64,000 nucleotides of DNA from Blasia pusilla (Eukaryota). Positions within the stretch are counted from its first letter, which is position 1, and each line of letters opens with the position of its first letter. A program made the position numbers and the translations under genes. The stretch spans positions 38,192,001-38,256,000 of the forward strand of contig CM114271.1 in the NCBI GenBank assembly GCA_050084515.1, given 5' to 3'. Under the pieces are notes generated by a model. It saw only the letters and a list, made by a program, of their open reading frames with translations. It was not told the origin of the DNA and did no database searches. This document shows, in pieces, positions 1-64,000 of the stretch.

Positions 1-1149
1 ATTAAATTTCCTAATGATGCCATTTTTCAACATCCATTGATGCTTATTAGCTGATATTTGTTTGATCTCGAATAGGCCACAGCTAGGGGAGCTCTAAACA
101 TGTCACGACCGGCTTTGGGTCTTCGATGGACAGATACTTGTGGTTCATTTCAAGTGACTTCTTGTAGAAGTTACCAAGGTACATTGCATGCAATACATAT
201 CTGCAAACATAAAAACCAACTCAACGGATTTTGCGGTTAGCAACTTAACACAAATTTGACTCAAACATTAGTATTTGGTTAGACATGAATGGAGAAGGAT
301 ATGATTTCCCACTAACCATCTAGGCTACACGTATCAAAGTTAATGATTATGCACGTTGCAAGATCATCGAGATGCATTTTTAAAATAATAATAAGTAATG
401 ATAATGGAGAGAGAAAAAAAATGATTAGGGACAAGTTAGTATAATTCTCGAGAGAATTGTGAGCACACATTTTTAAGAAAGTATCACAAGACACAAATAA
501 CTGCCCAAGAAATTCAATTACAAAAGGAATAAGTCCATTGGTCACATATCCCACCGCTTAACACAACTTCTTAATTCTTGTTGTTGCATCAACCGCACAA
601 CCTTTACTATGTGTAATTTGACACATGAAGTCTAAACATGTTGGATCAACAACCACTACATAAATCAATAGACAAAAGCCACCTCAATACATAACAAGAT
701 CAACTTTTTGATGGGAGGTTTCTTGTATAGAAGAAGGTAGGATATATATTTGATTTTGCCCACTTGTATATCTTGTAGTACTTGATCATGTCATAGGTTA
801 CCCTTCGTTCTTCATTCTGTGCACATCAAATAATGTGGATACCCTCTATATTAATAGGCTCGCCGCATACACAATTAGGCATGCCTAGAAAAGAAGTATA
901 AGGAAGCCTAAGTTGTAATCATAGAGTTGTTGAGAATATACTATGTGGAACATGAAATGGAAGAATAAGAGGATTTGTAATAAAACATATCCCAATCCTA
1001 TATCCACACAGAAATGCATACGAGTTTGATAAGTGTTATAGGATAGCTTGGAGAGAATGATGGAAAAGTTGATTTGATGCAAATTCTCAAACATAAACTC
1101 TTGAAGCTGATCAAGTTCTTATATAATCAAATAATTTAAATATGATAGA

Positions 1150-2090
1150 ATTTATTTTATAGCAGTGGAAGAAGAGTCATTTCAAATCTTAGTTGTTGTT
1201 GGAATGATAGACGACCCTCCTCTACATGGCCACGTGATCCATCAAGACAGACGCGTCTCCTTGGAGAAATCTTAAAGTAAGAATCAGGGCAACCAAAGCT
1301 CGACCCCCCCCTCCAAAAAAATTTTGGTGCAAATGTGACTAAGGAGGAAAGTCCTAAACCTCCAAAACAAATAGGCAAGATAGTTTATCATGAAGCCAAG
1401 ATACCATTATCTCCCTCAAATGTATTTGGGCTAAGAAGTTCACTAAAAGTTATCAATGTAGAAGTGTCAAAAGAGATCAACTAGTATAAAAAATCTGAAG
1501 TGGAAGGACAAGTGCAAATAAGGTAGGAAGAACGTCGTAGGAAATATTGGAAGGGAATCCCATAAGTCACTCGAGGATCCTATATAGGAGATAACACTTT
1601 AAGTCATTCTTATGGGCCTTAGCCAAAACTTGGATAAATCCTATTGAGATACCAAAAACTCAAATACCTTCAATAAAGATGGTAAGACCATGAGTAGTTG
1701 AGGTAAATGTTTAGGGAAGGCACAAAGGAGATCCTACCCAATATTCACTAGGTTGGATTTTAAGGTGAGCATAACTCCTCGAATATGGTAGCATAAGAAA
1801 TTGAATTGAAAGCCTTAGCTACATCAACTTGAATCATTATCTAATGTGGATGAATATTAAGAGTGGGGCATATAAGTGAAATCACTGCCTCATAACCACT
1901 AGGGTAGCCACTCCAAATTAATGAGGAAATAAGTGGTTGCTAAAGTGATGAAAAAATTGGAACTAATGGAGGGATTAACTAATGAAGTAATGTAAAGCCT
2001 CTCCAATAGCCAAAGAGAAAGCATGTGAAGGAGGCTTTTCCATGGCCAATGAGTGACAAACCTCCAAGAGCCTAAAGATAACAAACCAAA
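1150..2090 (-). mobile_element. Degenerate non-LTR retrotransposon RT region, CRE/R2-like
   Basis: Minus-strand remnants in the expected order: SLAIGEALH (~2000), PH*FGVAT..GYEAVI (~1880-1925), IMIQVDVAKAFNSI (1799-1840), then GGLGL (~1350). Stops and frameshifts throughout. Confidence 0.7.
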
Positions 2091-2568
2091 GACAACTTGT
2101 CATATTATGTGCACACGCCTTATATAAATATGTCTACTTCATATTTGTTCTATTATTATCTCTTTGGGTTCAGGAATGTTAGTGCCCTCCGAGTCCCGTG
2201 AGTTTTTTCCCCTAATTTCTTAAGTCTTTTCAATTCAATCGGAATGTAAGATATAAATATAAACATACCCCTTTTAAAGTATATTTTTAATGGAGATTCC
2301 AAAAAGCGGAACTATAAATTTACAGTGTAAATTGGCCAAGTCAACATGTAATCCCAATTATCCTAATATGAAGGATGCCATATGGATCCCATGTGTTTTA
2401 TTTTAACTAGTTTGCCCCCATGGCAAAGGAGCATCAAAGTGATTTTGAGTAGAAAGTAAAAGCTGTCACGAGAGTTTTGAGGGGATAATACATCTAAGAT
2501 TAGGCCCAAGGATTAGACAAGATGCGTGTGACATTATTTTAGGTGGCATGTTAAGAAGAGATGGAGCA

Positions 2569-2820
2569 TATCACGTGAATAGACATCGCTGCCAACATAT
2601 ATCGGATGTCATGCACACAAGTCTAAGATCCATCTAACTCTGAATCCTAACATATCTACACGTGAATGGCTGAACAATCCCAATTGCTCCCCTAGCTGGT
2701 GGTTAGGTTCCTCTAACTCCATATAACCTACAAAACAAGTCTAAATGCTATGCACCTGTTTGGTGTTAAGATCAGGAGGTCGGATGTTATGTCGCCTTCA
2801 TCGTTAGTCTTCTCACTTTT
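2569..2820 (-). mobile_element. Remnant 3' end (PPT plus B-like repeat) of the split-repeat Ty3 family
   Basis: ~2684-2720 is the reverse complement of GGAGTTAGAGGAACCTAACCACCAGCTAGGGGAGCA, matching the pre-PPT/PPT at 52641-52677 and 35729-35765. 2584-2610 resembles repeat B' (CATCGCT...AACATA.ATCGG). Confidence 0.6.
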
Positions 2821-5800
2821 CCAAACAAGGGCATTAGAACTTAAGTTTTGATGCCTCGCATAACAACTCCAATGCTACTCTCCTGCCCTTTCCACACATG
2901 TGACCTGATCTTCTTAGGGAATCTATGTTGTTGTGGGAATATTTTTGGAATCTTTATCAAACGAGTTTCGTTTCTAGTGTCGTTTTCATAGTCAGACTCA
3001 ATTTTTTGCACTTGTTCCAAAAATTTTGTTGTTCTCAAAGTCATGCAAAATACAACATAATTATGCCCATCTTACTTTCGCTCCTTTCTTGATTATCTTC
3101 TTGACCGACTTTCATCCAATTTGGTCCAAAATCATGCGAGTCCCACTCAAAATCAGCAACAAAGTGCCCACGCACTTGCTCACTTGCCCACATTCAACCT
3201 TGTGCAATTGACATTGATTTCCTCGCCAAAATTGTCTAAGGAACTCCGTCCCTACAATATGATCCACATTCGCTACACTCTTGAGAAACTCTATCAGAAT
3301 TGAGAAGCTTCCCCCCCTTTGATTCTTGTCAAATTTTCTGCATCTCACAGATTTCACAATTTTGAAGATCGGACTTCGATTTCAGCAATTCTTCTGCCCC
3401 ATGTTCTCCCACATGGTTAGAATATACTCGCTTGCAATTCCTGCAAACCCACGACATCTCTCGTGTGCTCTACAATTTAAATTGATCTAACTTTCTTTTG
3501 CAATTGAGAAGCAATGCGCATCTTCCTTAAGACATAAAGTTGACATGAAATGTGAAACTAGATCAAACTTGCAATATGCTATGCTTCATCTACACATTCA
3601 CTCAATGATATACACTTCGGTAAAAGTAGGTGAAAATATGCAAATAAAGTTTCAATGTGTGTGATCTTCAATCAATTCTAGTCCACTCTTCAAGAGAGAA
3701 TCCACGCTCAATACATGCAAAGTGCATTGTATCACGGATCCCAACATGGGTTTGATCCTAGGGAAGATGAGTTTTGAATGAGCTTCCTCCGAGGTAAATC
3801 CCCCATGGGTGACTCGTACACACAAGTAACCTCATTCTAGCAAATTACTAACGACCTGGAGTACACAAGGTACTAACTCCCTAACAAGTGCATACGTGGT
3901 CCTCTCATGAGACCAACTACCAACTAACCCTTGACCTTATAGGCCCAAATGACTCCACACAAGGGTGGGAGGGTCAATCTCTCTGAGGTTGCCACTCTTC
4001 AGAAATGAAGGATGACCTACACTCGTAGGTCATTTCCTAAGAGTAGGTCACATATGGCCTCTCAAAATAGGGAAGTACAAGACCCCTCTAAGGCCTCGAT
4101 ACTATTTCACCTTACGTCTCATCTACCATGACAAGCAATAAGAGAGTCCCAAATCCATTTGGGACTATAAGAATCTCCTCTCCTATAGTTTATTATGGGA
4201 GACTAATGTAAGGAGTAAGGACATCCATACATTTTAGATGTCCTTTAAATTTATACTTGATCTTTGTATTTTAGCATACCCCAAAATTATTTTTAGGGAA
4301 GGGAAGAGGGACAGAGACTATGCCTTGCACCAACGAGCAAGGTGCATGGACTCGAAAGTCCATGCACATTGCTCGTTAATGGTAGGTGTTACTTCAAAAT
4401 TTACATTAATGCCTCTACTCTAAGAGCTAGATCCCTTGAGCACATGAATTCGTGTTGTCCTCGTGATCATGATGGTCCTCAAAATTTTTGGGCGCAAAAA
4501 ATGTCTAGCATCATGGCCACCTTAGACAATTGGATGACGTACTTCTCTATTAGACTTTTTTTTAATCGGTTGGTAAACTCTTTTATCTCGATACAACAAG
4601 GTCTCTACCTCAACTACGGCCCTAAACAATCCGAATTCCGTTTTCTAAGTCCAATCTTACTACCAAGGTCCAGATTTTGGATGCAGTTTGGACATTCGTA
4701 ACACTACCCAAACCCCCTCACGAGGCGGCCCTCCCAAAGCTTCGTCTATCCCGAAAGCTATAATTTTGGCCACGGTCAAAGAGGATGTTGAAAAACTAGA
4801 ATTTATTCTCACATGGAAGGCCTTCAAGTGTACAACAACGTAACTAAGTTCATGAAGACCCTTGCAAGTTCTGCCTATTTTTTTCCTTCCCTCATTCATC
4901 TAGCCTATCCAAGTGTCCAACACATGTTCTTAAAATGATTTCTTTGACCCTCACAAGTTCTGCCTATTTAGCCTATCCACATGTCCTATATATGTTTTTA
5001 GAATGACTTTCTCAGCACCCCTTCAGGGTCGCACACTGGATGGCATCAGGGGCTGGCTGACTATAGAAGGTCGGGTCCCATTTGAAGATCTCCATCCATC
5101 CGTCCGTCCGTCTTCCAGAATTAGAGTCCCGAGCTGCGAGTCCCGAGGTCTGGCTAAGGATTGTCGCTACTTCACTTGCGGCGCTCCTCTTCAGGAGTCA
5201 GGACGTTCGTCAGGGTTCAGGACGAACAATCGGGAGTAGAGGCTGCGGGTCCACCTTTAAGGTAAAGTTTTTAGAGTAAATAAAATAGACATGCATGCAT
5301 GACCTCATCGTTCTCATGTGGCATGTTGCGCGAGGGGATACTTGTTGTTGTTTGTGTGACGTGGGGTGGGGTGCGGTCCTGTCGCGCTTCCGGATCCGCA
5401 ACCGGCGGTTCATTTCACCTCATTACGTTTTCTTCTGCCCGAAATTCCAAACTCCAGGGTCTGGGCAGGCCGGTGTCTCTCGAGCATCTTCAGCATCTGA
5501 CCGGGCCGGGCCGGTGCCTACCGGATCCGAAATACGACTGCGGGCAGAGAGTCGCGGAGTTTCGCATTGAGCGTGGCGGGCTGCGAGAGGCGTGACTGGA
5601 CTCCTGGAGGGTGCTTAGTAAGGGCCGCACTGCCGTGGGCATCTTACGCCGTGTTGGGCCACTTCTAGCGGTGCTGCTTGCGGGCGTAGGAATTGCATAA
5701 TTAGGGCGAGGTAGCACGACTTCGCCCCTCGACAACCTGATCCCGCCGGCAGATCCTCCGCGCGATGGGATGGAGTATTATATCCGTCGGCGCTCGTGAC

Positions 5801-6497
5801 CAGGCACCATTCCCTCCCCGCGTCTCCCTCCGCACGACGCCCGCGCCTTGGAATGCTGGTCGTGCGCACGTGATGGTGGGTCGCTGTCGCGGCCGGTGTG
5901 CGCTCGAGGGCCAAGTTCACTGTCGCCACACCCTTCCCTCACACTCTCTCTCTCGTAGCCCGCTTGCACATCTCTCTTTACGTCGTGTCTCGCACCCCCG
6001 CTCCGCCCAGGCAGGGGCCTTGGCTTGCTGGCCGGTCCTCGCCAGAGATGCTGGATCGCGTAGGTGCTATGGTTCATGTCGGTGTGGATCCCCCGATTTC
6101 ATGAGCTCTGGGATCAGGATTTCCGCAGTCGGGATCCCCCATGTTTGCTGACTACGGACTCTTGTAATTTGTGGATCGTCGTAGTCCTTCCGCTGCCGAA
6201 AGACATTTGGTCGTTCTTTGTGCCCGCCCCGTCCCTGTGTATGTCTCCAGCGGCTTCATGCGCACCCATTCTTTTCGTTCTCGTCGTCGCGACTGCGTTT
6301 CCCAATTTCCCATGAAGTGCAGCTCTTCTCGCATGATTCGTCAGCCGCTGTCTTCCCTGATGGGAGCCATCCGGGAAATCTCGGCTGGAGGGCGATGCAT
6401 GGCAGCTTAGAGATTTCTTCTTCGCCGTGTATCAGCCCTGGCGAAGGATACGGAGCCCGAGGGGTCGGGGGCCGTGTGGGCAGGGCCGAGGCGTGGG

Positions 6498-8939
6498 ATG
6501 TTGCTCGAGACCGCCTTGGCAGATTTCTCAGCTGAGGATTCACCAGGTCTCGGGCAACCTGGACCTGCGTCGTTTTCATGGGAAGCTATGCCCGCAGTAG
6601 CCAAGTCCCCAGCCGCGAGCGGAGTACGCTTTGGTCCCGTTGTCGCACCCCCCGGCATGGTGCCACTGGCCAGTCACCCCGATGTGCAAGTCCTCAGGCC
6701 TTCACCAAGCAGGCAATTCTCCGGCGAGCTGACGCGTTCTGGACGTCCCCGACTCCCCTACAACGTGAGCAAACTGTCTGAGACGCCGATGTCACTGGGC
6801 AGGTCGTTAAGCGATGTCATCTGCGCTTACCGCGCTCTGAGCTTCGGCGCGGACGAGATTCGGCTGCAGAAAAAAACGAGTCCTCTTCCCGAAGACGGGA
6901 CATCGCCTTTCTCGCGGGAGGAGCCGCGCGGTAAACCGAAATCGGAAGCCGCCCGAGTCAGGAGCATCGGCAGGCGCCCTCTCCAACCTCCTCCCGTCCG
7001 CTTAACGTCGGTCAAAGACTGGCATCAAGCTGAATGCTCTGATTCATCTAGCCCTGGATCGATCCAATCCTCGGGTCACTCCTTCTCCAGCAAAGGAGTG
7101 CAAGGGAGGTCGTCGGATTCGTTGTCGCCTGGGTCCTCGTTCCGGTACGAGCAGAGCGGCAGCAGCATCAAGCATCAACTGAAGGCTCACCCAGGCGATG
7201 TGGTCCGCATGTCGAGAATCGGATCGGAGCAGGCGACAAATCATCACAGTCGCAACGACTCGTCATGTAGTATAGATTCGGAGTACAAGTTCTATGACGA
7301 GGAGTCCCCGGTGAGCATTCTCGAATGTCTGCCCAGCCCGCCTCTGAACTCGAACGCTTTGAGTCGTGGATCGCCTCTCCAGGCGCATCCCAACTCTTCT
7401 GCCTCGTCTTCACCTGCTACCTACTCTTCGGCGGAGACTTCGTCTCAACTGTCCATCTCGTCCCCGACTTCGTCTCGCGGCGCTCTCCGATGTTTGCCGA
7501 GCTTCCATTCGGCGTCCCTGCATTCCTCTGCTCCGCCGGCGAGCACGAGTTCCTCTTCCAATTTCATGGCCAGCTGCCTCGTGGCTCTGGAGGTAGCTCT
7601 GGCCAGCAATCGAGACGATGGCGAGGTCGATCCCCACGAGAGTTGTCTCAACTCACTCCGACATCCGGACGTAGATGACGATTCCCCCAGCTCTCGGCCC
7701 TACTACGAGTCGGCTTCTCGCCATCGCTGGTCGGGCAACCAGTCCCATCTGGAACCGGAGTACCACACCATGGATTTCTACAGCGACCGCGCAGACGATC
7801 GGTACAGGCTGAGCTCGGGCTTCACGTCAGGATCTTCACGCAGCCACTCGTTGGGCAGAAGCTCGCCAGTGAGCGACGGCTCGAGCTCGCCCCGCAGCTT
7901 CGTGTCTTCGCGCAGCGGCCTGTCCAGGCTCACTTTTCGCAGGCCCAGAGGCTCTCGGAGGAGCGCTGACGAGTACACTTCGCAGGATAGAGAGCTGTTG
8001 CAGCTCCATCGTGACTCTTGGGTTCATCAGCCCGACGATTCCTGCAGCATTGTGGACAGCGAGCGAAGTGTACAGATTGGCATCGGCAGACATCGGGAGG
8101 TTTACTGGGACGACCAGCAATCGGATCTCGCCTCCGATAGAGCAGAGGAGGTGGTGCGCGGGGCTGTGGATGGGCTGCGCTTTACTTACTCTCCGGTCTC
8201 CTCGGCATTTGTGTTCACGAGGCCGAGCGATGTTTCAAATGGAGGCGAGCCCGAAATTCCCCCCGTCCGCTGCGCCTCTCCTCCCAACACCGTTGACACT
8301 GAGATTTCCCAAAGGTTTTCCATATCTCTCGACTACGCGACCTCCATCTGCAGCGAGGACTCGCTGCCGTACTCGATGGGGCGAGCCTCGGACGTGACTG
8401 AACTCGGAATCTCTCGTGCGGAGTCCTGGAGTAAGGTGGTCCGAGGTGCTCCCGCCGATCTCCCGCACCAAGCAGGTCCGTCCGGGCTTCTAGAGCGTGG
8501 AGTGTCCTACGTCGTCGAGGAAGAGAGCGGATGCGACGATGCAGAGTACGGTGGAAACCATCTTGCCGATTGTACAATTCCCCCACGGCTTCCAAAGCGG
8601 CGTTCGAAGAAGTCGGGAATGGCGACTTGTCTGGTAAGCTCTTGCATGCCATCGGTCCTTCGGATTCGCAGCATTTGTCTCATCGCGGACCTTGCATTAT
8701 TCGACGCCCCACTCCTCCGCTTCTCAGGTGCTTTGATCCTAAAATTATCTCCGGATGCAGCTTTATTGATGTTCGACTGTCCCCTGCAGAGCTTCAAATT
8801 CGTGGTACTCCAGCCATTCCGATCCATCCTCAGAAACGTCAAGGCCATGAGTCCCGGCCGCTCACGCCTTGGACCCCCGTGCGAGTGCGGCCGGCAGCGG
8901 CAGCCTAATTGGAATTCACAATCTGGCAGAATCCTGTAA
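6498..8939 (+). CDS. Ser-rich, probably disordered protein of unknown function (about 760 aa if 8634-8789 is spliced, about 813 aa if retained)
   Basis: 2.4-kb stop-free GC-rich ORF with first ATG at 6498 (next at 6588). Candidate intron GTAAGC...CCCCTGCAG at 8634-8789. No domain recognised. Confidence 0.7.
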   Translation: MLLETALADFSAEDSPGLGQPGPASFSWEAMPAVAKSPAASGVRFGPVVAPPGMVPLASHPDVQVLRPSPSRQFSGELTRSGRPRLPYNVSKLSETPMSLGRSLSDVICAYRALSFGADEIRLQKKTSPLPEDGTSPFSREEPRGKPKSEAARVRSIGRRPLQPPPVRLTSVKDWHQAECSDSSSPGSIQSSGHSFSSKGVQGRSSDSLSPGSSFRYEQSGSSIKHQLKAHPGDVVRMSRIGSEQATNHHSRNDSSCSIDSEYKFYDEESPVSILECLPSPPLNSNALSRGSPLQAHPNSSASSSPATYSSAETSSQLSISSPTSSRGALRCLPSFHSASLHSSAPPASTSSSSNFMASCLVALEVALASNRDDGEVDPHESCLNSLRHPDVDDDSPSSRPYYESASRHRWSGNQSHLEPEYHTMDFYSDRADDRYRLSSGFTSGSSRSHSLGRSSPVSDGSSSPRSFVSSRSGLSRLTFRRPRGSRRSADEYTSQDRELLQLHRDSWVHQPDDSCSIVDSERSVQIGIGRHREVYWDDQQSDLASDRAEEVVRGAVDGLRFTYSPVSSAFVFTRPSDVSNGGEPEIPPVRCASPPNTVDTEISQRFSISLDYATSICSEDSLPYSMGRASDVTELGISRAESWSKVVRGAPADLPHQAGPSGLLERGVSYVVEEESGCDDAEYGGNHLADCTIPPRLPKRRSKKSGMATCLVSSCMPSVLRIRSICLIADLALFDAPLLRFSGALILKLSPDAALLMFDCPLQSFKFVVLQPFRSILRNVKAMSPGRSRLGPPCECGRQRQPNWNSQSGRIL

Positions 8940-11900
8940 TTGTTCTTTCATCATGAGTGGAATGTACAGTAAGGTGCGTGCCGTCCCGTTCCTCCATGGA
9001 CAATTACCGGACGCAATGTCTGTTTTCGTGTGAATTCCACTGGTCCCCTTGCAGCTCACCTATTCAACTTCCGCACAGGACTCCATCCCTCTATTAACAT
9101 CGTCCTGTTCGTTGCGCTTGCAGACATGCGTCCTCGTCCTCATTTGGGAAGCAGACCACGTGCGACCTGCAATCTGTGGTCTTGCAGTGATCTGGCCTCG
9201 CGGTTCTCTCAAGTCTCTCCGCCCTCGCTCGGACTCGGACCGGGATTCTTAGTCCTCGAGCCTTAGTTCCTAACTGATAACAATATCGTGACCTGCATGG
9301 AACGGGTGATCGCCGGGACGGCTTTCCAGATCTACGTAGAACGGAGAAATCATAAGTCGCCTTGGTTTATGACCTTTTGTAGAGCGAAACCACGAGTGCT
9401 GAGGTCCGAACAGAGACTTGTTCTGGCACGGGGTGCTGCCATCAATGGTTCAGGCCTGTGGAATCAATTGCCAGAGTGCAGTTTTGTTCTATGGTTGCAG
9501 CGCTCTCTGCTGGAGTACAGTTTTGTATGTATCAGTCATGTAAGTAATACCTGTTTCTCAGAATCTCTTGTGTCAATAACAGAGTCTTGTGGGATCACTT
9601 TCGGAGCACTGATCTAGTTGCTTATCCTGGGAACAGCGCCGGCGAAACGCGAGTTTTCATCGTGATTCAGATTGATTACGCGTTCGTGATAGTTGTATAG
9701 ATAGATAGATGGTAAGTGAACACGCTTCCGAGCACTCACTGGTCGCAGGTCCACAATCAAATCGTCTCGTCACGGGCGACGCTGCACCGGAGTCGATCTT
9801 CCATCTGCAACTCCGCGCCGTTGCCTGAAATGGATTGTCAGGAAGCGGCGCCTCAGCCTCTTCTGTTCCGTGAACTCGGCAGAAATATTGCATGCAAGGA
9901 AGAAAGCACTTGTCTACAAAATCTAGCCACCACTGCTGTTTGTCAGTTCGTCGCATCTCGTGGCCGAACAGTCTTCGGAGAAGCGAAACGAAAATGGGCA
10001 AAAGTAGGGATCTCGATCACTTTAAATTTCTGAAACTACAAAGTGGGAAGAGTAACAAGAAAAAACGACCTCATCTGAAGTTAGAATTGTATCAGAACTT
10101 CTTTGAAAGAAAAATTGCACAACGCTCAAGTGAGACGTGTTCTGAACAAATGTGTCGGAGACTGCGATCATAATTATATCAACACAAACTCATAACGTCC
10201 ATCGCCCAGAAACGTAATCGAACGCCAAGTAATGCTAGGAAAATAAACCTAGTCACATCAGCATCTCTGGTCGATGGAAGAAACGACCATAAACACAGCA
10301 TCGTCTGTGCGAAGTAACGTAGATTTCGAAATGTGACATGGAAATACTCACGTCTATGCAAAGGATAATTAAATCACTACAATCATTCACAACACCGTGC
10401 TAATATGAAACTTACCCACGTAAAACATCGGCGAATATTTAACTTGACTGAAAGTGGTAGTTGGTAAAGATCCGTATAATTGCAACCATTCCACTAGTTA
10501 ACAACATAGTCATACAAAATACAAAATAATGATTGTTAGATAATAATTGTTCATTCAAATAATCATAACAATATTAACTATAATTAAAATTAAAAGTCTC
10601 TCGAATAGACAAAGGAAAGGTTATTTAAAAGTACACATCTATGCATAGTTAAGAAAAGAAAACTCATGCCTCTCTCTCAAAAGAACCTCATACATAATAA
10701 AAAAAAGGAAAAAACACACTTGTCTATTTCGGAAAAGTGCCAAACTCACCCTCGAGCCTCGCATGTTCCCGAAATATATGTACCCATTCCATCTTACGCC
10801 ACCACTTTCTTTACATCTCCAAATTTACTCCTAAGTTTATCTCACCTCACAATGATGAATTTGTTAATGTAAGGACAAGACTCGAGAGTCCATATATGTG
10901 TACCATGATTGTAACTAGGGTCTCATTTTACTTACTCAATGTTTCTATATTCATGGTTCATTCATGCCTTCCTTCAGTTCATGTGCTCCATCATTACCAT
11001 TTGAAGGGTTTTAGTCAAAGGTAATCATAATAATCCTCCTAGAATTTCAAAAATGTAATGCAATGACATAATGCCTAGGGAAGGAGGGAGGACGTATATT
11101 TATATCATGTAAACTAGCTTAGGGATTTCAAATGTTCATTATCGTCTCGTAAACAAGGGCTTTCAAATCACTACTTCAGTTTTTTTTCCATTAATTTATA
11201 TGCTAAATGGAGGACACAGTCATTATTTTTAGCTGCTCCTCCGTTTGACAGGTGTCCATGGGTGTTTCTAAAAAATACTTTTGGTCATGCTAATTGGGAT
11301 TCATGTTTTATTAATTGAGGTTGCATTGAAACATAACATTATTAAACGGAGATGGGAATCCGTGCATCGTATCGATTCTTACTAGTAATATCAAAGTCTA
11401 GTTCTTTAGTTGAGTTTGTGCTTAACACCTTTAAATTAATTCATACTAGTAAGGGTGATGTAAATACCCTTATCACTTATCTTTATGTTTTCATACCTAA
11501 GTAAATAATCACAATTGGAATATGTAATTTTTAAAAAGACACACATCATCGTGAAGAATCAGATACATTAAACGTCAAATTACTATATAGAGTTGTCCTA
11601 TATGTAGACCATATTTACACAATTCCTCTCTGGTTCATGACTTCCTTAAATATTTTTATTGGGATCAAATGACATAAAAATTTAAGAATTATCTCATTGA
11701 AATATTTTTGGATGTAATAGTTTGATTTCCCATTTAATAGGGGCTAAAATAGTCTATGAATGTCATATGTTTTTTTCCTCAAAATAAAAATGATAAAATT
11801 AAAAAATGAATAGATATTATTTTCAACAAGAAATTAAAAATTACTTGTGTTGGGTGTTAATGATATGCTAAGTGCTAACCAAAATAATAATTTTTTAGAA

Positions 11901-13229
11901 GGGAAAAGATTGATTTTTTTGGATGAGAGGAAAAGAAACAAAATCAAATTTTCTTTCAATAAAAAAGGGTTTTAAAATTCGATTTAATAGGGTTGAAATT
12001 TAATTTAAAAACTTTCATAAAAATGCATATCACCATAATATTGATATGAGATACTGATTGGGATATTTAACCAAGGATATATGAACGTACTTGATAAAAC
12101 CAAACTAAGATCTAAGATTACAATGTTATGATTATCTTGATTGAGTGGATGAAATTAAACATGAGTATGGAATATGTGTGGTGATATCTTGATTCAACAT
12201 GGATATATTAATGAGTTGAACCAGAAAGTATGTGAGGGAAATTCCCGATTAGCATTAAAAGATAGAAAGATGGTCCAAGGACCAAGCTTATGACCAATGC
12301 AAATCTGACATGCATGAACCAAAAGACTTTTTGAGGTTACTCTAATAAGAAAAAAGATATGTTATTGTGTTGTAAATTGGCGGTGCCACGTTGTAAAATC
12401 TAGGGATATTTGTGTATGATGTTGTGGACGTCGTAAACGTTGTGTATATTTCGGTTTTGGGTTTACAAGTGTCTCATGTCTTGTAGAACGTTGTGAAAAT
12501 AACGGAGGGAATTCCCCCCCTTACCCCTTCTTTTCTTGCCATTTTTTTTCTCATTTTCTTGCGGAATTTTCCTTCCATCATTTTGTTTCGATTATCAAGT
12601 CTTTTTTTTTCCCATAGGTATAGAGGTTTGGAAGGAATCCAACGGTGAAGGAGATCAAGAAGGCAAAGATGGAGTCCCTAAGGCTTCTTTTTCAGCAATT
12701 GGAGGATTTGGAGTGAGGGATGAGTTTCAATCCTCCTTTTGCATTGTAAAACTTCCCATTTGTGATGTGACCAAATGAATCTTCTTCTTGTATTATATAT
12801 AATAGGTTCTAGTTCCAAAGAGTATACAAGAGAACTCCACACAAGGATCCAGTCAGGTATGGTGAGTTGCTCCTAATTCAGTGAGCTCGGAAATACTCCC
12901 TAACCCAAGTGTTGGTGCATCCAATACTTGCTCGCATTGCAATAGCATCCAAATAATGATTTGGCAAGTGATGGGGAGGAGGAGGATGATAGTGGTGAGG
13001 TCTGTCCCAAATCATAATTCAACTCCTTTGTGTCCGCACCCTTACTATCACCATGTAGTGATAGTCATATTAGTGGCCGTAGTGGTAGACCGCGTGGAGA
13101 GTTAACACGTCCATGATGTAGATCTAGGGATAGGAGTACTTTTACATACTGTGACCTCTTTATAAAAAGTATTCACCAATTTTGTGTATACCTTTTTGGG
13201 GAATAAAAGTGAGTATTTTATTTCATGGA

Positions 13230-13790
13230 ATTCCAATTTTCATAATTTTGTGACCTTTACCACTACATGAACTAGGTAAATACAAATTTCCTCTTGTATT
13301 GGGAAAATTACCATTCCCTCCAATGGGTAAACATAATTTACCATTCTTTGTGATGGGAAAATTACCATGTCCTCCAAGGGGTGACAGAATTTACCACCCT
13401 TGGAAATGGATAAATTAATCAATGAAGTAAATGGTGTTCTTTCAATTTAGTAATTTAGTAGTGTCTAGTAGGGGTGGTAATGTTCTAGTAACATTTTCAC
13501 CCCTTGAAGGTGGTAATATATTTCTATCACCTTTGGGAAGAGGCAACTTTATCACTCTTATACATAGGTAAATTTTTTCCACCTTAGTTTTGTAGTACTT
13601 TACCTCCACTAAGGGATGATAAAACTATTATTACCACCATGAGATGTTGTAATTTACTACATTTGATAGGTGGTAAACGATGACATTTTTTCCTCATTCT
13701 CGGGGTGATAATTTGTACGACATGTGAGCAGTGGTAAAATAAAACGCTACATTTTGATGGTTTTGGGTGGTTATTTACCACCCCTTAGGG
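13230..13790. repeat. Cluster of short AATTTACCACCC-like repeats in both orientations, resembling a DNA-transposon subterminal region
   Basis: GGGAAAATTACCAT at 13301 and 13354, AATTTACCACCC at 13388, TTTACCACCCC at 13774, and the reverse form GGTGGTAA at ~13473, ~13509 and ~13669. Confidence 0.5.
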
Positions 13791-16700
13791 ATCGTGTCAC
13801 AACCAAGGTTGCGCACGGATAAAGTTAGTGTTAGAAAACTTATGTCCGTCCCTAGGATGGACATGTTCATGTGGGACCGTCTCACCTTCAACATAGATCC
13901 AGGCTTCGGCAACCTGCACCCAATCTAGTGATCCGTTGTCCATTCTTGCCACCCGTTCTGCAACCCTTACCAAGTCCGCGAAGGCCCGTATTGAGCCAAC
14001 CCATGGCTTGCACCAAGCCTACCTAGCCCGCACCCGCCCGCTCAAGGCGGGCTTAAGGCTTGCACAAGCCCCTCGGTTGGCCTGTGTGGTCAATGGCGTT
14101 GTTACGGCGAGCTTGGTGGATTATCTTGGATTTTACATGAGAAAGACGAGAGAGGGGTAAGGGAATTTTTTTGTGTAGGTGGGCATCCAAGTTGGCTCTC
14201 TTAAGATCCCTCAACGTCTTTTTGTGTACGTGGTTTATTTATTTGTGCAAGTGTTGCATTTTCTTTGCACAATGCAGAGGCCATCCTTGTCGGGATTGGG
14301 TACATGGATCCATGAGAAATAGGAGAACATAACCACCAATGGCACTTTTGGCTGTAAGGCCACACGCCGTGATAGGTGGGTAGCACAATTTAGAACTATG
14401 TTGTGGTAGTGGGTCAACCATGTAGTGCCAATACGGTTGTGATCACCAACCTTGTTTGATACTAAGTAAAGAGAGTGAGTTTTTGGCCAACCAAGAATTT
14501 ACTAACCAAATCCTATGATGATTTCCCAATTATTAATTAGGATATGTCTTTTTGACATAAGAGTTTCTATGACTTGTGGTTTCATGGCCATGCGACGCAT
14601 TTGGTCGTGATTTTGTACAAGATACGGCCACCCACAATGAGTTTTTGACTAAGGACGAACTCACTCGTATTGTGCCAACATGGATGATCCACTCCAATGT
14701 TCCACAAAAAAGTTCTAGAGGTTATGATATACATGTTGATGTTGATTGGAAGTCTGCATCCACTAACGGAAGATTTGACTTGTTGTTTGCGGAGATTTTT
14801 GTGCCACGAAGGGATAAATAATCTTTGACCATGTAGAGGAGTGATGGCATGCGCGTTCAGGTTATCCATTTAAGCTTTATTCTTCCACTTCTCTCTTGAA
14901 TGAGGATGTTGGGTATTGGATAGAACTTGCAATAGAGCCTATGGAGATGATGGATTGGATAAGTGTGGGGGGAGTTGTGATAGTGTGGTATAGTGAGGAT
15001 CTCGATTGTATACCCTTTTTAAGAGGAGAGTTTTGTGAGATTAGGGAGATTTCTCAAGTAGGGGTCTTTTGTATGACCTAAAGTCACCAGTAGCTTATGT
15101 GAACCAATATGGAATACGAACCTGAACATGAGGCTTGGGGTGAGCTCAAGTATTTGAGTGCATGAGACATGACTTCCGTTGTATGGTTATTAGCTTAAGT
15201 GAGATATTGAGGAGTATGAAAGGCTCAAGGCAATTGTTTGAATGTATGAGGAAAGGTTGTCATATCAATGTTCTTCCAAGGTTCAAAATAAGTGGGTAGT
15301 TCAAGGAGTAGTGGAGGAGTTACGTGGGCTGGAATGAGTTCTCGGAGGGTTTTGAGTGGAAACCCTCCAAGGCTTACATTTGGGGTTGTGTCTTCATCAA
15401 TGGACAACATGCACATTAATGAGACCATGGAAAAGAAGAGTATTGTATGGGGACACAAGGATAATATGGCATGTGATTATTTTTGAGTGTGTTTGGCGCC
15501 ATCGATGTAGATGAATTCATCCAAGATTTCAACACATGATGTGATTTTCAAGGGATATGAGTCCTGATGTGGTTCAACTCTTCCATGTTTTTGAAGGGTT
15601 TTATAATAATTATCATGATTTCCAATGTTTACATGCACTAGGGATTGACATGTGGAGGGTATTTTGGGCTCCAATGTATGTATCCACTCGTGGTCATGAG
15701 GATTATGAAGGGTTAGTGATGAAGGCTATACCAAGACCATCAGACCATGGAATAGTTGGAGATGATGTCAATGTTCGTAGCAAAGTGGACGAGACTACCC
15801 ACAAAAGAGGACCACCTAGTCTTATCCCAATGCTTGATAGCCTGTCTTAGAGTTGGAGAGGGTCTATTAGGGCGTGCAAACCAAAAAATTGAAGAGCCTA
15901 AAATATTTTCAATAGAGATTGGGTGAGTCTTGGAGAGGCATTTGTGCCCATGTAAAATTGATTATTGCTTCTCATGGACTAAGATAGAAAAATGCATACC
16001 TTCCATTATTGGTATGGGATTTTGGATTAAGGGCTATGATAGAGAGTTTGGGATGTGATGTTGCTACATAACAAAAAGTCCACCTTAAAGATGATCTTTG
16101 AGTCAACCAAGCATATTGAGCTCAACATGAGTGAGGAGCAAGTTATGACCTTATGATTTCCACAAGAGCCAACATCTCCATGAGTGTTAGTAGCTCCATA
16201 AATTCTGTATTGTGCACCAAAATATTGCAAGAAACTTGACATGCCTAGAGGAAAGAGCGGATATGTTGAGTCCATGAGGCAATGACCCGCATATACATGC
16301 ATTGGCTAGTAAGAACCGAGGCATCATCAAATAATCGCCATACACATACAGGTTGTAGAGGCTTTGAGCCATTTCAAAATTGGGCCTCAATGGCTATACC
16401 AATGGTTTGATGATATGTGGGGCTTTTGTATTCCCACTCATCGGGTGTTGGCTTATGCACACATAGCATAGGGTGTCATTGAAAAGAAACCCTTATTCAA
16501 ATTTTTTTCTTATATCTGAAAATTACCTTTTCAGTTGCAGCTTCCAACTAATGTAAATCTGTATAAAGATGGAGGACAATATTTTTTTTCAGAGTTGCGA
16601 CCCAAAAGAGGTCCTTCCCACTAACAAAAAACAACCCTAACTCAAGTTCCAACTTTGAGCAGTTTGAGTAGTGCTGCTTTTGAACTTTGCTGGACCCATT

Positions 16701-17917
16701 TGTAATGGGTAAGAACAAATCAGAGGATCCTTCCAATTCTCACTAAAATTAGAGGATCCATTGTATGTGAAGACCATATCATGCTATATCTAGTACAATT
16801 TACTCTCCTAAAAGGCACATCAACTAACACCAAATCACCATAGGATATGACACTTTGCAACATGTCCAAGCTAATGGGCTTAGAAGGTGGGAGATAGTCC
16901 CCAAACCTTATATAGGCCCTCTCCTCGATAATGATGTCCTTTCAAGCAAGTGTTTTGTCGTAATTGCTTATATTATTGGCTAGGATAGCTTTCAAGGGTT
17001 CCCCATTTTTCTTTGTCTCCGCCCTGAGTACACTATGAGTAGACTAGCCTCCTTTTCTTCATATCTAGTTTTTTATACGATTTTAATGTCAAGAGCTCAA
17101 GGGACTCCATCCAAACCTTCTGAATTTTAATCTCTTGGATATCACACAGTACTTTTCTCATCATGCTCTTGATGGTGTTTCATTACTCAGGCCCACCGCC
17201 ACCCAACCTGGGGGCTTTGAGAGCACCCCACGAAAACATTTCCAGTGGCCAACGCGTCTTGCAGTAGAGAGCATGCCACTAATCAATTTGGGTATTTTAC
17301 CAACAAGACATCCATGCCAAATTGAATCTTTTGGGCATTCATATCCTCCCATTGCAGTAGTGTCTCTTCCTCACCCTACTCTGGATACTAATTAAGTGAT
17401 CTTGCTACCTGCCACAAGTACTCTGAGAAGACCGAATTCCTCATGAAACCAATAGGATCACTTCATGCGAGAGTTCACTAGATCCTCCATGAATTCATGG
17501 CAACAGTGACATCAATTTACATTAAAAGGGAATTCAAACTGGTAAATCAATTCAGTTCTGATAGAGCACCAGGTGTGAACCAATTTGGTTCCACTTCAAG
17601 GATTGACAAATTGCTTGGAAGTCCAAAAGCACCTGTTAATGAAATAGGCGGATGGGTAGTTAGAATAATTTGCTACGTGAGAAGTGACCTCCCAGCATTG
17701 GCTTCCTGCAGAGCTCTCCACTTACAAACCACTACACTTTTATTTGAACTGGTGAGTATTGCCCGAGCTTGCTGCGAAACTTAGGGTTCTTTGACCAGTA
17801 ACCCTATATCCGAGAATAATAGCAGTTTCAAATCTCTGTTCTTTATGGACAATATGCTAGGTCTGCGGATTTGACTGGATTTATTGTGAAAGCCTTATAC
17901 CTGGCAATTAAAATGAC

Positions 17918-20900
17918 TTAAGCCATCAGCCTCTCTTTCACTAATTTTGCCACTTGAGGAGCATTGACAGTCACAGCCACCTTCACAGTTGGTCTATTGC
18001 ACCAGTCTGTGGGATTCGCCCATCTGAGCCAAACCAGTCATTTATCAGTATGCAAGCAGGAAACGAGTGGCCCTTAAAAACAGTTGATTGAACAAATTGA
18101 GAATTACTCACTTCTTCCTAGTGGTGTTGAAAACAGTGAGTCCTCTACATATTCCTTGTGTTTGTACTCTGACAACACCTTCTTCGTAGGTGAAGAGTGA
18201 CGGATCTATGGCAGCCACCATAGTTGTTGGGTCGTGTAGAAATATGGCTGCAATAGATGATACGATTACATGATCAGCTTAAACACACAAAAGCTTCCAT
18301 CCACGGATTGATTCAATTGTTGCTGCCTACATGCATTTAAGAGAAAACAAGGGTTGGATTTGCTCAGGGGAGTGTAAATGAGCTCTGATCTGAATCTTGT
18401 GGTAATTATACCCAGAGACTAAGAATGTGAGCCTTGAGTACATGATAAGAACAGAGGTCAGTCCCAAGTCCGATAAAGTGTGCAGAACCTAATAAAATAA
18501 TGCCGTACCATCTATTTCATATGCAAAATGATGATAGTCGAAGTAAAACTTTGATACTTTGTGCAAGTAGTTGCCATATTTTCCAGCACTGTTTCCAACC
18601 TCTTCCATCTCCTTGTCTACACATATCAAACACGGTATTATTAATTCATCCGCATCGATCAGGCACTACTTAATGATCACACCCAAACATACAATCTCTT
18701 GAATTTCTTCCACTATCTGCAGCCACCGTCCAACTAGGCCACAGGTTTATGATCACAAGGCTATGACAGGCACTACTTAATCGCCGTCTTGTTCACCCTA
18801 TGGTCGCAAAGTTACGAGAGGCACTAATTGATGAGTAGTCTTTCTCAGAAGAAACTGCTGCACCGGTAAGTGACGTGTATTGGGTTAAGGTGGAGAGTAG
18901 TAAAGAGCTTCTTGGTTGAAAATTGGAAGCTCCGCACCAACACTCTGTAGAGTCAGCACTCACATTATAAGGGAGAATCTCCCTCCTCATGTACCAGCTT
19001 CTTCATATCTTCCTCTGGGTGAATGCATCCCAGTCTCTAGCAAAGTCCAAACCGGACTCAGGGTCTACTGTCAGACGGCACCAACAAGCACTACTTGATG
19101 AGTAGTCTTTGCCCATAGTACCAGGGTGTCAGATCTATAATTGCAAGGCTTTGACAGACACTAGTTAGTGAGTAAGGTGTCTCACTCTGCCTCTTCTGGA
19201 ACAGTCCAACCAGAGCACAAGGCTAGGACTGGTACTACTTGATGAGTAGAGTCTCCACCTCTTCTAGCACCTTCCAACCTGTCCGTAGTAGTGCATAGGG
19301 TACATACACCCCACATCCTAGTTGGAAGGTACTTCATGAGTACAATCACCCAGCCTCTTGTTTGCCTGTCCCTGTCAGGCCAATTCCACTGTGTGAAATG
19401 TAAGACGAGGTTCACACATATTGTGAAACTCGTCAAGGCCAGAGGTCAAAGAGGCAAAAGGCCTCTGCCGATTTGTCAGGTTTCTTTCTGCTCAGGACGT
19501 TGTTTCTCCTGCGAATATATCCACAGCACAAGACAAATTTGCACTATCTACTATAATGTATCCACTAATGTCCCCGCAATCTCGCCTAAAACTGTCTCCA
19601 AGGGACAGTCAAGAAAAAGTTTGAAACAAGCAATGCCATGTCGTATCTCATCATTATAAGATGGAAAAGGGCGTTCCTCATAATCCTTTCATGAATTTTA
19701 TGAGGCAGTCAACTTCCAGTTTCAGACAATCAATGATATGATAGGAAGAGAAGTGATCCCAGATGGTGCAACTTGTCCCAAAAGTTTAAGACACTTCATC
19801 AACTGTCATTGAGTTCTTTAAAATAGCTCAAGAATATAATCTCTCAGAGCATAATGGAAGCTATCCTCGAGCTGAAGATTTACATCATCGTCAATTCCTG
19901 AAACTTGCTGAAATCACAGTGAAAGTATGTTGCTCACTCCTGCAAAGATCGTCCATTTGGAGTGATACAGGAGTCTACCTAGGACGCCCCAGAAAGAGTA
20001 CCACTTGATGCGCAGAGTAACAAAAAAGTGCATCAAAAAACAAGCAGGACAGAAAGTTTCACAGTAAAAGATAATAGCACACCTGTGAAAGCAACTTGAT
20101 GTGTAATGTTGATGCCAATAACTAAAATGTCAGCACCACAAGTGAAGACAATATCCGCTGCTTCAGGATCTCCATACATCTAGGAGAGACGTATCACCTT
20201 GGAGCAATCAGAAAGTAGCTCACTCAGGGCAGAACAGAGCGTTGACAACAACTTGAGCTTAACCATGTAACTCTCCAGAAAAAATGATCTTGGCACTGTA
20301 TGGTGAGCGGTTTCTTTTGTTCAGCTACAGCCTGTGGGTGACGGATTATTTTGAATACTTACATTTGCTTCAGCTGCTGGATTCACATTCCCATTCACAA
20401 AAAATGCACCTCCAAGGACGATGATTTGGCCAACTGTCTTGGCAAAAGTAGGATCATCTTCTACTGCCTGCACACCAGGTTACATTCAACAAGTTATCAA
20501 AAGATCCCAACTGCATATCTTCTTTCAGGTCTCAACTTGTTGAATGGGTTGTAACAGGTGTCTTTGTGTTTGATTTCTATTTCTGGACATCCATTGCGGC
20601 AAGGTGCAATGGTTACAATTTATTTTTATGTACTTTTATTACTTGTCACATTGAGACTTCAACGAGATGACTCATTTGAACTCTAAACCACCTAAAACCT
20701 ACAGATCATAGAACTTAAGTGTCACCTTAAGCTTTGCTGGTGCCAGGACTCAGAAGTTGACAGTAAGGCGTTATACATTACCTCCTAAAGTGCATTCCCG
20801 TAACAAGAGCTCTAATCGTAGGTAGGTCAACACCAGAAAGTTGAAACCAACATTCCTACAGCTGAAAGTTCAAGAGTGACGACTTCTAACACCAGCGAAG

Positions 20901-22649
20901 ATAACAACGAAATTATACCTTGGCAAGGTTTGTTAAGGGTCCCAAAGCCACAATAGTGATCTCGCCAGGATACTCCCTGCATTTTTGTATCAAAAACTCA
21001 GGTGCAGGCTGGGGAACTGCTGACCCGTTTGGAGGAGAAGGATAAGTATTTCCCAGCCCATCTTGTCCATGTACAAAGTCTGCAACATGCTCCTTGACTC
21101 CTCCCTGATTTCAAAGAGGGAAAGTTATTGGGACAGAACTGAGAATCCAAAGATGTGGATAATAATCATTCCTTATACTAAAAAATCTGCTAAGTTCTTG
21201 AACTCAGCACAACAGTCCAGATAATCACATACCCTTAAAGATGTCGACAAGCCTTCCGAAACTGGGACATCCTCCCGCCCAGCCAGCTCACACTAGAGAA
21301 AGAGGAGAGGGAAGCACATTTTTCAGGAGGTCAGGTTTCTCTGAAGAGGTCACACTGCTCACGAGAGTAATTTTCTAGCAAACGTTGAATACATCCTTGC
21401 TTCCTTGCAGTATTCTTTACCACTGGAAAAATCATCATGTTCCACGGAAATAAAATTCTTTACAATTCAACCAACGCAACCGGCATGACTCTGGACTTCA
21501 TCAGATTCATCAGCCGAGGAATGTATTCAACTGTTGGAAGAGGATGAATTTTTAGTGCAATTACACTCCAATCAAAGAATGGATTCCCCAACTGACCAGA
21601 TGAATAGCATTTTGAGTAGCCATTTTGGTGTGAACATTTCCGAAAGTGGTCGTTAGCCCAATGACGTCCAGCTCTGGAGATTGGAAAGCCAGCAAAATCG
21701 CCATTGCATCATCTGTTCACGATCGTACATCGCGTAAGGAAAATCCATTCGAATTCCTTGACGCACACAATTCAGAACTTGCTCAGGGAAAATCAGTTGC
21801 CACTGACTTGGACACGATTTTGGGGTTGTGTGTTCAAATAGAGGAGTGAAGGACGGCAACATAGGCCACCGGCTTCTAATGGGTCGAGTCCGAAATAGCC
21901 ACCAAGTCGGGCGGGCATATATCTCCAGTTCAAACCAGATAGAAGTCCAATGACAGATCATACAATAGGAAAGGCCATAGGTAGTACTGTACACGCCTCA
22001 AAACTGCGAAAGGCTAGATCAGGGTTTGAAATTGTTCACAAAAACTGCTCTTTGATTGTGATGCAGGATTCCGAAATACTGCATGTCCAATCTGATTCCG
22101 TCATTGGGGATCTTGTGGCGTAATGAAGAGTACACCTTTTCCCATCAAGCTACGAACCGAGGCTCTCTAGTGTTCGCTCCATGTTCCGTGGAAAGAACAG
22201 AACCCTTTCCTAAACGGAGCGGCATGAATGAAGACAGCGGAAAACTCAACCCTCAATCCCCCAGAGGGATAAACTGCCAGCCAGCCATTTGCCAATTCCT
22301 GGACTCAACCATACGTACGGAGGCAAACCCCACAATCCCCACTCCTCGTGACCACCTCTGGTCACGATTGGATGAGACGAGAATTAAGAATGTTGTTGAG
22401 TCACTCCATACGACAACGGCACGCGTCCGAGACGGAGCGCGCAATTTTGGAGACGCGATCCCACGAGTCTGAAACCCAATCCAAAGAAACACAATCACGG
22501 CATTTGCCGTCCGTGCTAAACGGTACAATTCACGAGAATGGGCCCATGCAGATGGAGGCAAAGTGGGTACCAATGCCGGGATCAGTGTCGATGATGACCT
22601 TCTTTCTGGTCGGAGGAGGAGCCATAGTTTCTGGCACCGAAGTCGTCAT
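17918..22649 (-). CDS. Nucleoside N-ribohydrolase (inosine-uridine preferring nucleoside hydrolase family, plant NRH/URH/NSH type), 330 aa, 9 exons
   Basis: Exons 22649-22571, 21712-21597, 21292-21233, 21104-20919, 20467-20363, 20179-20083, 18616-18509, 18247-18112 and 18023-17918 all have GT-AG borders and sum to 993 nt in frame. Motifs KKVIIDTDPGIDDAMA, GLTTTFGNV, FVHGQDGLGN, LGPLTNLA, GNVNPAAEAN, FLHDP. Paralog identity not assignable by eye. Confidence 0.96.
18655..19345. repeat. About 7 degenerate copies of a ~35-bp motif (CAAGGCT.TGACAGGCACTACTTGATGAGTAG) separated by unique spacers in intron 6 of the nucleoside hydrolase
   Basis: Cores at ~18661, 18768, 18819, 19087, 19156, 19231 and 19327. 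Confidence 0.7.
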
Positions 22650-23759
22650 GTTTTCGTTCCACTCCCGCTGCACTCACTCACAGTCCCACACAGGCAACCG
22701 AAGCGCTCCACGGTTTTACTCTGCTCTACAGTTCTCGACTCCACTGTCGCGACTCCGCCTCCTCTCCCTCTTTTGTTCTCGGACCCCAACTCCTCCTTAT
22801 CCTTCAAGCTCCGCGCACCTGCCCCTCCTCCAACACCGCACGCCACGGCATCGGCGGCTGCTGCCTCCCATCGATAAATCGCAAGAAGCACGTGGATCGT
22901 CGACTTCTTACTCCCGTGACTGACAGGGGCCCCGAAAGTACGCTCACTGGGATTCTCCGCCGGCTCGGCTGAGAGTGAGTGAGTGAGTACTCGGGACGGC
23001 GGACGGAGGTCAGAGAGGACGCTCCGTCGGAAGCCTCGTTACGGTACCGAAAAGAGCAAAGGGTCGGGGCTTCATGTGTAGTGAGAGGACGTATTTACGT
23101 AGCCTTTTAATTATTTTATGAGTGAATGCATGGTCACTATGCTGCGTACTATCATATTTATTGGAAGGATATGTTTTCAACGCGAGCGAAAGTATCCTTA
23201 AGCAGGGTCCAGGTAGTTTTTTTGGCGAGGTCTCTACCGACGAGACGAGAACGGTAATTTTTGATATTTTCCTGAATCCGGTCGAGATACAAATACAAAG
23301 GAGAATTCTATATTCTGCCGGTTTTTGGCCGTTGATTTGCAAAGTGAATCGGCAATTCTAAATGTCTTCCCGTTAGGTCAACACGTAACCCCGGTTCTCC
23401 CCGGACATTATCCTTAAGGTAAGGAAGATGCTCCTTGACTTGATATCGGTTAGGGGTGGAGGAATATTTACGTGGGTTGGTAAACTAGGAGAGGGTTTTG
23501 GGAAAAATGATAAGTAAATTCTAAGGAGATAGAATTTGGAAACTTATATTGTTTTTATTGAACTTCGTAACATGAAGCCACGGAGGTATGGTGTTTCTTG
23601 CTTTGTGAGAAATTCAAGAGTGGGTGAGGTTTGACCTTAGTAAAAGAATTATGGACAATGAGTTGCACTGGGTGGTTGTTGATTTCAGATTTTTTTTTAT
23701 TTAGGTAATCTAAAACCATGATTGATAGAAGATGCGAATGTGAAGTCACATCATTGAAA

Positions 23760-24230
23760 ATGTTGAGATATGATCACATACCATGCACCTAACAACAAAC
23801 TATTATATATGCCTTGCCACCAAAACTATAATTGGAGTAAGTTGTATGTTCGCTTTACTCCAAAATATTGCAACTCTTCATGGGCGTGTTGCACTAATTG
23901 TGCTCTTTGCAAGGGATGAGGCACCACTCGCTCTCTACATCCTCCCAAACTTGCAAAACATGTGTCCTCTCCTACCTGAACTATTGGGCTTGTTGTAGGA
24001 TCCTATCAAGCTCTCTAGCATCCACTCTGCCTACTATGCTACTAATGCGAAAGTACTCCAAGACTACCTCATCCTCGTGGATATCCCGAGCATCTATTAC
24101 CTCCTCATCGGTCTCTGGATCTAGGGATTCTCCATCCGACCTTGAAGTCAAAGTTGATGTTGTATGGCTCTCGAGATTGCTCTCCATGACCAATGAAACC
24201 TAATAGGTAGATGCATGTGTGGCCTTGAGA
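23760..24230 (-). mobile_element. Ty3/Gypsy fragment (RNase H-integrase linker and zinc-finger region) of the same family as 45167-53259
   Basis: DIHEDEVVLEYFRISSIVGRVDARELDRILQ matches DIHDDGVVLEYLRTGSVTSIVGAIEQDRILQ at 37093-37368 and the region near 51060-51170. Confidence 0.85.
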
Positions 24231-25073
24231 AAATTTTGAGAAGTTGCATTTGGGTTAGTATATAGGACTAGGAAGATCTTTCGTAAGTCAAAAATAGTAT
24301 AGGAAAGTACTTTAGTAAGAAGAACTTTAGACAAAAGGAAATAATTTAGGAAGAAGTGTTTGTTAAAGAATCTTCATGAAGAATAGTGAAGTTAATCTTA
24401 GTGGAGATTATTTAGAGTCAAGGCCATAAGGAGAAGAAGTCATGAAGACGGTATTAGCTGCAAAGAACTTCCATGAAGACCAAGAAGCTCTTCAAAAAGA
24501 CTCTAGACTCTTTGTGAAGACAAGGGTATGAAGAAGAAGATCTTTTACAAAGACCTTTGTATGAAGATCTTTTAAGAAGCCTATAGTGGAAGAAAAAGAG
24601 CATCTTGTGAAGATGGCTTAAGTTCGGGCCACCAAAGATCCTTTTCTTGAAATCTTGAGATTGTAAGGAGATCTCATTTTCCTTGTTGACGACTTGATGT
24701 ATTTGCTTGATAGAGGCATTATCCTCATTGGAGAGAGTGTTTGTGAGGTATTTGATAACTCCAAAGGGAAGACTTGATGAGAGAACATAACTTCTTATAA
24801 GTGATGATCTTTGTACTTGGAGAATCAATGGGAGAATTCTTGAAGTTAGTTCAATTGGAATAGTTAAGTTTGTGCCTCCTAGCTTCTCACACCTAGCGCA
24901 TCCCAAAGTTCCTAGAATGCAAACCTGCGTGCTTGGCTAGAACTTCCTCTCCTCGACCTTGGGTCAATTCCATCCCTATCCACCTCACATCTCTATGACT
25001 ATACCTGACCCTAAACAACTTTGTCCCATGTCGCTTTCTAATTGTGTCACAACCTTCTTAACTTTGCGTAGGC

Positions 25074-26356
25074 TGTCGTTTCGAGAGCCTTTCTTCGAGT
25101 AAGGGGCAGACCTTCTAGTTGCAGCAGACGTGGTTGATGCAAGTCGAACTCTATAAGAATCTCTCCTTTTTCAGTACAGAATTAGTATCTAAACTCTCCA
25201 TTCTCTCACGACAGAAATTACGAATGGTAGTGCCGAGGCGATCACTTCTTTATAACATGGAACCCCAAAATTCTTAACTATGAAATCCCTCTAAGCTTCT
25301 TTACGTTTGTACACAAGGAAAATAACACAAATAGTGTTAAAACCTACTCGAGCAGGCCTATTGACGTTCATGGATAGCTATATAAGGATATACAAAGTGC
25401 AATCCCATCTCCTTCCGTACGTGACTATAGGAGGAGTCATCAGAGTTGAAGATTACATGACTTGGTTCATGAACGTGTCCCCAAAGTGATAAACTAGATA
25501 GCGAGTGAACCAGTGCCAATCTTTAAAGATAATCTTGACGTGGTACGGGTTAAGGAAAGAAAAATCCGGCACAACTCGTGCTCCACCCTTATCCATACTT
25601 GATAAAAATCCTCTACTCTCTTCTAGAATGGGACTTGGCGGAGTTGCTCTCCCAAGAGGGGTAATCCACTCTCATTGGAAAAATAACAAGAAAAACCATC
25701 CTCTATTTCTAGTATGAATAAATTCATCTAAGATGACAAATCTCTCATCTCCACACATACCATACTCTAGAAAACTCTCAAAGAATAGACCAAGGTCAAG
25801 TTACTCTCTGAAGAGGGATAATCCACTCTCATTGGAAGAGCAAGCAATCCCAAAGCCATACACTCAAGAGTGACACGAGAGACTCAAGATGTGAAGTATA
25901 AGGTGATGAACCCTTGAAGGTCCCTCCTCTTTATATACTCACAAGGGATCCACAAGAGTACGAAATAGGGCTAATCTTATCTTGTGCCACATGGCTTCCT
26001 CTCTAGGCTTAGCCAATCATATTTTGACACAAGTAAATTGCCTCTTATCTCTTCCAAAATCTCCTCTTTTACTTCCTTCATATCTTTCAAATTACCCCAC
26101 CAACCCTAGCCACGAACCAAGACTACTTTTGATTTTGTTTTATTAAAGCACCAACCCCACTACTTTACTTTTCTAATCCCATCTTTTATTTGTTATCTCT
26201 TTTCCTAAAATTAGGGCCCGCACAAATGAGTCATCCTAAAGAGGTTTAAACATGAGAATTTCATTTTCCTAGGCTAATTTATTTAATACTAATAAAACTC
26301 TCTTTAATACTTAATGACAGAGGAGTTTACATTGTGGGTGATTTTACTATACGACA
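25074..26356. mobile_element. Solo LTR-like repeat, family C, copy 1
   Basis: Begins TGTCGT and ends TACGACA. Colinear with 53923-55164 and, for its right part, with 26853-27473. TATATAAAG on the minus strand near 25930. Confidence 0.8.
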
Positions 26357-26364
26357 ACACTACA

Positions 26365-26582
26365 TGTCGTGCGCATACATATCGCTACACAACATACATG
26401 GCTATCACCGAATATACACACAAACATGCACGATCCCATGCTAACTCATAGAATATACACAACGAGACGAGAGATATCAAAATATCTCTAATTAAATTAA
26501 TGAAATCTCACATCACATCTCACACCAAGCTCTCCATGATGCGCATTCTCTTTCATGTCAAACCAAACCCACTATCATGTGG
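26365..26582 (-). mobile_element. Terminal fragment (end of A' followed by B') of the sister split-repeat family
   Basis: Reverse complement of ~58945-59166. Terminates in GCACGACA at 26365. Confidence 0.8.
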
Positions 26583-26602
26583 AAAATTGCTAAGCAAGCA
26601 TA

Positions 26603-26825
<223 letters not shown>

Positions 26826-26852
26826 GGAGAAGTAACAATAAAGAGTCCAGGT

Positions 26853-27473
26853 GGTGACAAACCTCTCATCTCCACACATACACCACACTCTAGAAACCTC
26901 TCGAAGAATAGACCATGGTCAAGTTACTCTCCCAAGAGGGATGATCCATTCTCATTGGAAGAGCAAGCAATCCCACAGTCATACACTCAAGAGTGACACG
27001 AAAGACTCAAGATGTGGAATAGAAGGTGATGAACCCTTGAAGGTCCCTCCTCTTTATAAATTCACAAGAGACCCACAAAAGTACGAAATAGAGGTAATCT
27101 TATCTTGTGCCACATGGCTTCCTCTCAAGACTTAGCCAATCACATTTTGACACAAGTAGATTTCCTCTTATCTCTCCTAAAATATCCTCTTTTATCCACT
27201 TGATATTTTCCAAATTATCCCAACTAACATAGCCACCAACCAAGCCTACTTTTGCTTTTCATTAAAGCACCAACCTCACTACTTTACTTTTATAAAGTCA
27301 TCTTTTATTTATTACTTATTTTCTAAAGTTGGGCCCGCATAAAAAAGGCACCATAAAGAGGATTAAACATGGGGATTTCCTTTTCCTAAGCTAATTTACT
27401 TAATACTAATAAAACTCTATCTAACACTTAAGGAGGAAGGAGTATACATACTGGCTGATTTTACTATACGACA
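26853..27473. mobile_element. Solo LTR-like repeat, family C, partial copy 2
   Basis: Colinear with 25733-26356 and 54554-55164. Ends TACGACA. Confidence 0.8.
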
Positions 27474-28495
27474 ACGTTTCCTGCCGAATCAGCATTTGTG
27501 AATCTCTGTAATTGAAAACTCGGAGAAGGTTCAAATTGAAGCCTGAATTGAATAGAGAATTTCACATATCGCATAATCCTCCTCACAACATCAAGGTGAG
27601 GTTTTCGAGGTGCTTGCATAAACTGGCTCACTAGGCCAACAACATAGCTCAAATCTGGTCTTATTATAGTTAGATAAATTAAACTTCCAACCATGCGCCT
27701 GTACATATTAGAATCTGCAAGCAACTCTCCTTCATCCACTCTTAGCTTCATGCTCTGGTCCAACGGTGTAGAGATTGGCTTACAAGCCGTCATACCATAT
27801 TTTGAAAGCATATGAAGAGCATATTGTCATTATAGTAACCATATGCTTTTTCCAACCTTGATAAACTTAATACCAAGGAAGTACTTGAGTTCTCCCAAGT
27901 CCTTCATATCAAATTCTGCTTGTAACTTAAGCTTGACTTGTTGTACCATTTCTTCAATACTCCCAGTAATCAGGAGGTCGTCAACATACAACACAATGAG
28001 AACCGTAAGATCTTGTCCTCTCAAGACATATAATGAGGAGTCAGAATCACATACCCTAAAATACAAATCTTGTAGGACGTATGTAATCTTGCCATACCAA
28101 GCTCTTGGAGCTTGTTTGAGCCCGTATAGAGCTTTCTTCAACCTGCATACGCGAAATGGAAACTTGGGATGCTCGTATCCAGGTGGTTGAGTCATACATG
28201 CCTCCTCCTGTAGATCTCCATTCAAGAAGCCATTCATGACGTCCATGTGATGTAATCTCCACTTCTTACTTATTGCAATTACAACCATTGTTCTCGTAGT
28301 CGCCATCTTTGCCACAAGGCTAAATATTTCCTCATAATTGATACCATATTGTTGTGCATAGCCCTTACCCACCAATCTCGCTTTGTATCTGTTTATTGTA
28401 CCATCTTGATTGCACTTGATTTTGTAAATCCATTTGCAACTAATAGCTTCCTTATCGGAAGGTATATCAACCACCTCCCATGTCTGTTGTGTTGA
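27474..28495 (-). mobile_element. Ty1/Copia RT to RNase H fragment
   Basis: WEVVDIPSDKEAISCKWIYKIK, RYKARLVGKGYAQ, LKKALYGLKQAPRAW, LYVDDLLITG, YRRMVGSLIYLT, FTNADSAG. Truncated on both sides by other elements. Confidence 0.95.
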
Positions 28496-28499
28496 ACAA

Positions 28500-31400
28500 T
28501 TGCGCAGAGGTTGAGATATGGGCCAAAACCGAATGTAAGAGGAGTCGGGTTGAGGGCCAAAAAGAGGGGCCCGGATGGTCTTTCCCAAAGGTGGGGGGAC
28601 CCCGGAGTTTCCCAGAAGTACTAGTAAGGGGGAAGGTCTCCAAGAGTGTTTGGGACTCGAACCCCACTTTGGGCACCGCGGGGCGACCCAAGGGCACGGA
28701 ACGGATCGTGAGTTTGGTGTTGGGCTTCAAAACCCAAACCAAGTTCAATAGAGGGATTTCAGAGATCCCTATTGGATTCCAACTTGCGACTCATATTTTT
28801 GAGTCTCGGTTAGGGGCTCATGCGAGGTTCGTTGGACAGTTGGGACCGCTAGGCGCTCAAACGCCGTTTCAAGTGCCTGGACTAACCAGAAAGTCTATCC
28901 CAAGTCTTGGAAGGCTTGCTCGTATAGGGAACCTAGGAATAAGGGAAGGTTTAGCTTCATGAGATACCCATTTGAGAACTCGGTGGGTTGGAAGGCCGCT
29001 TGACCCAAAGCCAGACTAACGTGAGTGCGTTTAGGTGCAAGTTGGCAATGAGAGCGTGTCTTACTGAACGTATGCTTCCGCAACACTAAGATTGACATTT
29101 AAGGAGAGTAGGCGCACGACATGTGGTATCAGAGCTAATCCTTGGTGAGTGAGAACTTGGGGTTGTGGGAGTAACTGGATGCTTGGGGAACACTTGAGGT
29201 AGCGGCGAGGCCCAGACTCTTGAGGAGGGACGCAAGAAACGAGGAGGAGATCTAAGTGTGGCGGCTTGAAGATGGCAACTGAGGGAGATGTACCACGGAA
29301 ACGTCGAGCCAAGCAACGCGAACCATGGGACGAACCGATGCCAGATCGGGAGCCAGTGGAGGAAATGCTGACTCCCAAGATGCCGAATATTAGACATGAG
29401 GGTGTCCCAAACGTAGACCCTCATGCAGAGCCAATGGCCCCAAACTCAAGTGAATCGGCCTTCTACGCCCGGATGTTGGATTATATGAAGATGATGATGG
29501 AACAAGTCCTCATGCAAAACAAGCAGATTGCATAGCTTGAGTCGGATAGAGCTTCGAGTTCTGGCAAAAAGCTCTGTAAGACAAACCTGCCCACGCCATT
29601 CACCAAAGTGGGGCGAGCTCGCAAGGTGAAAGATTTCCTTACGGAGATGGAATATTACTTCGAGGCGTAGAGGGCAGCAGAACAAGATAAGGTGGCAGTG
29701 GCGCTCACCTCTCTAAAGGATCATGCGCTATAGTGGTGGACAGCGCAACGGGAAGAATATCTGGCCGGCGGTTCACCTCTGAGTTGGGAGGAGTTCAAGA
29801 AGTTGATTGGTGACGGATTCACCCTAAAGTACCAAGAGATTCCCGATAGAGTAGAGCTCGTGCGACTACGGCAGACATGGCCCTTAAGCGCTTATGTGAG
29901 GGAGTTCATCACAAAGTTGAACTCCATTCCTAAGATGGATGAGGCATCGCAGATAGCGATCTTCATCGGTGGACTCAAACCAAGTGCATAGAAGGCCCTA
30001 TACAGAATGCCGGAGTTGCCGAACACCTGCGTGGAGCTTTTGAGGCTGGCAGAGCGGATTGGGGACGATGAGGTCCAAACACTGAAGCCCTTGGAGACAA
30101 AAACTTTTTCCAAAAGTTTGAAAAACAAAGGGGCACTCAAGAGGGGCTAGAGTGGGGTTGAGCGGGACCAAAGAGAGTCTCTCAACCGAGTAGCAAAGCA
30201 ACAGGAACGCCTTGCTAAGCCGAAGGGAGCACAACATCTGAAGGAAACGGCAAGGTGGTATGCTACAACTGTGGCGAACCTGAGCACATGGCAAAAGGAT
30301 GCTCCAAATCAAAGGTTAGAAATGGGAGTATGATTGCGTTAGCTGCTAAGCACTTGTCGGCAGGAGGTTTGGAGACCTCCCTTCAAGAGGACGCCCAACT
30401 TGATGTACCTAAGATCCAAAATTGCTGATCGCGATGTGATGATGCTCGTGGATACAGGTGCTTCGCACTCCTTCCTAAGCTCGAGAATCATGAAGGATTT
30501 GAGTGTGTCAACCTCTAAGGCAGACGAGCCCATTCGAGTAGGCTTTGCTGGAGGCAAGTCTCAACGAACTTCCAAGTTGGTACTCGGTTTGACGATAGGA
30601 TGCAGAGTATTCGAGTTGAAGGAGAATTTCACGGTGTGCCAGATGGATGGCATCGACGGAGTCTTGGGGAACACATTCTTGGATGCGTATGAGGTGGAGC
30701 TAAGGCGAAGGCCATTGAGGTTGAGCGTCTTAGTGAAAGGCAAACGGTTGCAAGTGAGGTTGGTTCGCGAGATGCCCGTGAGGAAAGAGTTGGTGAACGC
30801 CATTACAAGGAGGAGTTTGACCGAGTTGGAGGATGGATTCCTTTGCTTAATGAGACAAGTGGAGGACACCCCTAGCGAGAAACGCACGGATCAGGCCGCG
30901 GCTTCAAGGGGAATCCTAGGACTGCTACAAAGAGTTGTCAAGGAGTTTGGTGATGTCTTGACGAATGAGCTTCCGAACGAGTTGCCAGCGCATAGGGCAG
31001 TCGATCACAAGATAGAGGTCAATTCCCAGATCTCAACCACCTTCTAAGGCCCCATATAGATTGAATCAGGAAGAGTTGGTTGAGCTGAAAAAGCAGTTAA
31101 GTGAGCTTTTAGAGAAAGGCTACATTAGAACCAGCAAGTCATAGTATGGAGGGTCTTCTTTGTGAAGAAGAAGGATGGGAAGATGAGACTCTGTGTGGAA
31201 TACCGTGCGCTGAATAAAGTGACGATGAGAAACAATTACCCTCTTCCGAGGATCAATGACTTCTTTGATAGACTGTCAGGGGAAAAGTACTTTAGTAGGA
31301 TTGACTTGAAATCAGGATATTACCAGATTCGGATTGCTGAAGCAGATGTGGAAAAGACTTCATGTAGAACGAGATATGGCTCGTTTGAGTTTGTGGTGAT

Positions 31401-34400
31401 GCCCTTTGGTCTGTGTAAGGGAGTTTATCAATGTGGTGAACGTTCACCACATTGATAAACTCCATTTTTCATGAGGAGATGGATGAGTACGCGATCATCT
31501 ATATTGATGATATACTCATCTATTTGAAGTCACAAGGAGAGCACGCTCGACATTTGAGGGCGGTGTTGTCAAAACTAAGGGCGAACAAGCTGTATGCTAA
31601 TATTGACAAGAGTGAGTTCGGGTTGCGCAAGATCAAGTTCTTGGGTCAGGTGGTTAGCGAAGATGGAGTTAGTCCGGATATGGACAAAGTGAAAGCCATC
31701 GCTGAGTGGAAACCGCCTTCCACGGTGAAGGGAATGAGGAGGTTTATCAGCGCGGTGCAGTTCTACCAAACCTATATGAGGAACTTTTTGGGTATTGTAA
31801 GACCTCTCAAGGATTGGACCGCAAAGTATGCTAACACGACTTGGACCCAAGAAGTGAATGACGCGTTCAACCGAGTCAAAGAGATCCTATCGCTGGAGCC
31901 GGTGCTAAAGCTGCCAGAGTTCGACAAGCCGTTCGAGGTGAATACGGATGCTAGTGACTTTGCGATTGCAGGAATGTTGGTAGAGGAAGGAAGACCTATA
32001 GCCTATGAGAGTAAGAAGCTCAGCGACACCGAGAGAAGGTGGTCCACTCATGAGAAAGAGTTGTTTGCGGTGGTCCATTGCTTGAGGAAGTGACATCACT
32101 ATTTGGGACTTCACATGACTGGAGTGTTCACTGATAACGTATCGCTCAAGTATTTTGAGACCCAGGATTGAGTAACACCAAAAAAACTAAGATGGCATGA
32201 TACCTTGGCGTTGATGAAAGTGGAACTAATCCACAAGCCAGGGAAGGATAATGTCATTCCAGAGGCATTGAGTCACAAGGATGAGGATATGCCATCAACA
32301 ACACAGGTCTTGAGAGCAATGTTCCCTAAGTAAACAGATCTGGAAAGAAGGATTTGTGAGGGATACATAAAAGACACCCAGGCAAGCAAGTACCTAAGGA
32401 AGTTGAAGCAGGGCGAGAAGGTGGCCAACATAAGTTTGAGACATGGTTTACTAAGGTTCAAGCAGAGCAGGATCTATGTGGGCGAAGGCAAACTACGAAC
32501 CAAGGTGTTAGTGGAATGTCATGATGGACCCTTGGCAGGACATAAAGGGGAGAAATCCACGCTGGCTGTTCTGGATAAAAGGTTCTTTTGGCCCAACATG
32601 AAAGAAGATGTTGCTTAGTATGTGAAGACTTGCGTGACCTGTCAGGCGAGCAGGGTTTCTTATGCAAAGAAACAAGGCTTGTTGCATCCCTTGCCGATTC
32701 CGGACGGGCCCTTGCATAGTGTGAGTATAGACTTCATAACGAGTCTTTCAGAGTTAAGGGATACAACGTTATACTTGTGATAGTTGATAGGTTCAGTAAG
32801 TTGGGGAGACTGGTGCCGACGGTGGATTCAGCGACGGCCTATACGACTTCCCAACTCTTCCTAGATAGTTGATGGTGCACGCACGAATTGCCAAGGAGTA
32901 TTATTTCAGATCGGGATCCAAAGTTTACCAGTGCCTTTTGGAAACACTTGTTCAAGAGGTTCAAGACCAAGCTGAGTTTCAGCAGGGCCTTCCATCTGCA
33001 GACGGATGGGCAAAAAATAAAGGTAAACTCCCTCGTGAACCAATATTTAAGGAATTACGTGAGCGCGGACCAGCGAGATTGGGTGAAGTGGTTGAGTATG
33101 GCGGAGTTCTGCAACAACTCCACCAAACATTCTGCAATTGGAGAATCTCCGTTCCTCTTGGCTTATGGACGTGAGCCAGAAGGGCCTCTTGACCTAGCCC
33201 TTTCGAAGGGTACTACATCAGCACCGACTCGACAAGCGACGGTAGAAGGTTTGTTAGCGGAAATGCGAGGTCGAGAGGAGCAAGCAAGGAGAAACCTTGA
33301 AAAGGCTCAACTGAGGTACATGAAGCATGCTAACAAAAGTAGGTGCCAAGTGAGATTCCAAGTTGGAGAACAAGTGTGGTTGAATGTGAAGAATCTCACT
33401 CTTCCGAAGGAGTTTTCCTCGAAGCTATCGGCCAAGTATGCTGGATCGTATGTGATTAAAGCAAACCCGTTTGAGGATGTGTATACATTGGAGCTACCAC
33501 AAGAGTTCAAGATACATCCCACTTTCCATGTGTCATTTTTGAAGAAGTATCTTCAGGATAATGAGTGTCCCGAGCAAAGACAGGCGTTGAAACCACAACC
33601 GGTAATCGTAAGCGAAGAACCAGAGTTTGAGGTGGAAACCATCTTGCGTGCAAGGCGTAGGGCCAACAAGTACAAGTACTTGGTCAAGTGGAAAGGCTAC
33701 CATATGAAAGAGGCAACTTGGATTACGGAGGCAGATCTCGAACACACGCAAGAGGTGTTGCAAGACTTCAAACGGTTGCAAGGGAAGCACATGGAGAAGC
33801 AAGAGACATGACTTGTGCCATAGGAAGCTTGGGCCAAAAGCCGTTGTAACTAGAGCAGGCTAGTGTTGCAACAAAGGAATGCATGAATTTGGAGATTCGA
33901 TGCGTGTGTTATTTGCAATTTGTCTTTGGTAGGGCATGGCAATGAATAGTTCTTCATACGCTTAGGATGTAAGTCAAGAGGATAAACAAGGAGTATTTGA
34001 GGCAAGAGCTGGTATTCGGATAAGTACCTAGAACATGACTAAATGCCGGGCAACTAGCACTTGGGCTTGCCCTAGCATCGGCGGGGCATATCACTTTGTC
34101 TTGGGGCTTGGTATGATCTCAGTCGTGAGTGTATGAGTGAACTTAGTAACGCGCCTAAGTTGAATACGAGAACGACCCAAGAGTAGTACGAATTGTGGAC
34201 CGTCTAAACATGTAAGGTGTTTACAAGTTGTGAGCATAAGAAGTTTTAGTTAGCAACCTTAGTTAGCTTATTTTATAGGTTAGATCGGTTGAGAATTGGT
34301 CCACGCTCATCGAAGAGGGGATGCTAAATGATGTTAAAAGTTGCAAGCGACAACCTAAAACTTAAGCCAAAAGAGGGATTGCGGGTTAGCTATCATAAGG

Positions 34401-35493
34401 CGATTCGATGTCAAGGGGTTGGCTTTCCACGATGACTTGACATTAAAAAGTTTGCATTGATGAGGGCATCAACCTCTAAAGAGGGGTGAGTGTCACGACC
34501 CTCATAACCAAACAAAAGCTAAGGGAAACATCCGAACTCTAGCGAGCTCACGCTAGGATGGTTTGCGTTTTGGGAGTTAAGGAAACACAAGGGCAAGACG
34601 TGAGCAAGGCGAGCATTTCAAGTGTTTCGTGTGTTGTGGTCGTGACCAAGAAACCGGAACCAAATGCGGTACTCAGACTTGAGAGAAGTCAAGTCTTGGA
34701 CGAGACGTGACCAAGGGGTGAAAACCGGACTTGAGATGTGGGCAGCGTTTGGGAGTTTCCGACTATACTTTTGACCATAAATTTGAGTCCCGAGAAGAGT
34801 TTGGGACAAATAAGCTAGTGTTGGAAAGCTTATGTCAAGCCAATTCCAACGCACCAAAGGCCTTTGCAAAGGCTTGCGTAGAGGTTGATATGGGCCAAAA
34901 CCAACTGTAAGAGGAGTCGGGTTGAGGGCCAAAAAGAGGGGCCCGGGTGGTCTTTCCAAAAGGTGGGGGGACCCCGGAGTTTCCCAGAAGTACTAGTAAG
35001 GGGGAAGGTCTCCAAGAGTGCTTGGGACTCTAACTCCACTTTGGGCACCGCAGGGCGACCCAAGGGCACAGAACGGATCGTGAGTTTGGTGTTGGGCTTC
35101 AAAACCCAAACCAAGTTCAATAGAGGGATTTCGGAGATCCCTACTGGATTCCAACTTGCGACTCATGTTTTTGAGTCTCAGTTAGGGGCTCATGTGAGGT
35201 TCGTTAGACAGTTGGGACCGCTAGGTGCTCAAACGCCGTTTCAAGTGCCTGGACTAACCAGAAAGTCTGTCCCAAGTCTTGGAAGGCTTGCGCGTATAGG
35301 GAACCTAGGAATGAGGGAAGGTTGAGCTTGATGAGATGCTGAGTTGAGGACTCGGTGGGTTGGAAGGCCGCTTGACCCAAAGCCAGACTAACATGAGTGC
35401 GTTTGGGTGCAGGTTGGTGATGAGAGCATGTTCTACTGAACGTACGCTTCCGCAACACTAAGATTGACGTTCAAGGAGAGTAGGTGGATGACA
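28500..35493 (+). mobile_element. Ty3/Gypsy chromovirus LTR retrotransposon, degenerate, 5' LTR truncated
   Basis: The 5' LTR remnant 28500-29121 matches the right part of the 3' LTR 34491-35493 (TGTCAC...GACA). PBS TGGTATCAGAGC (initiator tRNA-Met) at 29124 and PPT AAAGAGGGGTGAG at 34478-34490. Gag, PR (LVDTGASHSF), RT (YIDDILI), RH, IN and chromodomain (FEVETIL...YLVKWKGY...TW). Confidence 0.95.
29272..33811 (+). pseudogene. gag-pol of the chromovirus with in-frame stops and frameshifts
   Basis: ORF pieces at 29266, 29803, 30400, 31162, 31452, 32403 and 32888 in canonical Ty3 order. Confidence 0.92.
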
Positions 35494-38400
35494 CCTACTC
35501 TCTCAGATTACCCGTGGCCTCAGCATGTCATCCTCGACCTCTTGAGGTTGTCCTCCAGTAACTTCTAGATCTGGCCAATCTATCCTAAAAGTCATGACGG
35601 TTGTCGTGCGCATACACATCGCTACACAACATACATCGGTGTCACCGAACATATACACAAACACGCACGATCCAATGCTAAATCATGGAATATACACAAC
35701 AAGACGAGAGGTACCAAAATATCTCCAATCGCCCCCCTAGATGGTGGTTAGGTCCCTCTAACTCTAGATAGTCATCTATCCCTACCTACCATGACATACA
35801 TCTCTTGGACGCTTAGAGCAAAAAGATCAGGCGCTCATGTGGCCCCATCCTTAGTCGCCTTCTTATCATCCATATCAGAGACACAAATCGGAATGTACAA
35901 CTACCTACTCTATGTACATGTGGGATATATCCATCATCCCTGAAGAACCCTAGTGAGAGGTGGCGTCAGACATGGCATATGCCACCCTCTCGAACACCCA
36001 TCATAAACTAGCATGATGGATGCACCATGGGCGGAACCACACCATATACATCATAAGCATGCAAAAACTACTACTAAGCTCGAATAAACTATACCGTCAA
36101 TGTTAGGAAGATGACATGGTGCACAATTACGCACATGGTCCTTCCAAACCATACCATCGTGTCCCTCTAGTAAGAGAACACCAGATGGCAAAATCTCACG
36201 GACTCTCAAGATGGTGCGCCTTGCAGTCACAGTCAAGATCGTGCCGTCTATTGCAAGTAGACATAGTCTCTTTGATGAAACCTCCAGATATTAGGTCGAT
36301 ATCCACCTCCTCCAATAGTCGCATACCTCAACGTATCCCAATGCTGCACAATCACCAAGTTCTCAAGCGCCATGGGCATCACTCTCCGAAACAACTCAAC
36401 ACTCTAAGAACATACTCGCATCCATACATCAGGGTAATCAAAGTTCAACACCTCACCAACATCTTGATGAATGGCCGTAGGTAAATCCGGCTCTCGGCCA
36501 GAAAATAGCAAGTACGGTGAGAAAGCCGCTAAGGATGCCTGCCTGCTGAATCTGTATCCCATTGCCAACCACGGCAACTGAGGTCCCAATCTTCTAGGTG
36601 ACCTTTCTGCAAGCCATACTTGCGCAATCCTCTCTTCACCGTCTACACAAACCTCTTCTCTAGTCCATCCGCCTCAAGATGATCACGTGAAGTGGTGCGG
36701 TGGTCGATCAGCGTCTGATCACACAAGGCTTGAAACTCCCCGGGAAACTCCGTACCTTCGTCTATCAACACCTCAACTGGTGCACCATAATGACTCAACA
36801 CTCAATCTAGGAAGGCATATGCTACTCCCTCACTCGATTTTTCATTCAATGCAACCAACTCTATCCACTTCGAGAAGTGCTCGACCATCACCAACACATA
36901 ACGACTATGGCGCTCCGTCAAAGGTAAAGGTCTTGCAAAATCTAATTTCCATCTCTAACCTAAACCCATGATCAAAAGTGGATGCAAGTGTGGAGTTGGA
37001 GCATTGAACGATGCCCAGACCTGATCACAAACCATGCACCTGGCAACAAACTATTGAACGTCAGTCTCCATGCCTTGCCACCAATATTGTATTTAGAGCA
37101 AGCTATACGTCTGCTTCACTCCAAAATGATCCAACTCCTCGTGGGCATGATACACCAAACGTGCTCTTTGTGAAGGATGAGGCACTACACGCACTCTACC
37201 ATCCTCCCAAACTCGTAACACATATATGCCCTCCCACCGGAACCATCTAGCTCGTTGTAGGATCCGATCCTGCTCTATAGCACCCACTATGCTCGTGACG
37301 CTGCCAGTACGTAGGTACTCCAAGACTACTCCATCGTCATGAATATCTCGGCCACCTATCGCCTCCACACGACCTCTAGATCTAAGGACTCTCCATCAAA
37401 CCTCGCCATCGAAGCCTTAGCAATCTGGCTCTCCATAGCCAACAAGCCCAAATAGGCTGATGGGTGCTATCCTGGTACCAACTCCTCATCACTCTCTCCA
37501 TGCCATCGAGCTCCAGTCGCATCTCGTTGACTCGAGCATGGGTTACGGCTCAAACCATCTGCATCCTGGTGGAGTGTCCTAGGTCCATGCACCACCTGAA
37601 AATCAAACTCTTGCGATAACAAAGCCCACCCTATAAGCTTTCATGTAAGCTTGTCGGACTCTGTCAACCGCTTAAGTGGCTGATGATTAGTAATAATGGT
37701 AAAGGGATTGCCGAATAAATAACACCTGAAATGTGCGACAGCCCACACTACAACCAAGCACTCACCCTCATACGAGCTATACTTTGCCTCTACAGCATTG
37801 TTCGAGCACTAGCATAAGTCACCACGAACTCTCTACCCTCATCATCATGCTGGGTGAGCATGGCTCCAAGCCCCAACATGCTCCAATTAGTATGCAATTG
37901 GAAAGGATGCCGCCTGATTGATCTCCTCAATATAGGCGCGGATGTCAATCTATCCTTGAGCAGCTGAAATGCTCTCCCCTGCTCATTCCCCCAATGACAC
38001 TTACTTCGCTTTCTCTGATTCGGCTGTGCTTTCCAGGCGCGGCGAGCGCTCACCCCCCTAATCCCCCTTGGTCAACAAGGTCAGCGGCTTCGCAATCAAA
38101 CTGAAACCCTTGACGTACCATCGATAGAAGTTCGCCAATCCTATGAATGCATAAACTAGATTCACATCTATAGGGTGTGGAATGCATGAAATAGCCTCTA
38201 CCTTCATCTGCTGCACACTAAGGCCCCCTGGGTATATCGTATGATCCAAGTATTCAATCTATTCGTAGAAGAACTTGCACTTGCTTGGATGTAGCTTCAA
38301 CCCATGTAACTGCAATCGTCGAAACACCTCCTCCAAATGTCGCTCATGCTCCTCAACCGTGGCGCTAAATACTATGATATCATCAATATAACACATAGCA

Positions 38401-39150
38401 AAATCCAGACCTGCCAAGATCCCATCCACGATCCTCTGAAACTCAGCCGAGGCATTCTTTAACCCAAATGGTAAAAATCGTCATTGATACAAGCAATCCT
38501 TCCCGTGAGGATCGACGCCCCAAAATATCGTCTTCTACTTCTCCTCCAATCTGATAGGCAGCTGATGGTATGCTGCTAAAAAATCTAAAGAACTAAATAT
38601 CTTTGCATGCCCAATAGTATCAAAGATCTCCTCAAGGATGGGCATGGCATACCTATCGGTCTTCATCTTTCGATTGATAGGTTAGTAATTTCCACACATC
38701 CGCCTATCCGTCCAATTGCCATTCACATTATTCTTGGCTCCAACCAAGTCTTGGCTCCTACTCTGAATCAGATCCCTCTCCATATCATTGTACATGTAGG
38801 ATCTTTGGAAGATCGGCGTGTCACTTGACAACTCAATGCGGATCCTTGGACCCTTCAATATACCCAAATCATGCATGCTAAATGCGAAACACCTCCTATA
38901 ACTCCTAAGAAATTGACGTATCCTGCGCCGCTCTCCTGTTATCAACTTAGGGCCCATATCTCACTCCCAAGTCTCCATCGTGACTACGGTAGGACTCTCC
39001 GGTGCGGGTGTCGGTGGTTGCTATTGTGCAACCCTGTCTGGGACAATAGAACTCGGCTACTCCCCTGCAACCAATTGCAAACTCTGATCTCCATGTGCAA
39101 TGCCCGAAACCACGCTCGATGTTGTGGCTCCCTGATGTGCTAAGGTTCTC
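35494..39150 (-). mobile_element. Truncated sister element of the split-repeat Ty3 family: RT-RH-IN-PHD, PPT, B', junction, partial A'
   Basis: Translations match 49391-52500 (GPKLITGERRRIRQFLRSY, HPFQLHTNWS, QLPWLAMGYRFSRQASL, WKDHVRNCAPCHLP). PHD remnant ~35890-36050, PPT 35729-35738, B' 35602-35728, A' 35494-35599. Confidence 0.9.
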
Positions 39151-39383
39151 CTTAGCACATTGGGGATATGGAGGTGATCAAGGAACTTTATCTAAACATG
39201 CCCATATCTACCTATTCCCTTTGAGGGCCCAACCCTAAACTTCCATCATTCACGCGCCGGTACATTCTGAGCCATTATTTTAGCATCTCACGTCATTCTC
39301 TTTTTGGTTTTTTCTTATCTCAACCCGTACATTTCTTTCCCTTGTATTTTTTAAGATATTATTATCTTCTTCATCCGAGAGAA

Positions 39384-40769
39384 ATGTCTAGTGGGGCTGG
39401 GTCATCGAGAGCGGAAGAGAACCGAAATAAGTCCAATTTCGGTGCCAAGAAGCAAAGAGCAAATTCGAGGAATGATTTCAACATTGCCGTAAGGGAGGGA
39501 TGGTTAGACTAGTTTTTCCAGCTTTCTTTAGATAAGAGACGATCCTATATTTTTCGAGGAGTATGGATGGTTTACGTGACTACACCTTGGAATTGCAGAG
39601 ATTGTCCAATAGAGTGGCAAAGGCATTTGATTGGGAAGTGGATGTCGCGGAGGCTGATAGGTTGACTAAATTTTGTGCCCAACAAGGTGTTAACCTAGAG
39701 AGAGCTTATGTCGATCTCAAGACGTATAAGGATGAGAAGCAAAATGTTGCAGAGTCGGCTCTCTTAGAAAGATTCTGTATAGAGTTAAGAAGTGCTCAAT
39801 GTCTTTTCAAGGGACGTATTACTTCTCTGGGGTTGACATTCACCATTCCATGTGCACTAACATTGATTTCTTATCACAATGTAGTAATAGGACATGACCC
39901 GAGCGATATCATGGGAACCGGTTTACACAAAATTGTGAACCATTGTAAAATAAACGGAACCCATGGCTTTAGGGAAGAAATGTACTATTGCATGAAGGTG
40001 TATAAGGAATCATCTCTATTAGGATCTAGAAAATCGATGATAGGCAAGGATTTGTTTGCGAGTATTTTGCATCCCATTGTTGTTCGCATGGTGGGAAGGT
40101 TGATCGGGGATCCACCGCGTGCCATTTTTCCATATTGGAATGGTGGATACCTCGAAATTTGGTTGCGAGCATGCCATAACTTGAAGAACGGCGGGGATAA
40201 TCTAGGAGAGTTGGAAAATATGAGATGTCTCGAAATAGCATCAAATATCATCCAGCTTGTGGTTGCCCTTCTTGGTACCATGGAGACTGTCCACAAGAGT
40301 GGGGTTTTTCCTACTGACCTCCATGTTAAGAACATGTTCATCCATTTTGGATCCAACTCTAGCCCATACATCGGCGTTGGAGATTGGGGAAATGCCATAT
40401 GGACTGATGAAGTCTTAGAGTCTCCGCATAGATGGTGGTAGCATGAACAAAAAAATCATGTCGGGCATGTAGTAGCGGAGTTGACAGTCAGGGCCTCAAA
40501 ATCTCCCTTTTATCAAGGCCACTGAAATCTATGCCCAAGGAATGATTGTGAAGAATTTGAACTATGTGACATACAACCTCTATGTCGGGAATGCCCAAGC
40601 GAACGTGAGATTTACTTATTTGGAAAGGATTCAAAAGTGGGCATTAGCTCCAAATCCCTTTGATCGCAAAAGCTTAGAGTTTCTTATTGCATATATCAGA
40701 GCAAAGGCGAAAGTATTAGGTGTAGACGATGTAGATTCGGGATTAAAGCCACTAAGAGTGGTAGTATGA
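39384..40769 (+). pseudogene. Intronless protein kinase-like gene, disrupted
   Basis: Kinase subdomains in order: IMGTGLHKIV, YCMKVY, LHPIVVRM, FPYWNGGYL, HKSGVFPTDLHVKNMFI, GVGDWG, HVVAEL, TEIYAQG, APNPFDR. Frameshift near the 5' end and a stop at 40439-40441. Confidence 0.8.
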
Positions 40770-40970
40770 TTGTAAACCCATTTTAGGATTGGATATTTTT
40801 CATGAGAAACAAAAGACTTGGTTAAAAAAGATGAATGTGTTACTATGAAATTTTGTAAATGATGAATCTTGATTGATGTGCAGATGTATCATGTATCATG
40901 TGTCATCATATCACTATTATTGGAATCATTTCTAAATCACCTTTCTTTTTGTATTTTGGTAAAAGACAAG

Positions 40971-42787
40971 ATGGAGTTGCCACCTCATGAGAACCGTAGC
41001 CCTCACGAAAATGAGGAAGATGGAAGAGGGGAAGAACTCCTTGATACACCGACACCAGAGATCCCTCCAAAGGTGAACAAGAATATGGTCTTGCAATTTG
41101 TCACGGAAGATGAATTGAAGACGCATTTTGATAGCGCCATTGACCCACAAGTTTTGAAAGGAGAGTTCAAGAAGTTGGGGCTGAAGTGGTTGCAGCTTGC
41201 AATTGGAGAATTTGCAAGGAAAGTGGAAGAGAATGAGTGGACAAAGCATTGGGATTTATTCAATGGTGTTTGAATATACGAAGACCTCCCCAGGAGGAAG
41301 AAGAAGTTAGTGAGCAAGGTATTTGTTCAACTCAAAGTCGCGGAGTTGATGAAGGATATGGAGGTCTAGTATGGCAATGTGGATGAGGGGTCTTCAAGAA
41401 GTGATAAGAGACCAAGAGCAGAAGATAGTAGAACCTCACCGACACACTTTAAACAAGCAAGAGTGGAAGTTTCATCACCATGAGCGTCTTCACGCCATTA
41501 TGAGCAAGGTGGATTGTCAAGGAGCCTTAGGGCCATACTATCTTCCTTGGATGTTCAAAGAAGAAATCATCATGCTGAAGAAGATATTCAAGACAAGAGT
41601 GGAGATGAAGGGCGAGTACCGATGGGGGCGTAGGATAGATCAGATGGTTTGAAAGACCTCTATGTAGGTCGTAATACGAGCTTTGATGAGCCCGAGGAGA
41701 GTTGTGATCGCCCTATACATAGCGGTGCTCCTCCCCAAACCTTTCGTGGGGAGAGTGCTCTGGATAATAGCGAGGTAATGTCTCGTCTATTAGAGTTGGA
41801 GAGTTTAATAACAAATTCCCAACATAATTTTGATTTGGCCGCGGAATTCAACGTTTTGAAGGGGAAGTATGAACAGCTAATCTGAGGAGCACATCAGATT
41901 GAAGAAAGAGATGGAGAGGCTTTTGAACGAATCTATTGCTAGAGATGGCCTCAATAGAAGGCAAAGAGCTATAATGGTTGACCACACAAAGCAGTGGAGG
42001 AGAGCATACGAGAACATCATGGCAAGACCACTATAAGATATGGATGAATTTTTACGATGGAGAGCAAGAGGTAACGTGGGAGAACTCACCCCCAAGACAA
42101 CTCTACTTGAGGGTCGTATCGTGAAGGAGGTTGATATGATCTAATTTCAACCTATCAAGCAGTTGTGGCCTCTAGCTCTACGCGCAGCATGGGACAATGT
42201 CGTAGATCCAAATGCTGCAAACTATGCCTCTATGATGTTGGCACCAACGCCTCTTAAACCGAGCGCAGAAGTGCAAGATCTTTCGGATTGGATAAAAGGA
42301 AATCGCATTATGTGAAGGAGGGGCCCTCAAGCCAAACAACTGGCCCAAATGCATAATTTGCTTCAACCCCATTGCTGCAGAAGGTTGCTATGTCACAGGC
42401 ACATGTAAAACTTGTTCTTGGCATCCATATTGTCTTCAAAAGGCCATGCTATTATTGATGGATGACCTTGTTTTGAGGAGACTCGAATTGATCTTGCCAC
42501 TTTTCTTATGGCAAGATATTCCTCAAAGGACTGAAGGCAGATATCCTTGAACATACTATTACCCTCGTCGAATGCAGGAGGAACTCTTTGGATTCTTCGA
42601 GAGAGAGTAGGAGATGTTTCCGACACAGCCAACATAAGAAACAGATGATGGTGAAGCTGATGTTGAGTTGGAAAGGACTATTCCTCGTGGAGGTGGGACG
42701 CGCATGACTAGAGCTAGAGGAAGAGGAGACAGAGTTGGTGAGACGTCGGCACCGATGTTACATATATCTGATGATGAATCACATTAG
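40971..42787 (+). pseudogene. Disrupted intronless ORF, acidic and coiled-coil-like, unknown family
   Basis: MELPPHENRSP... continues through several stops and frameshifts, includes MSRLLELESL...FNVLKGKYEQL and ends ...ISDDESH*. Confidence 0.55.
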
Positions 42788-43519
42788 AGAGAATGAGTTG
42801 ATATTTATATCTTTGTAATGTACATAAGTATTAGGTTCCTCTCAATCCAAATGATTTGTGGAGTACTCCTCACGTGTTGTAAAACATTTTCAAAAGAATT
42901 CAAAATATTCCACTAACCAAACTTGTGAATATGAGCCGGTCACGAATGTTGTCCATGAAATGAGTTTATGAAATGGATGAAAGTTTTCTCTTGGGTTATA
43001 AATCCTTGGATAAGATGGAAGGTACCATAATTGAATGATTTCTTTGATAGATTTTTTTTAATTACTAACTCCTAAAAAATTACTAACTCATCAAACTAAG
43101 TGATTTTCTTTTATTTATTGAAAGATGGGGATTGGAAAAGGGATGAATTTTTTTTCCAAAATTAATGAAGGAAAATATATGTTTGAATTGAATTGTAAAG
43201 GAAAATAATATATGAATTTTTTTTAGTGACCAAAATTGCATGGGTGGAATAGGAAACCAAATCTACTTATTAATTCATTTTTTATTTAATACTATAATAG
43301 GTGAATATAAATATTACTAAATTTGTATAAATTTGAAAAGAGGTGCCTTGATTCATATGTAATGGAAAGGGAAATTGAATTTTAATGGAGAAAGAATAGA
43401 TTTGGTTTGAATTTCATGGAAGGATGAATTTACTCTAGGGACTAGGATATCATTTACGTTTGATTGTAGGAGTGTAATTACTTACAGGAGTGAAATATAA
43501 TAACTCTTCTAACATTTTA

Positions 43520-44160
43520 TAGAATAGTGCATATGGTCCCCAATTTACATCTATCTTGCAAAGTCTCATCCCAAATTAAGTTTAAAATGACCTTTTGGAC
43601 CCGACATAGATAACCTTGAATGAAAAAAATATCTTCAATTTTTTATCTTGTCCAACGTTTCCATCTTGAGCTAAAATTTAGCCCACATGGTCTCCAAGGT
43701 GCATCTAGCAGTCTTGCAAAGTTTCAATAAAAATGGAGTTGGGACCACAACCTCAAAAAGTGGCAAGTCCATTTTGGACCCGAACCAGTAGACCTTCTAT
43801 CAAAATAAGGTTTTTTTAATTTTCTTGTCAAAATTTATCATCTTGAGCTGAGATTTAGCCAACATGGTCCCTGAGGTCCATGTTCTACTCTTGCTAAGTT
43901 TAAGGAAAAATGGAGTTGTGAGCAAAAGCTCAAAAATTACTAAGTCCTTTGTGGACCCGAACCATTAAACCTTGAATGAAAAGAAGGTCTTTTGATTTTT
44001 CACCTTGTCTAACTTTCCCATCTTGAGCTGAAAGTTGGTCTACGTGGTTTCAACCAAAATGGAGTTGTGAGCAAAACCTCAAAAATATGTAAGTACGTTT
44101 TGGCCCCGAACCACTAAACCTTCAATGGAGTTGTGATCATGAGCTCAAAAATCACACTTA
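43520..44160. repeat. Degenerate tandem repeat, unit about 178 bp, about 3.5 copies
   Basis: TGGACCCGA core at ~43596, ~43775, ~43953 and a shortened unit at ~44101. CATCTTGAGCT and AAAATGGAGTTG recur with the same period. Confidence 0.85.
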
Positions 44161-44559
44161 CCCATTTAACCTTCAATTTAAAAATAAATGCTTTATTAGC
44201 GAGAAGGTTATAAAAAGGAATGTCATAAAAATGACATTCTTAGAATAGTCAACACAAAACAAGTTTAATACAACCATCTCTTAACTAGTTTCAATAAATT
44301 CAGTAATTACTCTTCTAGTCTAGGTCTATGGTTAGGTCAAGTGGATTAAGATGTAAGCGGTAATTTGGCGGTTCAATAGTTTGAAGTCGGGTGGATTGGA
44401 GACGAGTTCCTATTGTAGTTGTTTCATCATCGGAGGAAATGTATGAACTATCCATGCCATGATTGATGGGTTGTGAGTTTGGAACCATAAGTATGAGAAC
44501 ATCATTATCATTAGGCTCATCAACTCAGTCCACCATTTCAACGCTCAAAGATTATTGAA

Positions 44560-45166
44560 GAGTATCCTGCATAGGTTAACTAGACTCGGTGGAATAATTC
44601 TGAACTCCTACTGGTGCAACAATCTGAGGATCATGGGTCGTGTTAGGAGAATTGCCGGGAAAATTGGCTTTGCTCGAAGTCCTCCGTTGTTGCTCTTCCT
44701 TGTGCTCTCCAGTCCAATGTTCCATTTCAACATCATCTTCATCTCTTCCAAGCCCCTCAGAATCAAAATGTTCAGTGTTGCCAATATGAGTATCCTCTCT
44801 CCCTTTGATGCCATGAATTCCAAATATCACATCCACCTCCTCTAGGTCCTCATCTTGCAAGTCAAGGTTATCTTCATGATTACCATCATGGTTTCTTGGA
44901 TGCAACCTAGATTCAGTGCCATCTTCTACTACTCTTCTAGCTTGTTATTGTCCATCCCTTTCTGAATAGTATTGCTCGTACAAGAGCACTTGTCTTGATT
45001 TCCGAGAAACACCCTTGTCTCCAAACCTTGAGTTTGTGTAGATGTAAACCAAATCCTTGGCACGCTCATTGGTCAATTTATTCCTATGCTTGTTGTGGAT
45101 GAGACCATAACTACTCCAATTTCTCGCCGCTGAAGAAGATGAAGCCACTTGTGCTTATATGGACTT
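44560..45166 (-). pseudogene. hAT transposase C-terminal part (dimerization domain and acidic tail)
   Basis: AQVASSSSAARNWSSYGLIHNKHRNKLTNERAKDLVYIYTN, the plant hAT dimerization motif. Continues the frame of 53264-53920. Confidence 0.9.
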
Positions 45167-45534
45167 TGTCATGACCATATGGATTATGTCGTAGAGTATA
45201 GTGTGCTAGTAGAGGCCATACCTTATGCAGGGCCGTAGTATCCAAGTAGAGATGCGGTTTCATACATAGGGTTGGGGGTTACTCAGTTGAGGGTGACTTT
45301 TCCAGTAGGGCCCGCTCTTAGGTTGGAGGATATAGTGTGGAGTGTACTCAAAGAACAGTTAGTTCTTTGAGTTGAGCCTGCTGCGTTGGGAGTTAGCCTT
45401 GGTAGTGAGTAGAGCTCTTGGCTGTGGTGGTTCCCGCAAGCTTCGACCTGGATTCTCCCATCGTGGAGTGGGTTTGGCTTGATTTTATGTGATTCTATAC
45501 GTGTTTTATGACAATAGGTCTTTCACGGATTTCA
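45167..45534 (+). repeat. Repeat A1 (368 bp)
   Basis: Same length as A2, with about 17 substitutions counted by eye, mostly transitions. Confidence 0.97.
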
Positions 45535-45546
45535 CTCAAAGAACTA
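45534..45546 (+). promoter_or_regulatory. Putative self-priming primer binding site
   Basis: ACTCAAAGAACTA at the A1 boundary is the exact reverse complement of TAGTTCTTTGAGT (45360-45372) inside A. No TGG-initiated tRNA-type PBS at the boundary. Confidence 0.75.
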
Positions 45547-45645
45547 GAGTAGATCGATGGTAGCTTCGATCGTGAATCAGTAGGATCTGGTTAGGGCTGA
45601 TTGTGTACTCAACCGTGGAGGTTAGGGCTGATTGTGTACTGAGCC

Positions 45646-47790
45646 GTGGCTTGGAAGGGGTTGTTTCAGCATTTGGAGGGACCACCCATGGACGATTACC
45701 ATGAGTTTAGGAAGGACCATGTTGCTGAGATCGAGGCGTGGAGACAATATTGGTCTCCAGGCTATGTGTCTATCACCCATGGTGGTATTGGTAGTAGTAC
45801 TCCTACTATGCCAGCCAGCCCGACGTTGAGTGGTACGAGTACGAGCTGGAGTGGGGGTACCAGTGGAGGTACCCAAGAAGGTACCATTGGGGGTACTAGT
45901 GGAGGTACTAATGCCCCACCATTGTTCACCCCGGTTGCAGAGTTCTTCAAGAGGTTGAAGAAGAGCTATCAGGGAGTGAAGACAGAGAAGTTGAGGAGTC
46001 TTCAGGAATTTGAGCGAAAGACTGGTGAGAATCTTTGTGAGGCATACACTCGTATGCGATGCTTGATTTCAGTTACCCAGGGTGTGATTGAGGCTATGGG
46101 AGTCCGGTTTTGGTATGGGATCTTGGATAGAGAGTTGCGCTGTAGGGTACATGATGCTACTCTTATGAGTGATGATTCATCCACATTGACTCATTTGTTT
46201 GCTCTATCTGAGAAGATTGAGCTTAACATGGTGGAGGAGAGAGTGGTGACATCCGCATTCAGTAGGGATACAATTACTACTTCTCGTGTTCAGCAGTCCA
46301 CCTCCCAGTCTCGTAGTAGTGGTGGTGGTAGTAGTAGTGGGAGTCGTGGGGGTTACACACGACCTCAGTCAGGTCCTAGAGGGACACTTGTGTAGAGACC
46401 ATTGCCTTCATTTGCTGCCCCGCAGTAAGGACAATCATGTTAGACATGTGGAGGTGATCATGTTAGGAGATTTTGTCCCCAAGAGGATGGGAGATGGACT
46501 TTGGAGGATGGGCCTCAGTCGGCCCCAACTCAGTGTGATCATTGCGGAAGACCAGGTCATCCTCGAGAGCATTGCTTTGATCTTCATCCAGAGTTGAGAT
46601 CATGACGCGGCTGTGGTGGAGTAGCTCCAAGAGGCCGAGGTGGTAGAGGTGGTAGAGGTGGACCAGTGGTTGGAGAGCCTACGGTGGCTACCCCTACCCC
46701 TACAACAGAGTCGCCTATGGTGCCGAGATTGAGCTTGATTGGAGCAGGAGTTGGCTACTATGGCTGGTATCCAACATAGAGCAGGTTCGGGAGCAGGGGC
46801 TTCCACCTCTTATGGAGGGGATGATCTCTCTTATATGGCGAGTGCAGCACAGGTTGAGGCATCAGATGCAGTTATGAGAGGAGCCACTCGAGCATCAGAG
46901 CCATGTGGTGCTACTATGGAGTTGGACCCATAGAGGGGTGAGGCTGGGAGGCAGGCTAGGCTTCCCCAATCATTCTTGTTGTCTGAGGTGCTTAGGAATC
47001 CATCCATGGTTCCTACGCAGCCTATTGAGCCTATAGTGGGGACTGAGGCATCTACATCACGTGTAGTAGACACGGATGCAGCATCCAGTGCAGTATTGCG
47101 GATGGCAACTTCAGTGTTGGGATTCCCATTGTTTTCGGCCACGGAGCTGATGGCTTTAGGAGTTGACTTAGCTCATGTATTTTAGCTAGCAGCCACGTTG
47201 TGTGAACGTGGGGGTGTTACTGCTACACGTGCTGAGGTGGATGAGGGTGTTGCGGTGGAGCAACCCTCTCTGTCACATGTAGCATTGAGTACCAGTGCTA
47301 CTTGGCAAGTAGCAGCGGCGAAGATGGATGCATTACCAGCCCGGCCAGCCATTGATCGTGAGAGGCTTACACCTGGTGTATGTATGTTGGACAACCAGAG
47401 TGGGATATTCCGATTGGTGAGTCCTACATGATAGCTGTATAGACCAGATAGAGTCTTGTTGGACTCTGGTGCCCAACCTTTGATGTTGGGAAAGGCGGCA
47501 TGTATTGATTTGGGTATTCGGAGGTCAGAGCTTGAGCCTTGCCCATTCTAGATTCAAACATCACTTGGAGGAGCCAATGATACGTCTCAATTCATGATAC
47601 GGGAGAAGTTGTCTGTACAGTTGAGACCAGATCATGCGATTGATAGCTCCCGGTTGGGAGTACCTGCAGTGGTCACATCAGCGGAGTCGTATGATGTACT
47701 AGTTGGAGGAGCAGTATTGTACCCGATGGGTTTTCAGATGGATTACTAGACTGAGATAACGTCTTATAGACCTAGTTGGCAGTCCGGGGA
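45646..47790 (+). pseudogene. Gag (with zinc knuckles) and aspartic protease of the split-repeat element
   Basis: Gag-like ORF 45646-46395, knuckle CDHCGRPGHPREHC (~46534-46575), protease VLLDSGAQPLML (~47453-47488). In-frame stops. Confidence 0.85.
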
Positions 47791-48179
47791 TGGATGTATG
47801 AGCCAGGTTCCTGTGAGATTTATTTATGGGGCTCGACCAGGAGGGTCTTCCCCAACGGTGTTAGCATCTGTGGCTGGTTTTAGTGGAGTAGTCACTTGGC
47901 CAGGAGACTTTTTGGAGGGTAATCTTTTTGCTATGGATTCTCCTGTGCATGAGGAGGTAGAGGAGATCCCTAGTTTTGCAGCAGTGGCATCCTCATCGTT
48001 GGATGTGCCACTTTGGAGTTCAGGCGGTGTACTACGGCAAGAGGCTGATCGCCTATTGCAGGAGGCTTGGTGTGAGGCTGTTATACCTCACGAGGAAGAG
48101 GAGGCCCCACGGCGTACTCCTACTTCTGGTCTAGTTGGGTTATCCCCTTTGGATACTACACCCATTGTATGGCAGTATC

Positions 48180-49140
48180 TGCCGGAGGGCATTTGTGTGT
48201 TAGATCTCTTTGGTGGGATTAGCACTGGTTTGGCTGCAGTGTGGCAGGCCGGTATTCCTGTGCGGAGATACGTGTATGTGGAGCGAGATGAGACGGCCCA
48301 GAGAGTCTCATCCCGACATATCGGTCAGTTGATGCGGAGATATCCTGAGTTGTTTCCGCCATCAGCTATTCGTGGGTACCAACGTGCTTTGCCGTCACAC
48401 ATTGCATTGTTGGGGGCGCAGGACCTTAAGAGGGTTGGTCCTGTGGATTTGGTGATTGCTAGATGGCCATGTCAGGGTCATACACGTGTAGGTCGTGGTG
48501 AGGGATTACACGACCCTAGATCTCGATTGTTTTGGGAGATGTTACGGATGTTACGACATCTTCAGGTTCATCAGGCACGTGCTCCAGCTTACATTCTGGA
48601 GAATGTTCCATTATTGGATGACACTCGGATCCGGATGATGGCGAGTGTTCATGAGGTGCGGTCTTGGATTGGACCTGCGGTGTTGTTGGATGCACCGCGA
48701 GTCGGCTCGCGTGCACATCGTCCACGCTTGTGGTGGACAAACTTGTTGCCTAGGGAGGTTCTACGTCAAGCATATGATGCAGTGTAGCGGGATCCTTGCC
48801 TTACAGTGGATAGTATCTTGGATATTGGGCGAATTTCTCAACTGGTGAGGGTTATTGATTGGTCATCCATGGTAGTGGTGAACCGTGTGGGCCAACCTAG
48901 GATGGCACTATCCACATTTGTGAGTTTTCCCTCGTCACATGCCTACAGGGAAGGTGGTTCTGGGCTTGTATGGGATTCTCATGTGCGACAGTTGGTGGAG
49001 CCTAACGCTGACGAGAGAGAGTGTGGGATGGGATTTGCTACTAGTGTGACAGCGGTTGCTTCCATTTCTGAGGCTTCACGACGTCATGTGTTGGGTCAGG
49101 CCATGGACCTAAATTGTTTGACTTGGATTTTGAGTCTTGG
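48180..49140 (+). pseudogene. C5 cytosine DNA methyltransferase domain (DNMT3/DRM-like) within pol
   Basis: Motif I VLDLFGGISTG, II VYVERDE, IV DLVIARWPCQ, VI YILENV, VIII AHRPRLWWTN, IX ERECGMGF, X RRHVLGQAMD. One in-frame stop at 48785-48787. Confidence 0.92.
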
Positions 49141-49390
49141 TATGGCCGAGCAGCGTTGACTTCGGACTTTGTCTGTGGGTCTTCCATCCCTTGTGATGAG
49201 CTCGATGGCTACCGGGACGGTAGAGGCATCGGATGGGGGTAAGGAGAGTAGTATTTTGCATCCTTGGAGTAAATGGGATGTAATGGCTGGGCATGTGGAG
49301 TTGGTTGCTCATGCTGGTGGAGGAGTTATTTGCTCAGATGATGGTATAGCTAAGGGTGTACCATCTTGTGAGGGGGTTGCGTAGCAACCA

Positions 49391-52300
49391 ATGGCGTCGT
49401 CCTCTCCCTCTAGTGTGCCAGTGGAAGAGACTTGGGAGCCATTACTTGGGCCCAAGCTTACGGGAGATGAGAAACGACGCTTGACACAATTCCTACGTGC
49501 TTATAGGAGTTTTTTTGCCTTTAGCATGAAGGAGTTGGGTGCTTTTGTTGGGCCTGGTATACGGATTGATTTGGCTGGTGATATGCCAATCTTTCGTCGT
49601 CCCTACCGATATAGTGATATGGAGAGGGACCTGATTCAGAGTAGGACGTTGGACCTTTTGGAGGCTGGATTAGTGGAGTTGTCGCATGGAGAGTATGCAT
49701 CAGCCACAGTCATGCCTGCTAAAAAGGATGTGCATGGCAACTACACGGATAGACGGATGTGTGGAGATTACCGTCCTATCAATCGACAGACCAAGGCTGA
49801 TAGGTATGCCATGCCTACACCTGAGGAGATCTTTGATGTGGTGGGACATGCAAAGATTTTTTGTACTTTGGATCTTCGGGTAGGATACCATCAGTTGTCG
49901 ATTCGAGAGAGTGACAAGGCCAAGACAACATTTTGGGGTGTCAACTCTCATGGAAAGGATTGTTTGTACGAGTGGAAATTCTTACCCTTTGGGTTGAAGA
50001 ATGCACCTGCCGAGTTTCAGAGAGTGATGGACAGGATCCTAGCAGGGTTGGATTTTGTTCGGTGTAACATTGATGATATCTTGGTGTTCAGTAACACGGT
50101 GGAGGAGCATCAAATACATTTGCAGATTATGTTTGAGCGGTTGAAAGCTCATGGTCTATGTTTGCATCAAGGAAAGTGTAAGTTCTTCCATGAAGATGTT
50201 GAGTATTTGGGTCATGTGATCTATCTAGGTGGTTTGGGAGTTCAGCAAGCAAAGATGGAGGCTATTGCACTTATTCCTTGTCCGATAGATGTGAGTAGAG
50301 TTCAGGCATTCATGGGATTGGTAAACTACTATCGGAGGTATGTGAAGGGATTTAGTGCTATGGCAAAGCCTTTGAACCAATTTTTGAAATCAGATGAGGA
50401 GTGACACTGGGGAGATGATCACGAGAGAGCTTTTGTGGAGCTCAAGGCCCAGTTGGTTGCTGTGCCTATCTTGAGGAGACCTATCAGATGGCGCCCATTT
50501 CAGTTACACACTGATTGGAGTAGGTTGGGACTTCGAGCGGTGTTGACACAACATTATGATGAGCACATGGAGTTTGTGGTGGCCTATGCAAGTCGTTCGA
50601 ATAATGTAGCAGAGTTGCGCTACAGTTCATATGAGGGAGAGTGCTTGGCAGTAGTGTGGGCTATGGCACACTTTAGGTGTTACTTGTTTGGCACACAGTT
50701 TACCCTTGTTACTGATCACCAGCCGCTCAAGTGGTTGATGGAGTCTGACAAGCTTACAGGGAAGCTTGCACGGTGGGCTCTTATCTTACAGGAGTATGAC
50801 TTCCAGGTGGTACATAGACTTGGAGTTGCCAACCTTGATGCTGATGGGTTGAGTAGGAACCCATATACTAGCCAAGAGGATGCAACTGGGGCTAGATGGC
50901 ATGGCGAGGTGATGAGGAGATGGTGCCAGGTTTGCATGCATCTGCCTTTTTATGTTGGTTAGGGGTGGACTCTAGTATGGAGGACCACATGACATCTTAC
51001 TCTAGTCAGAGGGTAGATGGTCAGCCTTTAGATCCTAAGGTTGGAGATGGTGGTATGGATTAGCATGATATTCATGATGATGCGTTGGTGTTGGAGTTCC
51101 TACGGACCAGTAGGGTGCCAGGCATAGTGAGTGCCAAGGAACGAGACCGTGTTCTTCAACGTGCTAAGAGGTATGAATTGAGGAAACACATATTCTCTGT
51201 GTGTGGGAGGATGGTAGAGTACAAGTAGTTCCGCATTTGGCTCAGAGAGAGTGCATTGTGCGACATGCCCATGAGGAGTTGGGACATTTTGGGGTAAAGC
51301 GTACGTATAGCTTACTCCTTGGTCAGTATTGGTGGCGTGGCATGCATACTAAGGTGTAGCAGTTGGTGTCACGTTGTATGGTTTGTGACCGGGTGAGGGC
51401 ATCATTCAATGCCCCTACACCACAGTTACATCCCTTGCCTATTATGGGGTTGGGTTAGCGTTGGAGTGTGGACTTTGCGGCACCGTTACCGTTGATTGTA
51501 CGACATATCGATATGTGTTGGTGATGGTGGAGCACTTCTCCAAGGGGATTGAGTTGGTGGCATTACCTGACAAGGCAAGTGAGGGAATGGCGTATGCATT
51601 TCTTGATAGAGTGCTTAGTCATTTTGGTGCACCAACTGAAGTACTGACCGACCAGGGTACAAAGTTTCAAGGTGAGTTTTAGGTCTTGTGTAACAAGGCG
51701 TTGATTGATCATCGGACCACGTCTCGAGATCATTCAGAGGCGGATGGTTTGGCTGAGCATGTGGTTCAGACGGTGAAGAGGGCATTGCGCAAGTATGGCC
51801 TACAGAAGGTGCATCTTGGAGACTGGGATATTCAGTTGCCATGGTTAGCCATGGGGTATAGGTTCAGTCGCCAAGCATCCTTGGCTTCCTTCTCACCTTA
51901 TTTTTTGTTATCGGCCGAGATCCGGACTTGCGGCAGTAGTCGTTGGAAGTCTAGTGAGGTGGTGAAACTTGATGACCCAGAGATGTGGATGAGAGTGTGT
52001 TCTCAGCAGGCATAGCTCTTTCAGAGAGTTATGCCAACAGCCTTTGAGAATCTTGCCATTTCCCAACACAGGGATATATTGCGGTATGCAACCATTCGGG
52101 GTGGAGGTTATCGACCATCGATTTGTAGGTTCCATGTGGGGGACTATGTCTATTTGCAGCAGATTATACCAACAACGTTGGATGTGACGGCAGGCCGCAC
52201 TATTTTACGAGTGCGCGAGGTGTTAGCTTCTGGAGTTCTCATGTTGGAGGGTCGTGATGGAGTTTTTTGGAAGGACCATGTGCGTAATTGTGCACCATGT

Positions 52301-52500
52301 CATCTTCCAAATGTGGATGGTACTATTGACCCAAGCTTAGCCATGATACGTGCTAGCTTGAGGTGCATGTTGTGTGGGTTTGCTGGTAACGCAACCCGTA
52401 TGTTGGTGTGTGATCGGTGTTCTAGGGGTTGACAAATGATGTGTTTGACTCCACGTATGGATGTTGTTCCTACTGGAAGGTAGGTTTGTCCTCGATGTAC
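49391..52500 (+). pseudogene. RT, RNase H, DDE integrase and C-terminal PHD finger
   Basis: RMCGDYRPIN, LPFGLKNAP, NIDDILVFS; FQLHTDWS, SYEGECLAVVW, LVTDHQPL; HEELGH..CxxC; VLTDQGTKF, DGLAEHVVQTVK; CMLCG...MLVCDRCSRG*QMMCLTP....VP.G.*VCPRC. Confidence 0.95.
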
Positions 52501-52667
52501 TTAGGAGAGGTAGATGACTTGATCTTTGCATGATATGGATTACAGATGTGCGACTAACGATGGGGCAACCTAGCACCCGACCTTCTGATTCGTGCATCCA
52601 AGAAGGTGTATAGCATGTAGTAGATGTATAGGACTACTTGGGAGTTAGAGGGACCTAACCGCCAGTT

Positions 52668-52677
52668 AGGGGGGCGA
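52668..52677 (+). promoter_or_regulatory. Polypurine tract
   Basis: AGGGGGGCGA followed by GT and the TG start of B1. Conserved in the relatives at 35729-35738 and ~2686. Confidence 0.8.
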
Positions 52678-52679
52678 GT

Positions 52680-53259
52680 TGTGGTACACTTGTGTTTATG
52701 GATGCTCTCGTCTATGTTATGTATGTATGTGAGTATGGTATATCAGCGATGTATGTTGTATGACGATGTGGATTCGCAAGACAGTTGTCATGACCATACG
52801 GATTATGTCGTTGAGTATAGTGTGCTGGTAGAGGCCATATCTTATGTAGGGCCGTAGTGTCCAGGTAGAGATGTGGTTTCATACATAGGGTTGGGGGTTA
52901 CTCAGTTGAGGGTGACTTTTCCAGTAGGGCCCGCTCTTAGGTTGGAGTATATAGTGTGGAGTGCACTCAAAGAACAGTTAGTTCTTTGAGTTGAGCCTGT
53001 TGCGTTGGGAGTTAGCCTTGGTAGTGAGTAGAGCTCTTGGCTGTGGTGGTTCCCGCAAGCTTCGACCTGGATTCTACCATCCTGGAGTGGGTTTGGCTCG
53101 ATTTTATGTGATTCTATACGTGTTGTATGATAGTAGGTCTTTCACGGATTTCAGTTGTGGTACACTTGTGTTTGTGGATGCTCTCGTCTATGTTATGTAT
53201 GTATATGAGTATGGTATGTCAGCGATGTATGTTGTATGACGATGTGGATTCGCACGACA
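52680..53259 (+). repeat. B1-GT-A2-GT-B2 terminal block
   Basis: B1 and B2 are 104 bp each with 4 differences. A2 is 368 bp. Both internal junctions read CA-GT-TG. Confidence 0.97.
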
Positions 53260-53263
53260 ACTT

Positions 53264-53920
53264 AGCCACAGAGCGCAATGTTGGTGCACCTTGACCGTGC
53301 ATGCTCCACCAATCAAAGGGGTCAAGTGAATCAACAACTTCCCTACCAAATTCATCCAAAAATATTTCCTGATGGTTCACAATGTTGCCCAACTCTTGCA
53401 AGCAAGTAGCCACATAAGAATTAGCCTCTATGACATTGAGGTCATGCACCCTCATTGCATAAAGTTTCAGATATTGTTTGAAATCTCTCATGCACTCAGT
53501 ATTTGAAGTAACGTCTTGAACACTTTCAAGAAGATTGTGAGGGGCGAAAATGTAGCCTATTGCCCACCGCCTATAAATAACATCGACCATATCTATAGCT
53601 CTAGACATTGTGACAAAATAACCGCGACGTCTTCCACCCATACTAGGCCATGGAGTTACTGGAAAAGAACAAGTCTCTTCCATTATCTCAAAAATACGGC
53701 GATAAATACGCCCCGTTGTTGCTTTATGACCATCACACTCGAGACTGTCACTCGGTGGTATGTCCGTAATCCCAGCAAACTTTTGTACAACATAAATAAT
53801 ATTTCCTATTTTTTGTGAACTTATTTGTAATGGAGTTGTCTCTTCCACTTCACTCAAAGGTCTCACTTGCCTTCTTTGTCTATTTCCCACTAGTACCCTG
53901 TTTCGGAGATCCCGTTGCAT
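53264..53920 (-). pseudogene. hAT transposase, region upstream of the dimerization motif
   Basis: DGHKATTGRIY, IGYIFAP, DPFDWWSMHGQGAPTLRSVAK. Joins in frame to 45166 across the TSD. Confidence 0.9.
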
Positions 53921-53922
53921 GT

Positions 53923-55164
53923 TGTCGTGTCGAGAGCCTTTCTTCGAGTAAGGGCAAGCCTTCTAGCTGCGGTAGATATGGCCGATGCAAGGTAAACTCT
54001 TTATGTATACTCTCCATTCTCTTACGACACGTATCACAAATGGAAGTGCCGAGGCGATCACTTCTTCGTAACATCGGACCCCAAAATTCCGAACTAAAAA
54101 GTTCCTATAAACTACTTTACGCTTGCACACGAGGAAGATAGCACAACTAGTGTTAAACCCTACTTAAGCAGCCCTATGGACATCCATGGATCGCTATATA
54201 AGGACATACAAAATACAATCCCATATCCTTCCATATATGACGATAGGAAGAATCACCGGAGTTGGAGATTGCATGACCTGGTTCATGAACGCCTCCCCAA
54301 AGTGATAAACTAAATAGCGAGTGAACCATTGCCTATCTACAAAGAGTACCTTGACATGATAAGGATTGAGGAAAGGAAAATCGGGCACAACTTGTGCTCC
54401 ACCCCAATCCATGTTTGGAAGACATTCTCTACTATCCTCAAGAATGGGCTTTGGCGGAATTATTCTCCCAAGAAGGATAATCTACTCTCATTGGGGGCCA
54501 AGACAATAACAAGCCAATACATTCATTATTTTAATATGACTAAACTCCTCTAAGATGACAAGCCTCTCATCTCCACACACACCACACTCTAGGAACCTCT
54601 TCAGGAATAGACCATGATCAAGTTACTCTCCCAAGAGGGATGATCCACTCTCATTGGAAGAGCAAGCAATCCCAAAACTATACACTCAAGAGTGATACGA
54701 GAGACTCAAGATGTGAAATAGAAGGTGATGAACCCTTGAAGGTCCCTCCTCTTTATATACTCACAAGAAAACCACAAGAGTACGAAATGGAGCTAATCTT
54801 ATCTTGTGCCACATGGCTTCCTCTCAAGATTTATCCAATCACATTTTGGCACAAGTAGATTTCTTTTTATCTCTTCCAAAATATCTTCTTTTACCCACTT
54901 GATATTTTCCAAATTATCCCAATTAACCTAGCCACCAACCAAGACTACTTTTGCTTTTCATTAAAGCACCAAGCTCACTACTTTACTTTTATAAAGTCAT
55001 CTTTTATTTATTACCTTTTTTCCTAAAGTTGGGCCCGCATAAAAGAGACACCATAAAGAGGTTTAAACATGGGAATTTTTTTTTCCTAAGCTAATTTACT
55101 TAATACTTATAAAATTCTATCTAATACTTAATGAGGAAGGAGTTTACACACTGGCTTTACGACA
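53923..55164. mobile_element. Solo LTR-like repeat, family C, copy 3
   Basis: TGTCGTG...TTACGACA, colinear with 25074-26356. Confidence 0.8.
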
Positions 55165-55430
55165 ACGCACCTGATGTGCACTCGTCACCATGCGAGACCT
55201 TGAATCGCCCAAAATCGGCACATTCTCCATAATGTATGATGGAGAATGGAACTGAGGCTCTTGTAAGTGTCGCAAGATCCGCATCATCTCCCAAAACAAC
55301 CTGAACCGAGAGTCAGCTAACCCGCTACCTCGTCCAACACTTGATTGGCCCTGACACGACCAACCTGCAATAACCAAGTCTATGGTCCCTACCCGCTGCA
55401 AGTCTTGCGCCCCTAGCAATGAAATGTCCC
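55165..55430 (-). pseudogene. Second, diverged retroelement-type DNA methyltransferase fragment (motifs IV-VI)
   Basis: LGAQDLQRVGTIDLVIAGWSCQG...RLFWEMMRILRHLQ...SYIMENV aligns without gaps to ~48410-48660. Confidence 0.9.
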
Positions 55431-56399
55431 TCAGTAGGGAACTCCATCAATCCAACCATCCTTTACTCTCACCGGCCACATTTTTTTGTCTAAGTTATCC
55501 TTATTCTAGTTCTGGTCTGGCTACGAGACGCTCATGACTTACACAAAAAGCAATATGCTTCTTGTTGGGGCTGACTCCATTTGGAACTTTGTGTACAAAA
55601 TAGACTACCTAGTGCACTTTACAAAGTTTCATCCTCTACATAGTGGAAGGAGTTTTTTTACAATAACCTGTCATTTCACGTTGCCTTTAGATCTGAATAA
55701 GAGATGTTGTTCATAAAGTCTTATTCTATTGTTGATGAGATTAAGAAGCATGTTGTAGCCAATTTATGGAGTGAAGTTCATGTTGGAGAAATTGTATTCA
55801 AAGTCCTCGATCTCATCCAACCATTTCTACACTTGGACATAACACCAGATATATACTATGTAGAGCAAGATCAAGTTGGTGCTCCAAGCTTGAAGATCAA
55901 TTTCATTCCCCTAGACCGCAACTTGGATTTTGAGAAGCGCAACTCTTTTTGGGATATCCGATCTCAATACCTACAAGCATGGCCCTACCAACCACAATCC
56001 GCATATCTACATAGCGAAAATTACTCCAACTATAGTCATCGCCTTTTGTACTCTAGCACCTCAAAAAAGACTAGCTACATGCTATGAGGATATTGTGTGC
56101 TATGCACATAACCTTGTCCACATGACCCTTACTTTCAAATCTTAGGTTGTCATAACAATGTATTAAAATTTTGATGTTCTGTTGTACGTACTTGCTATTC
56201 TCTCCTCCTCTCTTTTCTAGGATTGTATATGAAGTTGAGGTTCTCTCCTCACCATCTATTTCTTAGATCCTGTTTCCACAAGTACTTTGCTATGCAACAT
56301 GAATTCATTGCTCCAAATAAGGTCAAGCAATAAAATGACTTCTTGTTGTTTGCATTTACTACTTGTGTTTTTGCATATTTATTAACTCTCTAGGCATAC

Positions 56400-57190
56400 A
56401 ACTCCTTCTCCGAAGTTGGTTCGACACATTGCAAGTGTCGCCGGAGCCTGGATCCACTTGGTGTGCATTTGGCACGCTGTCCAGTTGGGGGTGAGAGGAT
56501 AGCCACTCATGATGCAGTGCGGGATATCATGTTCAATATTGCTTGGGAGAATGGCTTCCATGTGCAGAGAGAGAGGCACTACTCCATGCGGGATTCCCTT
56601 ATTCGAGCTGATCTTTACATGACACGAGAGGCTGAGGTGGTGGTGGCAGACGTGGTAGTTGCAGATCCTATGCGGGAGGCAGTGCGAGCCCAAGTGATGG
56701 CCCAAGGGTGAATGCTACAAGGAGCGGCGGCGGTGAAGAAGACACATATCTACAGTCGACTTCATGAGGGACACATCTTCATCCCCCTGGCGATAGAGAT
56801 GTATGGGGCTATGGGGGAGAGGTTTGACTCATTCCTTACGGACTGCGCCCATCATCTCCAATCAAGAAATGGGTTGTCCTTAGCTACTGCGATTCTCTAT
56901 TGTAGGTAGCGGGTCTCCATAGCGTTGCAACGCGCCCAGGCTAATGGGCTTTTGCGGCGGGCTCAGGCTGTGGGAGACGCCGGCGCCAGAGGCCCACTTA
57001 GTAGTAGTCATAACTCTCTTGTTGTTGCTGATATTGTCTCTGTTGTTGGTGAGTTTCGTCGTTAGGGGGGGAATGCCCTCTTCTTCCTTTTCTGGTCTTG
57101 TTGTGGCCTTCAGGTTTTGACTCTTTGAGTCCCCCTCTTTTGTACTTCCGATGGGTTTTCCATCACACGTTTTTATCGAAGTGCATCATT
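56400..57190 (+). mobile_element. 5'-truncated CRE-like non-LTR retrotransposon: CCHC knuckle, restriction-like endonuclease and 3' UTR
   Basis: CKC.{8}HLARC, ERIATHDAVRD, RADL...DVVV...KK..Y, FIPLAIEMYGAMG, RVSIALQRAQA in one frame with two stops. Confidence 0.85.
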
Positions 57191-58517
57191 TCTCCCTCCG
57201 AAACAATTTCATATTGTTTCTTGTTCTTACGTGTTTGATTTTATACCAACGCATACTCTACTTATGTATTTCATTGCCTTATTGTACTATACTGAAGAAG
57301 AAGTGTGTTGCATCGTCTATAAGTAGCGACTATCGAACACCGGTGAACCATTATGGAGATATAACTACCAAGAGATGCAAATAGGAGCCTTCAGGCAGGG
57401 CCTGTTGTTCCGCTAGCCATAAAGAGTCTGATGGGTGTAATGAGGCAACAATCCCGCTTGCTGTAATTTAAGTAGCCATTGTAAAAATTGAGGCTATGCA
57501 AACTTAGCTCAGCAAGTGCAAATCCCGTGATGCTATTTTGAGGGGCATTCTTACACACCTTAGCGAAAATGAGCGAGACCATGTCCAAACTGTCTTGAGC
57601 CTTAAAGAGAAGATTCACTGTATATCTGACTGGCTTACTACATTCACCAAGTACTGCGGCAACAAATATGCTGACGACGAGCAACTTGTTGCCGATCTCA
57701 TGGATGTGAAGTGTATTTTTTTTACTTTTGAACTAGCTACGTTGTTCAGCAATAGTCTATATAGTACATGTTAGGCTATGTGACTCACTCATTTTTTACT
57801 CAATGTGACACTGCATTCCGAAGCCGTGCATTCCATTTATGAGCATCTTCAGAGGTGACATGTATTGTTGTTACCAACTAATCTTTTTTCAACCCGCCCA
57901 TACAAAAAGATGTTCTTAAGTATTGTGGATTCTTTTGATATTACCATTGCTATGTTGTGGTTTTTATTTACTATGTTGCAAGTCTACTTCCATGTCTTCT
58001 TTATCAATCCACCATATTCCTAGGTATGCTTTGCTATATTCTGATTACAATAATGCCCTTTACCACATTCAATCAATGTTCGCGGTTCCTTCACTTTTTG
58101 TAATCTCTATGTCGACAACAGCCAAATACATTTTCATAACGAAAATTTTAATGCTCCCATCGTTATCTAAGCCACTATACTTCAGAGGAACTTACTTTAC
58201 CAATTCATTATGTTCAATTATTGTAAAATTATGTGCCAAAGGTGTGGGTCTTTTGTATAATTGATTCGTACAACATTCAGGTGCCAAGCATATCAACTAA
58301 CTAAACCATGACTTAGATATTTTAATCGGCGTTCCAAGTTGTCAATCTCATCATAAGTGTTCTTAGACACCACAAATTGAGACGATGTTATACCAATTGT
58401 TACGCCTTGTCTACGAGCCTGCAACCATTTGATCAACTTATATCATACAAAAATTATTTCCACAATACATATCTACTATTCCTGTCTATTACATTAATTT
58501 GTCAACTTCATTTGCAT

Positions 58518-59166
58518 TGTCACGTCTGCTAGGATAGATCGACGAGATCTAGTAGAGCTTCTTTGGAGATTTTAGAGGACAAGCTCAAGAGGTTGAGGAT
58601 AACCTACTGAAGCCACGTGTGACTTGCAAGAGCAGGTTTTCCCTTCGTTTTGGCTCATTTGAAGCCATATTGAGAAAACTTACTATTTCAAAGTTACCAT
58701 TTTTGGTATAGTTGACTTTCCACTTTGGGAAGTGGCCCTTGACCCACTACAGCAAGTCAAGAGCCAAGGAGATGACCTTCAAGCATAGGTTACCGTGGAG
58801 AGGCTAGGACTTGGGAGAGGGAAGGGGGTATATCTCCAAGAGAGAGAGCTTGAGAGCTTATTCTCTCTTTGTTGAACCTCTTGGCACGAGGCGGCCGAGC
58901 TATGATCCTCCGTGCCTTGTGTGTGTAATCCAAGCCTCTCATTAGGAGAGTGGGTTTGGTTTGACATGAGAGAGAATGTATACCATGGAGAGCTTGGTGT
59001 GAGACCTTGTTGTTATGATGGAGAGATTTGATCAATTTATTAGAGATATTTTGGTACTTATCGTCTCGTTGTGTGTATTCCGTGAGTTAGCATGGGATCC
59101 TGTATGTTTGTGTGTATGTTTGGTTACAACGATGTATGTTGTATAGCAATGTGTATGCGTACGACA
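58518..59166 (+). mobile_element. Solo A'-B' unit of the sister split-repeat family
   Basis: Starts TGTCACG and matches the reverse complement of 35494-35599 (A'). ~59039-59166 matches the reverse complement of 35602-35728 (B'). Ends TACGACA. Confidence 0.85.
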
Positions 59167-59315
59167 ACACGTCTAATCTTATGACATATACAGAATATTA
59201 ACTATCCATTTTAAGGTTTTCACTGCAATAAGGCAACATTTTACTACAATCATCATAATTTTTTCATCTACCTAACCTATCTACATATGTTCCTCAAATA
59301 ATGGGGCCTCACACT

Positions 59316-59455
59316 TGTTGGTGAGTTTGGTCGTTAGGGGGGGGGAGGCCCCTTGCTGTCTTTTCACGACCGATTTTGGCCCGCAGGTTTTTTGGCTCTC
59401 TATGCCCCCTTCCTTTGTATCCCGATGGGTTTTCCATCCAAGTTTCTATTAAAAT
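59316..59455 (+). mobile_element. Short 3' end copy of the CRE-like element
   Basis: TGTTGGTGAGTTT.GTCGTTAGGGGGG...CCGATGGGTTT.CCATC matches 57044-57180. Confidence 0.8.
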
Positions 59456-61101
59456 TTATATTCCCTTTCATTCGCATCATCTCACCGGGTGCATCGCGGG
59501 GGGGGAGGGGGAATATTAATCTCCTCTCTTGACGCTTGGCATTTTCAATCATAAATATTATTCATTTTCTAAGCCAATAGAAACAATTGACATCAATTAA
59601 AAGTGACTCCTTGAAACTTAATTATGGGAGTTTAAATTACATCCCTCCATTTAAGATTTTCAAACTCTTCTAAATTGACACCTAATATTTTTATTGTATC
59701 ATTTAACAATAGATTTTCAACACGTGTCCTTAACAATTTAAAATTATTTATAAAAATATATAATCGATTTAAGATCCGTCTGATCAAGAGGTTGACTTGA
59801 AGTCCCTTAAATGTCAATAATTCAAGTAATCCTAGTGGTACCTACGACTCTACGAGGTTTTATTATTAAAACACCCGTTCCTCACACACGTGCATGGCAC
59901 GGGCGACAAGTAAGTGGCATTCTCGGGACTCGGGAGCGAGTGTGAGACTCGCTCCGTATAGACTCTGGAGGCCCGGCGCGCCGTCCCCGGCCTGACGGCA
60001 CGCTGTGTGAAACGCGTGGACCCGACCTCCAGGATTTACCGGGGGATTTGACTCCGCACGCAATAGTAATATCCACGGCTCTCAAAATCTGCAGCTTTCA
60101 TCCGACGGTTCACAAGCAGAGCCGTAGAAATATCTACCCAGTCGCTTTGCATCCCACGGTCCGCACCCCACGTCTCCCCCCCTCCTCCCAGTCTACAGCT
60201 ATAATCCAGCGCGAGCACGCAAAGACCATCGGATCGATCTGCCGCACAGAGGGGACCTCTTCCCCGCCTTCTTGTGCGCGTGCTTCCGGAGTCGCCAGAA
60301 CAAAAAGAAAAGAAACCGACTTTAGCATTATGTCAGACTTCCTCGCATCGTCACTTCCACAGTACTCGTTTTTATCGAAGTGCATCTTTGTTCTTCCACA
60401 GTACTCGATTCCTTCACTGTCCGCCATCGCTCAAGTCGTTCGCAGTCGCACTGCCCACCACCGCCAGTGCTCACATTCTCCCGTGCGGCCATTCTCGTCC
60501 TCGCTCTCGGAAGGTGTTTTGGGGTCAGGAGAACGCGAGCGAGCGAGCGGATGCGTGTTGCTGACACCGTCCGGGGCCTGAGATCCACGCGACGAGGGAA
60601 AGGAGAGCACGCGAGAGGCGAGATAGAGTAAGCGGGCGGATCGAAATTTGGCGTTTGACGTGCGGGGAGGCTAGTGTCCACTGCAGCGGGAGACTGAGGT
60701 CCGTCGACGCGATGGCGGTTCAATTTGGAGTCGATTGAGCTCATCGAGATCTGCAGTGCCTTGAATGGAAAGACGGGTGCCAGCGTCGGGCCATTGCAAT
60801 CGCTTCTGATCGAAACGCGCGACGAGTCCAAGCGCACTTGACTCGGGGCTGCCGGCCAGCAACAGACGACGTGAATTGCCTCCGTGTGGTCGGGGATTCG
60901 GATCTGTTCAGTTCGTGGAGAAGGAAGGCGGCGCAGTAAAGATCGGTGCGCAGGCACGAGATCCGGAGAGAGGAGTGGTGGTCGCTGCCGCGCATTAGCG
61001 TGGTGCGTCCGCTGCGTTCTCTGTCAAATTCAAGGTCGGACAGATTCGGCCGCGAGAGGGCAGTGCGGTGGAAATCGTCGGGGGAGGCGAACAGGAAGAG
61101 G

Positions 61102-61449
61102 ATGCATGTACTGAACAAAGTGGGGTGGGAAGTGGTGGTGTTCAGTTTCGGGATGGTGATGCGATTCCTGGGGCGCTATCCTGAGACAGCCCGGTCGTAT
61201 TACAAGCCTCCGGAGGGAGGCGAGCAGCGAGGAGAGCACGCCAAAAGCACGCAACATGAGCACGGACTGCACGCGCTATGGGATTTGACCTACTCGCAGA
61301 TCACTCATGCTGGCGAGAGTCATTCAGGTGAGCGACCGCGTGTAATAAACGTGACGATGCTGGCCGGGGGTCTGGATGAGTATCACCAGATGGTTCGACG
61401 TCGCAACGATCACCGGATCCTTCATCCTTGGATAGTGGATCGCTGGTAA
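61102..61449 (+). CDS. Hypothetical 115-aa protein
   Basis: ATG in GAGGATGC context inside a GC-rich, gene-like island (~59900-62370). Hydrophobic N-terminus followed by RFLGRYP...SYYKPP. No homology confirmed. Confidence 0.45.
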   Translation: MHVLNKVGWEVVVFSFGMVMRFLGRYPETARSYYKPPEGGEQRGEHAKSTQHEHGLHALWDLTYSQITHAGESHSGERPRVINVTMLAGGLDEYHQMVRRRNDHRILHPWIVDRW

Positions 61450-63518
61450 CACAATCCGTCCATGGGAGAACCCAACCACACGAGCTAGATATCCCGCGGA
61501 CGAAGAGCACTGGCTCTCCGTTCCTGAATCCGAGAAAACGCACACAATTTCTCCGTCGCTCATTGGACTGGCTATGGAATCCTCCGTCTCTCACATACCA
61601 CCGAGGATCTATGTCCGGCCGTCTGTCCCGACCAATACCTGCACGGACGGATGACTCACATCGAATTCTGTGCTCGTTGGCCTGCGTGCAGGCACACGAC
61701 CTTCTTGAGATTAGGGCGATGGGATCCAGTGCCCACTGGTCTTCAAGCACAAGAAAGAAGAAAGAAAGAAAAAGGTCGTCGCCGCGATCACACAGACAAA
61801 TCCACGTCTCGGACGAAGGTCGGCATCCCGTTCTGCTCATCAGCCGCAACGCAACGGTATGGCCTCTCCGTCTCCCCAGGTCGGCAATTCGCATCATCGC
61901 ACGAGCAGCGCACTCGCCCCCTTTCACGGTGCAAAGAATCCCTCCGATCCTCTCGTGTGCATAAACGGAAACAAAGTCATTCGTCCGGATCGATTGGGGT
62001 TTCCACGCCCGAGTCCTGCGTGAGGTCACGCAGCCGTGCCACTGCAGTCTGGAAACGCATTGAAGTGGTGAGATGCTGACTGAGCTGAGACTCAAGAAAT
62101 ATTACACGCGTACTTCTCAAACGTGAAAACCCGTAGAGTAGAGTTGCTTTCCGAGACCAGAGACGCTCCATGACCGACTGACTGCTTCCTGTCCCGTCCC
62201 GTCCCGAGCTCAGCTCAGGCACCTCTAACTGAGCACTCGAATCCTCTCCATTGAAGCTCCTGGTGATTATCACGGGGAGAAGAAGACACTGGCAGACTCT
62301 GAGACGGAGTTGCATCCAATGCAAACGCGGCAGCAGGAGGACGACGTTGGGGCGACTGACCGTTTGTTTCAACCGAATTGTACATATGAGTTAGTTTAGT
62401 CGAAACCTATGGGTTTTCGGGTTCTTCCATCAACCGTTTTATCGAAGTTCATTGTGTTAAGTCGAACGCGTTCATGAAGACATCGCATACTGAGTTTTCC
62501 TACGGCGAAGACAAAAAAGTGTTAGTCGAATAGAATAGGCGATGGAGAACTTTCTGTCGTGTAAAAGTGGTTAAAAAAATTCCTGGTTACGTTTTAGGTT
62601 ACATGTACTGATAATTTACAATAAACAGGAAAATATTAAGATTTACGAAAGATTTTCTATGGTAATGATTTAGGGTATGCATGTTTGCAATGTAGAAGTA
62701 GTTACACATTGTTAGTGGAAAAACACTGCACCTTCCATTTTAGACTCCTCTCTTAATATCCTTTGGGCCAATAGCATTGTTTGATCTCTCACATAGTAGG
62801 ATCATTCCAGATTTAATTAAAAACTTAAATTATTTATGAATCTAATAATGTTAAATAATTCAAACTTACTAATCATTTTTTTTATCCCGGACTTAGTATG
62901 GGCACCAACTAGTGCCTATTAACAACATTACGTGAACTACTAGTAGAGAAGTGTGAGAGTGATTTTGAGTAGAAATGGAACTCATAGTGAAGGAGAGTAA
63001 TGTAGCAAGTCCATAATTTTGCAAGGTGCATTTGACGCGTACTAAAAGGGGAAATGAAAAGAAATAGGGAATCTAAAAAAGAAGTAAAGCTTACGAGCTG
63101 TTTTTCTTTTACGTGATTATTTGCTCATCACTTTGAACTCTACCTTATCTTTAGTAATCTGATCTCACCTTATTTTGTTTTGCAATCTCCTATTTTTTTG
63201 TGATATGATCTCGGCCTATTTTCTGCATCGTGCCCTGGTTGGCAACACTTTGAGACATACGTCAAAAAACTATTGGAGGACACGTGTCATTCATAGAGGG
63301 CACCTATTACGTTGAGACACCTATAGACATCCGAGGCTTTTGGTTGTAGATAAATATTTATTACCCTCCCTCTCTTTTTCTACTTTGGAGAAGGAAGAGG
63401 AGAAAGGAGATCCGAGAATGGACTGCATGTGCACCTTCAAGTCTGCAGCCCGTAGCCGCATCGAATTTTGAATGTGCAATTTCAGCCCGTACATAGCGTT
63501 CATCTTCGGTAAGAATCT

Positions 63519-63521
<3 letters not shown>

Positions 63522-63597
<76 letters not shown>
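63522..63597. repeat. (TC)n microsatellite, about 38 units
   Basis: Perfect dinucleotide run. Confidence 0.99.
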
Positions 63598-63601
<4 letters not shown>

Positions 63602-64000
63602 GAATGGACACTACACTCACCTCCGCAATCACACAAGGTCTAGGATCGCGATGAAGCTGGCCTCAATAATTGTTGTGCATTGAATAGTGGCCACTCCCTC
63701 TCTCCCCAACTCAAAGCCTCTCACCCGCACACTCCCCCTCTTTCCCTCTCTCTTTCTCTCTCAAACACGAATGCTCACCAAAATGTGACTCACTACGCAT
63801 CTCCAAATTATCGTGTGCTCATCTCCGAAATTGAGATGAGACGGCGTGAGCTTCCCATCTCATGGGCCCAAGGCTTCCATTATCTTGACTCACCTCATCT
63901 CATCTCAACTGATCCGATCGCAACACAAGGAAGACAAGGTAAAGCATATATACAATAGATAGCAAAAGAGCGAGATTATGCAGAAGAAACTTGTCGTGTG

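Follow-up and report, generated by a model that had tools for sequence, protein, structure and literature searches.

A Viridiplantae Ty3/gypsy lineage with a Dnmt3-like methyltransferase, split direct repeats and putative integrase ends inside the LTR

The stretch of DNA analysed here (the window, 64,000 nucleotides) carries an element, E1, that almost certainly belongs, as a decayed copy, to a Viridiplantae Ty3/gypsy lineage with its own Dnmt3-like DNA methyltransferase (DNMT). With the PBS at A1 and the PPT at B1, reverse transcription yields an LTR consisting of B+A, whereas the integrated ends of the element are the start of A and the end of B, a reading of the earlier note that we uphold.

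Boundaries, insertion site and coding domains of E1

E1 spans positions 45167-53259 and is flanked by ACTT TSDs, in the order TSD(ACTT)-A1-PBS-gag/PR/DNMT/RT/RH/IN/PHD-PPT-B1-GT-A2-B2-TSD(ACTT). The boundaries of its repeats were re-read base by base, giving the following features.

45163-45166: 5' TSD copy, ACTT, 4 bp
45167-45534, plus strand: A1, repeat A, beginning TGTCATG; transcription start region, R and U5, with RNA reads beginning inside
45346-45372, plus strand: hairpin within A, whose 3' arm (45360-45372), the putative self-primer, complements the PBS
45534-45546, plus strand: PBS, putatively of the self-priming type, ACTCAAAGAACTA, touching or overlapping the final base of A1 and without a tRNA-type TGG at its start
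52668-52677, plus strand: PPT, G-rich, AGGGGGGCGA, adjoining B1
52678-52783, plus strand: B1, repeat B, terminating in CAAGACA
52777-52792, plus strand: inverted-end joint CAAGACA-GT-TGTCATG, putative att, with its spacer at 52784-52785
52786-53153, plus strand: A2
53154-53259, plus strand: B2, fused to the end of A2 without added bases and terminating in CACGACA
53260-53263: 3' TSD copy, ACTT

This reading confirms the A...B-A-B order, the TSDs and the CAAGACA-GT-TGTCATG joint reported previously. A1 and A2 are 368 nt each (BLAST identity of 95.4% over 367 nt, 17 differences), and B1 and B2 are 106 nt each by base-by-base reading (107 nt, 96.3% and 4 differences in the tool output). A true 2-nt spacer is present in E1 only at B1|A2. 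The second GT spacer formerly placed between A2 and B2 does not hold: GT follows the PPT ahead of B1 just as it follows A2, and hence belongs to B as its first two bases. E1 begins with TGTCATG, ends with CACGACA and displays the 4-5 bp TSD and TG..CA termini of Ty3/gypsy elements; in place of two complete identical terminal LTRs, its integrated form is A...B-A-B. The order A1-int-B1-A2-B2 represents split direct repeats, by which the DIRS order is recognised.

Excision in silico of E1 together with one ACTT leaves a minus-strand frame that runs through the joint (...RSVAKSI*AQVASSSSAARNW...). The earlier note had described this as restoration of a hAT reading frame, which is correct as far as the frame crosses the joint. 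However, a stop codon follows 9 nt beyond the empty-site joint, and the Dimer_Tnp_hAT Pfam match, spanning profile positions 44-83 of 84, is sub-threshold (E 0.0064; 16.7 bits, cut-off 21.4), indicating that the restored frame belongs to a decayed hAT-like pseudogene. The evidence supports insertion of the whole of E1 into this pseudogene as one unit in a single event with a 4-bp TSD, as had been claimed.

Between the PBS and the PPT lie the coding regions.

45643-46395, plus strand: gag-like ORF, assigned by position and by-eye resemblance to P0019 in its N-terminal part; no Pfam match
46934-47185, plus strand: probable protease region, motif VVDTDAASS by eye; no Pfam match in E1
47750-49159, plus strand: C5 cytosine DNA methyltransferase domain, Dnmt3-like (PF00145, E 1.9e-7), with an in-frame stop at 48785-48787
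49385-50404, plus strand: reverse transcriptase (RVT_1, E 2.5e-28)
50405-50962, plus strand: RNase H (RT_RNaseH, E 3.7e-35)
51389-52432, plus strand: DDE integrase core (rve, E 1.2e-8) with in-frame stops; start of a PHD finger at its C-terminus by eye

The polyprotein thus reads gag-PR-Dnmt3-like DNMT-RT-RNaseH-DDE integrase-PHD finger, which is the Ty3/gypsy pol order PR-RT-RNaseH-IN with the DNMT inserted between PR and RT. A relative, L035, has the same domain order along with a weak gag-asp_proteas match, Integrase_H2C2, an intact D,D35E in the integrase and a Pfam-supported PHD finger, located in the place expected for a chromodomain. The DNMT motifs are conserved in the protein alignment, and a second PF00145 fragment is present in the window at 55147-55446. 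The nearest named relatives of the E1 DNMT are liverwort and moss proteins from Marchantia (70%), Calypogeia and Sphagnum. Both the Dnmt3-type methyltransferase and the PHD finger had been overlooked and are new here.

Elsewhere, split direct repeats are known from elements with a tyrosine recombinase, and this would speak for integration by such an enzyme, or by host recombination, instead of a DDE integrase. The Pfam search, however, gave no Phage_integrase match in any of the 30 E1 ORFs of at least 70 aa or in the 8 ORFs of L035. Together with the 4-bp TSDs, the TG..CA ends and the intact D,D35E of L035, this makes integration by a tyrosine recombinase or host recombination highly improbable. 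Judged by its domains, the predicted integrase is of the DDE type with no tyrosine recombinase present, in line with the original proposal.

Recurrence of the layout in independent copies

Independent copies of the E1 lineage were taken from metagenome contigs of several assemblies and represent two deeply diverged clades, which share only 36-41% identity in the DNMT domain. All 27 independent 5' ends (E1, with 9 flanks from clade I and 17 from clade II) read flank|A-PBS, with B absent upstream; the census for copies with an ordinary BA...BA order, suggested by the earlier note, yielded 0/27. The 12 independent 3' ends read PPT-B-A-B|flank, with the PPT adjoining B1 in every one of these B-A-B copies. 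In clade I, CTCAAAGAAC directly follows A1 at 11 of 13 loci. The TSDs are located at the A-start and B-end boundaries; among the 12 loci with both flanks, the 4-bp duplication is perfect at 8, matches at 3 of 4 bases at 2 and is absent at 2. Chance is of no concern for the A...B-A-B layout, since it recurs in independent copies from other assemblies.

A one-off rearrangement or misassembly of an ordinary LTR element would have been plausible beforehand, and two loci do occur in single-B as well as B-A-B form (L012 versus L021 and L059 versus L051), pointing at assembly or recombination altering the tails. Nevertheless, the same order in 12 B-A-B tails and 27 5' ends, from several assemblies and both clades, with TSDs at the A start and B end, refutes this explanation, and we assign it virtually no weight. 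Separately, a rearranged locus, L058, terminates in B-A|unrelated sequence.

Within each copy, the divergence of the A pair is close to that of the B pair, so that both pairs were presumably identical when inserted. The A2|B2 joint consists of the RT-defined end of A fused directly to the PPT-defined start of B, and its length is constant in 11 of 12 copies, the copy at L041 being 2 nt shorter. The internal B|A joint takes the form CA-NN-TG, i.e., inverted ends 2 nt apart, in all 14 copies. The spacers are GC (5), GT (4), AC (4) and AT (1); all variants differ from GC by transitions, and GC itself would make the joint the perfect palindrome GACAGCTGTC. The outer LTR ends of clade II (PPT|ATACATG... 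and ...TTCAAT) are without TG/CA, leaving the internal ends as the sole ones of integrase type. The conserved, 2-nt-spaced inverted-end joint is a new observation.

The window itself holds further copies of the lineage.

35494-39005, minus strand: E2, a second copy, approximately 70% identical, 3' part only (RT, RH, IN, PPT, B1' and the start of A2')
26365-26576, minus strand: E2-family A' end and B2', ending GCGCACGACA, 89% identical to B1'
58946-59166, plus strand: E2-family fragment, A end and B, then unrelated sequence

In E2, B1' (35729->35602) is followed by the spacer AC and the start of A2' (CGTCATGAC, 35599->). E2 is truncated by an unrelated LTR element at 28500-35493, and whether 26365-26576 and 35494-39005 are parts of one copy is uncertain.

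A possible route from transcript to insertion

The PBS is complementary to a site within A over 13-17 nt, a result matched by at most 1 in 2000 shuffles. The pairing sequence differs wholly between the clades (ACTCAAAGAAC.. versus AATTCTAGAAAAACT) yet stays complementary, which amounts to covariation. All copies without an exact PBS complement of at least 10 nt (4 of 11 in clade I, 2 of 6 in clade II) are decayed. The position of the PBS next to A had been noted correctly; its nature as a putative Tf1-like self-priming site had been missed and is new here.

Raw RNA-seq reads under the same organism label cover E1 in a single orientation, from a point within A1 to one within A2/B2, with A1 and A2 indistinguishable in the reads. 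Coverage is approximately zero in the flanks and has fallen almost to zero before B2 ends. Most reads are only 90-99% like E1 and hence derive from relatives. Read starts pile up at 45328 (10 molecules, against a depth of 34 beside it); for reads mostly from relatives, this is 32 nt upstream of 45360, where the proposed primer stretch begins.

These features hint at a route of which the first part is the better supported. Transcription would begin within A1, minus-strand DNA would be primed Tf1-style by pairing of the RNA's own 5' region with the A1-adjoining PBS, and plus-strand DNA would be primed at the B1-adjoining PPT, giving an ordinary linear cDNA, BA-int-BA, with B+A as LTR. For the second part, the best fit, which we consider evenly balanced between right and wrong, is cleavage at the internal att of a joined-LTR intermediate, followed by insertion. 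The integrase would ignore the outer LTR ends and use the back-to-back ..CACGACA / TGTCATG.. inside the LTR, 2 bp apart. Joining of the LTRs end to end, in a 2-LTR circle or tandem-LTR form, would create the precise A|B joint, and nicking after CA on both strands at the PBS-proximal B|A joint would release a permuted linear A-int-B-A-B whose CA-3'OH ends are recessed, leaving 2-nt 5' overhangs, to be inserted with a 4-bp TSD. A precedent for such cleavage exists in the foamy-virus and HIV-1 integrases, which act on the palindrome where the two LTRs of a 2-LTR circle meet and leave 3'-processed ends (PMC1180852, PMC1905944).

The opening of a circle at an internal att, proposed in the earlier note, is favoured by the conservation of the joint in all 14 copies and by the clade II outer ends without TG/CA. 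However, a ligated 2-LTR circle has two identical B|A joints, and the predicted product of the PPT-proximal cut, the permutation A-B-A-PBS-int-PPT-B, is absent (0 of 27 5' ends). The 2-LTR circle model leaves this one-sidedness unexplained, and the near-constant A2|B2 joint would also agree with a templated process in place of end joining. Neither circular nor tandem-LTR DNA was seen, in contigs too short to reveal it.

Such a process could be an extra template switch, by which RT itself would build linear A-int-B-A-B (or BA-int-BAB) without a closed circle, e.g., by the plus strand jumping from the A end to the B start, with the integrase acting only near DNA ends. A strictly one-sided permutation is more natural under a directional, templated process than with a symmetric circle, and the almost invariant joint agrees with it. 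On the other hand, standard PBS- and PPT-primed strand transfers, when worked through in theory, always gave BA-int-BA, and the left B, 106-180 bp from the end, would still require internal cleavage at the B|A joint. Furthermore, when RTs switch end to end without homology, untemplated bases are usually left behind. We hold the template switch to be unlikely, though worth serious consideration.

A less probable explanation still is DIRS-like end regeneration, in which the internal B1-A2 joint would act, as the ICR does in DIRS-1, as a bridging template for the alignment and completion of the two cDNA ends; the joint formed in this way would hold strand breaks and for that reason be the one used by the DDE integrase. 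This would account for the use of only one of two equivalent joints, and the repeat layout is the one described for PAT/Ngaro-type DIRS elements (PMC8969392, PMC7192593). Nevertheless, B starts at the PPT and A ends at the PBS in every copy, pointing at ordinary LTR-type synthesis, and the near-zero RNA coverage before the end of B2 is accompanied by no sign of a minus-strand start at the RNA 3' end. The model for DIRS-1 has itself been tested only in part.

Returning to cleavage at the internal att, we tentatively extend it, as a possibility with somewhat less than even chances, to a broader hypothesis. The joined-LTR form (2-LTR circle or tandem LTR), elsewhere regarded as a dead end, may here be the obligatory productive intermediate, with a DDE integrase acting like a restriction enzyme on the LTR-internal att GACA-GC-TGTC and some feature marking the PBS-proximal copy. 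The split-repeat life style would then have arisen, or persist, independently of tyrosine recombinases. If true, the lineage would connect LTR with DIRS/PAT/Ngaro retrotransposons in terms of mechanism.

Relation to known elements

The A...B-A-B layout in Gypsy is already known, having been reported once before, in an alga: de Mendoza et al. 2018 (PMC5890265, Fig. 4c legend) describe KnitGypsy-Dnmt3 of Klebsormidium nitens as Gypsy domains with DIRS-type repeats and a Dnmt3-type DNMT inside the Gypsy pol. The statement of the earlier note that no Ty3 lineage with this structure had been described is thus wrong. The E1 lineage likewise combines a C5-DNMT within pol with Gypsy domains and A-int-B-A-B repeats, in a different host, the alga's element being compared by its published description. 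The text of PMC5890265 gives no TSD, att, PBS/PPT or mechanism for KnitGypsy-Dnmt3, and a text search of it for PHD was empty. The K. nitens protein KFL_000540020 is a distant match to the DNMT region of L035 (34% identity, E 1.5e-28).

Split direct repeats also occur in TOC1, of the DIRS order. With PAT-like and Ngaro elements of the same order, the E1 lineage shares the repeat order A1-internal-B1-A2-B2 (PMC8969392, PMC7192593). In contrast to DIRS-order elements, which have a tyrosine recombinase and no TSDs, it has a DDE integrase and 4-bp TSDs.

A PBS that matches no tRNA and complements the 5' region of the element's own transcript is shared with Tf1/sushi and plant Tcn1; for Tcn1 of mosses and algae, self-priming is predicted by Neumann et al. 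2019 (PMC6317226). Those elements have ordinary LTRs and chromodomains, whereas split repeats and a PHD finger mark the E1 lineage, and the RNA read starts seen here, mostly from relatives, pile up about 32 nt ahead of the pairing stretch instead of at its first base.

IS3/IS911 are bacterial DNA transposons without reverse transcription, whose DDE enzyme uses abutted ends with a short spacer on a circular intermediate. The abutted ends and short spacer resemble those found here, whereas the junction in IS3/IS911 is made by the transposase and not by LTR joining. The closest parallel to the proposed DDE integrase cut, at abutted inverted ends within a circle and yielding 3'-processed ends, is found in PFV and HIV-1 (PMC1180852, PMC1905944). 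In these retroviruses, the palindrome is the circle junction and its cleavage an accessory or debated route, whereas in the E1 lineage it lies inside each LTR and its use would be obligatory.

Repeats, insertion site and coding content of E1

The Gypsy-Dnmt copy under study, E1 (45167-53259), is delimited by two pairs of direct repeats, A and B, which were located by repeat finding and BLAST and whose boundaries were subsequently re-read base by base:

45167-45534, repeat A1
52678-52783, repeat B1
52786-53153, repeat A2
53154-53259, repeat B2

A1 and A2 are 95.4% identical over 367 nt (BLAST; 17 differences, 12 of them transitions), and B1 and B2 differ at four positions (96.3% identity, tool-reported span 107 nt). 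The 5' part of the element reads ACTT/TGTCATG...(A1)...GGATTTCA/CTCAAAGAAC..., and the 3' part reads ...AGGGGGGCGA/GTTGTGG...(B1)...CAAGACA-GT-TGTCATG...(A2)...GGATTTCA/GTTGTGG...(B2)...CACGACA/ACTT. The repeat order, coordinates, target-site duplication (TSD) and internal joint (52777-52792) that an earlier note had read from the sequence by itself are all correct. The GT which it took for a spacer at A2/B2 also stands behind the PPT, ahead of B1, and hence belongs to B, leaving a true 2-nt spacer at the B1/A2 joint only.

The earlier note further held that the whole unit inserted in a single event and that its removal restores a hAT reading frame. Upon in silico excision of E1 and one ACTT, the minus-strand frame indeed runs through the joint (...RSVAKSI*AQVASSSSAARNW...), in agreement with a single insertion. 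A stop codon follows 9 nt past the joint, and the downstream half of the empty site gives a weak Dimer_Tnp_hAT match that stays below threshold (Pfam, E 0.0064). Frame continuity together with the weak match points at a decayed hAT-like gene as the target, into which E1 inserted as one unit.

Four ORFs of E1 carry recognizable domains (Pfam):

47750-48787, C5 DNA methylase, E 1.9e-7
49385-50404, RVT_1, E 2.5e-28
50405-50962, RT_RNaseH, E 3.7e-35
51389-51682, rve, E 1.2e-8

The Dnmt3-like C5 methyltransferase (DNMT; 47750-49159), overlooked in the earlier note, sits between protease and RT. Several in-frame stops in the frame indicate that E1 is a dead copy. By eye, a terminal PHD-finger-like Cys pattern is visible at 52370-52520, with two Trp codons reading TGA and TAG. 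The better-preserved relative L035 displays the order PR (weak)-DNMT-RT-RH-H2C2-rve-PHD, with an intact D,D35E integrase and a PHD finger at Pfam E 2.9e-10. A search for a tyrosine recombinase inside E1, which the earlier note had suggested, gave no match to that family in any of the 30 ORFs of at least 70 aa on both strands (Pfam).

Split-repeat order across the lineage

Scanning metagenome contigs with a DNMT alignment yielded 344 pattern matches, 218 of which were confirmed. Among the best 80 of these 218, which were kept, the DNMT is 49-73% identical to that of E1 in clade I (L001-L029) and 36-41% in clade II (L030-L080). A and B were located by self-comparison and mapping, and loci with common flanks were counted once. 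Among these 80 and E1, there are 27 distinct 5' ends (E1, nine from clade I and 17 from clade II), all of which run from flank into A and the PBS, and 12 distinct 3' ends of the form B-A-B/flank. Two loci, L024 and L025, were excluded from the 5' count, as their A match lacks the first 79 nt.

Forms of 3' end among the best 80 of 218 confirmed matches and E1
B-A-B, then flank: E1, L029, L021, L031, L035, L041, L043, L044, L051, L065, L073, L064 (second copy)
B-A, stopping at the locus end: L007
Single B, seen only in this form: L057, L069, L077, L016, L030, L039 (six loci)

In this census of order and TSDs, for which the earlier note had called, A-int-B-A-B recurs and a 5' end led by B, as in an ordinary element, occurs in 0/27. 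The same order in 27 5' ends and 12 B-A-B tails excludes a one-off rearrangement or a misassembly; the split-repeat observation is confirmed and generalised to the lineage. At the 12 loci with both flanks, a perfect 4-bp TSD is present at eight (ACTT, AAGG, TGTG, GGTC, CCAA, AACC, TTGA, AATT), TGTG being perfect only if the second base of the element is counted as changed. Three of four bases match at L043 and L073, and no TSD is seen at L031 and L077.

The single-B (A-int-B) copies could be insertions of a one-LTR substrate, B1/B2 recombinants or products of assembly collapse. The single-B contigs L012 and L059 share their flanks with the B-A-B contigs L021 and L051, respectively, indicating that the form can stem from collapse or from B1/B2 recombination. 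Both flanks are present in three single-B cases (L057, L069/L070 and L077), and two of the three have a perfect 4-bp TSD (TTGA, AATT). One exception, L058, passes from B-A into unrelated sequence with no B2 (L058 14326-14900). An inverted B copy lies 5.3 kb upstream, and this locus is therefore probably rearranged.

LTR ends, putative internal att and possible routes to integration

The position of priming signals indicates that reverse transcription sets B+A as the LTR and that the lineage is self-priming. A G-run PPT adjoins B1 in 12/12 B-A-B copies, and CTCAAAGAAC stands directly behind A1 in 11/13 loci of clade I. A tRNA-type PBS was rejected, there being no TGG start behind A1, and TGGTAGC 26 nt downstream was dropped as a candidate after the self-complementary PBS turned up. 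The latter is complementary to a site in A, ~170 nt upstream, over 13 nt in E1 (45534-45546 vs 45360-45372) and 17 nt in L029. The clade II pair is wholly different (AATTCTAGAAAAACT vs AGTTTTTCTAGAATT, ~125 nt before the end of A). An exact PBS complement of at least 10 nt is retained in 7/11 clade I and 4/6 clade II copies, the others (4/11 and 2/6) being decayed, and in the four copies tested at most 1 in 2000 shuffled A sequences attained the observed complementarity length. Such covariation of PBS and A between clades is the signature of putative Tf1-type self-priming. No extra PPT or PBS able to set the integrated ends was seen by eye at the A start or the B end.

The integrase ends appear to be located inside this LTR, at a putative att where B meets A. 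Both clades carry TGTCATG... and ...CACGACA as integrated termini, which stand back to back at B1/A2 with a spacer of exactly 2 nt in 14/14 copies (GC in five, GT in four, AC in four, AT in one). All spacer variants are transitions from GC, which yields the perfect palindrome GACAGCTGTC. The CAG/CTG core is a sequence context for CHG methylation, and its two CHG cytosines are transition-decayed in 9/14 copies; CHG methylation of the K. nitens copies is reported by de Mendoza et al. 2018 (PMC5890265). In clade II, the B+A LTR has outer ends (PPT/ATACATG... and ...TTCAAT) without TG/CA. At the A2/B2 joint, the RT-defined A end is fused directly to the PPT-defined B start; its length varies in one of 12 copies (L041, 2 nt shorter), and a few others carry single substitutions. 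If both strands of the B/A joint were nicked behind CA, the resulting ends would have a recessed CA-3'OH and a 2-nt 5' overhang. Ends of this kind are the normal strand-transfer substrate.

The most economical reading is that of the earlier note, a plausible joined-LTR intermediate cleaved at the internal att. The two LTRs of an ordinary BA-int-BA cDNA would be joined end to end, and integrase would cleave the att that lies inside the PBS-proximal LTR, freeing A-int-B-A-B, which would then be inserted with a 4-bp TSD. The conserved 2-nt-spaced joint and the lack of TG/CA at the outer LTR ends of clade II make this proposed opening of a circle more plausible. Since the two joints of a ligated 2-LTR circle are identical, A-B-A-PBS-int-PPT-B is expected at the same frequency as the observed form, yet it occurs in none of the 27 5' ends. 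The joined-LTR model does not account for this strict one-sidedness: either the PBS-proximal joint is marked somehow, or the permuted DNA arises by a directional templated route. Extra strand transfers, directional and templated, are one candidate for building A-int-B-A-B, but working through the standard transfers on paper did not derive A-int-BAB. A second candidate is DIRS-like bridging on the internal joint, which would yield permuted DNA.

Cleavage of a joined-LTR intermediate can be likened to the activity of foamy-virus (PFV) and HIV-1 integrases, which are reported to open 2-LTR circles at the palindromic LTR-LTR junction, producing 3'-processed ends (PMC1180852, PMC1905944). The Gypsy-Dnmt lineage offers a natural test of a DDE integrase working from an internal palindromic att in a joined-LTR intermediate. 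In retroviruses, such activity is a debated side reaction only.

Raw RNA-seq reads from two runs, bearing the same organism label as the window, were mapped to E1. Coverage has a single orientation and extends from a point within A1 to a point within A2/B2, with a depth of 10-190 within E1 vs nearly zero (0.1-0.9) in the flanks. In one run, ten molecules start at 45328, where the adjacent depth is 34. Most reads are only 90-99% like E1, indicating that the expressed copies are relatives; the reads do not discriminate A1 from A2. Ten reads from the two runs (4+6) join 45479 to 52815, a joint that leads from position 313 of A to its position 30 and skips B. These reads could derive from a relative with a rearrangement or from a transcript of joined LTRs. 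Apparent A1/A2 and B1/B2 joints in DNA contigs were discarded as repeat ambiguities, these contigs being too short to span A or B. No circular form was seen among them, and contigs of this length would not reveal one.

Related elements, hosts and known systems

The window is full of nested remains of related retrotransposons, next to other repeats:

35494-39005, minus strand, E2, a second copy with ~70% identity to E1, PPT-B1'-AC-A2'
26365-26576, fragment of A end, B and end
58946-59166, fragment of A end, B and end
28500-35493, plus strand, ordinary LTR retrotransposon within A2' of E2 (622-nt LTRs, 93% identical; PBS TGGTATCAGAGC)
55147-55446, minus strand, isolated DNA_methylase fragment (Pfam E 4.8e-10), 63% identical to the E1 DNMT
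15578-16168, plus strand, gag-like stretch, 30% identical to the E1 gag ORF
23706-24142, integrase-region fragment, 73% DNA identity to 36956-37403
25074-26358, 26855-27475 and 53923-55156, three copies of a ~0.6-1.3-kb repeat, 81-92% identical
43591-44127, tandem repeat, period ~177 bp, units roughly 70-78% identical, just outside the hAT-like region

The B1' and B2' of the E2 family lie on either side of a nested element that has no matching TSD, and they are not claimed as one copy. The 5' LTR end of the LTR retrotransposon, GCGCACGACA, is the same 10 nt as the E2 B end, and no matching TSD was seen for this element. The three repeat copies share one end point on the minus strand, and one of them runs on into the hAT-like ORF split by E1; a hAT-like transposon family therefore probably has this repeat as its 5' part. 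The DNA_methylase fragment adjoins the end of the copy at 53923-55156, indicating a remnant of another Gypsy-Dnmt copy.

The E1 DNMT ORF shares 70% identity with Marchantia polymorpha proteins, 64% with a Calypogeia fissa protein and 51% with a Sphagnum fallax protein, and clade II reaches 93% identity with a Sphagnum magellanicum protein. Remoter matches come from Closterium, Chromochloris, Monoraphidium and K. nitens (34%). The highest bit scores in the RT search belong to long multi-copy arthropod gene models, and the closest RTs (46-56% identity) to DNMT- or PHD-bearing polyproteins of green algae and environmental sequence. Judged by this spread of protein matches, the window most likely comes from a liverwort, and the lineage ranges from green algae to bryophytes. 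In three distant relatives (P0023, P0025, P0026; 32-40% identity in DNMT), the order is RT-RH-DNMT-IN-PHD, with the DNMT between RNase H and integrase, not before RT, which suggests that the domain was moved or was acquired a second time.

In the literature searched, we found no report of consistent 4-bp TSDs, bryophyte distribution or strict asymmetry of the Gypsy-Dnmt lineage, of a conserved 2-nt-spaced palindromic att within the LTR with non-canonical outer LTR ends, of a covarying self-priming PBS (the PMC6317226 supplements may bear on PBS tables), or of a PHD finger in the lineage (the PMC5890265 supplements may bear on domain order). Retrieved passages on split direct repeats, gypsy and integrase describe no DDE-integrase element with such repeats, and 'KnitGypsy' was found in full-text literature in PMC5890265 only.

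Standard LTR finders will set wrong limits for these elements or overlook them, although the family recurs in sequence from liverworts and mosses and is transcribed in the organism of the window. Split direct repeats alone are no indicator of tyrosine-recombinase integration. With its own Dnmt3-like DNMT, PHD finger and decayed CHG att cytosines, the lineage ties transposition mechanics to DNA methylation.

Self-priming has been predicted for the plant Tcn1 clade by Neumann et al. 2019 (PMC6317226), and the E1 lineage likewise has a PBS complementary to its own A. The earlier note's statement that no Ty3 lineage of this structure had been described was mistaken, as one sentence of PMC5890265 (Fig. 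4c legend) describes it. Dnmt3 domains are reported there inside a Gypsy element of the alga Klebsormidium nitens, KnitGypsy-Dnmt3, with DIRS-type repeats; the text of the paper gives no TSD, att, PBS, mechanism or PHD for it. The novelty of E1 is reduced accordingly: it belongs, as a liverwort representative, to the Gypsy-Dnmt3 elements with DIRS-type repeats that were noted in 2018.

Follow-up and report, generated by a model that had tools for sequence, protein, structure and literature searches.

A candidate Tf1-like self-priming signal in a methyltransferase-bearing gypsy retrotransposon family with permuted repeats from Blasia pusilla

Self-priming frees a retrotransposon from the tRNAs of its host. 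Tf1 of Schizosaccharomyces pombe reportedly primes reverse transcription with the first 11 nt of its own mRNA and, to our knowledge, self-priming so far marks the Tf1/sushi-Tcn1 and TAR lineages. The mechanism itself is not new: it is established for Tf1 and inferred for Tj1 of S. japonicus (PMC4600332), and Neumann et al. (2019, PMC6317226) predict that 12% of the LTR elements of plants, namely, those of Tcn1 and TAR, are self-primed. The main text of the latter study makes no mention of Marchantia, liverworts, PHD or methyltransferase; its supplementary tables may list such elements.

With respect to gene content and repeat layout, the closest described system is KnitGypsy-Dnmt3 of Klebsormidium nitens, the repeats of which are ordered A-coding-B-A-B, an arrangement described as the 'same as that of a DIRS retrotransposon' (de Mendoza et al. 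2018, PMC5890265). The main text of that paper contains nothing on a primer-binding site (PBS) or on priming. In our literature searches, Klebsormidium and Symbiodinium were the only hosts with published methyltransferase-bearing gypsy elements; no such description was found for a bryophyte. Split direct repeats are also characteristic of PAT, Ngaro and Toc in the DIRS order, which use a tyrosine recombinase (PMC4157794).

Here we analysed a stretch of 64,000 nucleotides from Blasia pusilla, denoted the window below, in which positions 45167-53259 (+) are a decayed Ty3/gypsy-type LTR retrotransposon (Table 1). The element encodes, in this order, gag, protease, C5-DNA-methyltransferase, RT, RNase H, DDE integrase and a PHD finger, and its repeats are laid out as A-internal-B-A-B. 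Repeat A1 is 368 bp long, A1 and A2 end at 45534 and 53153, respectively, and the identity is 96% both between A1 and A2 and between B1 and B2. The motif LLDSGAQ at 47456-47476 is presumably that of the aspartic protease. The best solved relative of the RT of the window in the PDB is the Ty3 RT (E 1.8e-48).

Like KnitGypsy-Dnmt3, the element combines a gypsy-type pol (RT, gypsy RNase H and rve integrase) with a C5 DNA methyltransferase domain and the A-coding-B-A-B layout (PMC5890265). Unlike KnitGypsy-Dnmt3, it resides in a bryophyte, and no K. nitens protein was found among the 27 long relatives listed. The order A1 ... B1-A2-B2 is shared with PAT, Ngaro and Toc (PMC4157794), but where those elements use a tyrosine recombinase, the present one encodes a DDE integrase core, terminates in TG...CA and is flanked by 4-bp target duplications. 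Assignment to the DIRS order, which is defined by the tyrosine recombinase, was rejected given the rve core and the 4-bp target duplications. We place the element in a little-described bryophyte branch of the methyltransferase-bearing gypsy elements.

Table 1. Coordinates of the element and of its features in the window
Feature	Position	Strand	Remarks
Target-site duplication ACTT, left copy	45163..45166	+	identical four bases at 53260-53263
Repeat A1, TGTCATG...GGATTTCA	45167..45534	+	holds promoter-like box, hairpin and R-U5-like leader
TATA-like box	45329..45335	+	GATATAG here; TATATAG in A2; TATAAAG or TATA in relatives
Perfect 11-bp hairpin, 5-nt loop	45346..45372	+	present in most related A copies
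Proposed self-primer, start of R, TAGTTCTTTGAGT	45360..45372	+	perfect complement of 45534-45546
Proposed primer-binding site ACTCAAAGAACTA	45534..45546	+	same place in 37/37 related 5' copies
Shortened leader	45547..45687	+	~1200-1660 nt from A1 to gag ATG in relatives
gag open reading frame	45688..46395	+	80 loci with relatives 42-70% identical
Presumed aspartic protease motif LLDSGAQ	47456..47476	+	read from sequence
C5 cytosine DNA methyltransferase domain within pol	47750..48787	+	Pfam PF00145, E 1.9e-7
RT and RNase H	49385..50962	+	PF00078 E 2.5e-28, PF17917 E 3.7e-35; in-frame stop at 50402
Integrase core remnant and C-terminal PHD-like Cys motif (52364-52429)	51389..52432	+	stops break both
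Polypurine tract AGGGGGGCGAG	52668..52678	+	adjoins B1; same tract before B1 in 15 loci
Repeat B1, TTGTGG...GACA	52679..52783	+	96% identical to B2
2-nt spacer GT	52784..52785	+	within palindrome CAAGACA-GT-TGTCATG, B1/A2 border
Repeat A2	52786..53153	+	aligned to A1
Repeat B2	53155..53259	+	one extra G (53154) links A2 end to B2
Target-site duplication ACTT, right copy	53260..53263	+	same as 45163-45166

The orthologous ORF of a relative (L033:15671-16792) encodes the rve domain (E 1.4e-12) followed by a PHD finger (PF00628, E 2.7e-8), and no chromodomain match was detected in this ORF. By the chromodomain criterion, the family is therefore not a chromovirus. The integrase-linked PHD finger, present instead of a chromodomain, may be a different chromatin-reading targeting module. 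In a distant relative of 1918 aa (P0146), methyltransferase motifs, read by eye from the sequence, are located after RNase H and before the integrase, whereas those of the window precede RT, so the domain would have either moved or been acquired twice.

The window copy of the element is dead. RNA reads diverge from the window just upstream of 45647 and the leaders of the relatives measure 1200-1660 nt, indicating that this copy has lost most of its leader. All 12 in-frame stops in the pol frame (47549-52432) are TAG or TGA, and transitions predominate among the differences between RNA reads and the window, a pattern expected from the deamination of methylated cytosines.

Metagenome contigs were searched with the gag protein and 80 loci with products 42-70% identical were kept; in these, 37 5' copies and 8 3' copies of A were identified by BLAST and an alignment. 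Among the protein relatives, those with a name belong to Marchantia polymorpha, Calypogeia fissa, Sphagnum fallax and Closterium, and the first three of these also provide the long relatives of the methyltransferase ORF, over which the M. polymorpha sequences show 55-70% identity. Taken by themselves, these relatives indicate that the host is most likely a bryophyte and probably a liverwort.

Within A1, TAGTTCTTTGAGT (45360-45372) is the perfect 13-nt complement of ACTCAAAGAACTA (45534-45546), and the first base of the latter site is the last base of the repeat. When repeat A was subjected to 2000 dinucleotide-preserving shuffles and compared with the 20 nt following the repeat, a 13-nt complement was obtained in 0/2000 cases, the longest being 12 nt, once. 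Exact matches to ACTCAAAGAAC occur at 45346-45356 (+), 45362-45372 (-), 45534-45544 (+), 52965-52975 (+) and 52981-52991 (-), that is, all five exact copies in the 64-kb window lie inside the element. With two additional one-mismatch matches, the total is 7, against 1.65 expected, and none of 100 shuffles reached 7. The complementarity is real and far beyond chance.

The segment 45346-45372 is a hairpin, ACTCAAAGAAC-AGTTA-GTTCTTTGAGT, with a perfect 11-bp stem and a 5-nt loop, and its left arm is identical in sequence to the core of the PBS. In A2, a TATATAG box (52948-52954) precedes AGTTCTTTGAG (52980) by 32 nt; the counterpart of this box in A1 reads GATATAG (45329-45335). Thus, the 13-nt complement, the hairpin and the A2 box that a preliminary description of this DNA had reported are all present at the positions given there, the box of A1 being a variant of that of A2.

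The proposed PBS lacks an initial TGG, so that a match to the CCA end of a tRNA is not possible. In a search with ARAGORN, which covered the window and 40 of the 80 loci, the loci yielded no tRNA and the window a single call, a tRNA-Gln at 13993-14081 (-) that is 89 nt long, GC-rich and doubtful as a real tRNA. In the region 45000-45800, Rfam gave zero matches at E up to 1. A TGG-starting stretch at 45561 (TGGTAGCTTCGATCG) was considered as a tRNA-type PBS and rejected, being 27 nt away from the repeat and missing in the relatives. No other conserved candidate priming site was found beside A1 in the related 5' copies.

A ACTCAAAGAAC-like site, with 0-4 mismatches, is conserved in all 37 related 5' copies, directly after the end of A (TTTTCA), and is followed by a few variable bases and then a T run. 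About 170 nt upstream of this site, the relatives contain CTCAAAGAAC-ATAG-TTCTTTGAGT, the same combination of hairpin and primer segment, 27-33 nt after a TATAAAG or TATA box. The perfect complement extends to 17 nt (AACATAGTTCTTTGAGT) in L001, L045 and L059 (L050 represents the same insertion as L045). It reaches 17 nt also in L070, in which AACGTAG is paired with CTACGTT and a G:C pair occupies the position where the others have A:U. The 17-nt pairing is thus seen in four distinct insertions. The complement is 11 nt long in L020 and L074, and shorter in point-mutated copies.

Six of the 37 5' copies (L008, L015, L021, L032, L064 and L076) have lost the hairpin together with the primer segment and retain the site; in L021, the hairpin region is deleted from the 3' copy as well. 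These deletions suggest either an unstable palindrome or assembly collapse. Many of the remaining 5' copies show mismatches in the pairing, as decayed copies would. In the most distant loci (L065-L067, L071, L072 and L077-L079), only 11-12-nt complements were found, at a rate estimated to be that of chance, and the repeat borders could not be defined.

For the analysis of covariation, 26 non-redundant leaders were aligned, namely, the window and 25 of the 31 usable loci; the near-duplicates L030, L035, L043, L050, L054 and L055 and the six deletion copies were left out. Across the 17-pair helix in these 26 copies, 86.9% of the 442 cells form standard pairs; shifting the 3' partner by 1-3 columns lowers this value to 39.0-55.1%. 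The observed percentage of paired cells was matched by 3/500 shuffles, and the covariation score by 15/500. Five of the 17 pairs have changed on both sides, and 213 of the 500 shuffles do as well.

The pair formed by columns 4 and 209 is AU in 12 copies, GC in 4, GU in 3, UG in 1 and unpaired in 6, and the change in this pair is compensatory. Because column 4 is located in the hairpin loop, the change co-varies with the flank of the PBS and not with the hairpin. The GC and GU variants are confined to one subfamily and may reflect a single AU -> GU -> GC event. The core of the helix is nearly invariant, and the covariation is accordingly thin.

When RNAalifold was applied to the 26 copies with no structure supplied, it predicted the helix, with columns 7-17 paired to 185-206 in a stem that closes the leader. 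In the minimum-energy fold of 45360-45552 (-62.2 kcal/mol, z -2.14), the 5' end pairs with the site, and 6 of 200 shuffles fold as well. The duplex between the 5' end and the PBS would, in these predictions, close a structured U5 leader.

Three RNA-seq runs with the same species label were mapped at 90% likeness. First-mate reads of the - strand cover the element at a mean depth of ~10-200 per bin, compared to 0-18 for the other orientation; provided that the libraries are stranded in the usual way, this implies that sense-strand RNA of the family is produced. The reads cover the whole of A, with a depth of 34-47 at 45228-45245 and 22-49 at 45381-45424. A similar depth on either side of 45361 is to be expected because A2 lies inside the transcript and the reads cannot be assigned to A1 or A2. 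In two of the three runs, fragment starts pile up at 45328, not at 45361 (17 of depth 45 and 11 of depth 45). The similarity between subfamilies begins near 45328 and the depth does not rise there; the pile-up is probably a clipping boundary of the reads.

By the logic of reverse transcription, the repeat border is the place where minus-strand synthesis starts. This border coincides, to the base, with the conserved complement of the presumed RNA start, and the site lacks a TGG, which makes Tf1-like self-priming the best reading of the pairing and, judging from the comparison of copies and the modelled folds, probably the correct one. Under this reading, the RNA would start in or just after the hairpin loop of repeat A, ~27-33 nt past the TATA box, and the first 12-17 nt of the RNA would pair back onto the site adjoining the end of A1 (45534-45546). 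The RNase H of the element would then cut behind the paired stretch, and the freed 3' end would prime minus-strand DNA, as in Tf1 of fission yeast.

Self-priming had been proposed from the window alone. It is well supported by the comparison with the relatives: the site is found at the end of the repeat in all 5' copies examined, the TATA box lies 27-33 nt before the pairing partner, one pair shows a compensatory change, and the consensus fold includes the helix. What the sequences show is that the two segments are complementary, that the match is conserved and sits precisely at the repeat border, that one pair has undergone a compensatory change, and that the helix recurs in the predicted folds; the start site, the cleavage and the priming itself are inferences. 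Several observations were counted against self-priming, namely, the GATATAG sequence of the A1 box, the similar RNA depth across 45361, the pile-up at 45328, the thin covariation, and the loss or mismatch of the primer segment in other copies. Were the RNA to start at 45328, the primer segment would lie in its interior, held within the hairpin. Furthermore, because the left arm of the hairpin has the sequence of the PBS, the match could stem in part from duplication.

In a rival reading that we consider unlikely, the pairing is real but transcription begins ahead of the hairpin (near 45328, for instance), an internal primer segment alternates between the hairpin and pairing with the PBS, and priming follows an internal cut. 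Such a scheme would be a variant of self-priming unlike that of Tf1, in which the primer is the extreme 5' end. An upstream start would fit the accumulation of fragment starts at 45328 in two of the three runs as well as the conservation of the hairpin, the left arm of which competes for the same bases. Position 45328, however, precedes the TATA box, the depth shows no rise past it (~36-47 before and 22-49 after), and the onset of subfamily similarity nearby makes clipped reads the likely cause of the accumulation.

Priming at 45534-45546 by a host RNA, either an internal tRNA fragment or another small RNA, with the match in the LTR owed to the hairpin arm duplicating the site, has a precedent in the half-tRNA primers of plant copia lineages (PMC6317226). 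We regard this as quite improbable for the present family: the site lacks TGG, the complement of up to 17 nt extends past the hairpin arm, and the position in the loop of the LTR hairpin co-varies with the flank of the PBS, which a third-party primer does not predict. It is just as improbable that the sole role of the complementarity is in RNA folding, be it for closing the leader, for packaging or for controlling translation, or that it is a relic of duplication, with priming elsewhere: although the helix closes the entire leader in the predicted folds and a TGG-starting stretch is available 27 nt downstream, the first paired base is the repeat border, which the priming site defines, and the stretch at 45561 neither lies beside the repeat nor recurs in the relatives, where no other conserved site is found next to A1.

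Assuming self-priming, the signal differs from that of Tf1 in two respects: the complement is 13-17 nt long, compared to the 11 nt reported for Tf1, and the 11-bp hairpin contributes a second copy of the PBS, located immediately ahead of the presumed start. The element further differs from Tf1 and Tj1 in having a PHD finger in place of the chromodomain, a DNA methyltransferase within pol, and repeats arranged as A...B-A-B rather than as two equal LTRs. As in Tf1, Tf2 and Tj1, the PBS adjoins the 5' LTR and is complementary to the segment at the start of the transcript (a presumed start in the present case), a tRNA-type TGG is lacking, and the duplex of the 5' end and the PBS closes a structured leader, in our case a predicted one (PMC4600332). 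Like the Tcn1 chromoviruses of mosses and club-mosses and the TAR copia elements, this is a plant LTR element in which the proposed PBS matches its own LTR and probably not a tRNA, and like Tcn1, it has a bryophyte host (PMC6317226). The signature of self-priming in a methyltransferase- and PHD-bearing gypsy family of bryophytes suggests a wider range of self-priming.

The more unusual feature of the element is the mismatch between the borders of reverse transcription and those of integration. The preliminary description had taken self-priming to account for the dispensability of B at the 5' end. This explanation is not supported: the A-internal-B-A-B layout is family-wide and is known for KnitGypsy-Dnmt3. 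The same layout was identified in L008, L021, L033, L040 and L045. Where A1 begins and B2 ends, 4-bp target duplications were detected: ACTT in the window, TCTC in L008, CATA in L033, AAGG in L045 and, with one mismatch, AACA/AATA in L021. Repeat A opens with TGTCATG and repeat B closes with the inverted form of this sequence, CATGACA, so that the B1/A2 border is palindromic, with a 2-nt spacer. The length of this spacer is always 2 nt, and its sequence varies among copies (GT, AT, GC or AC).

Because the polypurine tract adjoins the start of B and the PBS adjoins the end of A, canonical synthesis should give a B-A repeat, with B at both ends. The PBS and the polypurine tract thus define a B-A repeat whereas the target duplications define A...B termini, that is, the integrated copies are permuted relative to the canonical product of reverse transcription, a finding that is new here. 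It is the complement that, by marking the end of U5, exposes the permuted layout. At the A2/B2 border, the sequence is CA+G in four copies and CA+A in one, and one copy contains a 21-nt insert; in the rearranged copy L020 (the same insertion as L049), the border keeps a copy of the PBS. In its structure, this border resembles a junction of the two cDNA ends.

A second form, A-internal-B with a terminal B, is represented by L015, L016, L038, L027, L061, L046, L073 and L029. Copies of this form in which both ends are visible also have 4-bp target duplications, namely, L015 (TACA), L016 (TGTG), L038 (ACTA) and, with a single mismatch, L027. This form could result from recombination between B1 and B2, or could originate directly. 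Among 24 distinct 5' ends, none has B upstream of the 5' A, that is, B-A ahead of the PBS. A symmetric 2-LTR-circle model is disfavoured by this count because it predicts equal numbers of A-B-A-internal-B copies.

We tentatively propose, as a possibility that we hold to be doubtful, that the borders of reverse transcription and integration differ because the DDE integrase uses a joined-end intermediate, cutting the internal palindrome CATGACA-NN-TGTCATG. For retroviruses, a joined-end route of integration has long since been set aside. If such a route exists here, it would also have to be one-sided, given that B-A is absent upstream of the PBS in all 24 distinct 5' ends. With the permuted layout exposed, the question of how 'gypsy elements with DIRS-like repeats' replicate, for which no explanation was given in 2018, becomes a concrete, testable problem.

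Several additional observations pertain to the expressed copies and to the surroundings of the element. All three runs contain RNA reads (16, 29 and 45) in which 51029 is followed by 8 other bases and then by 52032, suggesting an expressed subfamily in which ~1 kb of the integrase region has been replaced. Other reads link 45479 to 52815 (or 45196), that is, position 313 of A to position 30, via CAATT (4, 7 and 5 reads), and may derive from a tandem or rearranged A in some transcribed copy. At 36584-38915 (-), the window contains part of a related element in inverted orientation; its RT and integrase regions show 72-75% identity, and it has no recognisable flanking repeats. The direct repeats at 28515-28814 and 34887-35186, which are 96% identical and 6372 bp apart, probably belong, as LTRs, to another retrotransposon. 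Immediately upstream of the element described here, positions 43593-44127 are occupied by a tandem array with a unit of roughly 177 bp.

Follow-up and report, generated by a model that had tools for sequence, protein, structure and literature searches.

Retrotransposons that carry a cytosine DNA methyltransferase (DNMT) are described from two kinds of host only, dinoflagellates and the charophyte Klebsormidium (de Mendoza et al. 2018, PMC5890265). That paper places the Klebsormidium element DNMTs within DNMT3 by phylogeny, and for KnitGypsy-Dnmt3 it gives Ka/Ks values under 0.2 as well as a repeat layout matching the one described below. Acquisition of the gene is assigned there to an event “in the K. 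nitens lineage”, and the species table includes neither Marchantia nor Sphagnum. In the yeast assays presented there, the DIRS-borne Dnmt3 of Symbiodinium produced de novo CG methylation; the KnitGypsy-Dnmt3 domain gave no methylation, a result from which the authors draw no firm verdict. In the literature that our search could reach (subscription papers and PDF supplements lay outside it), we found no description of DNMT-carrying elements from bryophytes.

In the window analysed here, that is, the whole stretch of 64,000 nucleotides, positions 45167-53259 of the plus strand are occupied by a dead Ty3/gypsy-type element of 8.1 kb. Its features are given below in window coordinates.

45163-45166, plus strand: left target-site duplication ACTT, with the identical 4-mer at 53260-53263
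45167-45534, plus strand: repeat A1, 368 bp, starting with TGTCATG and ending with TTTCA; 351 of 368 positions identical to A2
45535-45545, plus strand: putative self-priming primer-binding site CTCAAAGAACT, exact reverse complement of 45361-45371 within A
45643-46596, plus strand: gag remnant, its 5' part missing, with one internal stop (tblastn with Marchantia P0002 residues 50-354, 60.5% identity)
47186-47749, plus strand: retropepsin-like protease remnant, with LLDSGA at 47456-47473 in the translation; colinear with P0002 and P0009
48152-49156, plus strand: DNMT3-type C5 cytosine methyltransferase domain (Pfam PF00145, motifs, best PDB matches DNMT3A/B)
48200-48229, plus strand: DNMT motif I, LDLFGGISTG
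48269-48292, plus strand: DNMT motif II, YVYVERDE
48452-48481, plus strand: DNMT motif IV, VIARWPCQGH
48587-48610, plus strand: DNMT motif VI, AYILENVP
48704-48742, plus strand: DNMT motif VIII, GSRAHRPRLWWTN
48998-49036, plus strand: DNMT motif IX, EPNADERECGMGF
49091-49114, plus strand: DNMT motif X, LGQAMDLN
49382-49384, plus strand: native in-frame stop TAG, followed by CAA CCA, between the gag-protease-DNMT and RT-RNase H-integrase frames
49745-50221, plus strand: reverse transcriptase (RT; Pfam RVT_1, E 6.2e-28)
50492-50797, plus strand: RNase H (Pfam RT_RNaseH, E 2.6e-34)
51243-51727, plus strand: DDE integrase remnant, H2C2 zinc domain at 51243-51356 and core at 51503-51727, with a frame change between them
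52364-52498, plus strand: PHD finger remnant after the integrase, with a stop inside; aligns with the PHD finger of P0042
52667-52679, plus strand: polypurine-like tract (AGGGGGGCGA) plus GT, abutting B1; conserved in copies L032 and L037
52680-52783, plus strand: repeat B1, 104 bp, starting with TGTGG and ending with GACA; 100 of 104 positions identical to B2
52786-53153, plus strand: repeat A2, separated from B1 by GT (52784-52785)
53156-53259, plus strand: repeat B2, the right end of the element (ending in GACA), with GT (53154-53155) between A2 and B2
53260-53263, plus strand: right target-site duplication ACTT, matching the left copy

The module order of the family is gag, protease and DNMT, an in-frame stop, then RT, RNase H, DDE integrase and PHD finger. 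In the window copy the gag remnant had no match in the Pfam scan, and the Pfam aspartyl protease was detected only in relatives (P0026, P0032 and P0074). The integrase remnant is matched by Integrase_H2C2 (E 6.8e-11) and rve (E 2e-10), and the same scan of the element found no phage-integrase domain. A chromodomain at the integrase C-terminus, the trait of chromoviruses, is missing, and in its place lies the PHD remnant, whose Pfam score (23.7 bits, E 5e-5) is slightly below the cut-off of 24; a PHD finger 3' of the integrase occurs in 10 of the 40 top relatives scanned. A true chromovirus is present elsewhere in the window, at 30343-33811. Neither the Rfam scan of the window nor the Pfam scan of three candidate host ORFs in it returned a match.

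The preliminary description of this DNA proposed a DNMT embedded between the protease and the RT, with its motifs unpermuted and in the frame of the downstream RT, and each of these points is borne out. Motifs I, II, IV (PCQ), VI (ENV), VIII, IX and X all lie in one plus-strand frame inside 48180-49140; this frame (coordinate modulo 3 equal to 2) is also that of the RT ORF at 49385-50404, and the placement between protease and RT holds because the retropepsin LLDSGA is found upstream. The HMM search suggested there for PF00145 gives a match above the curated cut-off (30.5 bits against 22, E 3.4e-7), with an alignment that covers motifs IV-VI only, and phmmer against the PDB finds DNMT3A at E 1.4e-11. 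Judged by the sequence, the resemblance is far above chance. The window copy itself reads ARWPCQ, where the residue preceding WPCQ is Arg and not the conserved Gly; 10 of 11 aligned relatives have AGWPCQ.

The DNMT had also been described as DNMT3-like and as unpermuted, which agrees with both rankings that we obtained and with the motif order from I to X, an order not found in the plant DRM enzymes. A profile of the family matches DNMT3A/B/C in the PDB at E values of about 1e-20, compared with 3e-7 for M.HaeIII, 3.5e-8 for tobacco DRM, 3e-5 for DRM2 and about 9e-3 for the tRNA enzyme DNMT2; no DNMT1 chain appeared at E 0.01 or better. For the AlphaFold2 model of relative P0010 (pLDDT 84.3, pTM 0.82), all 31 Foldseek matches listed (ranks 1-50, near-duplicates omitted) are DNMT3A/B/C chains, with a best E of 9.6e-19 and TM scores of 0.73-0.81 on catalytic-domain chains. 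By profile and predicted fold, the element DNMT is therefore closest to DNMT3 among solved structures, and “DNMT3 type” denotes this ranking against those structures. Pfam detected no host-type accessory domains (PWWP or ADD) in the window copy or its relatives, the neighbours being protease and RT, and the ESM Atlas yielded only generic C5-methylase clusters, one of them mostly from Streptophyta.

One could suppose that such a domain is no longer a DNA methylase and works as an RNA methyltransferase, or as a DNA/RNA-binding or structural module on the Gag side. The yeast test of KnitGypsy-Dnmt3, in which, according to PMC5890265, DNA methylation did not appear, speaks in this direction, as do the Glu that 108 of 270 family domains have at the Pro position of the catalytic PC pair and the EHV found in Klebsormidium members instead of ENV. 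Nevertheless, over the 301 domain matches the catalytic Cys is present in 268/271, the ENV Glu in 275/277 and the two motif VIII arginines in 267/273 and 268/270; together with motifs I, IX and X, these residues are retained in more than 95% of domains that are otherwise very divergent. Since profile and fold also fit DNMT3 far better than DNMT2, we consider the loss of DNA methylase function improbable.

The preliminary description further stated that this copy carries a stop and is probably dead. A stop is indeed present, but the stretch from DNMT to RT contains three in frame rather than one: TAG 48785, TGA 49157 and TAG 49382. The first (48785-48787) breaks the DNMT domain and the second (49157-49159) directly follows it, both being disabling; with many further stops and at least three frame changes over the whole element, the copy is dead. 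The third stop is of another kind. Its column holds a stop in all 25 family copies examined (TAG in 18, TAA in 7), so that it represents the native end of the gag-protease-DNMT frame and not a disabling mutation; in 23 of these copies the stop is followed by CAA, and the protein models P0002, P0006 and P0010 terminate at this position. The TMV-type read-through context is UAG-CAR-YYA. It is matched exactly in only 4 of the 25 copies, most having TAG CAA CCC, and it is the conservation of the stop, not this motif, that points to read-through.

A domain absent from other copies of the family, or evolving neutrally in them, had been named in advance as the sign of a single captured host fragment. 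What we found is a DNMT shared by many copies in several land-plant species. At E<=1e-3 the domain has 44 relatives, the named ones coming from Marchantia polymorpha, Calypogeia fissa and Sphagnum, and the same domain layout was found in Marchantia, Calypogeia and three Sphagnum species. The closest cluster contains proteins of S. jensenii and S. troendelagicum. The family has 51 metagenome loci, and the exhaustive profile search gave 575 cluster representatives at E<=1e-30, the ten top ones all metagenome-derived. Retroelement domains occur in the same protein in 25 of the top 40 relatives; the colinearity of protease, DNMT and RT is common to Marchantia P0009 and P0018 and K. nitens P0292, and 24 metagenome loci span DNMT to RT in one frame.

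Selection was estimated by the NG86 method, both between the window copy and the other copies and among the copies. The window copy gives dN/dS of 0.198 for DNMT (22 pairs), 0.152 for RT (12 pairs) and 0.184 for RNase H (10 pairs). Only 3 of 24 copies compared (L004, L006 and L027) have a stop-free DNMT domain, most copies being decayed, and L004 and L006 compared with L027 give 0.16 and 0.15. Over all 274 pairs the DNMT median is 0.54, and the close pair L004-L006 reaches 0.91, as expected if much of the divergence is post-insertion decay. On deep pairs the DNMT values are thus about 0.15-0.20, similar to those of RT and RNase H; neutral evolution is not borne out, and the codon comparisons indicate that the DNMT is under purifying selection on deep branches.

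These data bear directly on the idea of a one-off event, namely a host DNMT fragment captured by the window copy alone, a disrupted host gene or a chance resemblance of motifs. The broken state of the window copy, taken alone, is compatible with a dead fragment, and nothing else favours this idea. It is refuted by the colinearity shared across species and by dN/dS of about 0.2 on deep pairs, with E values from 1e-7 to 1e-54 adding to this, and its probability is practically nil. We conclude with considerable confidence that the locus is a dead copy of a Ty3/gypsy family in which the DNMT is a stable, selected module and not a recent host fragment.

The preliminary description related this DNMT to the Klebsormidium elements, and the relationship is upheld by several comparisons. 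K. nitens P0292 (KFL_009030040) is 39% identical over 306 residues in BLASTP (E 6e-54) and has the domain order DNMT, RT, RNase H and integrase; the Klebsormidium relatives were reached only through the intermediate P0039, not from the window or P0042 queries. The two sides form one clade in both trees and share the repeat layout A-coding-B-A-B. Both trees come from quick searches, and SH-aLRT is their only measure of support. In the DNMT tree (92 rows), rows with the domain before RT and rows with it after RNase H are separated by one change, the a/b split having a support of 66, or 91 for 49 of 50 rows, with one long-branch outlier; a bryophyte clade of 19 rows that includes the window has a support of 100. 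In the RT-RNase H tree, whose root is uncertain with its single distant outgroup, the 13 “before RT” rows, among them those of the window, Marchantia and Klebsormidium, make up a clade with a support of 100. These sequence relationships assign the family to the KnitGypsy-Dnmt3 lineage, of which liverworts and Sphagnum mosses contain many members. For the window copy, a land-plant setting is indicated by the named hosts of the clade around it, liverworts and Sphagnum. A sister form, with DNMT between RNase H and integrase, appears in chlorophyte algae.

Horizontal transfer into bryophytes, either between bryophytes or from algae, could replace an unbroken vertical descent within the streptophytes. 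The window copy is about equally close in protein sequence (75-78%) to the Sphagnum and Marchantia copies, the liverwort Calypogeia falls outside the group that unites the window, the Sphagnum cluster and Marchantia in the DNMT tree, and metagenome clades are located between the bryophyte and Klebsormidium clades. However, old paralogous sublineages would give the same picture, and the synonymous distance between the window and the metagenome copies is already about 0.7 in RT. We regard such transfer as rather unlikely; the identity of the element would be unchanged by it.

The family is represented in RNA. We used three raw-read RNA-seq runs that carry the species label of the DNA sample in which the window is best represented; for the exact stretch, the run listing contained no RNA run. 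On 44900-53500 the runs have 1645, 1500 and 1643 reads, and the depth is 12-37 across the four DNMT bins (48057-49204) against 0.1-1.1 in both flanking bins. The first mates are nearly all on the minus strand, which is read as sense transcription on the assumption of the usual stranded library type. The reads are 95-99% similar to the window copy, and only 3, 10 and 13 per run reach 99% or more, so the transcripts do not come from this copy. Some of them extend into the gag N-terminal sequence that the window copy lacks (loose ends before 45647). These data show that relatives 95-99% alike are transcribed across the whole element.

The ends of the element are organised in an unusual way. The three copies with both ends (window, L032 and L037) all have the repeat order A-coding-B-A-B, TG..CA ends and 4-bp target duplications, which in L032 (AAGG) and L037 (AATC) occupy positions equivalent to those of ACTT in the window. 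An ordinary LTR-LTR structure was rejected because all three have their duplications next to the start of A1 and next to the end of B2. The B-A-B block is also present in L032, L035 and L037, partially in L035 and completely in the other two, and the sequence at the B1/A2 junction is GACA-NN-TGTC. Inside A1, AGTTCTTTGAG at 45361-45371 is complementary to the 11 nucleotides directly after A1; the pairing is retained in L032 (12 nucleotides) and L037 (10 of 11), all five aligned copies retain the motif that follows A1, and no tRNA-type primer-binding site (TGG...) is conserved at that place among them. This anatomy combines DIRS-like repeats with integrase-type ends and target duplications, and it hints at replication through a circular or end-joined intermediate.

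We suppose that translation of the first reading frame would supply the DNMT in quantities like those of Gag, and that RT and integrase would depend on read-through of the conserved stop. Using S-adenosylmethionine, the DNMT may methylate the DNA that the element makes by reverse transcription, either ahead of integration or during it. The methylated DNA would probably be an episomal circle or an end-joined form, a substrate proposed because integrated copies resemble an LTR element permuted by way of a circle. Each new copy would then carry its mark on entering the genome, and the choice of chromatin would fall to the integrase's PHD finger. As a whole, this combination of Gag-side DNMT, read-through, methylation of the element's own cDNA and PHD targeting is a tentative model, somewhat short of an even chance.

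Alternatively, the DNMT could act in trans on chromatin, methylating the fresh insertion or its neighbourhood and not free cDNA. Its purpose could be self-restraint of copy number, or a CG-methylated state resembling gene bodies that escapes other silencing, and the complex would be guided to certain histone H3 tails by the PHD finger of the integrase. Action in trans would fit a DNMT that is encoded ahead of the conserved stop, in the abundant frame on the Gag side. It would also fit the PHD finger 3' of the integrase, seen as a remnant in the window copy and in 10 of the 40 top relatives, and the predicted DNMT3-like fold; the element is also CpG-poor, with an observed/expected ratio of 0.54 against 0.67 for the window. 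We hold action in trans to be possible, though doubtful.

Self-methylation of cDNA is also part of the broadest scenario that may be drawn, in which an ancient lineage extending from green algae to land plants would possess its own writer (DNMT3-type) and reader (PHD). Its bryophyte members would be transcribed, with the DNMT placed ahead of a leaky stop; priming would be Tf1-like, and the DDE integrase would cut the GACA-NN-TGTC palindrome of a circle-derived permuted cDNA, so that the episome is methylated and the copies are pre-marked. Taken in its entirety, this scenario is a speculative one, and we would not expect every part of it to hold.

The lineage, which in PMC5890265 was known from Klebsormidium, is common and transcribed in liverworts and peat mosses. 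Its abundance in bryophytes and the sister form in chlorophytes indicate that the capture is much older or more mobile than reported. Since Marchantia polymorpha, a model liverwort, has many copies, a tractable land plant is available for testing what benefit a transposon draws from bringing a methyltransferase of its own.

Among the known systems, KnitGypsy-Dnmt3 shares with the present family the Ty3/gypsy domain set with a DDE integrase, an unpermuted DNMT3-type domain upstream of RT, purifying selection on DNMT and the A-coding-B-A-B repeats, the latter known on the K. nitens side from a figure legend of PMC5890265. The differences are in the hosts, which here are land plants (liverworts and Sphagnum); in the stop between DNMT and RT of the bryophyte clade, where the K. 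nitens-type P0292 and P0039 are one uninterrupted protein; and in the ENV of bryophyte copies against the EHV of Klebsormidium proteins.

The chlorophyte and metagenome Gypsy elements with the order RT, RNase H, DNMT, integrase and PHD (Haematococcus lacustris QJQ45_005506, Chlamydomonas eustigma CEUSTIGMA_g8544) have a homologous DNMT (30-40% identity), a homologous RT and a PHD finger after the integrase. However, their DNMT comes after RNase H, and both trees place them across the split from the “before RT” elements.

The host DNMT3 enzymes of animals and plants (DNMT3A/3B/3C structures) are similar to the element DNMT in being its best profile and fold matches, in the canonical motif order and in a small target-recognition region. 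In contrast to them, the element DNMT has no PWWP, ADD or other N-terminal reader and forms a module of a retroelement polyprotein, and the identity in structural alignments is only 19-23%. Plant DRM enzymes are distantly homologous across motifs I-IV, as seen in the tobacco DRM and DRM2 matches, but are circularly permuted, so that the DRM C-terminal part aligns to the N-terminal part of the element DNMT.

The split-repeat elements of the DIRS-like kind (Ngaro/PAT type and SymbioDIRS-Dnmt3) have A-coding-B-A-B repeats in their published layout, and SymbioDIRS also bears a Dnmt3. They use a tyrosine recombinase, whereas the elements studied here encode a DDE integrase, end in TG..CA and are bordered by 4-bp target duplications; tyrosine-recombinase elements are not known to make such duplications. 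Finally, self-priming Ty3/gypsy elements are reportedly known from Levin's work on Tf1. The present family resembles this Tf1/sushi type in its complementarity between the 11 nucleotides that directly follow the 5' repeat and a stretch within that repeat, the latter being a putative RNA 5' end that would act as primer.

The stretch 45167-53259 (+) represents a single LTR-type retroelement, delimited from stop-to-stop frames and Pfam, in which the following parts are recognised:

45643-46596 (+): gag remnant
47456-47473 (+): LLDSGA of a retropepsin remnant
48152-49156 (+): methyltransferase (DNMT), Pfam PF00145
49745-50221 (+): reverse transcriptase (RT), RVT_1, E 6.2e-28
50492-50797 (+): RNase H, Pfam E 2.6e-34
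51243-51727 (+): integrase zinc domain and DDE core, Pfam
52364-52498 (+): PHD-finger remnant, E 5e-5, 23.7 bits, slightly below the cut-off of 24

The preliminary description, made from the sequence alone, had placed seven C5-methyltransferase motifs at 48180-49140, in frame with the RT, and had taken the copy to be probably dead. All seven are present there in canonical order, PF00145 is matched at 30.5 bits (cut-off 22, E 3.4e-7) in an alignment covering motifs IV-VI only, and DNMT and RT share one reading frame. The copy is indeed dead: in-frame stops occur throughout the coding region (10 through the protease, 3 from DNMT to RT, 2 in RT-RNase H, about 12 in the integrase part), together with at least three frame changes. 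The gag N-terminus is absent, and RNA reads of relatives continue into the missing sequence before 45647. CpG observed/expected is 0.54 in the element versus 0.67 in the window.

Other mobile sequences of the window include three of separate identity:

15495-16177 (+): very diverged gag-like stretch, 31% match to the gag of a Marchantia DNMT element
27833-28726 (-): Ty1/copia RT, RVT_2, E 2e-66
30343-33811 (+): chromovirus with protease, RT, SH3 and chromodomain

At 35726-38987 (-) the family has another, further diverged representative, which comprises RT, RNase H, integrase and a PHD remnant and is about 72% identical to the main copy in nucleotides. On the same strand, 16 kb from it, is a separate DNMT fragment (55162-55443, motifs IV-VI) with 63% protein identity to the Marchantia protein P0002. 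Since the main element sits between these two minus-strand pieces, they may be one older copy split through nested insertions. An 842-codon open frame at 6411-8939 (+), Ser/Pro-rich, with GC about 60% and no Pfam family, could be either a gene of the host or an artefact of base composition, and a long (CA)n microsatellite at 26604-26830 translates as a poly-(Thr-His) frame.

The stops around the DNMT are not equivalent. TAG 48785 and TGA 49157 are sense codons in relatives, whereas TAG 49382 is a family-wide feature: all 25 copies spanning motif X to the RT start (the window copy and 24 loci) have an in-frame stop at this column (window 49382-49384), directly preceding a conserved Gln-Pro. TAG serves as the stop in 18 of them and TAA in 7, with CAA as the next codon in 23/25. 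This position also terminates the protein models P0002 (Marchantia), P0006 (Calypogeia) and P0010 (Sphagnum-type contigs); P0039 and P0292, models of the Klebsormidium type, and the metagenome element P0050 lack the stop. Therefore, the bryophyte elements consist of a gag-protease-DNMT frame and an RT-RNase H-integrase-PHD frame in the same phase. Murine leukaemia virus has the same two-frame, one-phase arrangement and expresses it through stop read-through. The conservation of the codon suggests programmed read-through here too, in which case the DNMT would be produced at Gag-like levels, in excess of RT and integrase.

The domain is not confined to the window copy. A word-indexed search gave 44 relatives with a top identity of 78%, the named ones being from Marchantia polymorpha (many loci), Calypogeia fissa and Sphagnum; the cluster closest to the window DNMT comprises S. 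jensenii and S. troendelagicum proteins. Pfam detected the DNMT in 13 of 15 relatives, with RT and RNase H downstream of it in P0009 and P0018 (both Marchantia) and in P0039. An exhaustive profile search of cluster representatives returned 11,966 matches at E<=1e-3, 2,525 at 1e-10 and 575 at 1e-30, and among the best 40, retroelement domains occur in the same protein in 25 and a PHD finger after the integrase in 10. Two layouts are found: (a) gag-protease-DNMT-RT-RNase H-integrase, as in the window, and (b) RT-RNase H-DNMT-integrase-PHD, with the chlorophytes Haematococcus lacustris and Chlamydomonas eustigma as named hosts. Layout (a) was assigned to 67 and layout (b) to 170 of the 299 stored DNMT-matching proteins, the remaining 62 being without a layout call. 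In this lineage a PHD finger, instead of a chromodomain, closes the integrase (window 52364-52498; P0042, P0049, P0057 and others); P0067 has an additional PTM/DIR17-like Tudor domain, and P0282 of C. eustigma combines the PHD finger with a further SH3 and a chromodomain.

Selection was estimated (Nei-Gojobori, stop codons masked) for 24 in-frame DNMT copies, namely the window copy and 23 of 51 metagenome loci, loci with frameshifts, split matches or coverage <85% being excluded. Median dN/dS over all pairs is 0.54 for DNMT (274 pairs, interquartile range 0.40-0.65), 0.40 for RT (77) and 0.38 for RNase H (53), values that come mostly from close decayed copies and are dominated by neutral post-insertion change. 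For the window copy versus others the medians are 0.198 (22 pairs), 0.152 (12) and 0.184 (10), respectively, and for deep pairs of stop-free metagenome copies the DNMT gives 0.16 (L004 vs L027) and 0.15 (L006 vs L027). On deep comparisons the DNMT is thus not neutral, with a constraint comparable to that on the core replication enzymes. Two observations speak against strict constraint: stop codons interrupt all but 3 of the 24 copies, and dN/dS between the closely related L004 and L006 is 0.91.

In 301 domain matches of the stored proteins, the catalytic Cys is retained in 268/271, Glu and Asn of ENV in 275/277 and 264/278, the motif VIII arginines in 267/273 and 268/270, and Gly and Asp of motif X in 243/248 and 243/245; we consider it improbable that the DNMT has a non-DNA or non-catalytic role. 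Directly before the catalytic Cys, 148 domains have Pro and 108/270 have Glu (WECQ/FECQ), Glu occurring in both layouts, and the Klebsormidium clade has EHV where others have ENV.

Among solved structures, the window domain matches DNMT3A best (E 1.4e-11), followed by DRM (1.5e-6), with bacterial and DNMT2 enzymes at 0.02 or above. A 12-member family profile gives about 1e-20 for DNMT3A/B/C, 3.5e-8 for tobacco DRM, 3e-7 for M.HaeIII and 3e-5 for M.HhaI, and no DNMT1 chain at E<=0.01. DRM aligns only via its permuted C-terminal half, which assigns the window domain to the unpermuted type. For the Sphagnum-type P0010, AlphaFold2 with 40 aligned sequences gives a model of good confidence across residues 1-325 (mean pLDDT 84.3, pTM 0.82), and the 31 Foldseek matches listed for this model (ranks 1-50, near-duplicate chains omitted) are all DNMT3A, 3B or 3C, with a best E of 9.6e-19 and target-normalised TM of 0.73-0.81 on catalytic-domain chains. 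The probable "DNMT3 type" rests on these rankings, partly of a predicted fold, and on where de Mendoza et al. (2018; PMC5890265) placed the Klebsormidium relatives.

The kinship to a Klebsormidium retro-DNMT, proposed in the preliminary description, is borne out by identity, domain order and the agreement of two trees. With the DNMT region of P0039 as query (P0039 being a 38%-identical match to the window), K. nitens proteins were recovered; KFL_009030040 (P0292, 1575 aa) has DNMT at 312-575, RT at 770-930, then RNase H, and integrase at 1235-1401, the same order as in the window element. Its DNMT shares 39% identity with that of the window over 306 residues (E 6e-54), the motif VIII-IX interval included. 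In the DNMT tree (92 rows, IQ-TREE quick search, SH-aLRT support only, midpoint root) a single change separates the layouts: 49 of 50 layout (a) rows are grouped with support 91, one long-branch row lying outside, while the Klebsormidium group and the bryophyte group (19 rows: window, Sphagnum-type, Calypogeia, Marchantia) each have support 100. In the RT-RNase H tree (65 rows, rooted on the window's own chromovirus, a single very long outgroup branch) the 13 layout (a) rows, including the Klebsormidium group, form a clade with support 100, as do the window and Marchantia. The agreement of the trees argues for a single element lineage in which the DNMT changed position once. Named members of the window copy's clade are solely liverworts and Sphagnum, separate from the Klebsormidium clade. 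Within the DNMT tree the window copy is sister to the Sphagnum cluster, the pair adjoins the Marchantia clade, and the liverwort Calypogeia lies outside; this departure from host relationships points to old paralogous sublineages or between-bryophyte transfer.

Expression was followed in three RNA-seq raw-read runs bearing the same species label as the public DNA run in which the element is best represented, at >=95% likeness. On 44900-53500 there are 1645, 1500 and 1643 reads per run, with a depth of 2-107 within the element, 12-37 in the four bins covering the DNMT (48057-49204), a level close to that of the RT bins, and only 0.1-0.3 and 0.2-1.1 in the left and right flanking bins. First mates are nearly all on the minus strand, which under the usual stranded library indicates sense RNA. 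Likeness is 95-99% for almost all reads (>=99% in only 3, 10 and 13 per run), so the transcripts come from close relatives and not from the window copy; the 108,819 contig pieces of the DNA run on the same stretch indicate a highly repeated family. Some of the relatives' reads in the runs X22-X24 skip 1002 nt in the integrase region (51029-52032; 8, 12 and 20 reads) or 97 nt immediately before B1 (52628-52726). The skip ends, AG..TA and TA..TG, are unlike introns, and the skips probably reflect deletion derivatives or expressed copies differing from the window copy.

Thus, a transcribed element family carries a conserved, selected, DNMT3-like catalytic module. Self-methylation of reverse-transcribed DNA was proposed by de Mendoza et al. 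(PMC5890265), where the Symbiodinium DIRS-borne Dnmt3 is described as performing de novo CG methylation in yeast, and the Klebsormidium domain as giving no methylation there, a result its authors call inconclusive. An action on chromatin, at or after integration, seems to us unlikely; that the DNMT methylates the element's own unintegrated DNA is a reading we hold tentatively.

The repeat structure differs from two plain LTRs:

45167-45534: A1
52680-52783: B1, then GT
52786-53153: A2, then GT
53156-53259: B2

A1 and A2 differ at 17/368 positions, B1 and B2 at 4/104. The B-A-B block is common to the metagenome loci L032 and L037 (both complete, with A1) and L035 (A1 beyond the contig). The element starts with TGTCATG and ends with GACA, and in all three copies with both ends the 4 bp externally flanking A1 and B2 are identical (ACTT, AAGG, AATC). 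These target duplications identify A...B-A-B as the integrated unit and the insertion as integrase-type. GACA-NN-TGTC stands at the B1/A2 junction of the window copy, L032 and L035, the A side having decayed to TATC in L037. A polypurine-like tract, AGGGGGGCGA, plus GT lies directly upstream of B1, and GT-TGTGG at the B1 start recurs after the A2 end. A cDNA made in the usual way would have the form (B-A)...(B-A); the A2-GT-B2 joint resembles two joined cDNA ends, and the integrated form might arise from a circular or concatemeric intermediate that the integrase opens at the internal palindrome where B meets A.

No tRNA-type TGG primer-binding site follows A1 in the five copies compared, and the motif after A1 is conserved in all five. 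The 11 nt directly after A1 (45535-45545), CTCAAAGAACT, are complementary, without mismatch, to AGTTCTTTGAG within A (45361-45371), a pairing kept over 12 nt in L032 and 10/11 in L037. The inside-A 11-mer also has an upstream partner, giving a hairpin within A (45347-45371). Tf1 uses self-priming, which this complementarity recalls as a putative sequence signature.

As to earlier reports, the species table of the 2018 survey (PMC5890265) contains Physcomitrella and Selaginella, with Marchantia and Sphagnum absent, and one supplementary file of a 2025 re-survey names neither of the latter. According to a 2019 opinion paper, land plants "such as tracheophytes" lack transposons of this kind, and a 2026 preprint mentions "streptophytes (Gypsy-DNMT3)", citing earlier work. 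A full-text search, with subscription journals and PDF supplements outside its reach, found no description of DNMT retroelements in bryophytes. The system is a known one, Gypsy-Dnmt3, here extended to bryophytes; it is now placed in a tractable model plant, and either the origin of the capture is pushed further back or its mobility is wider. The figure legends of PMC5890265 define the DIRS repeat structure as A-coding region-B-A-B and ascribe to the Klebsormidium element "the structure of repeats ... of a DIRS retrotransposon" with Gypsy domains. The window family shares this repeat layout, to which the present analysis adds the target duplications.
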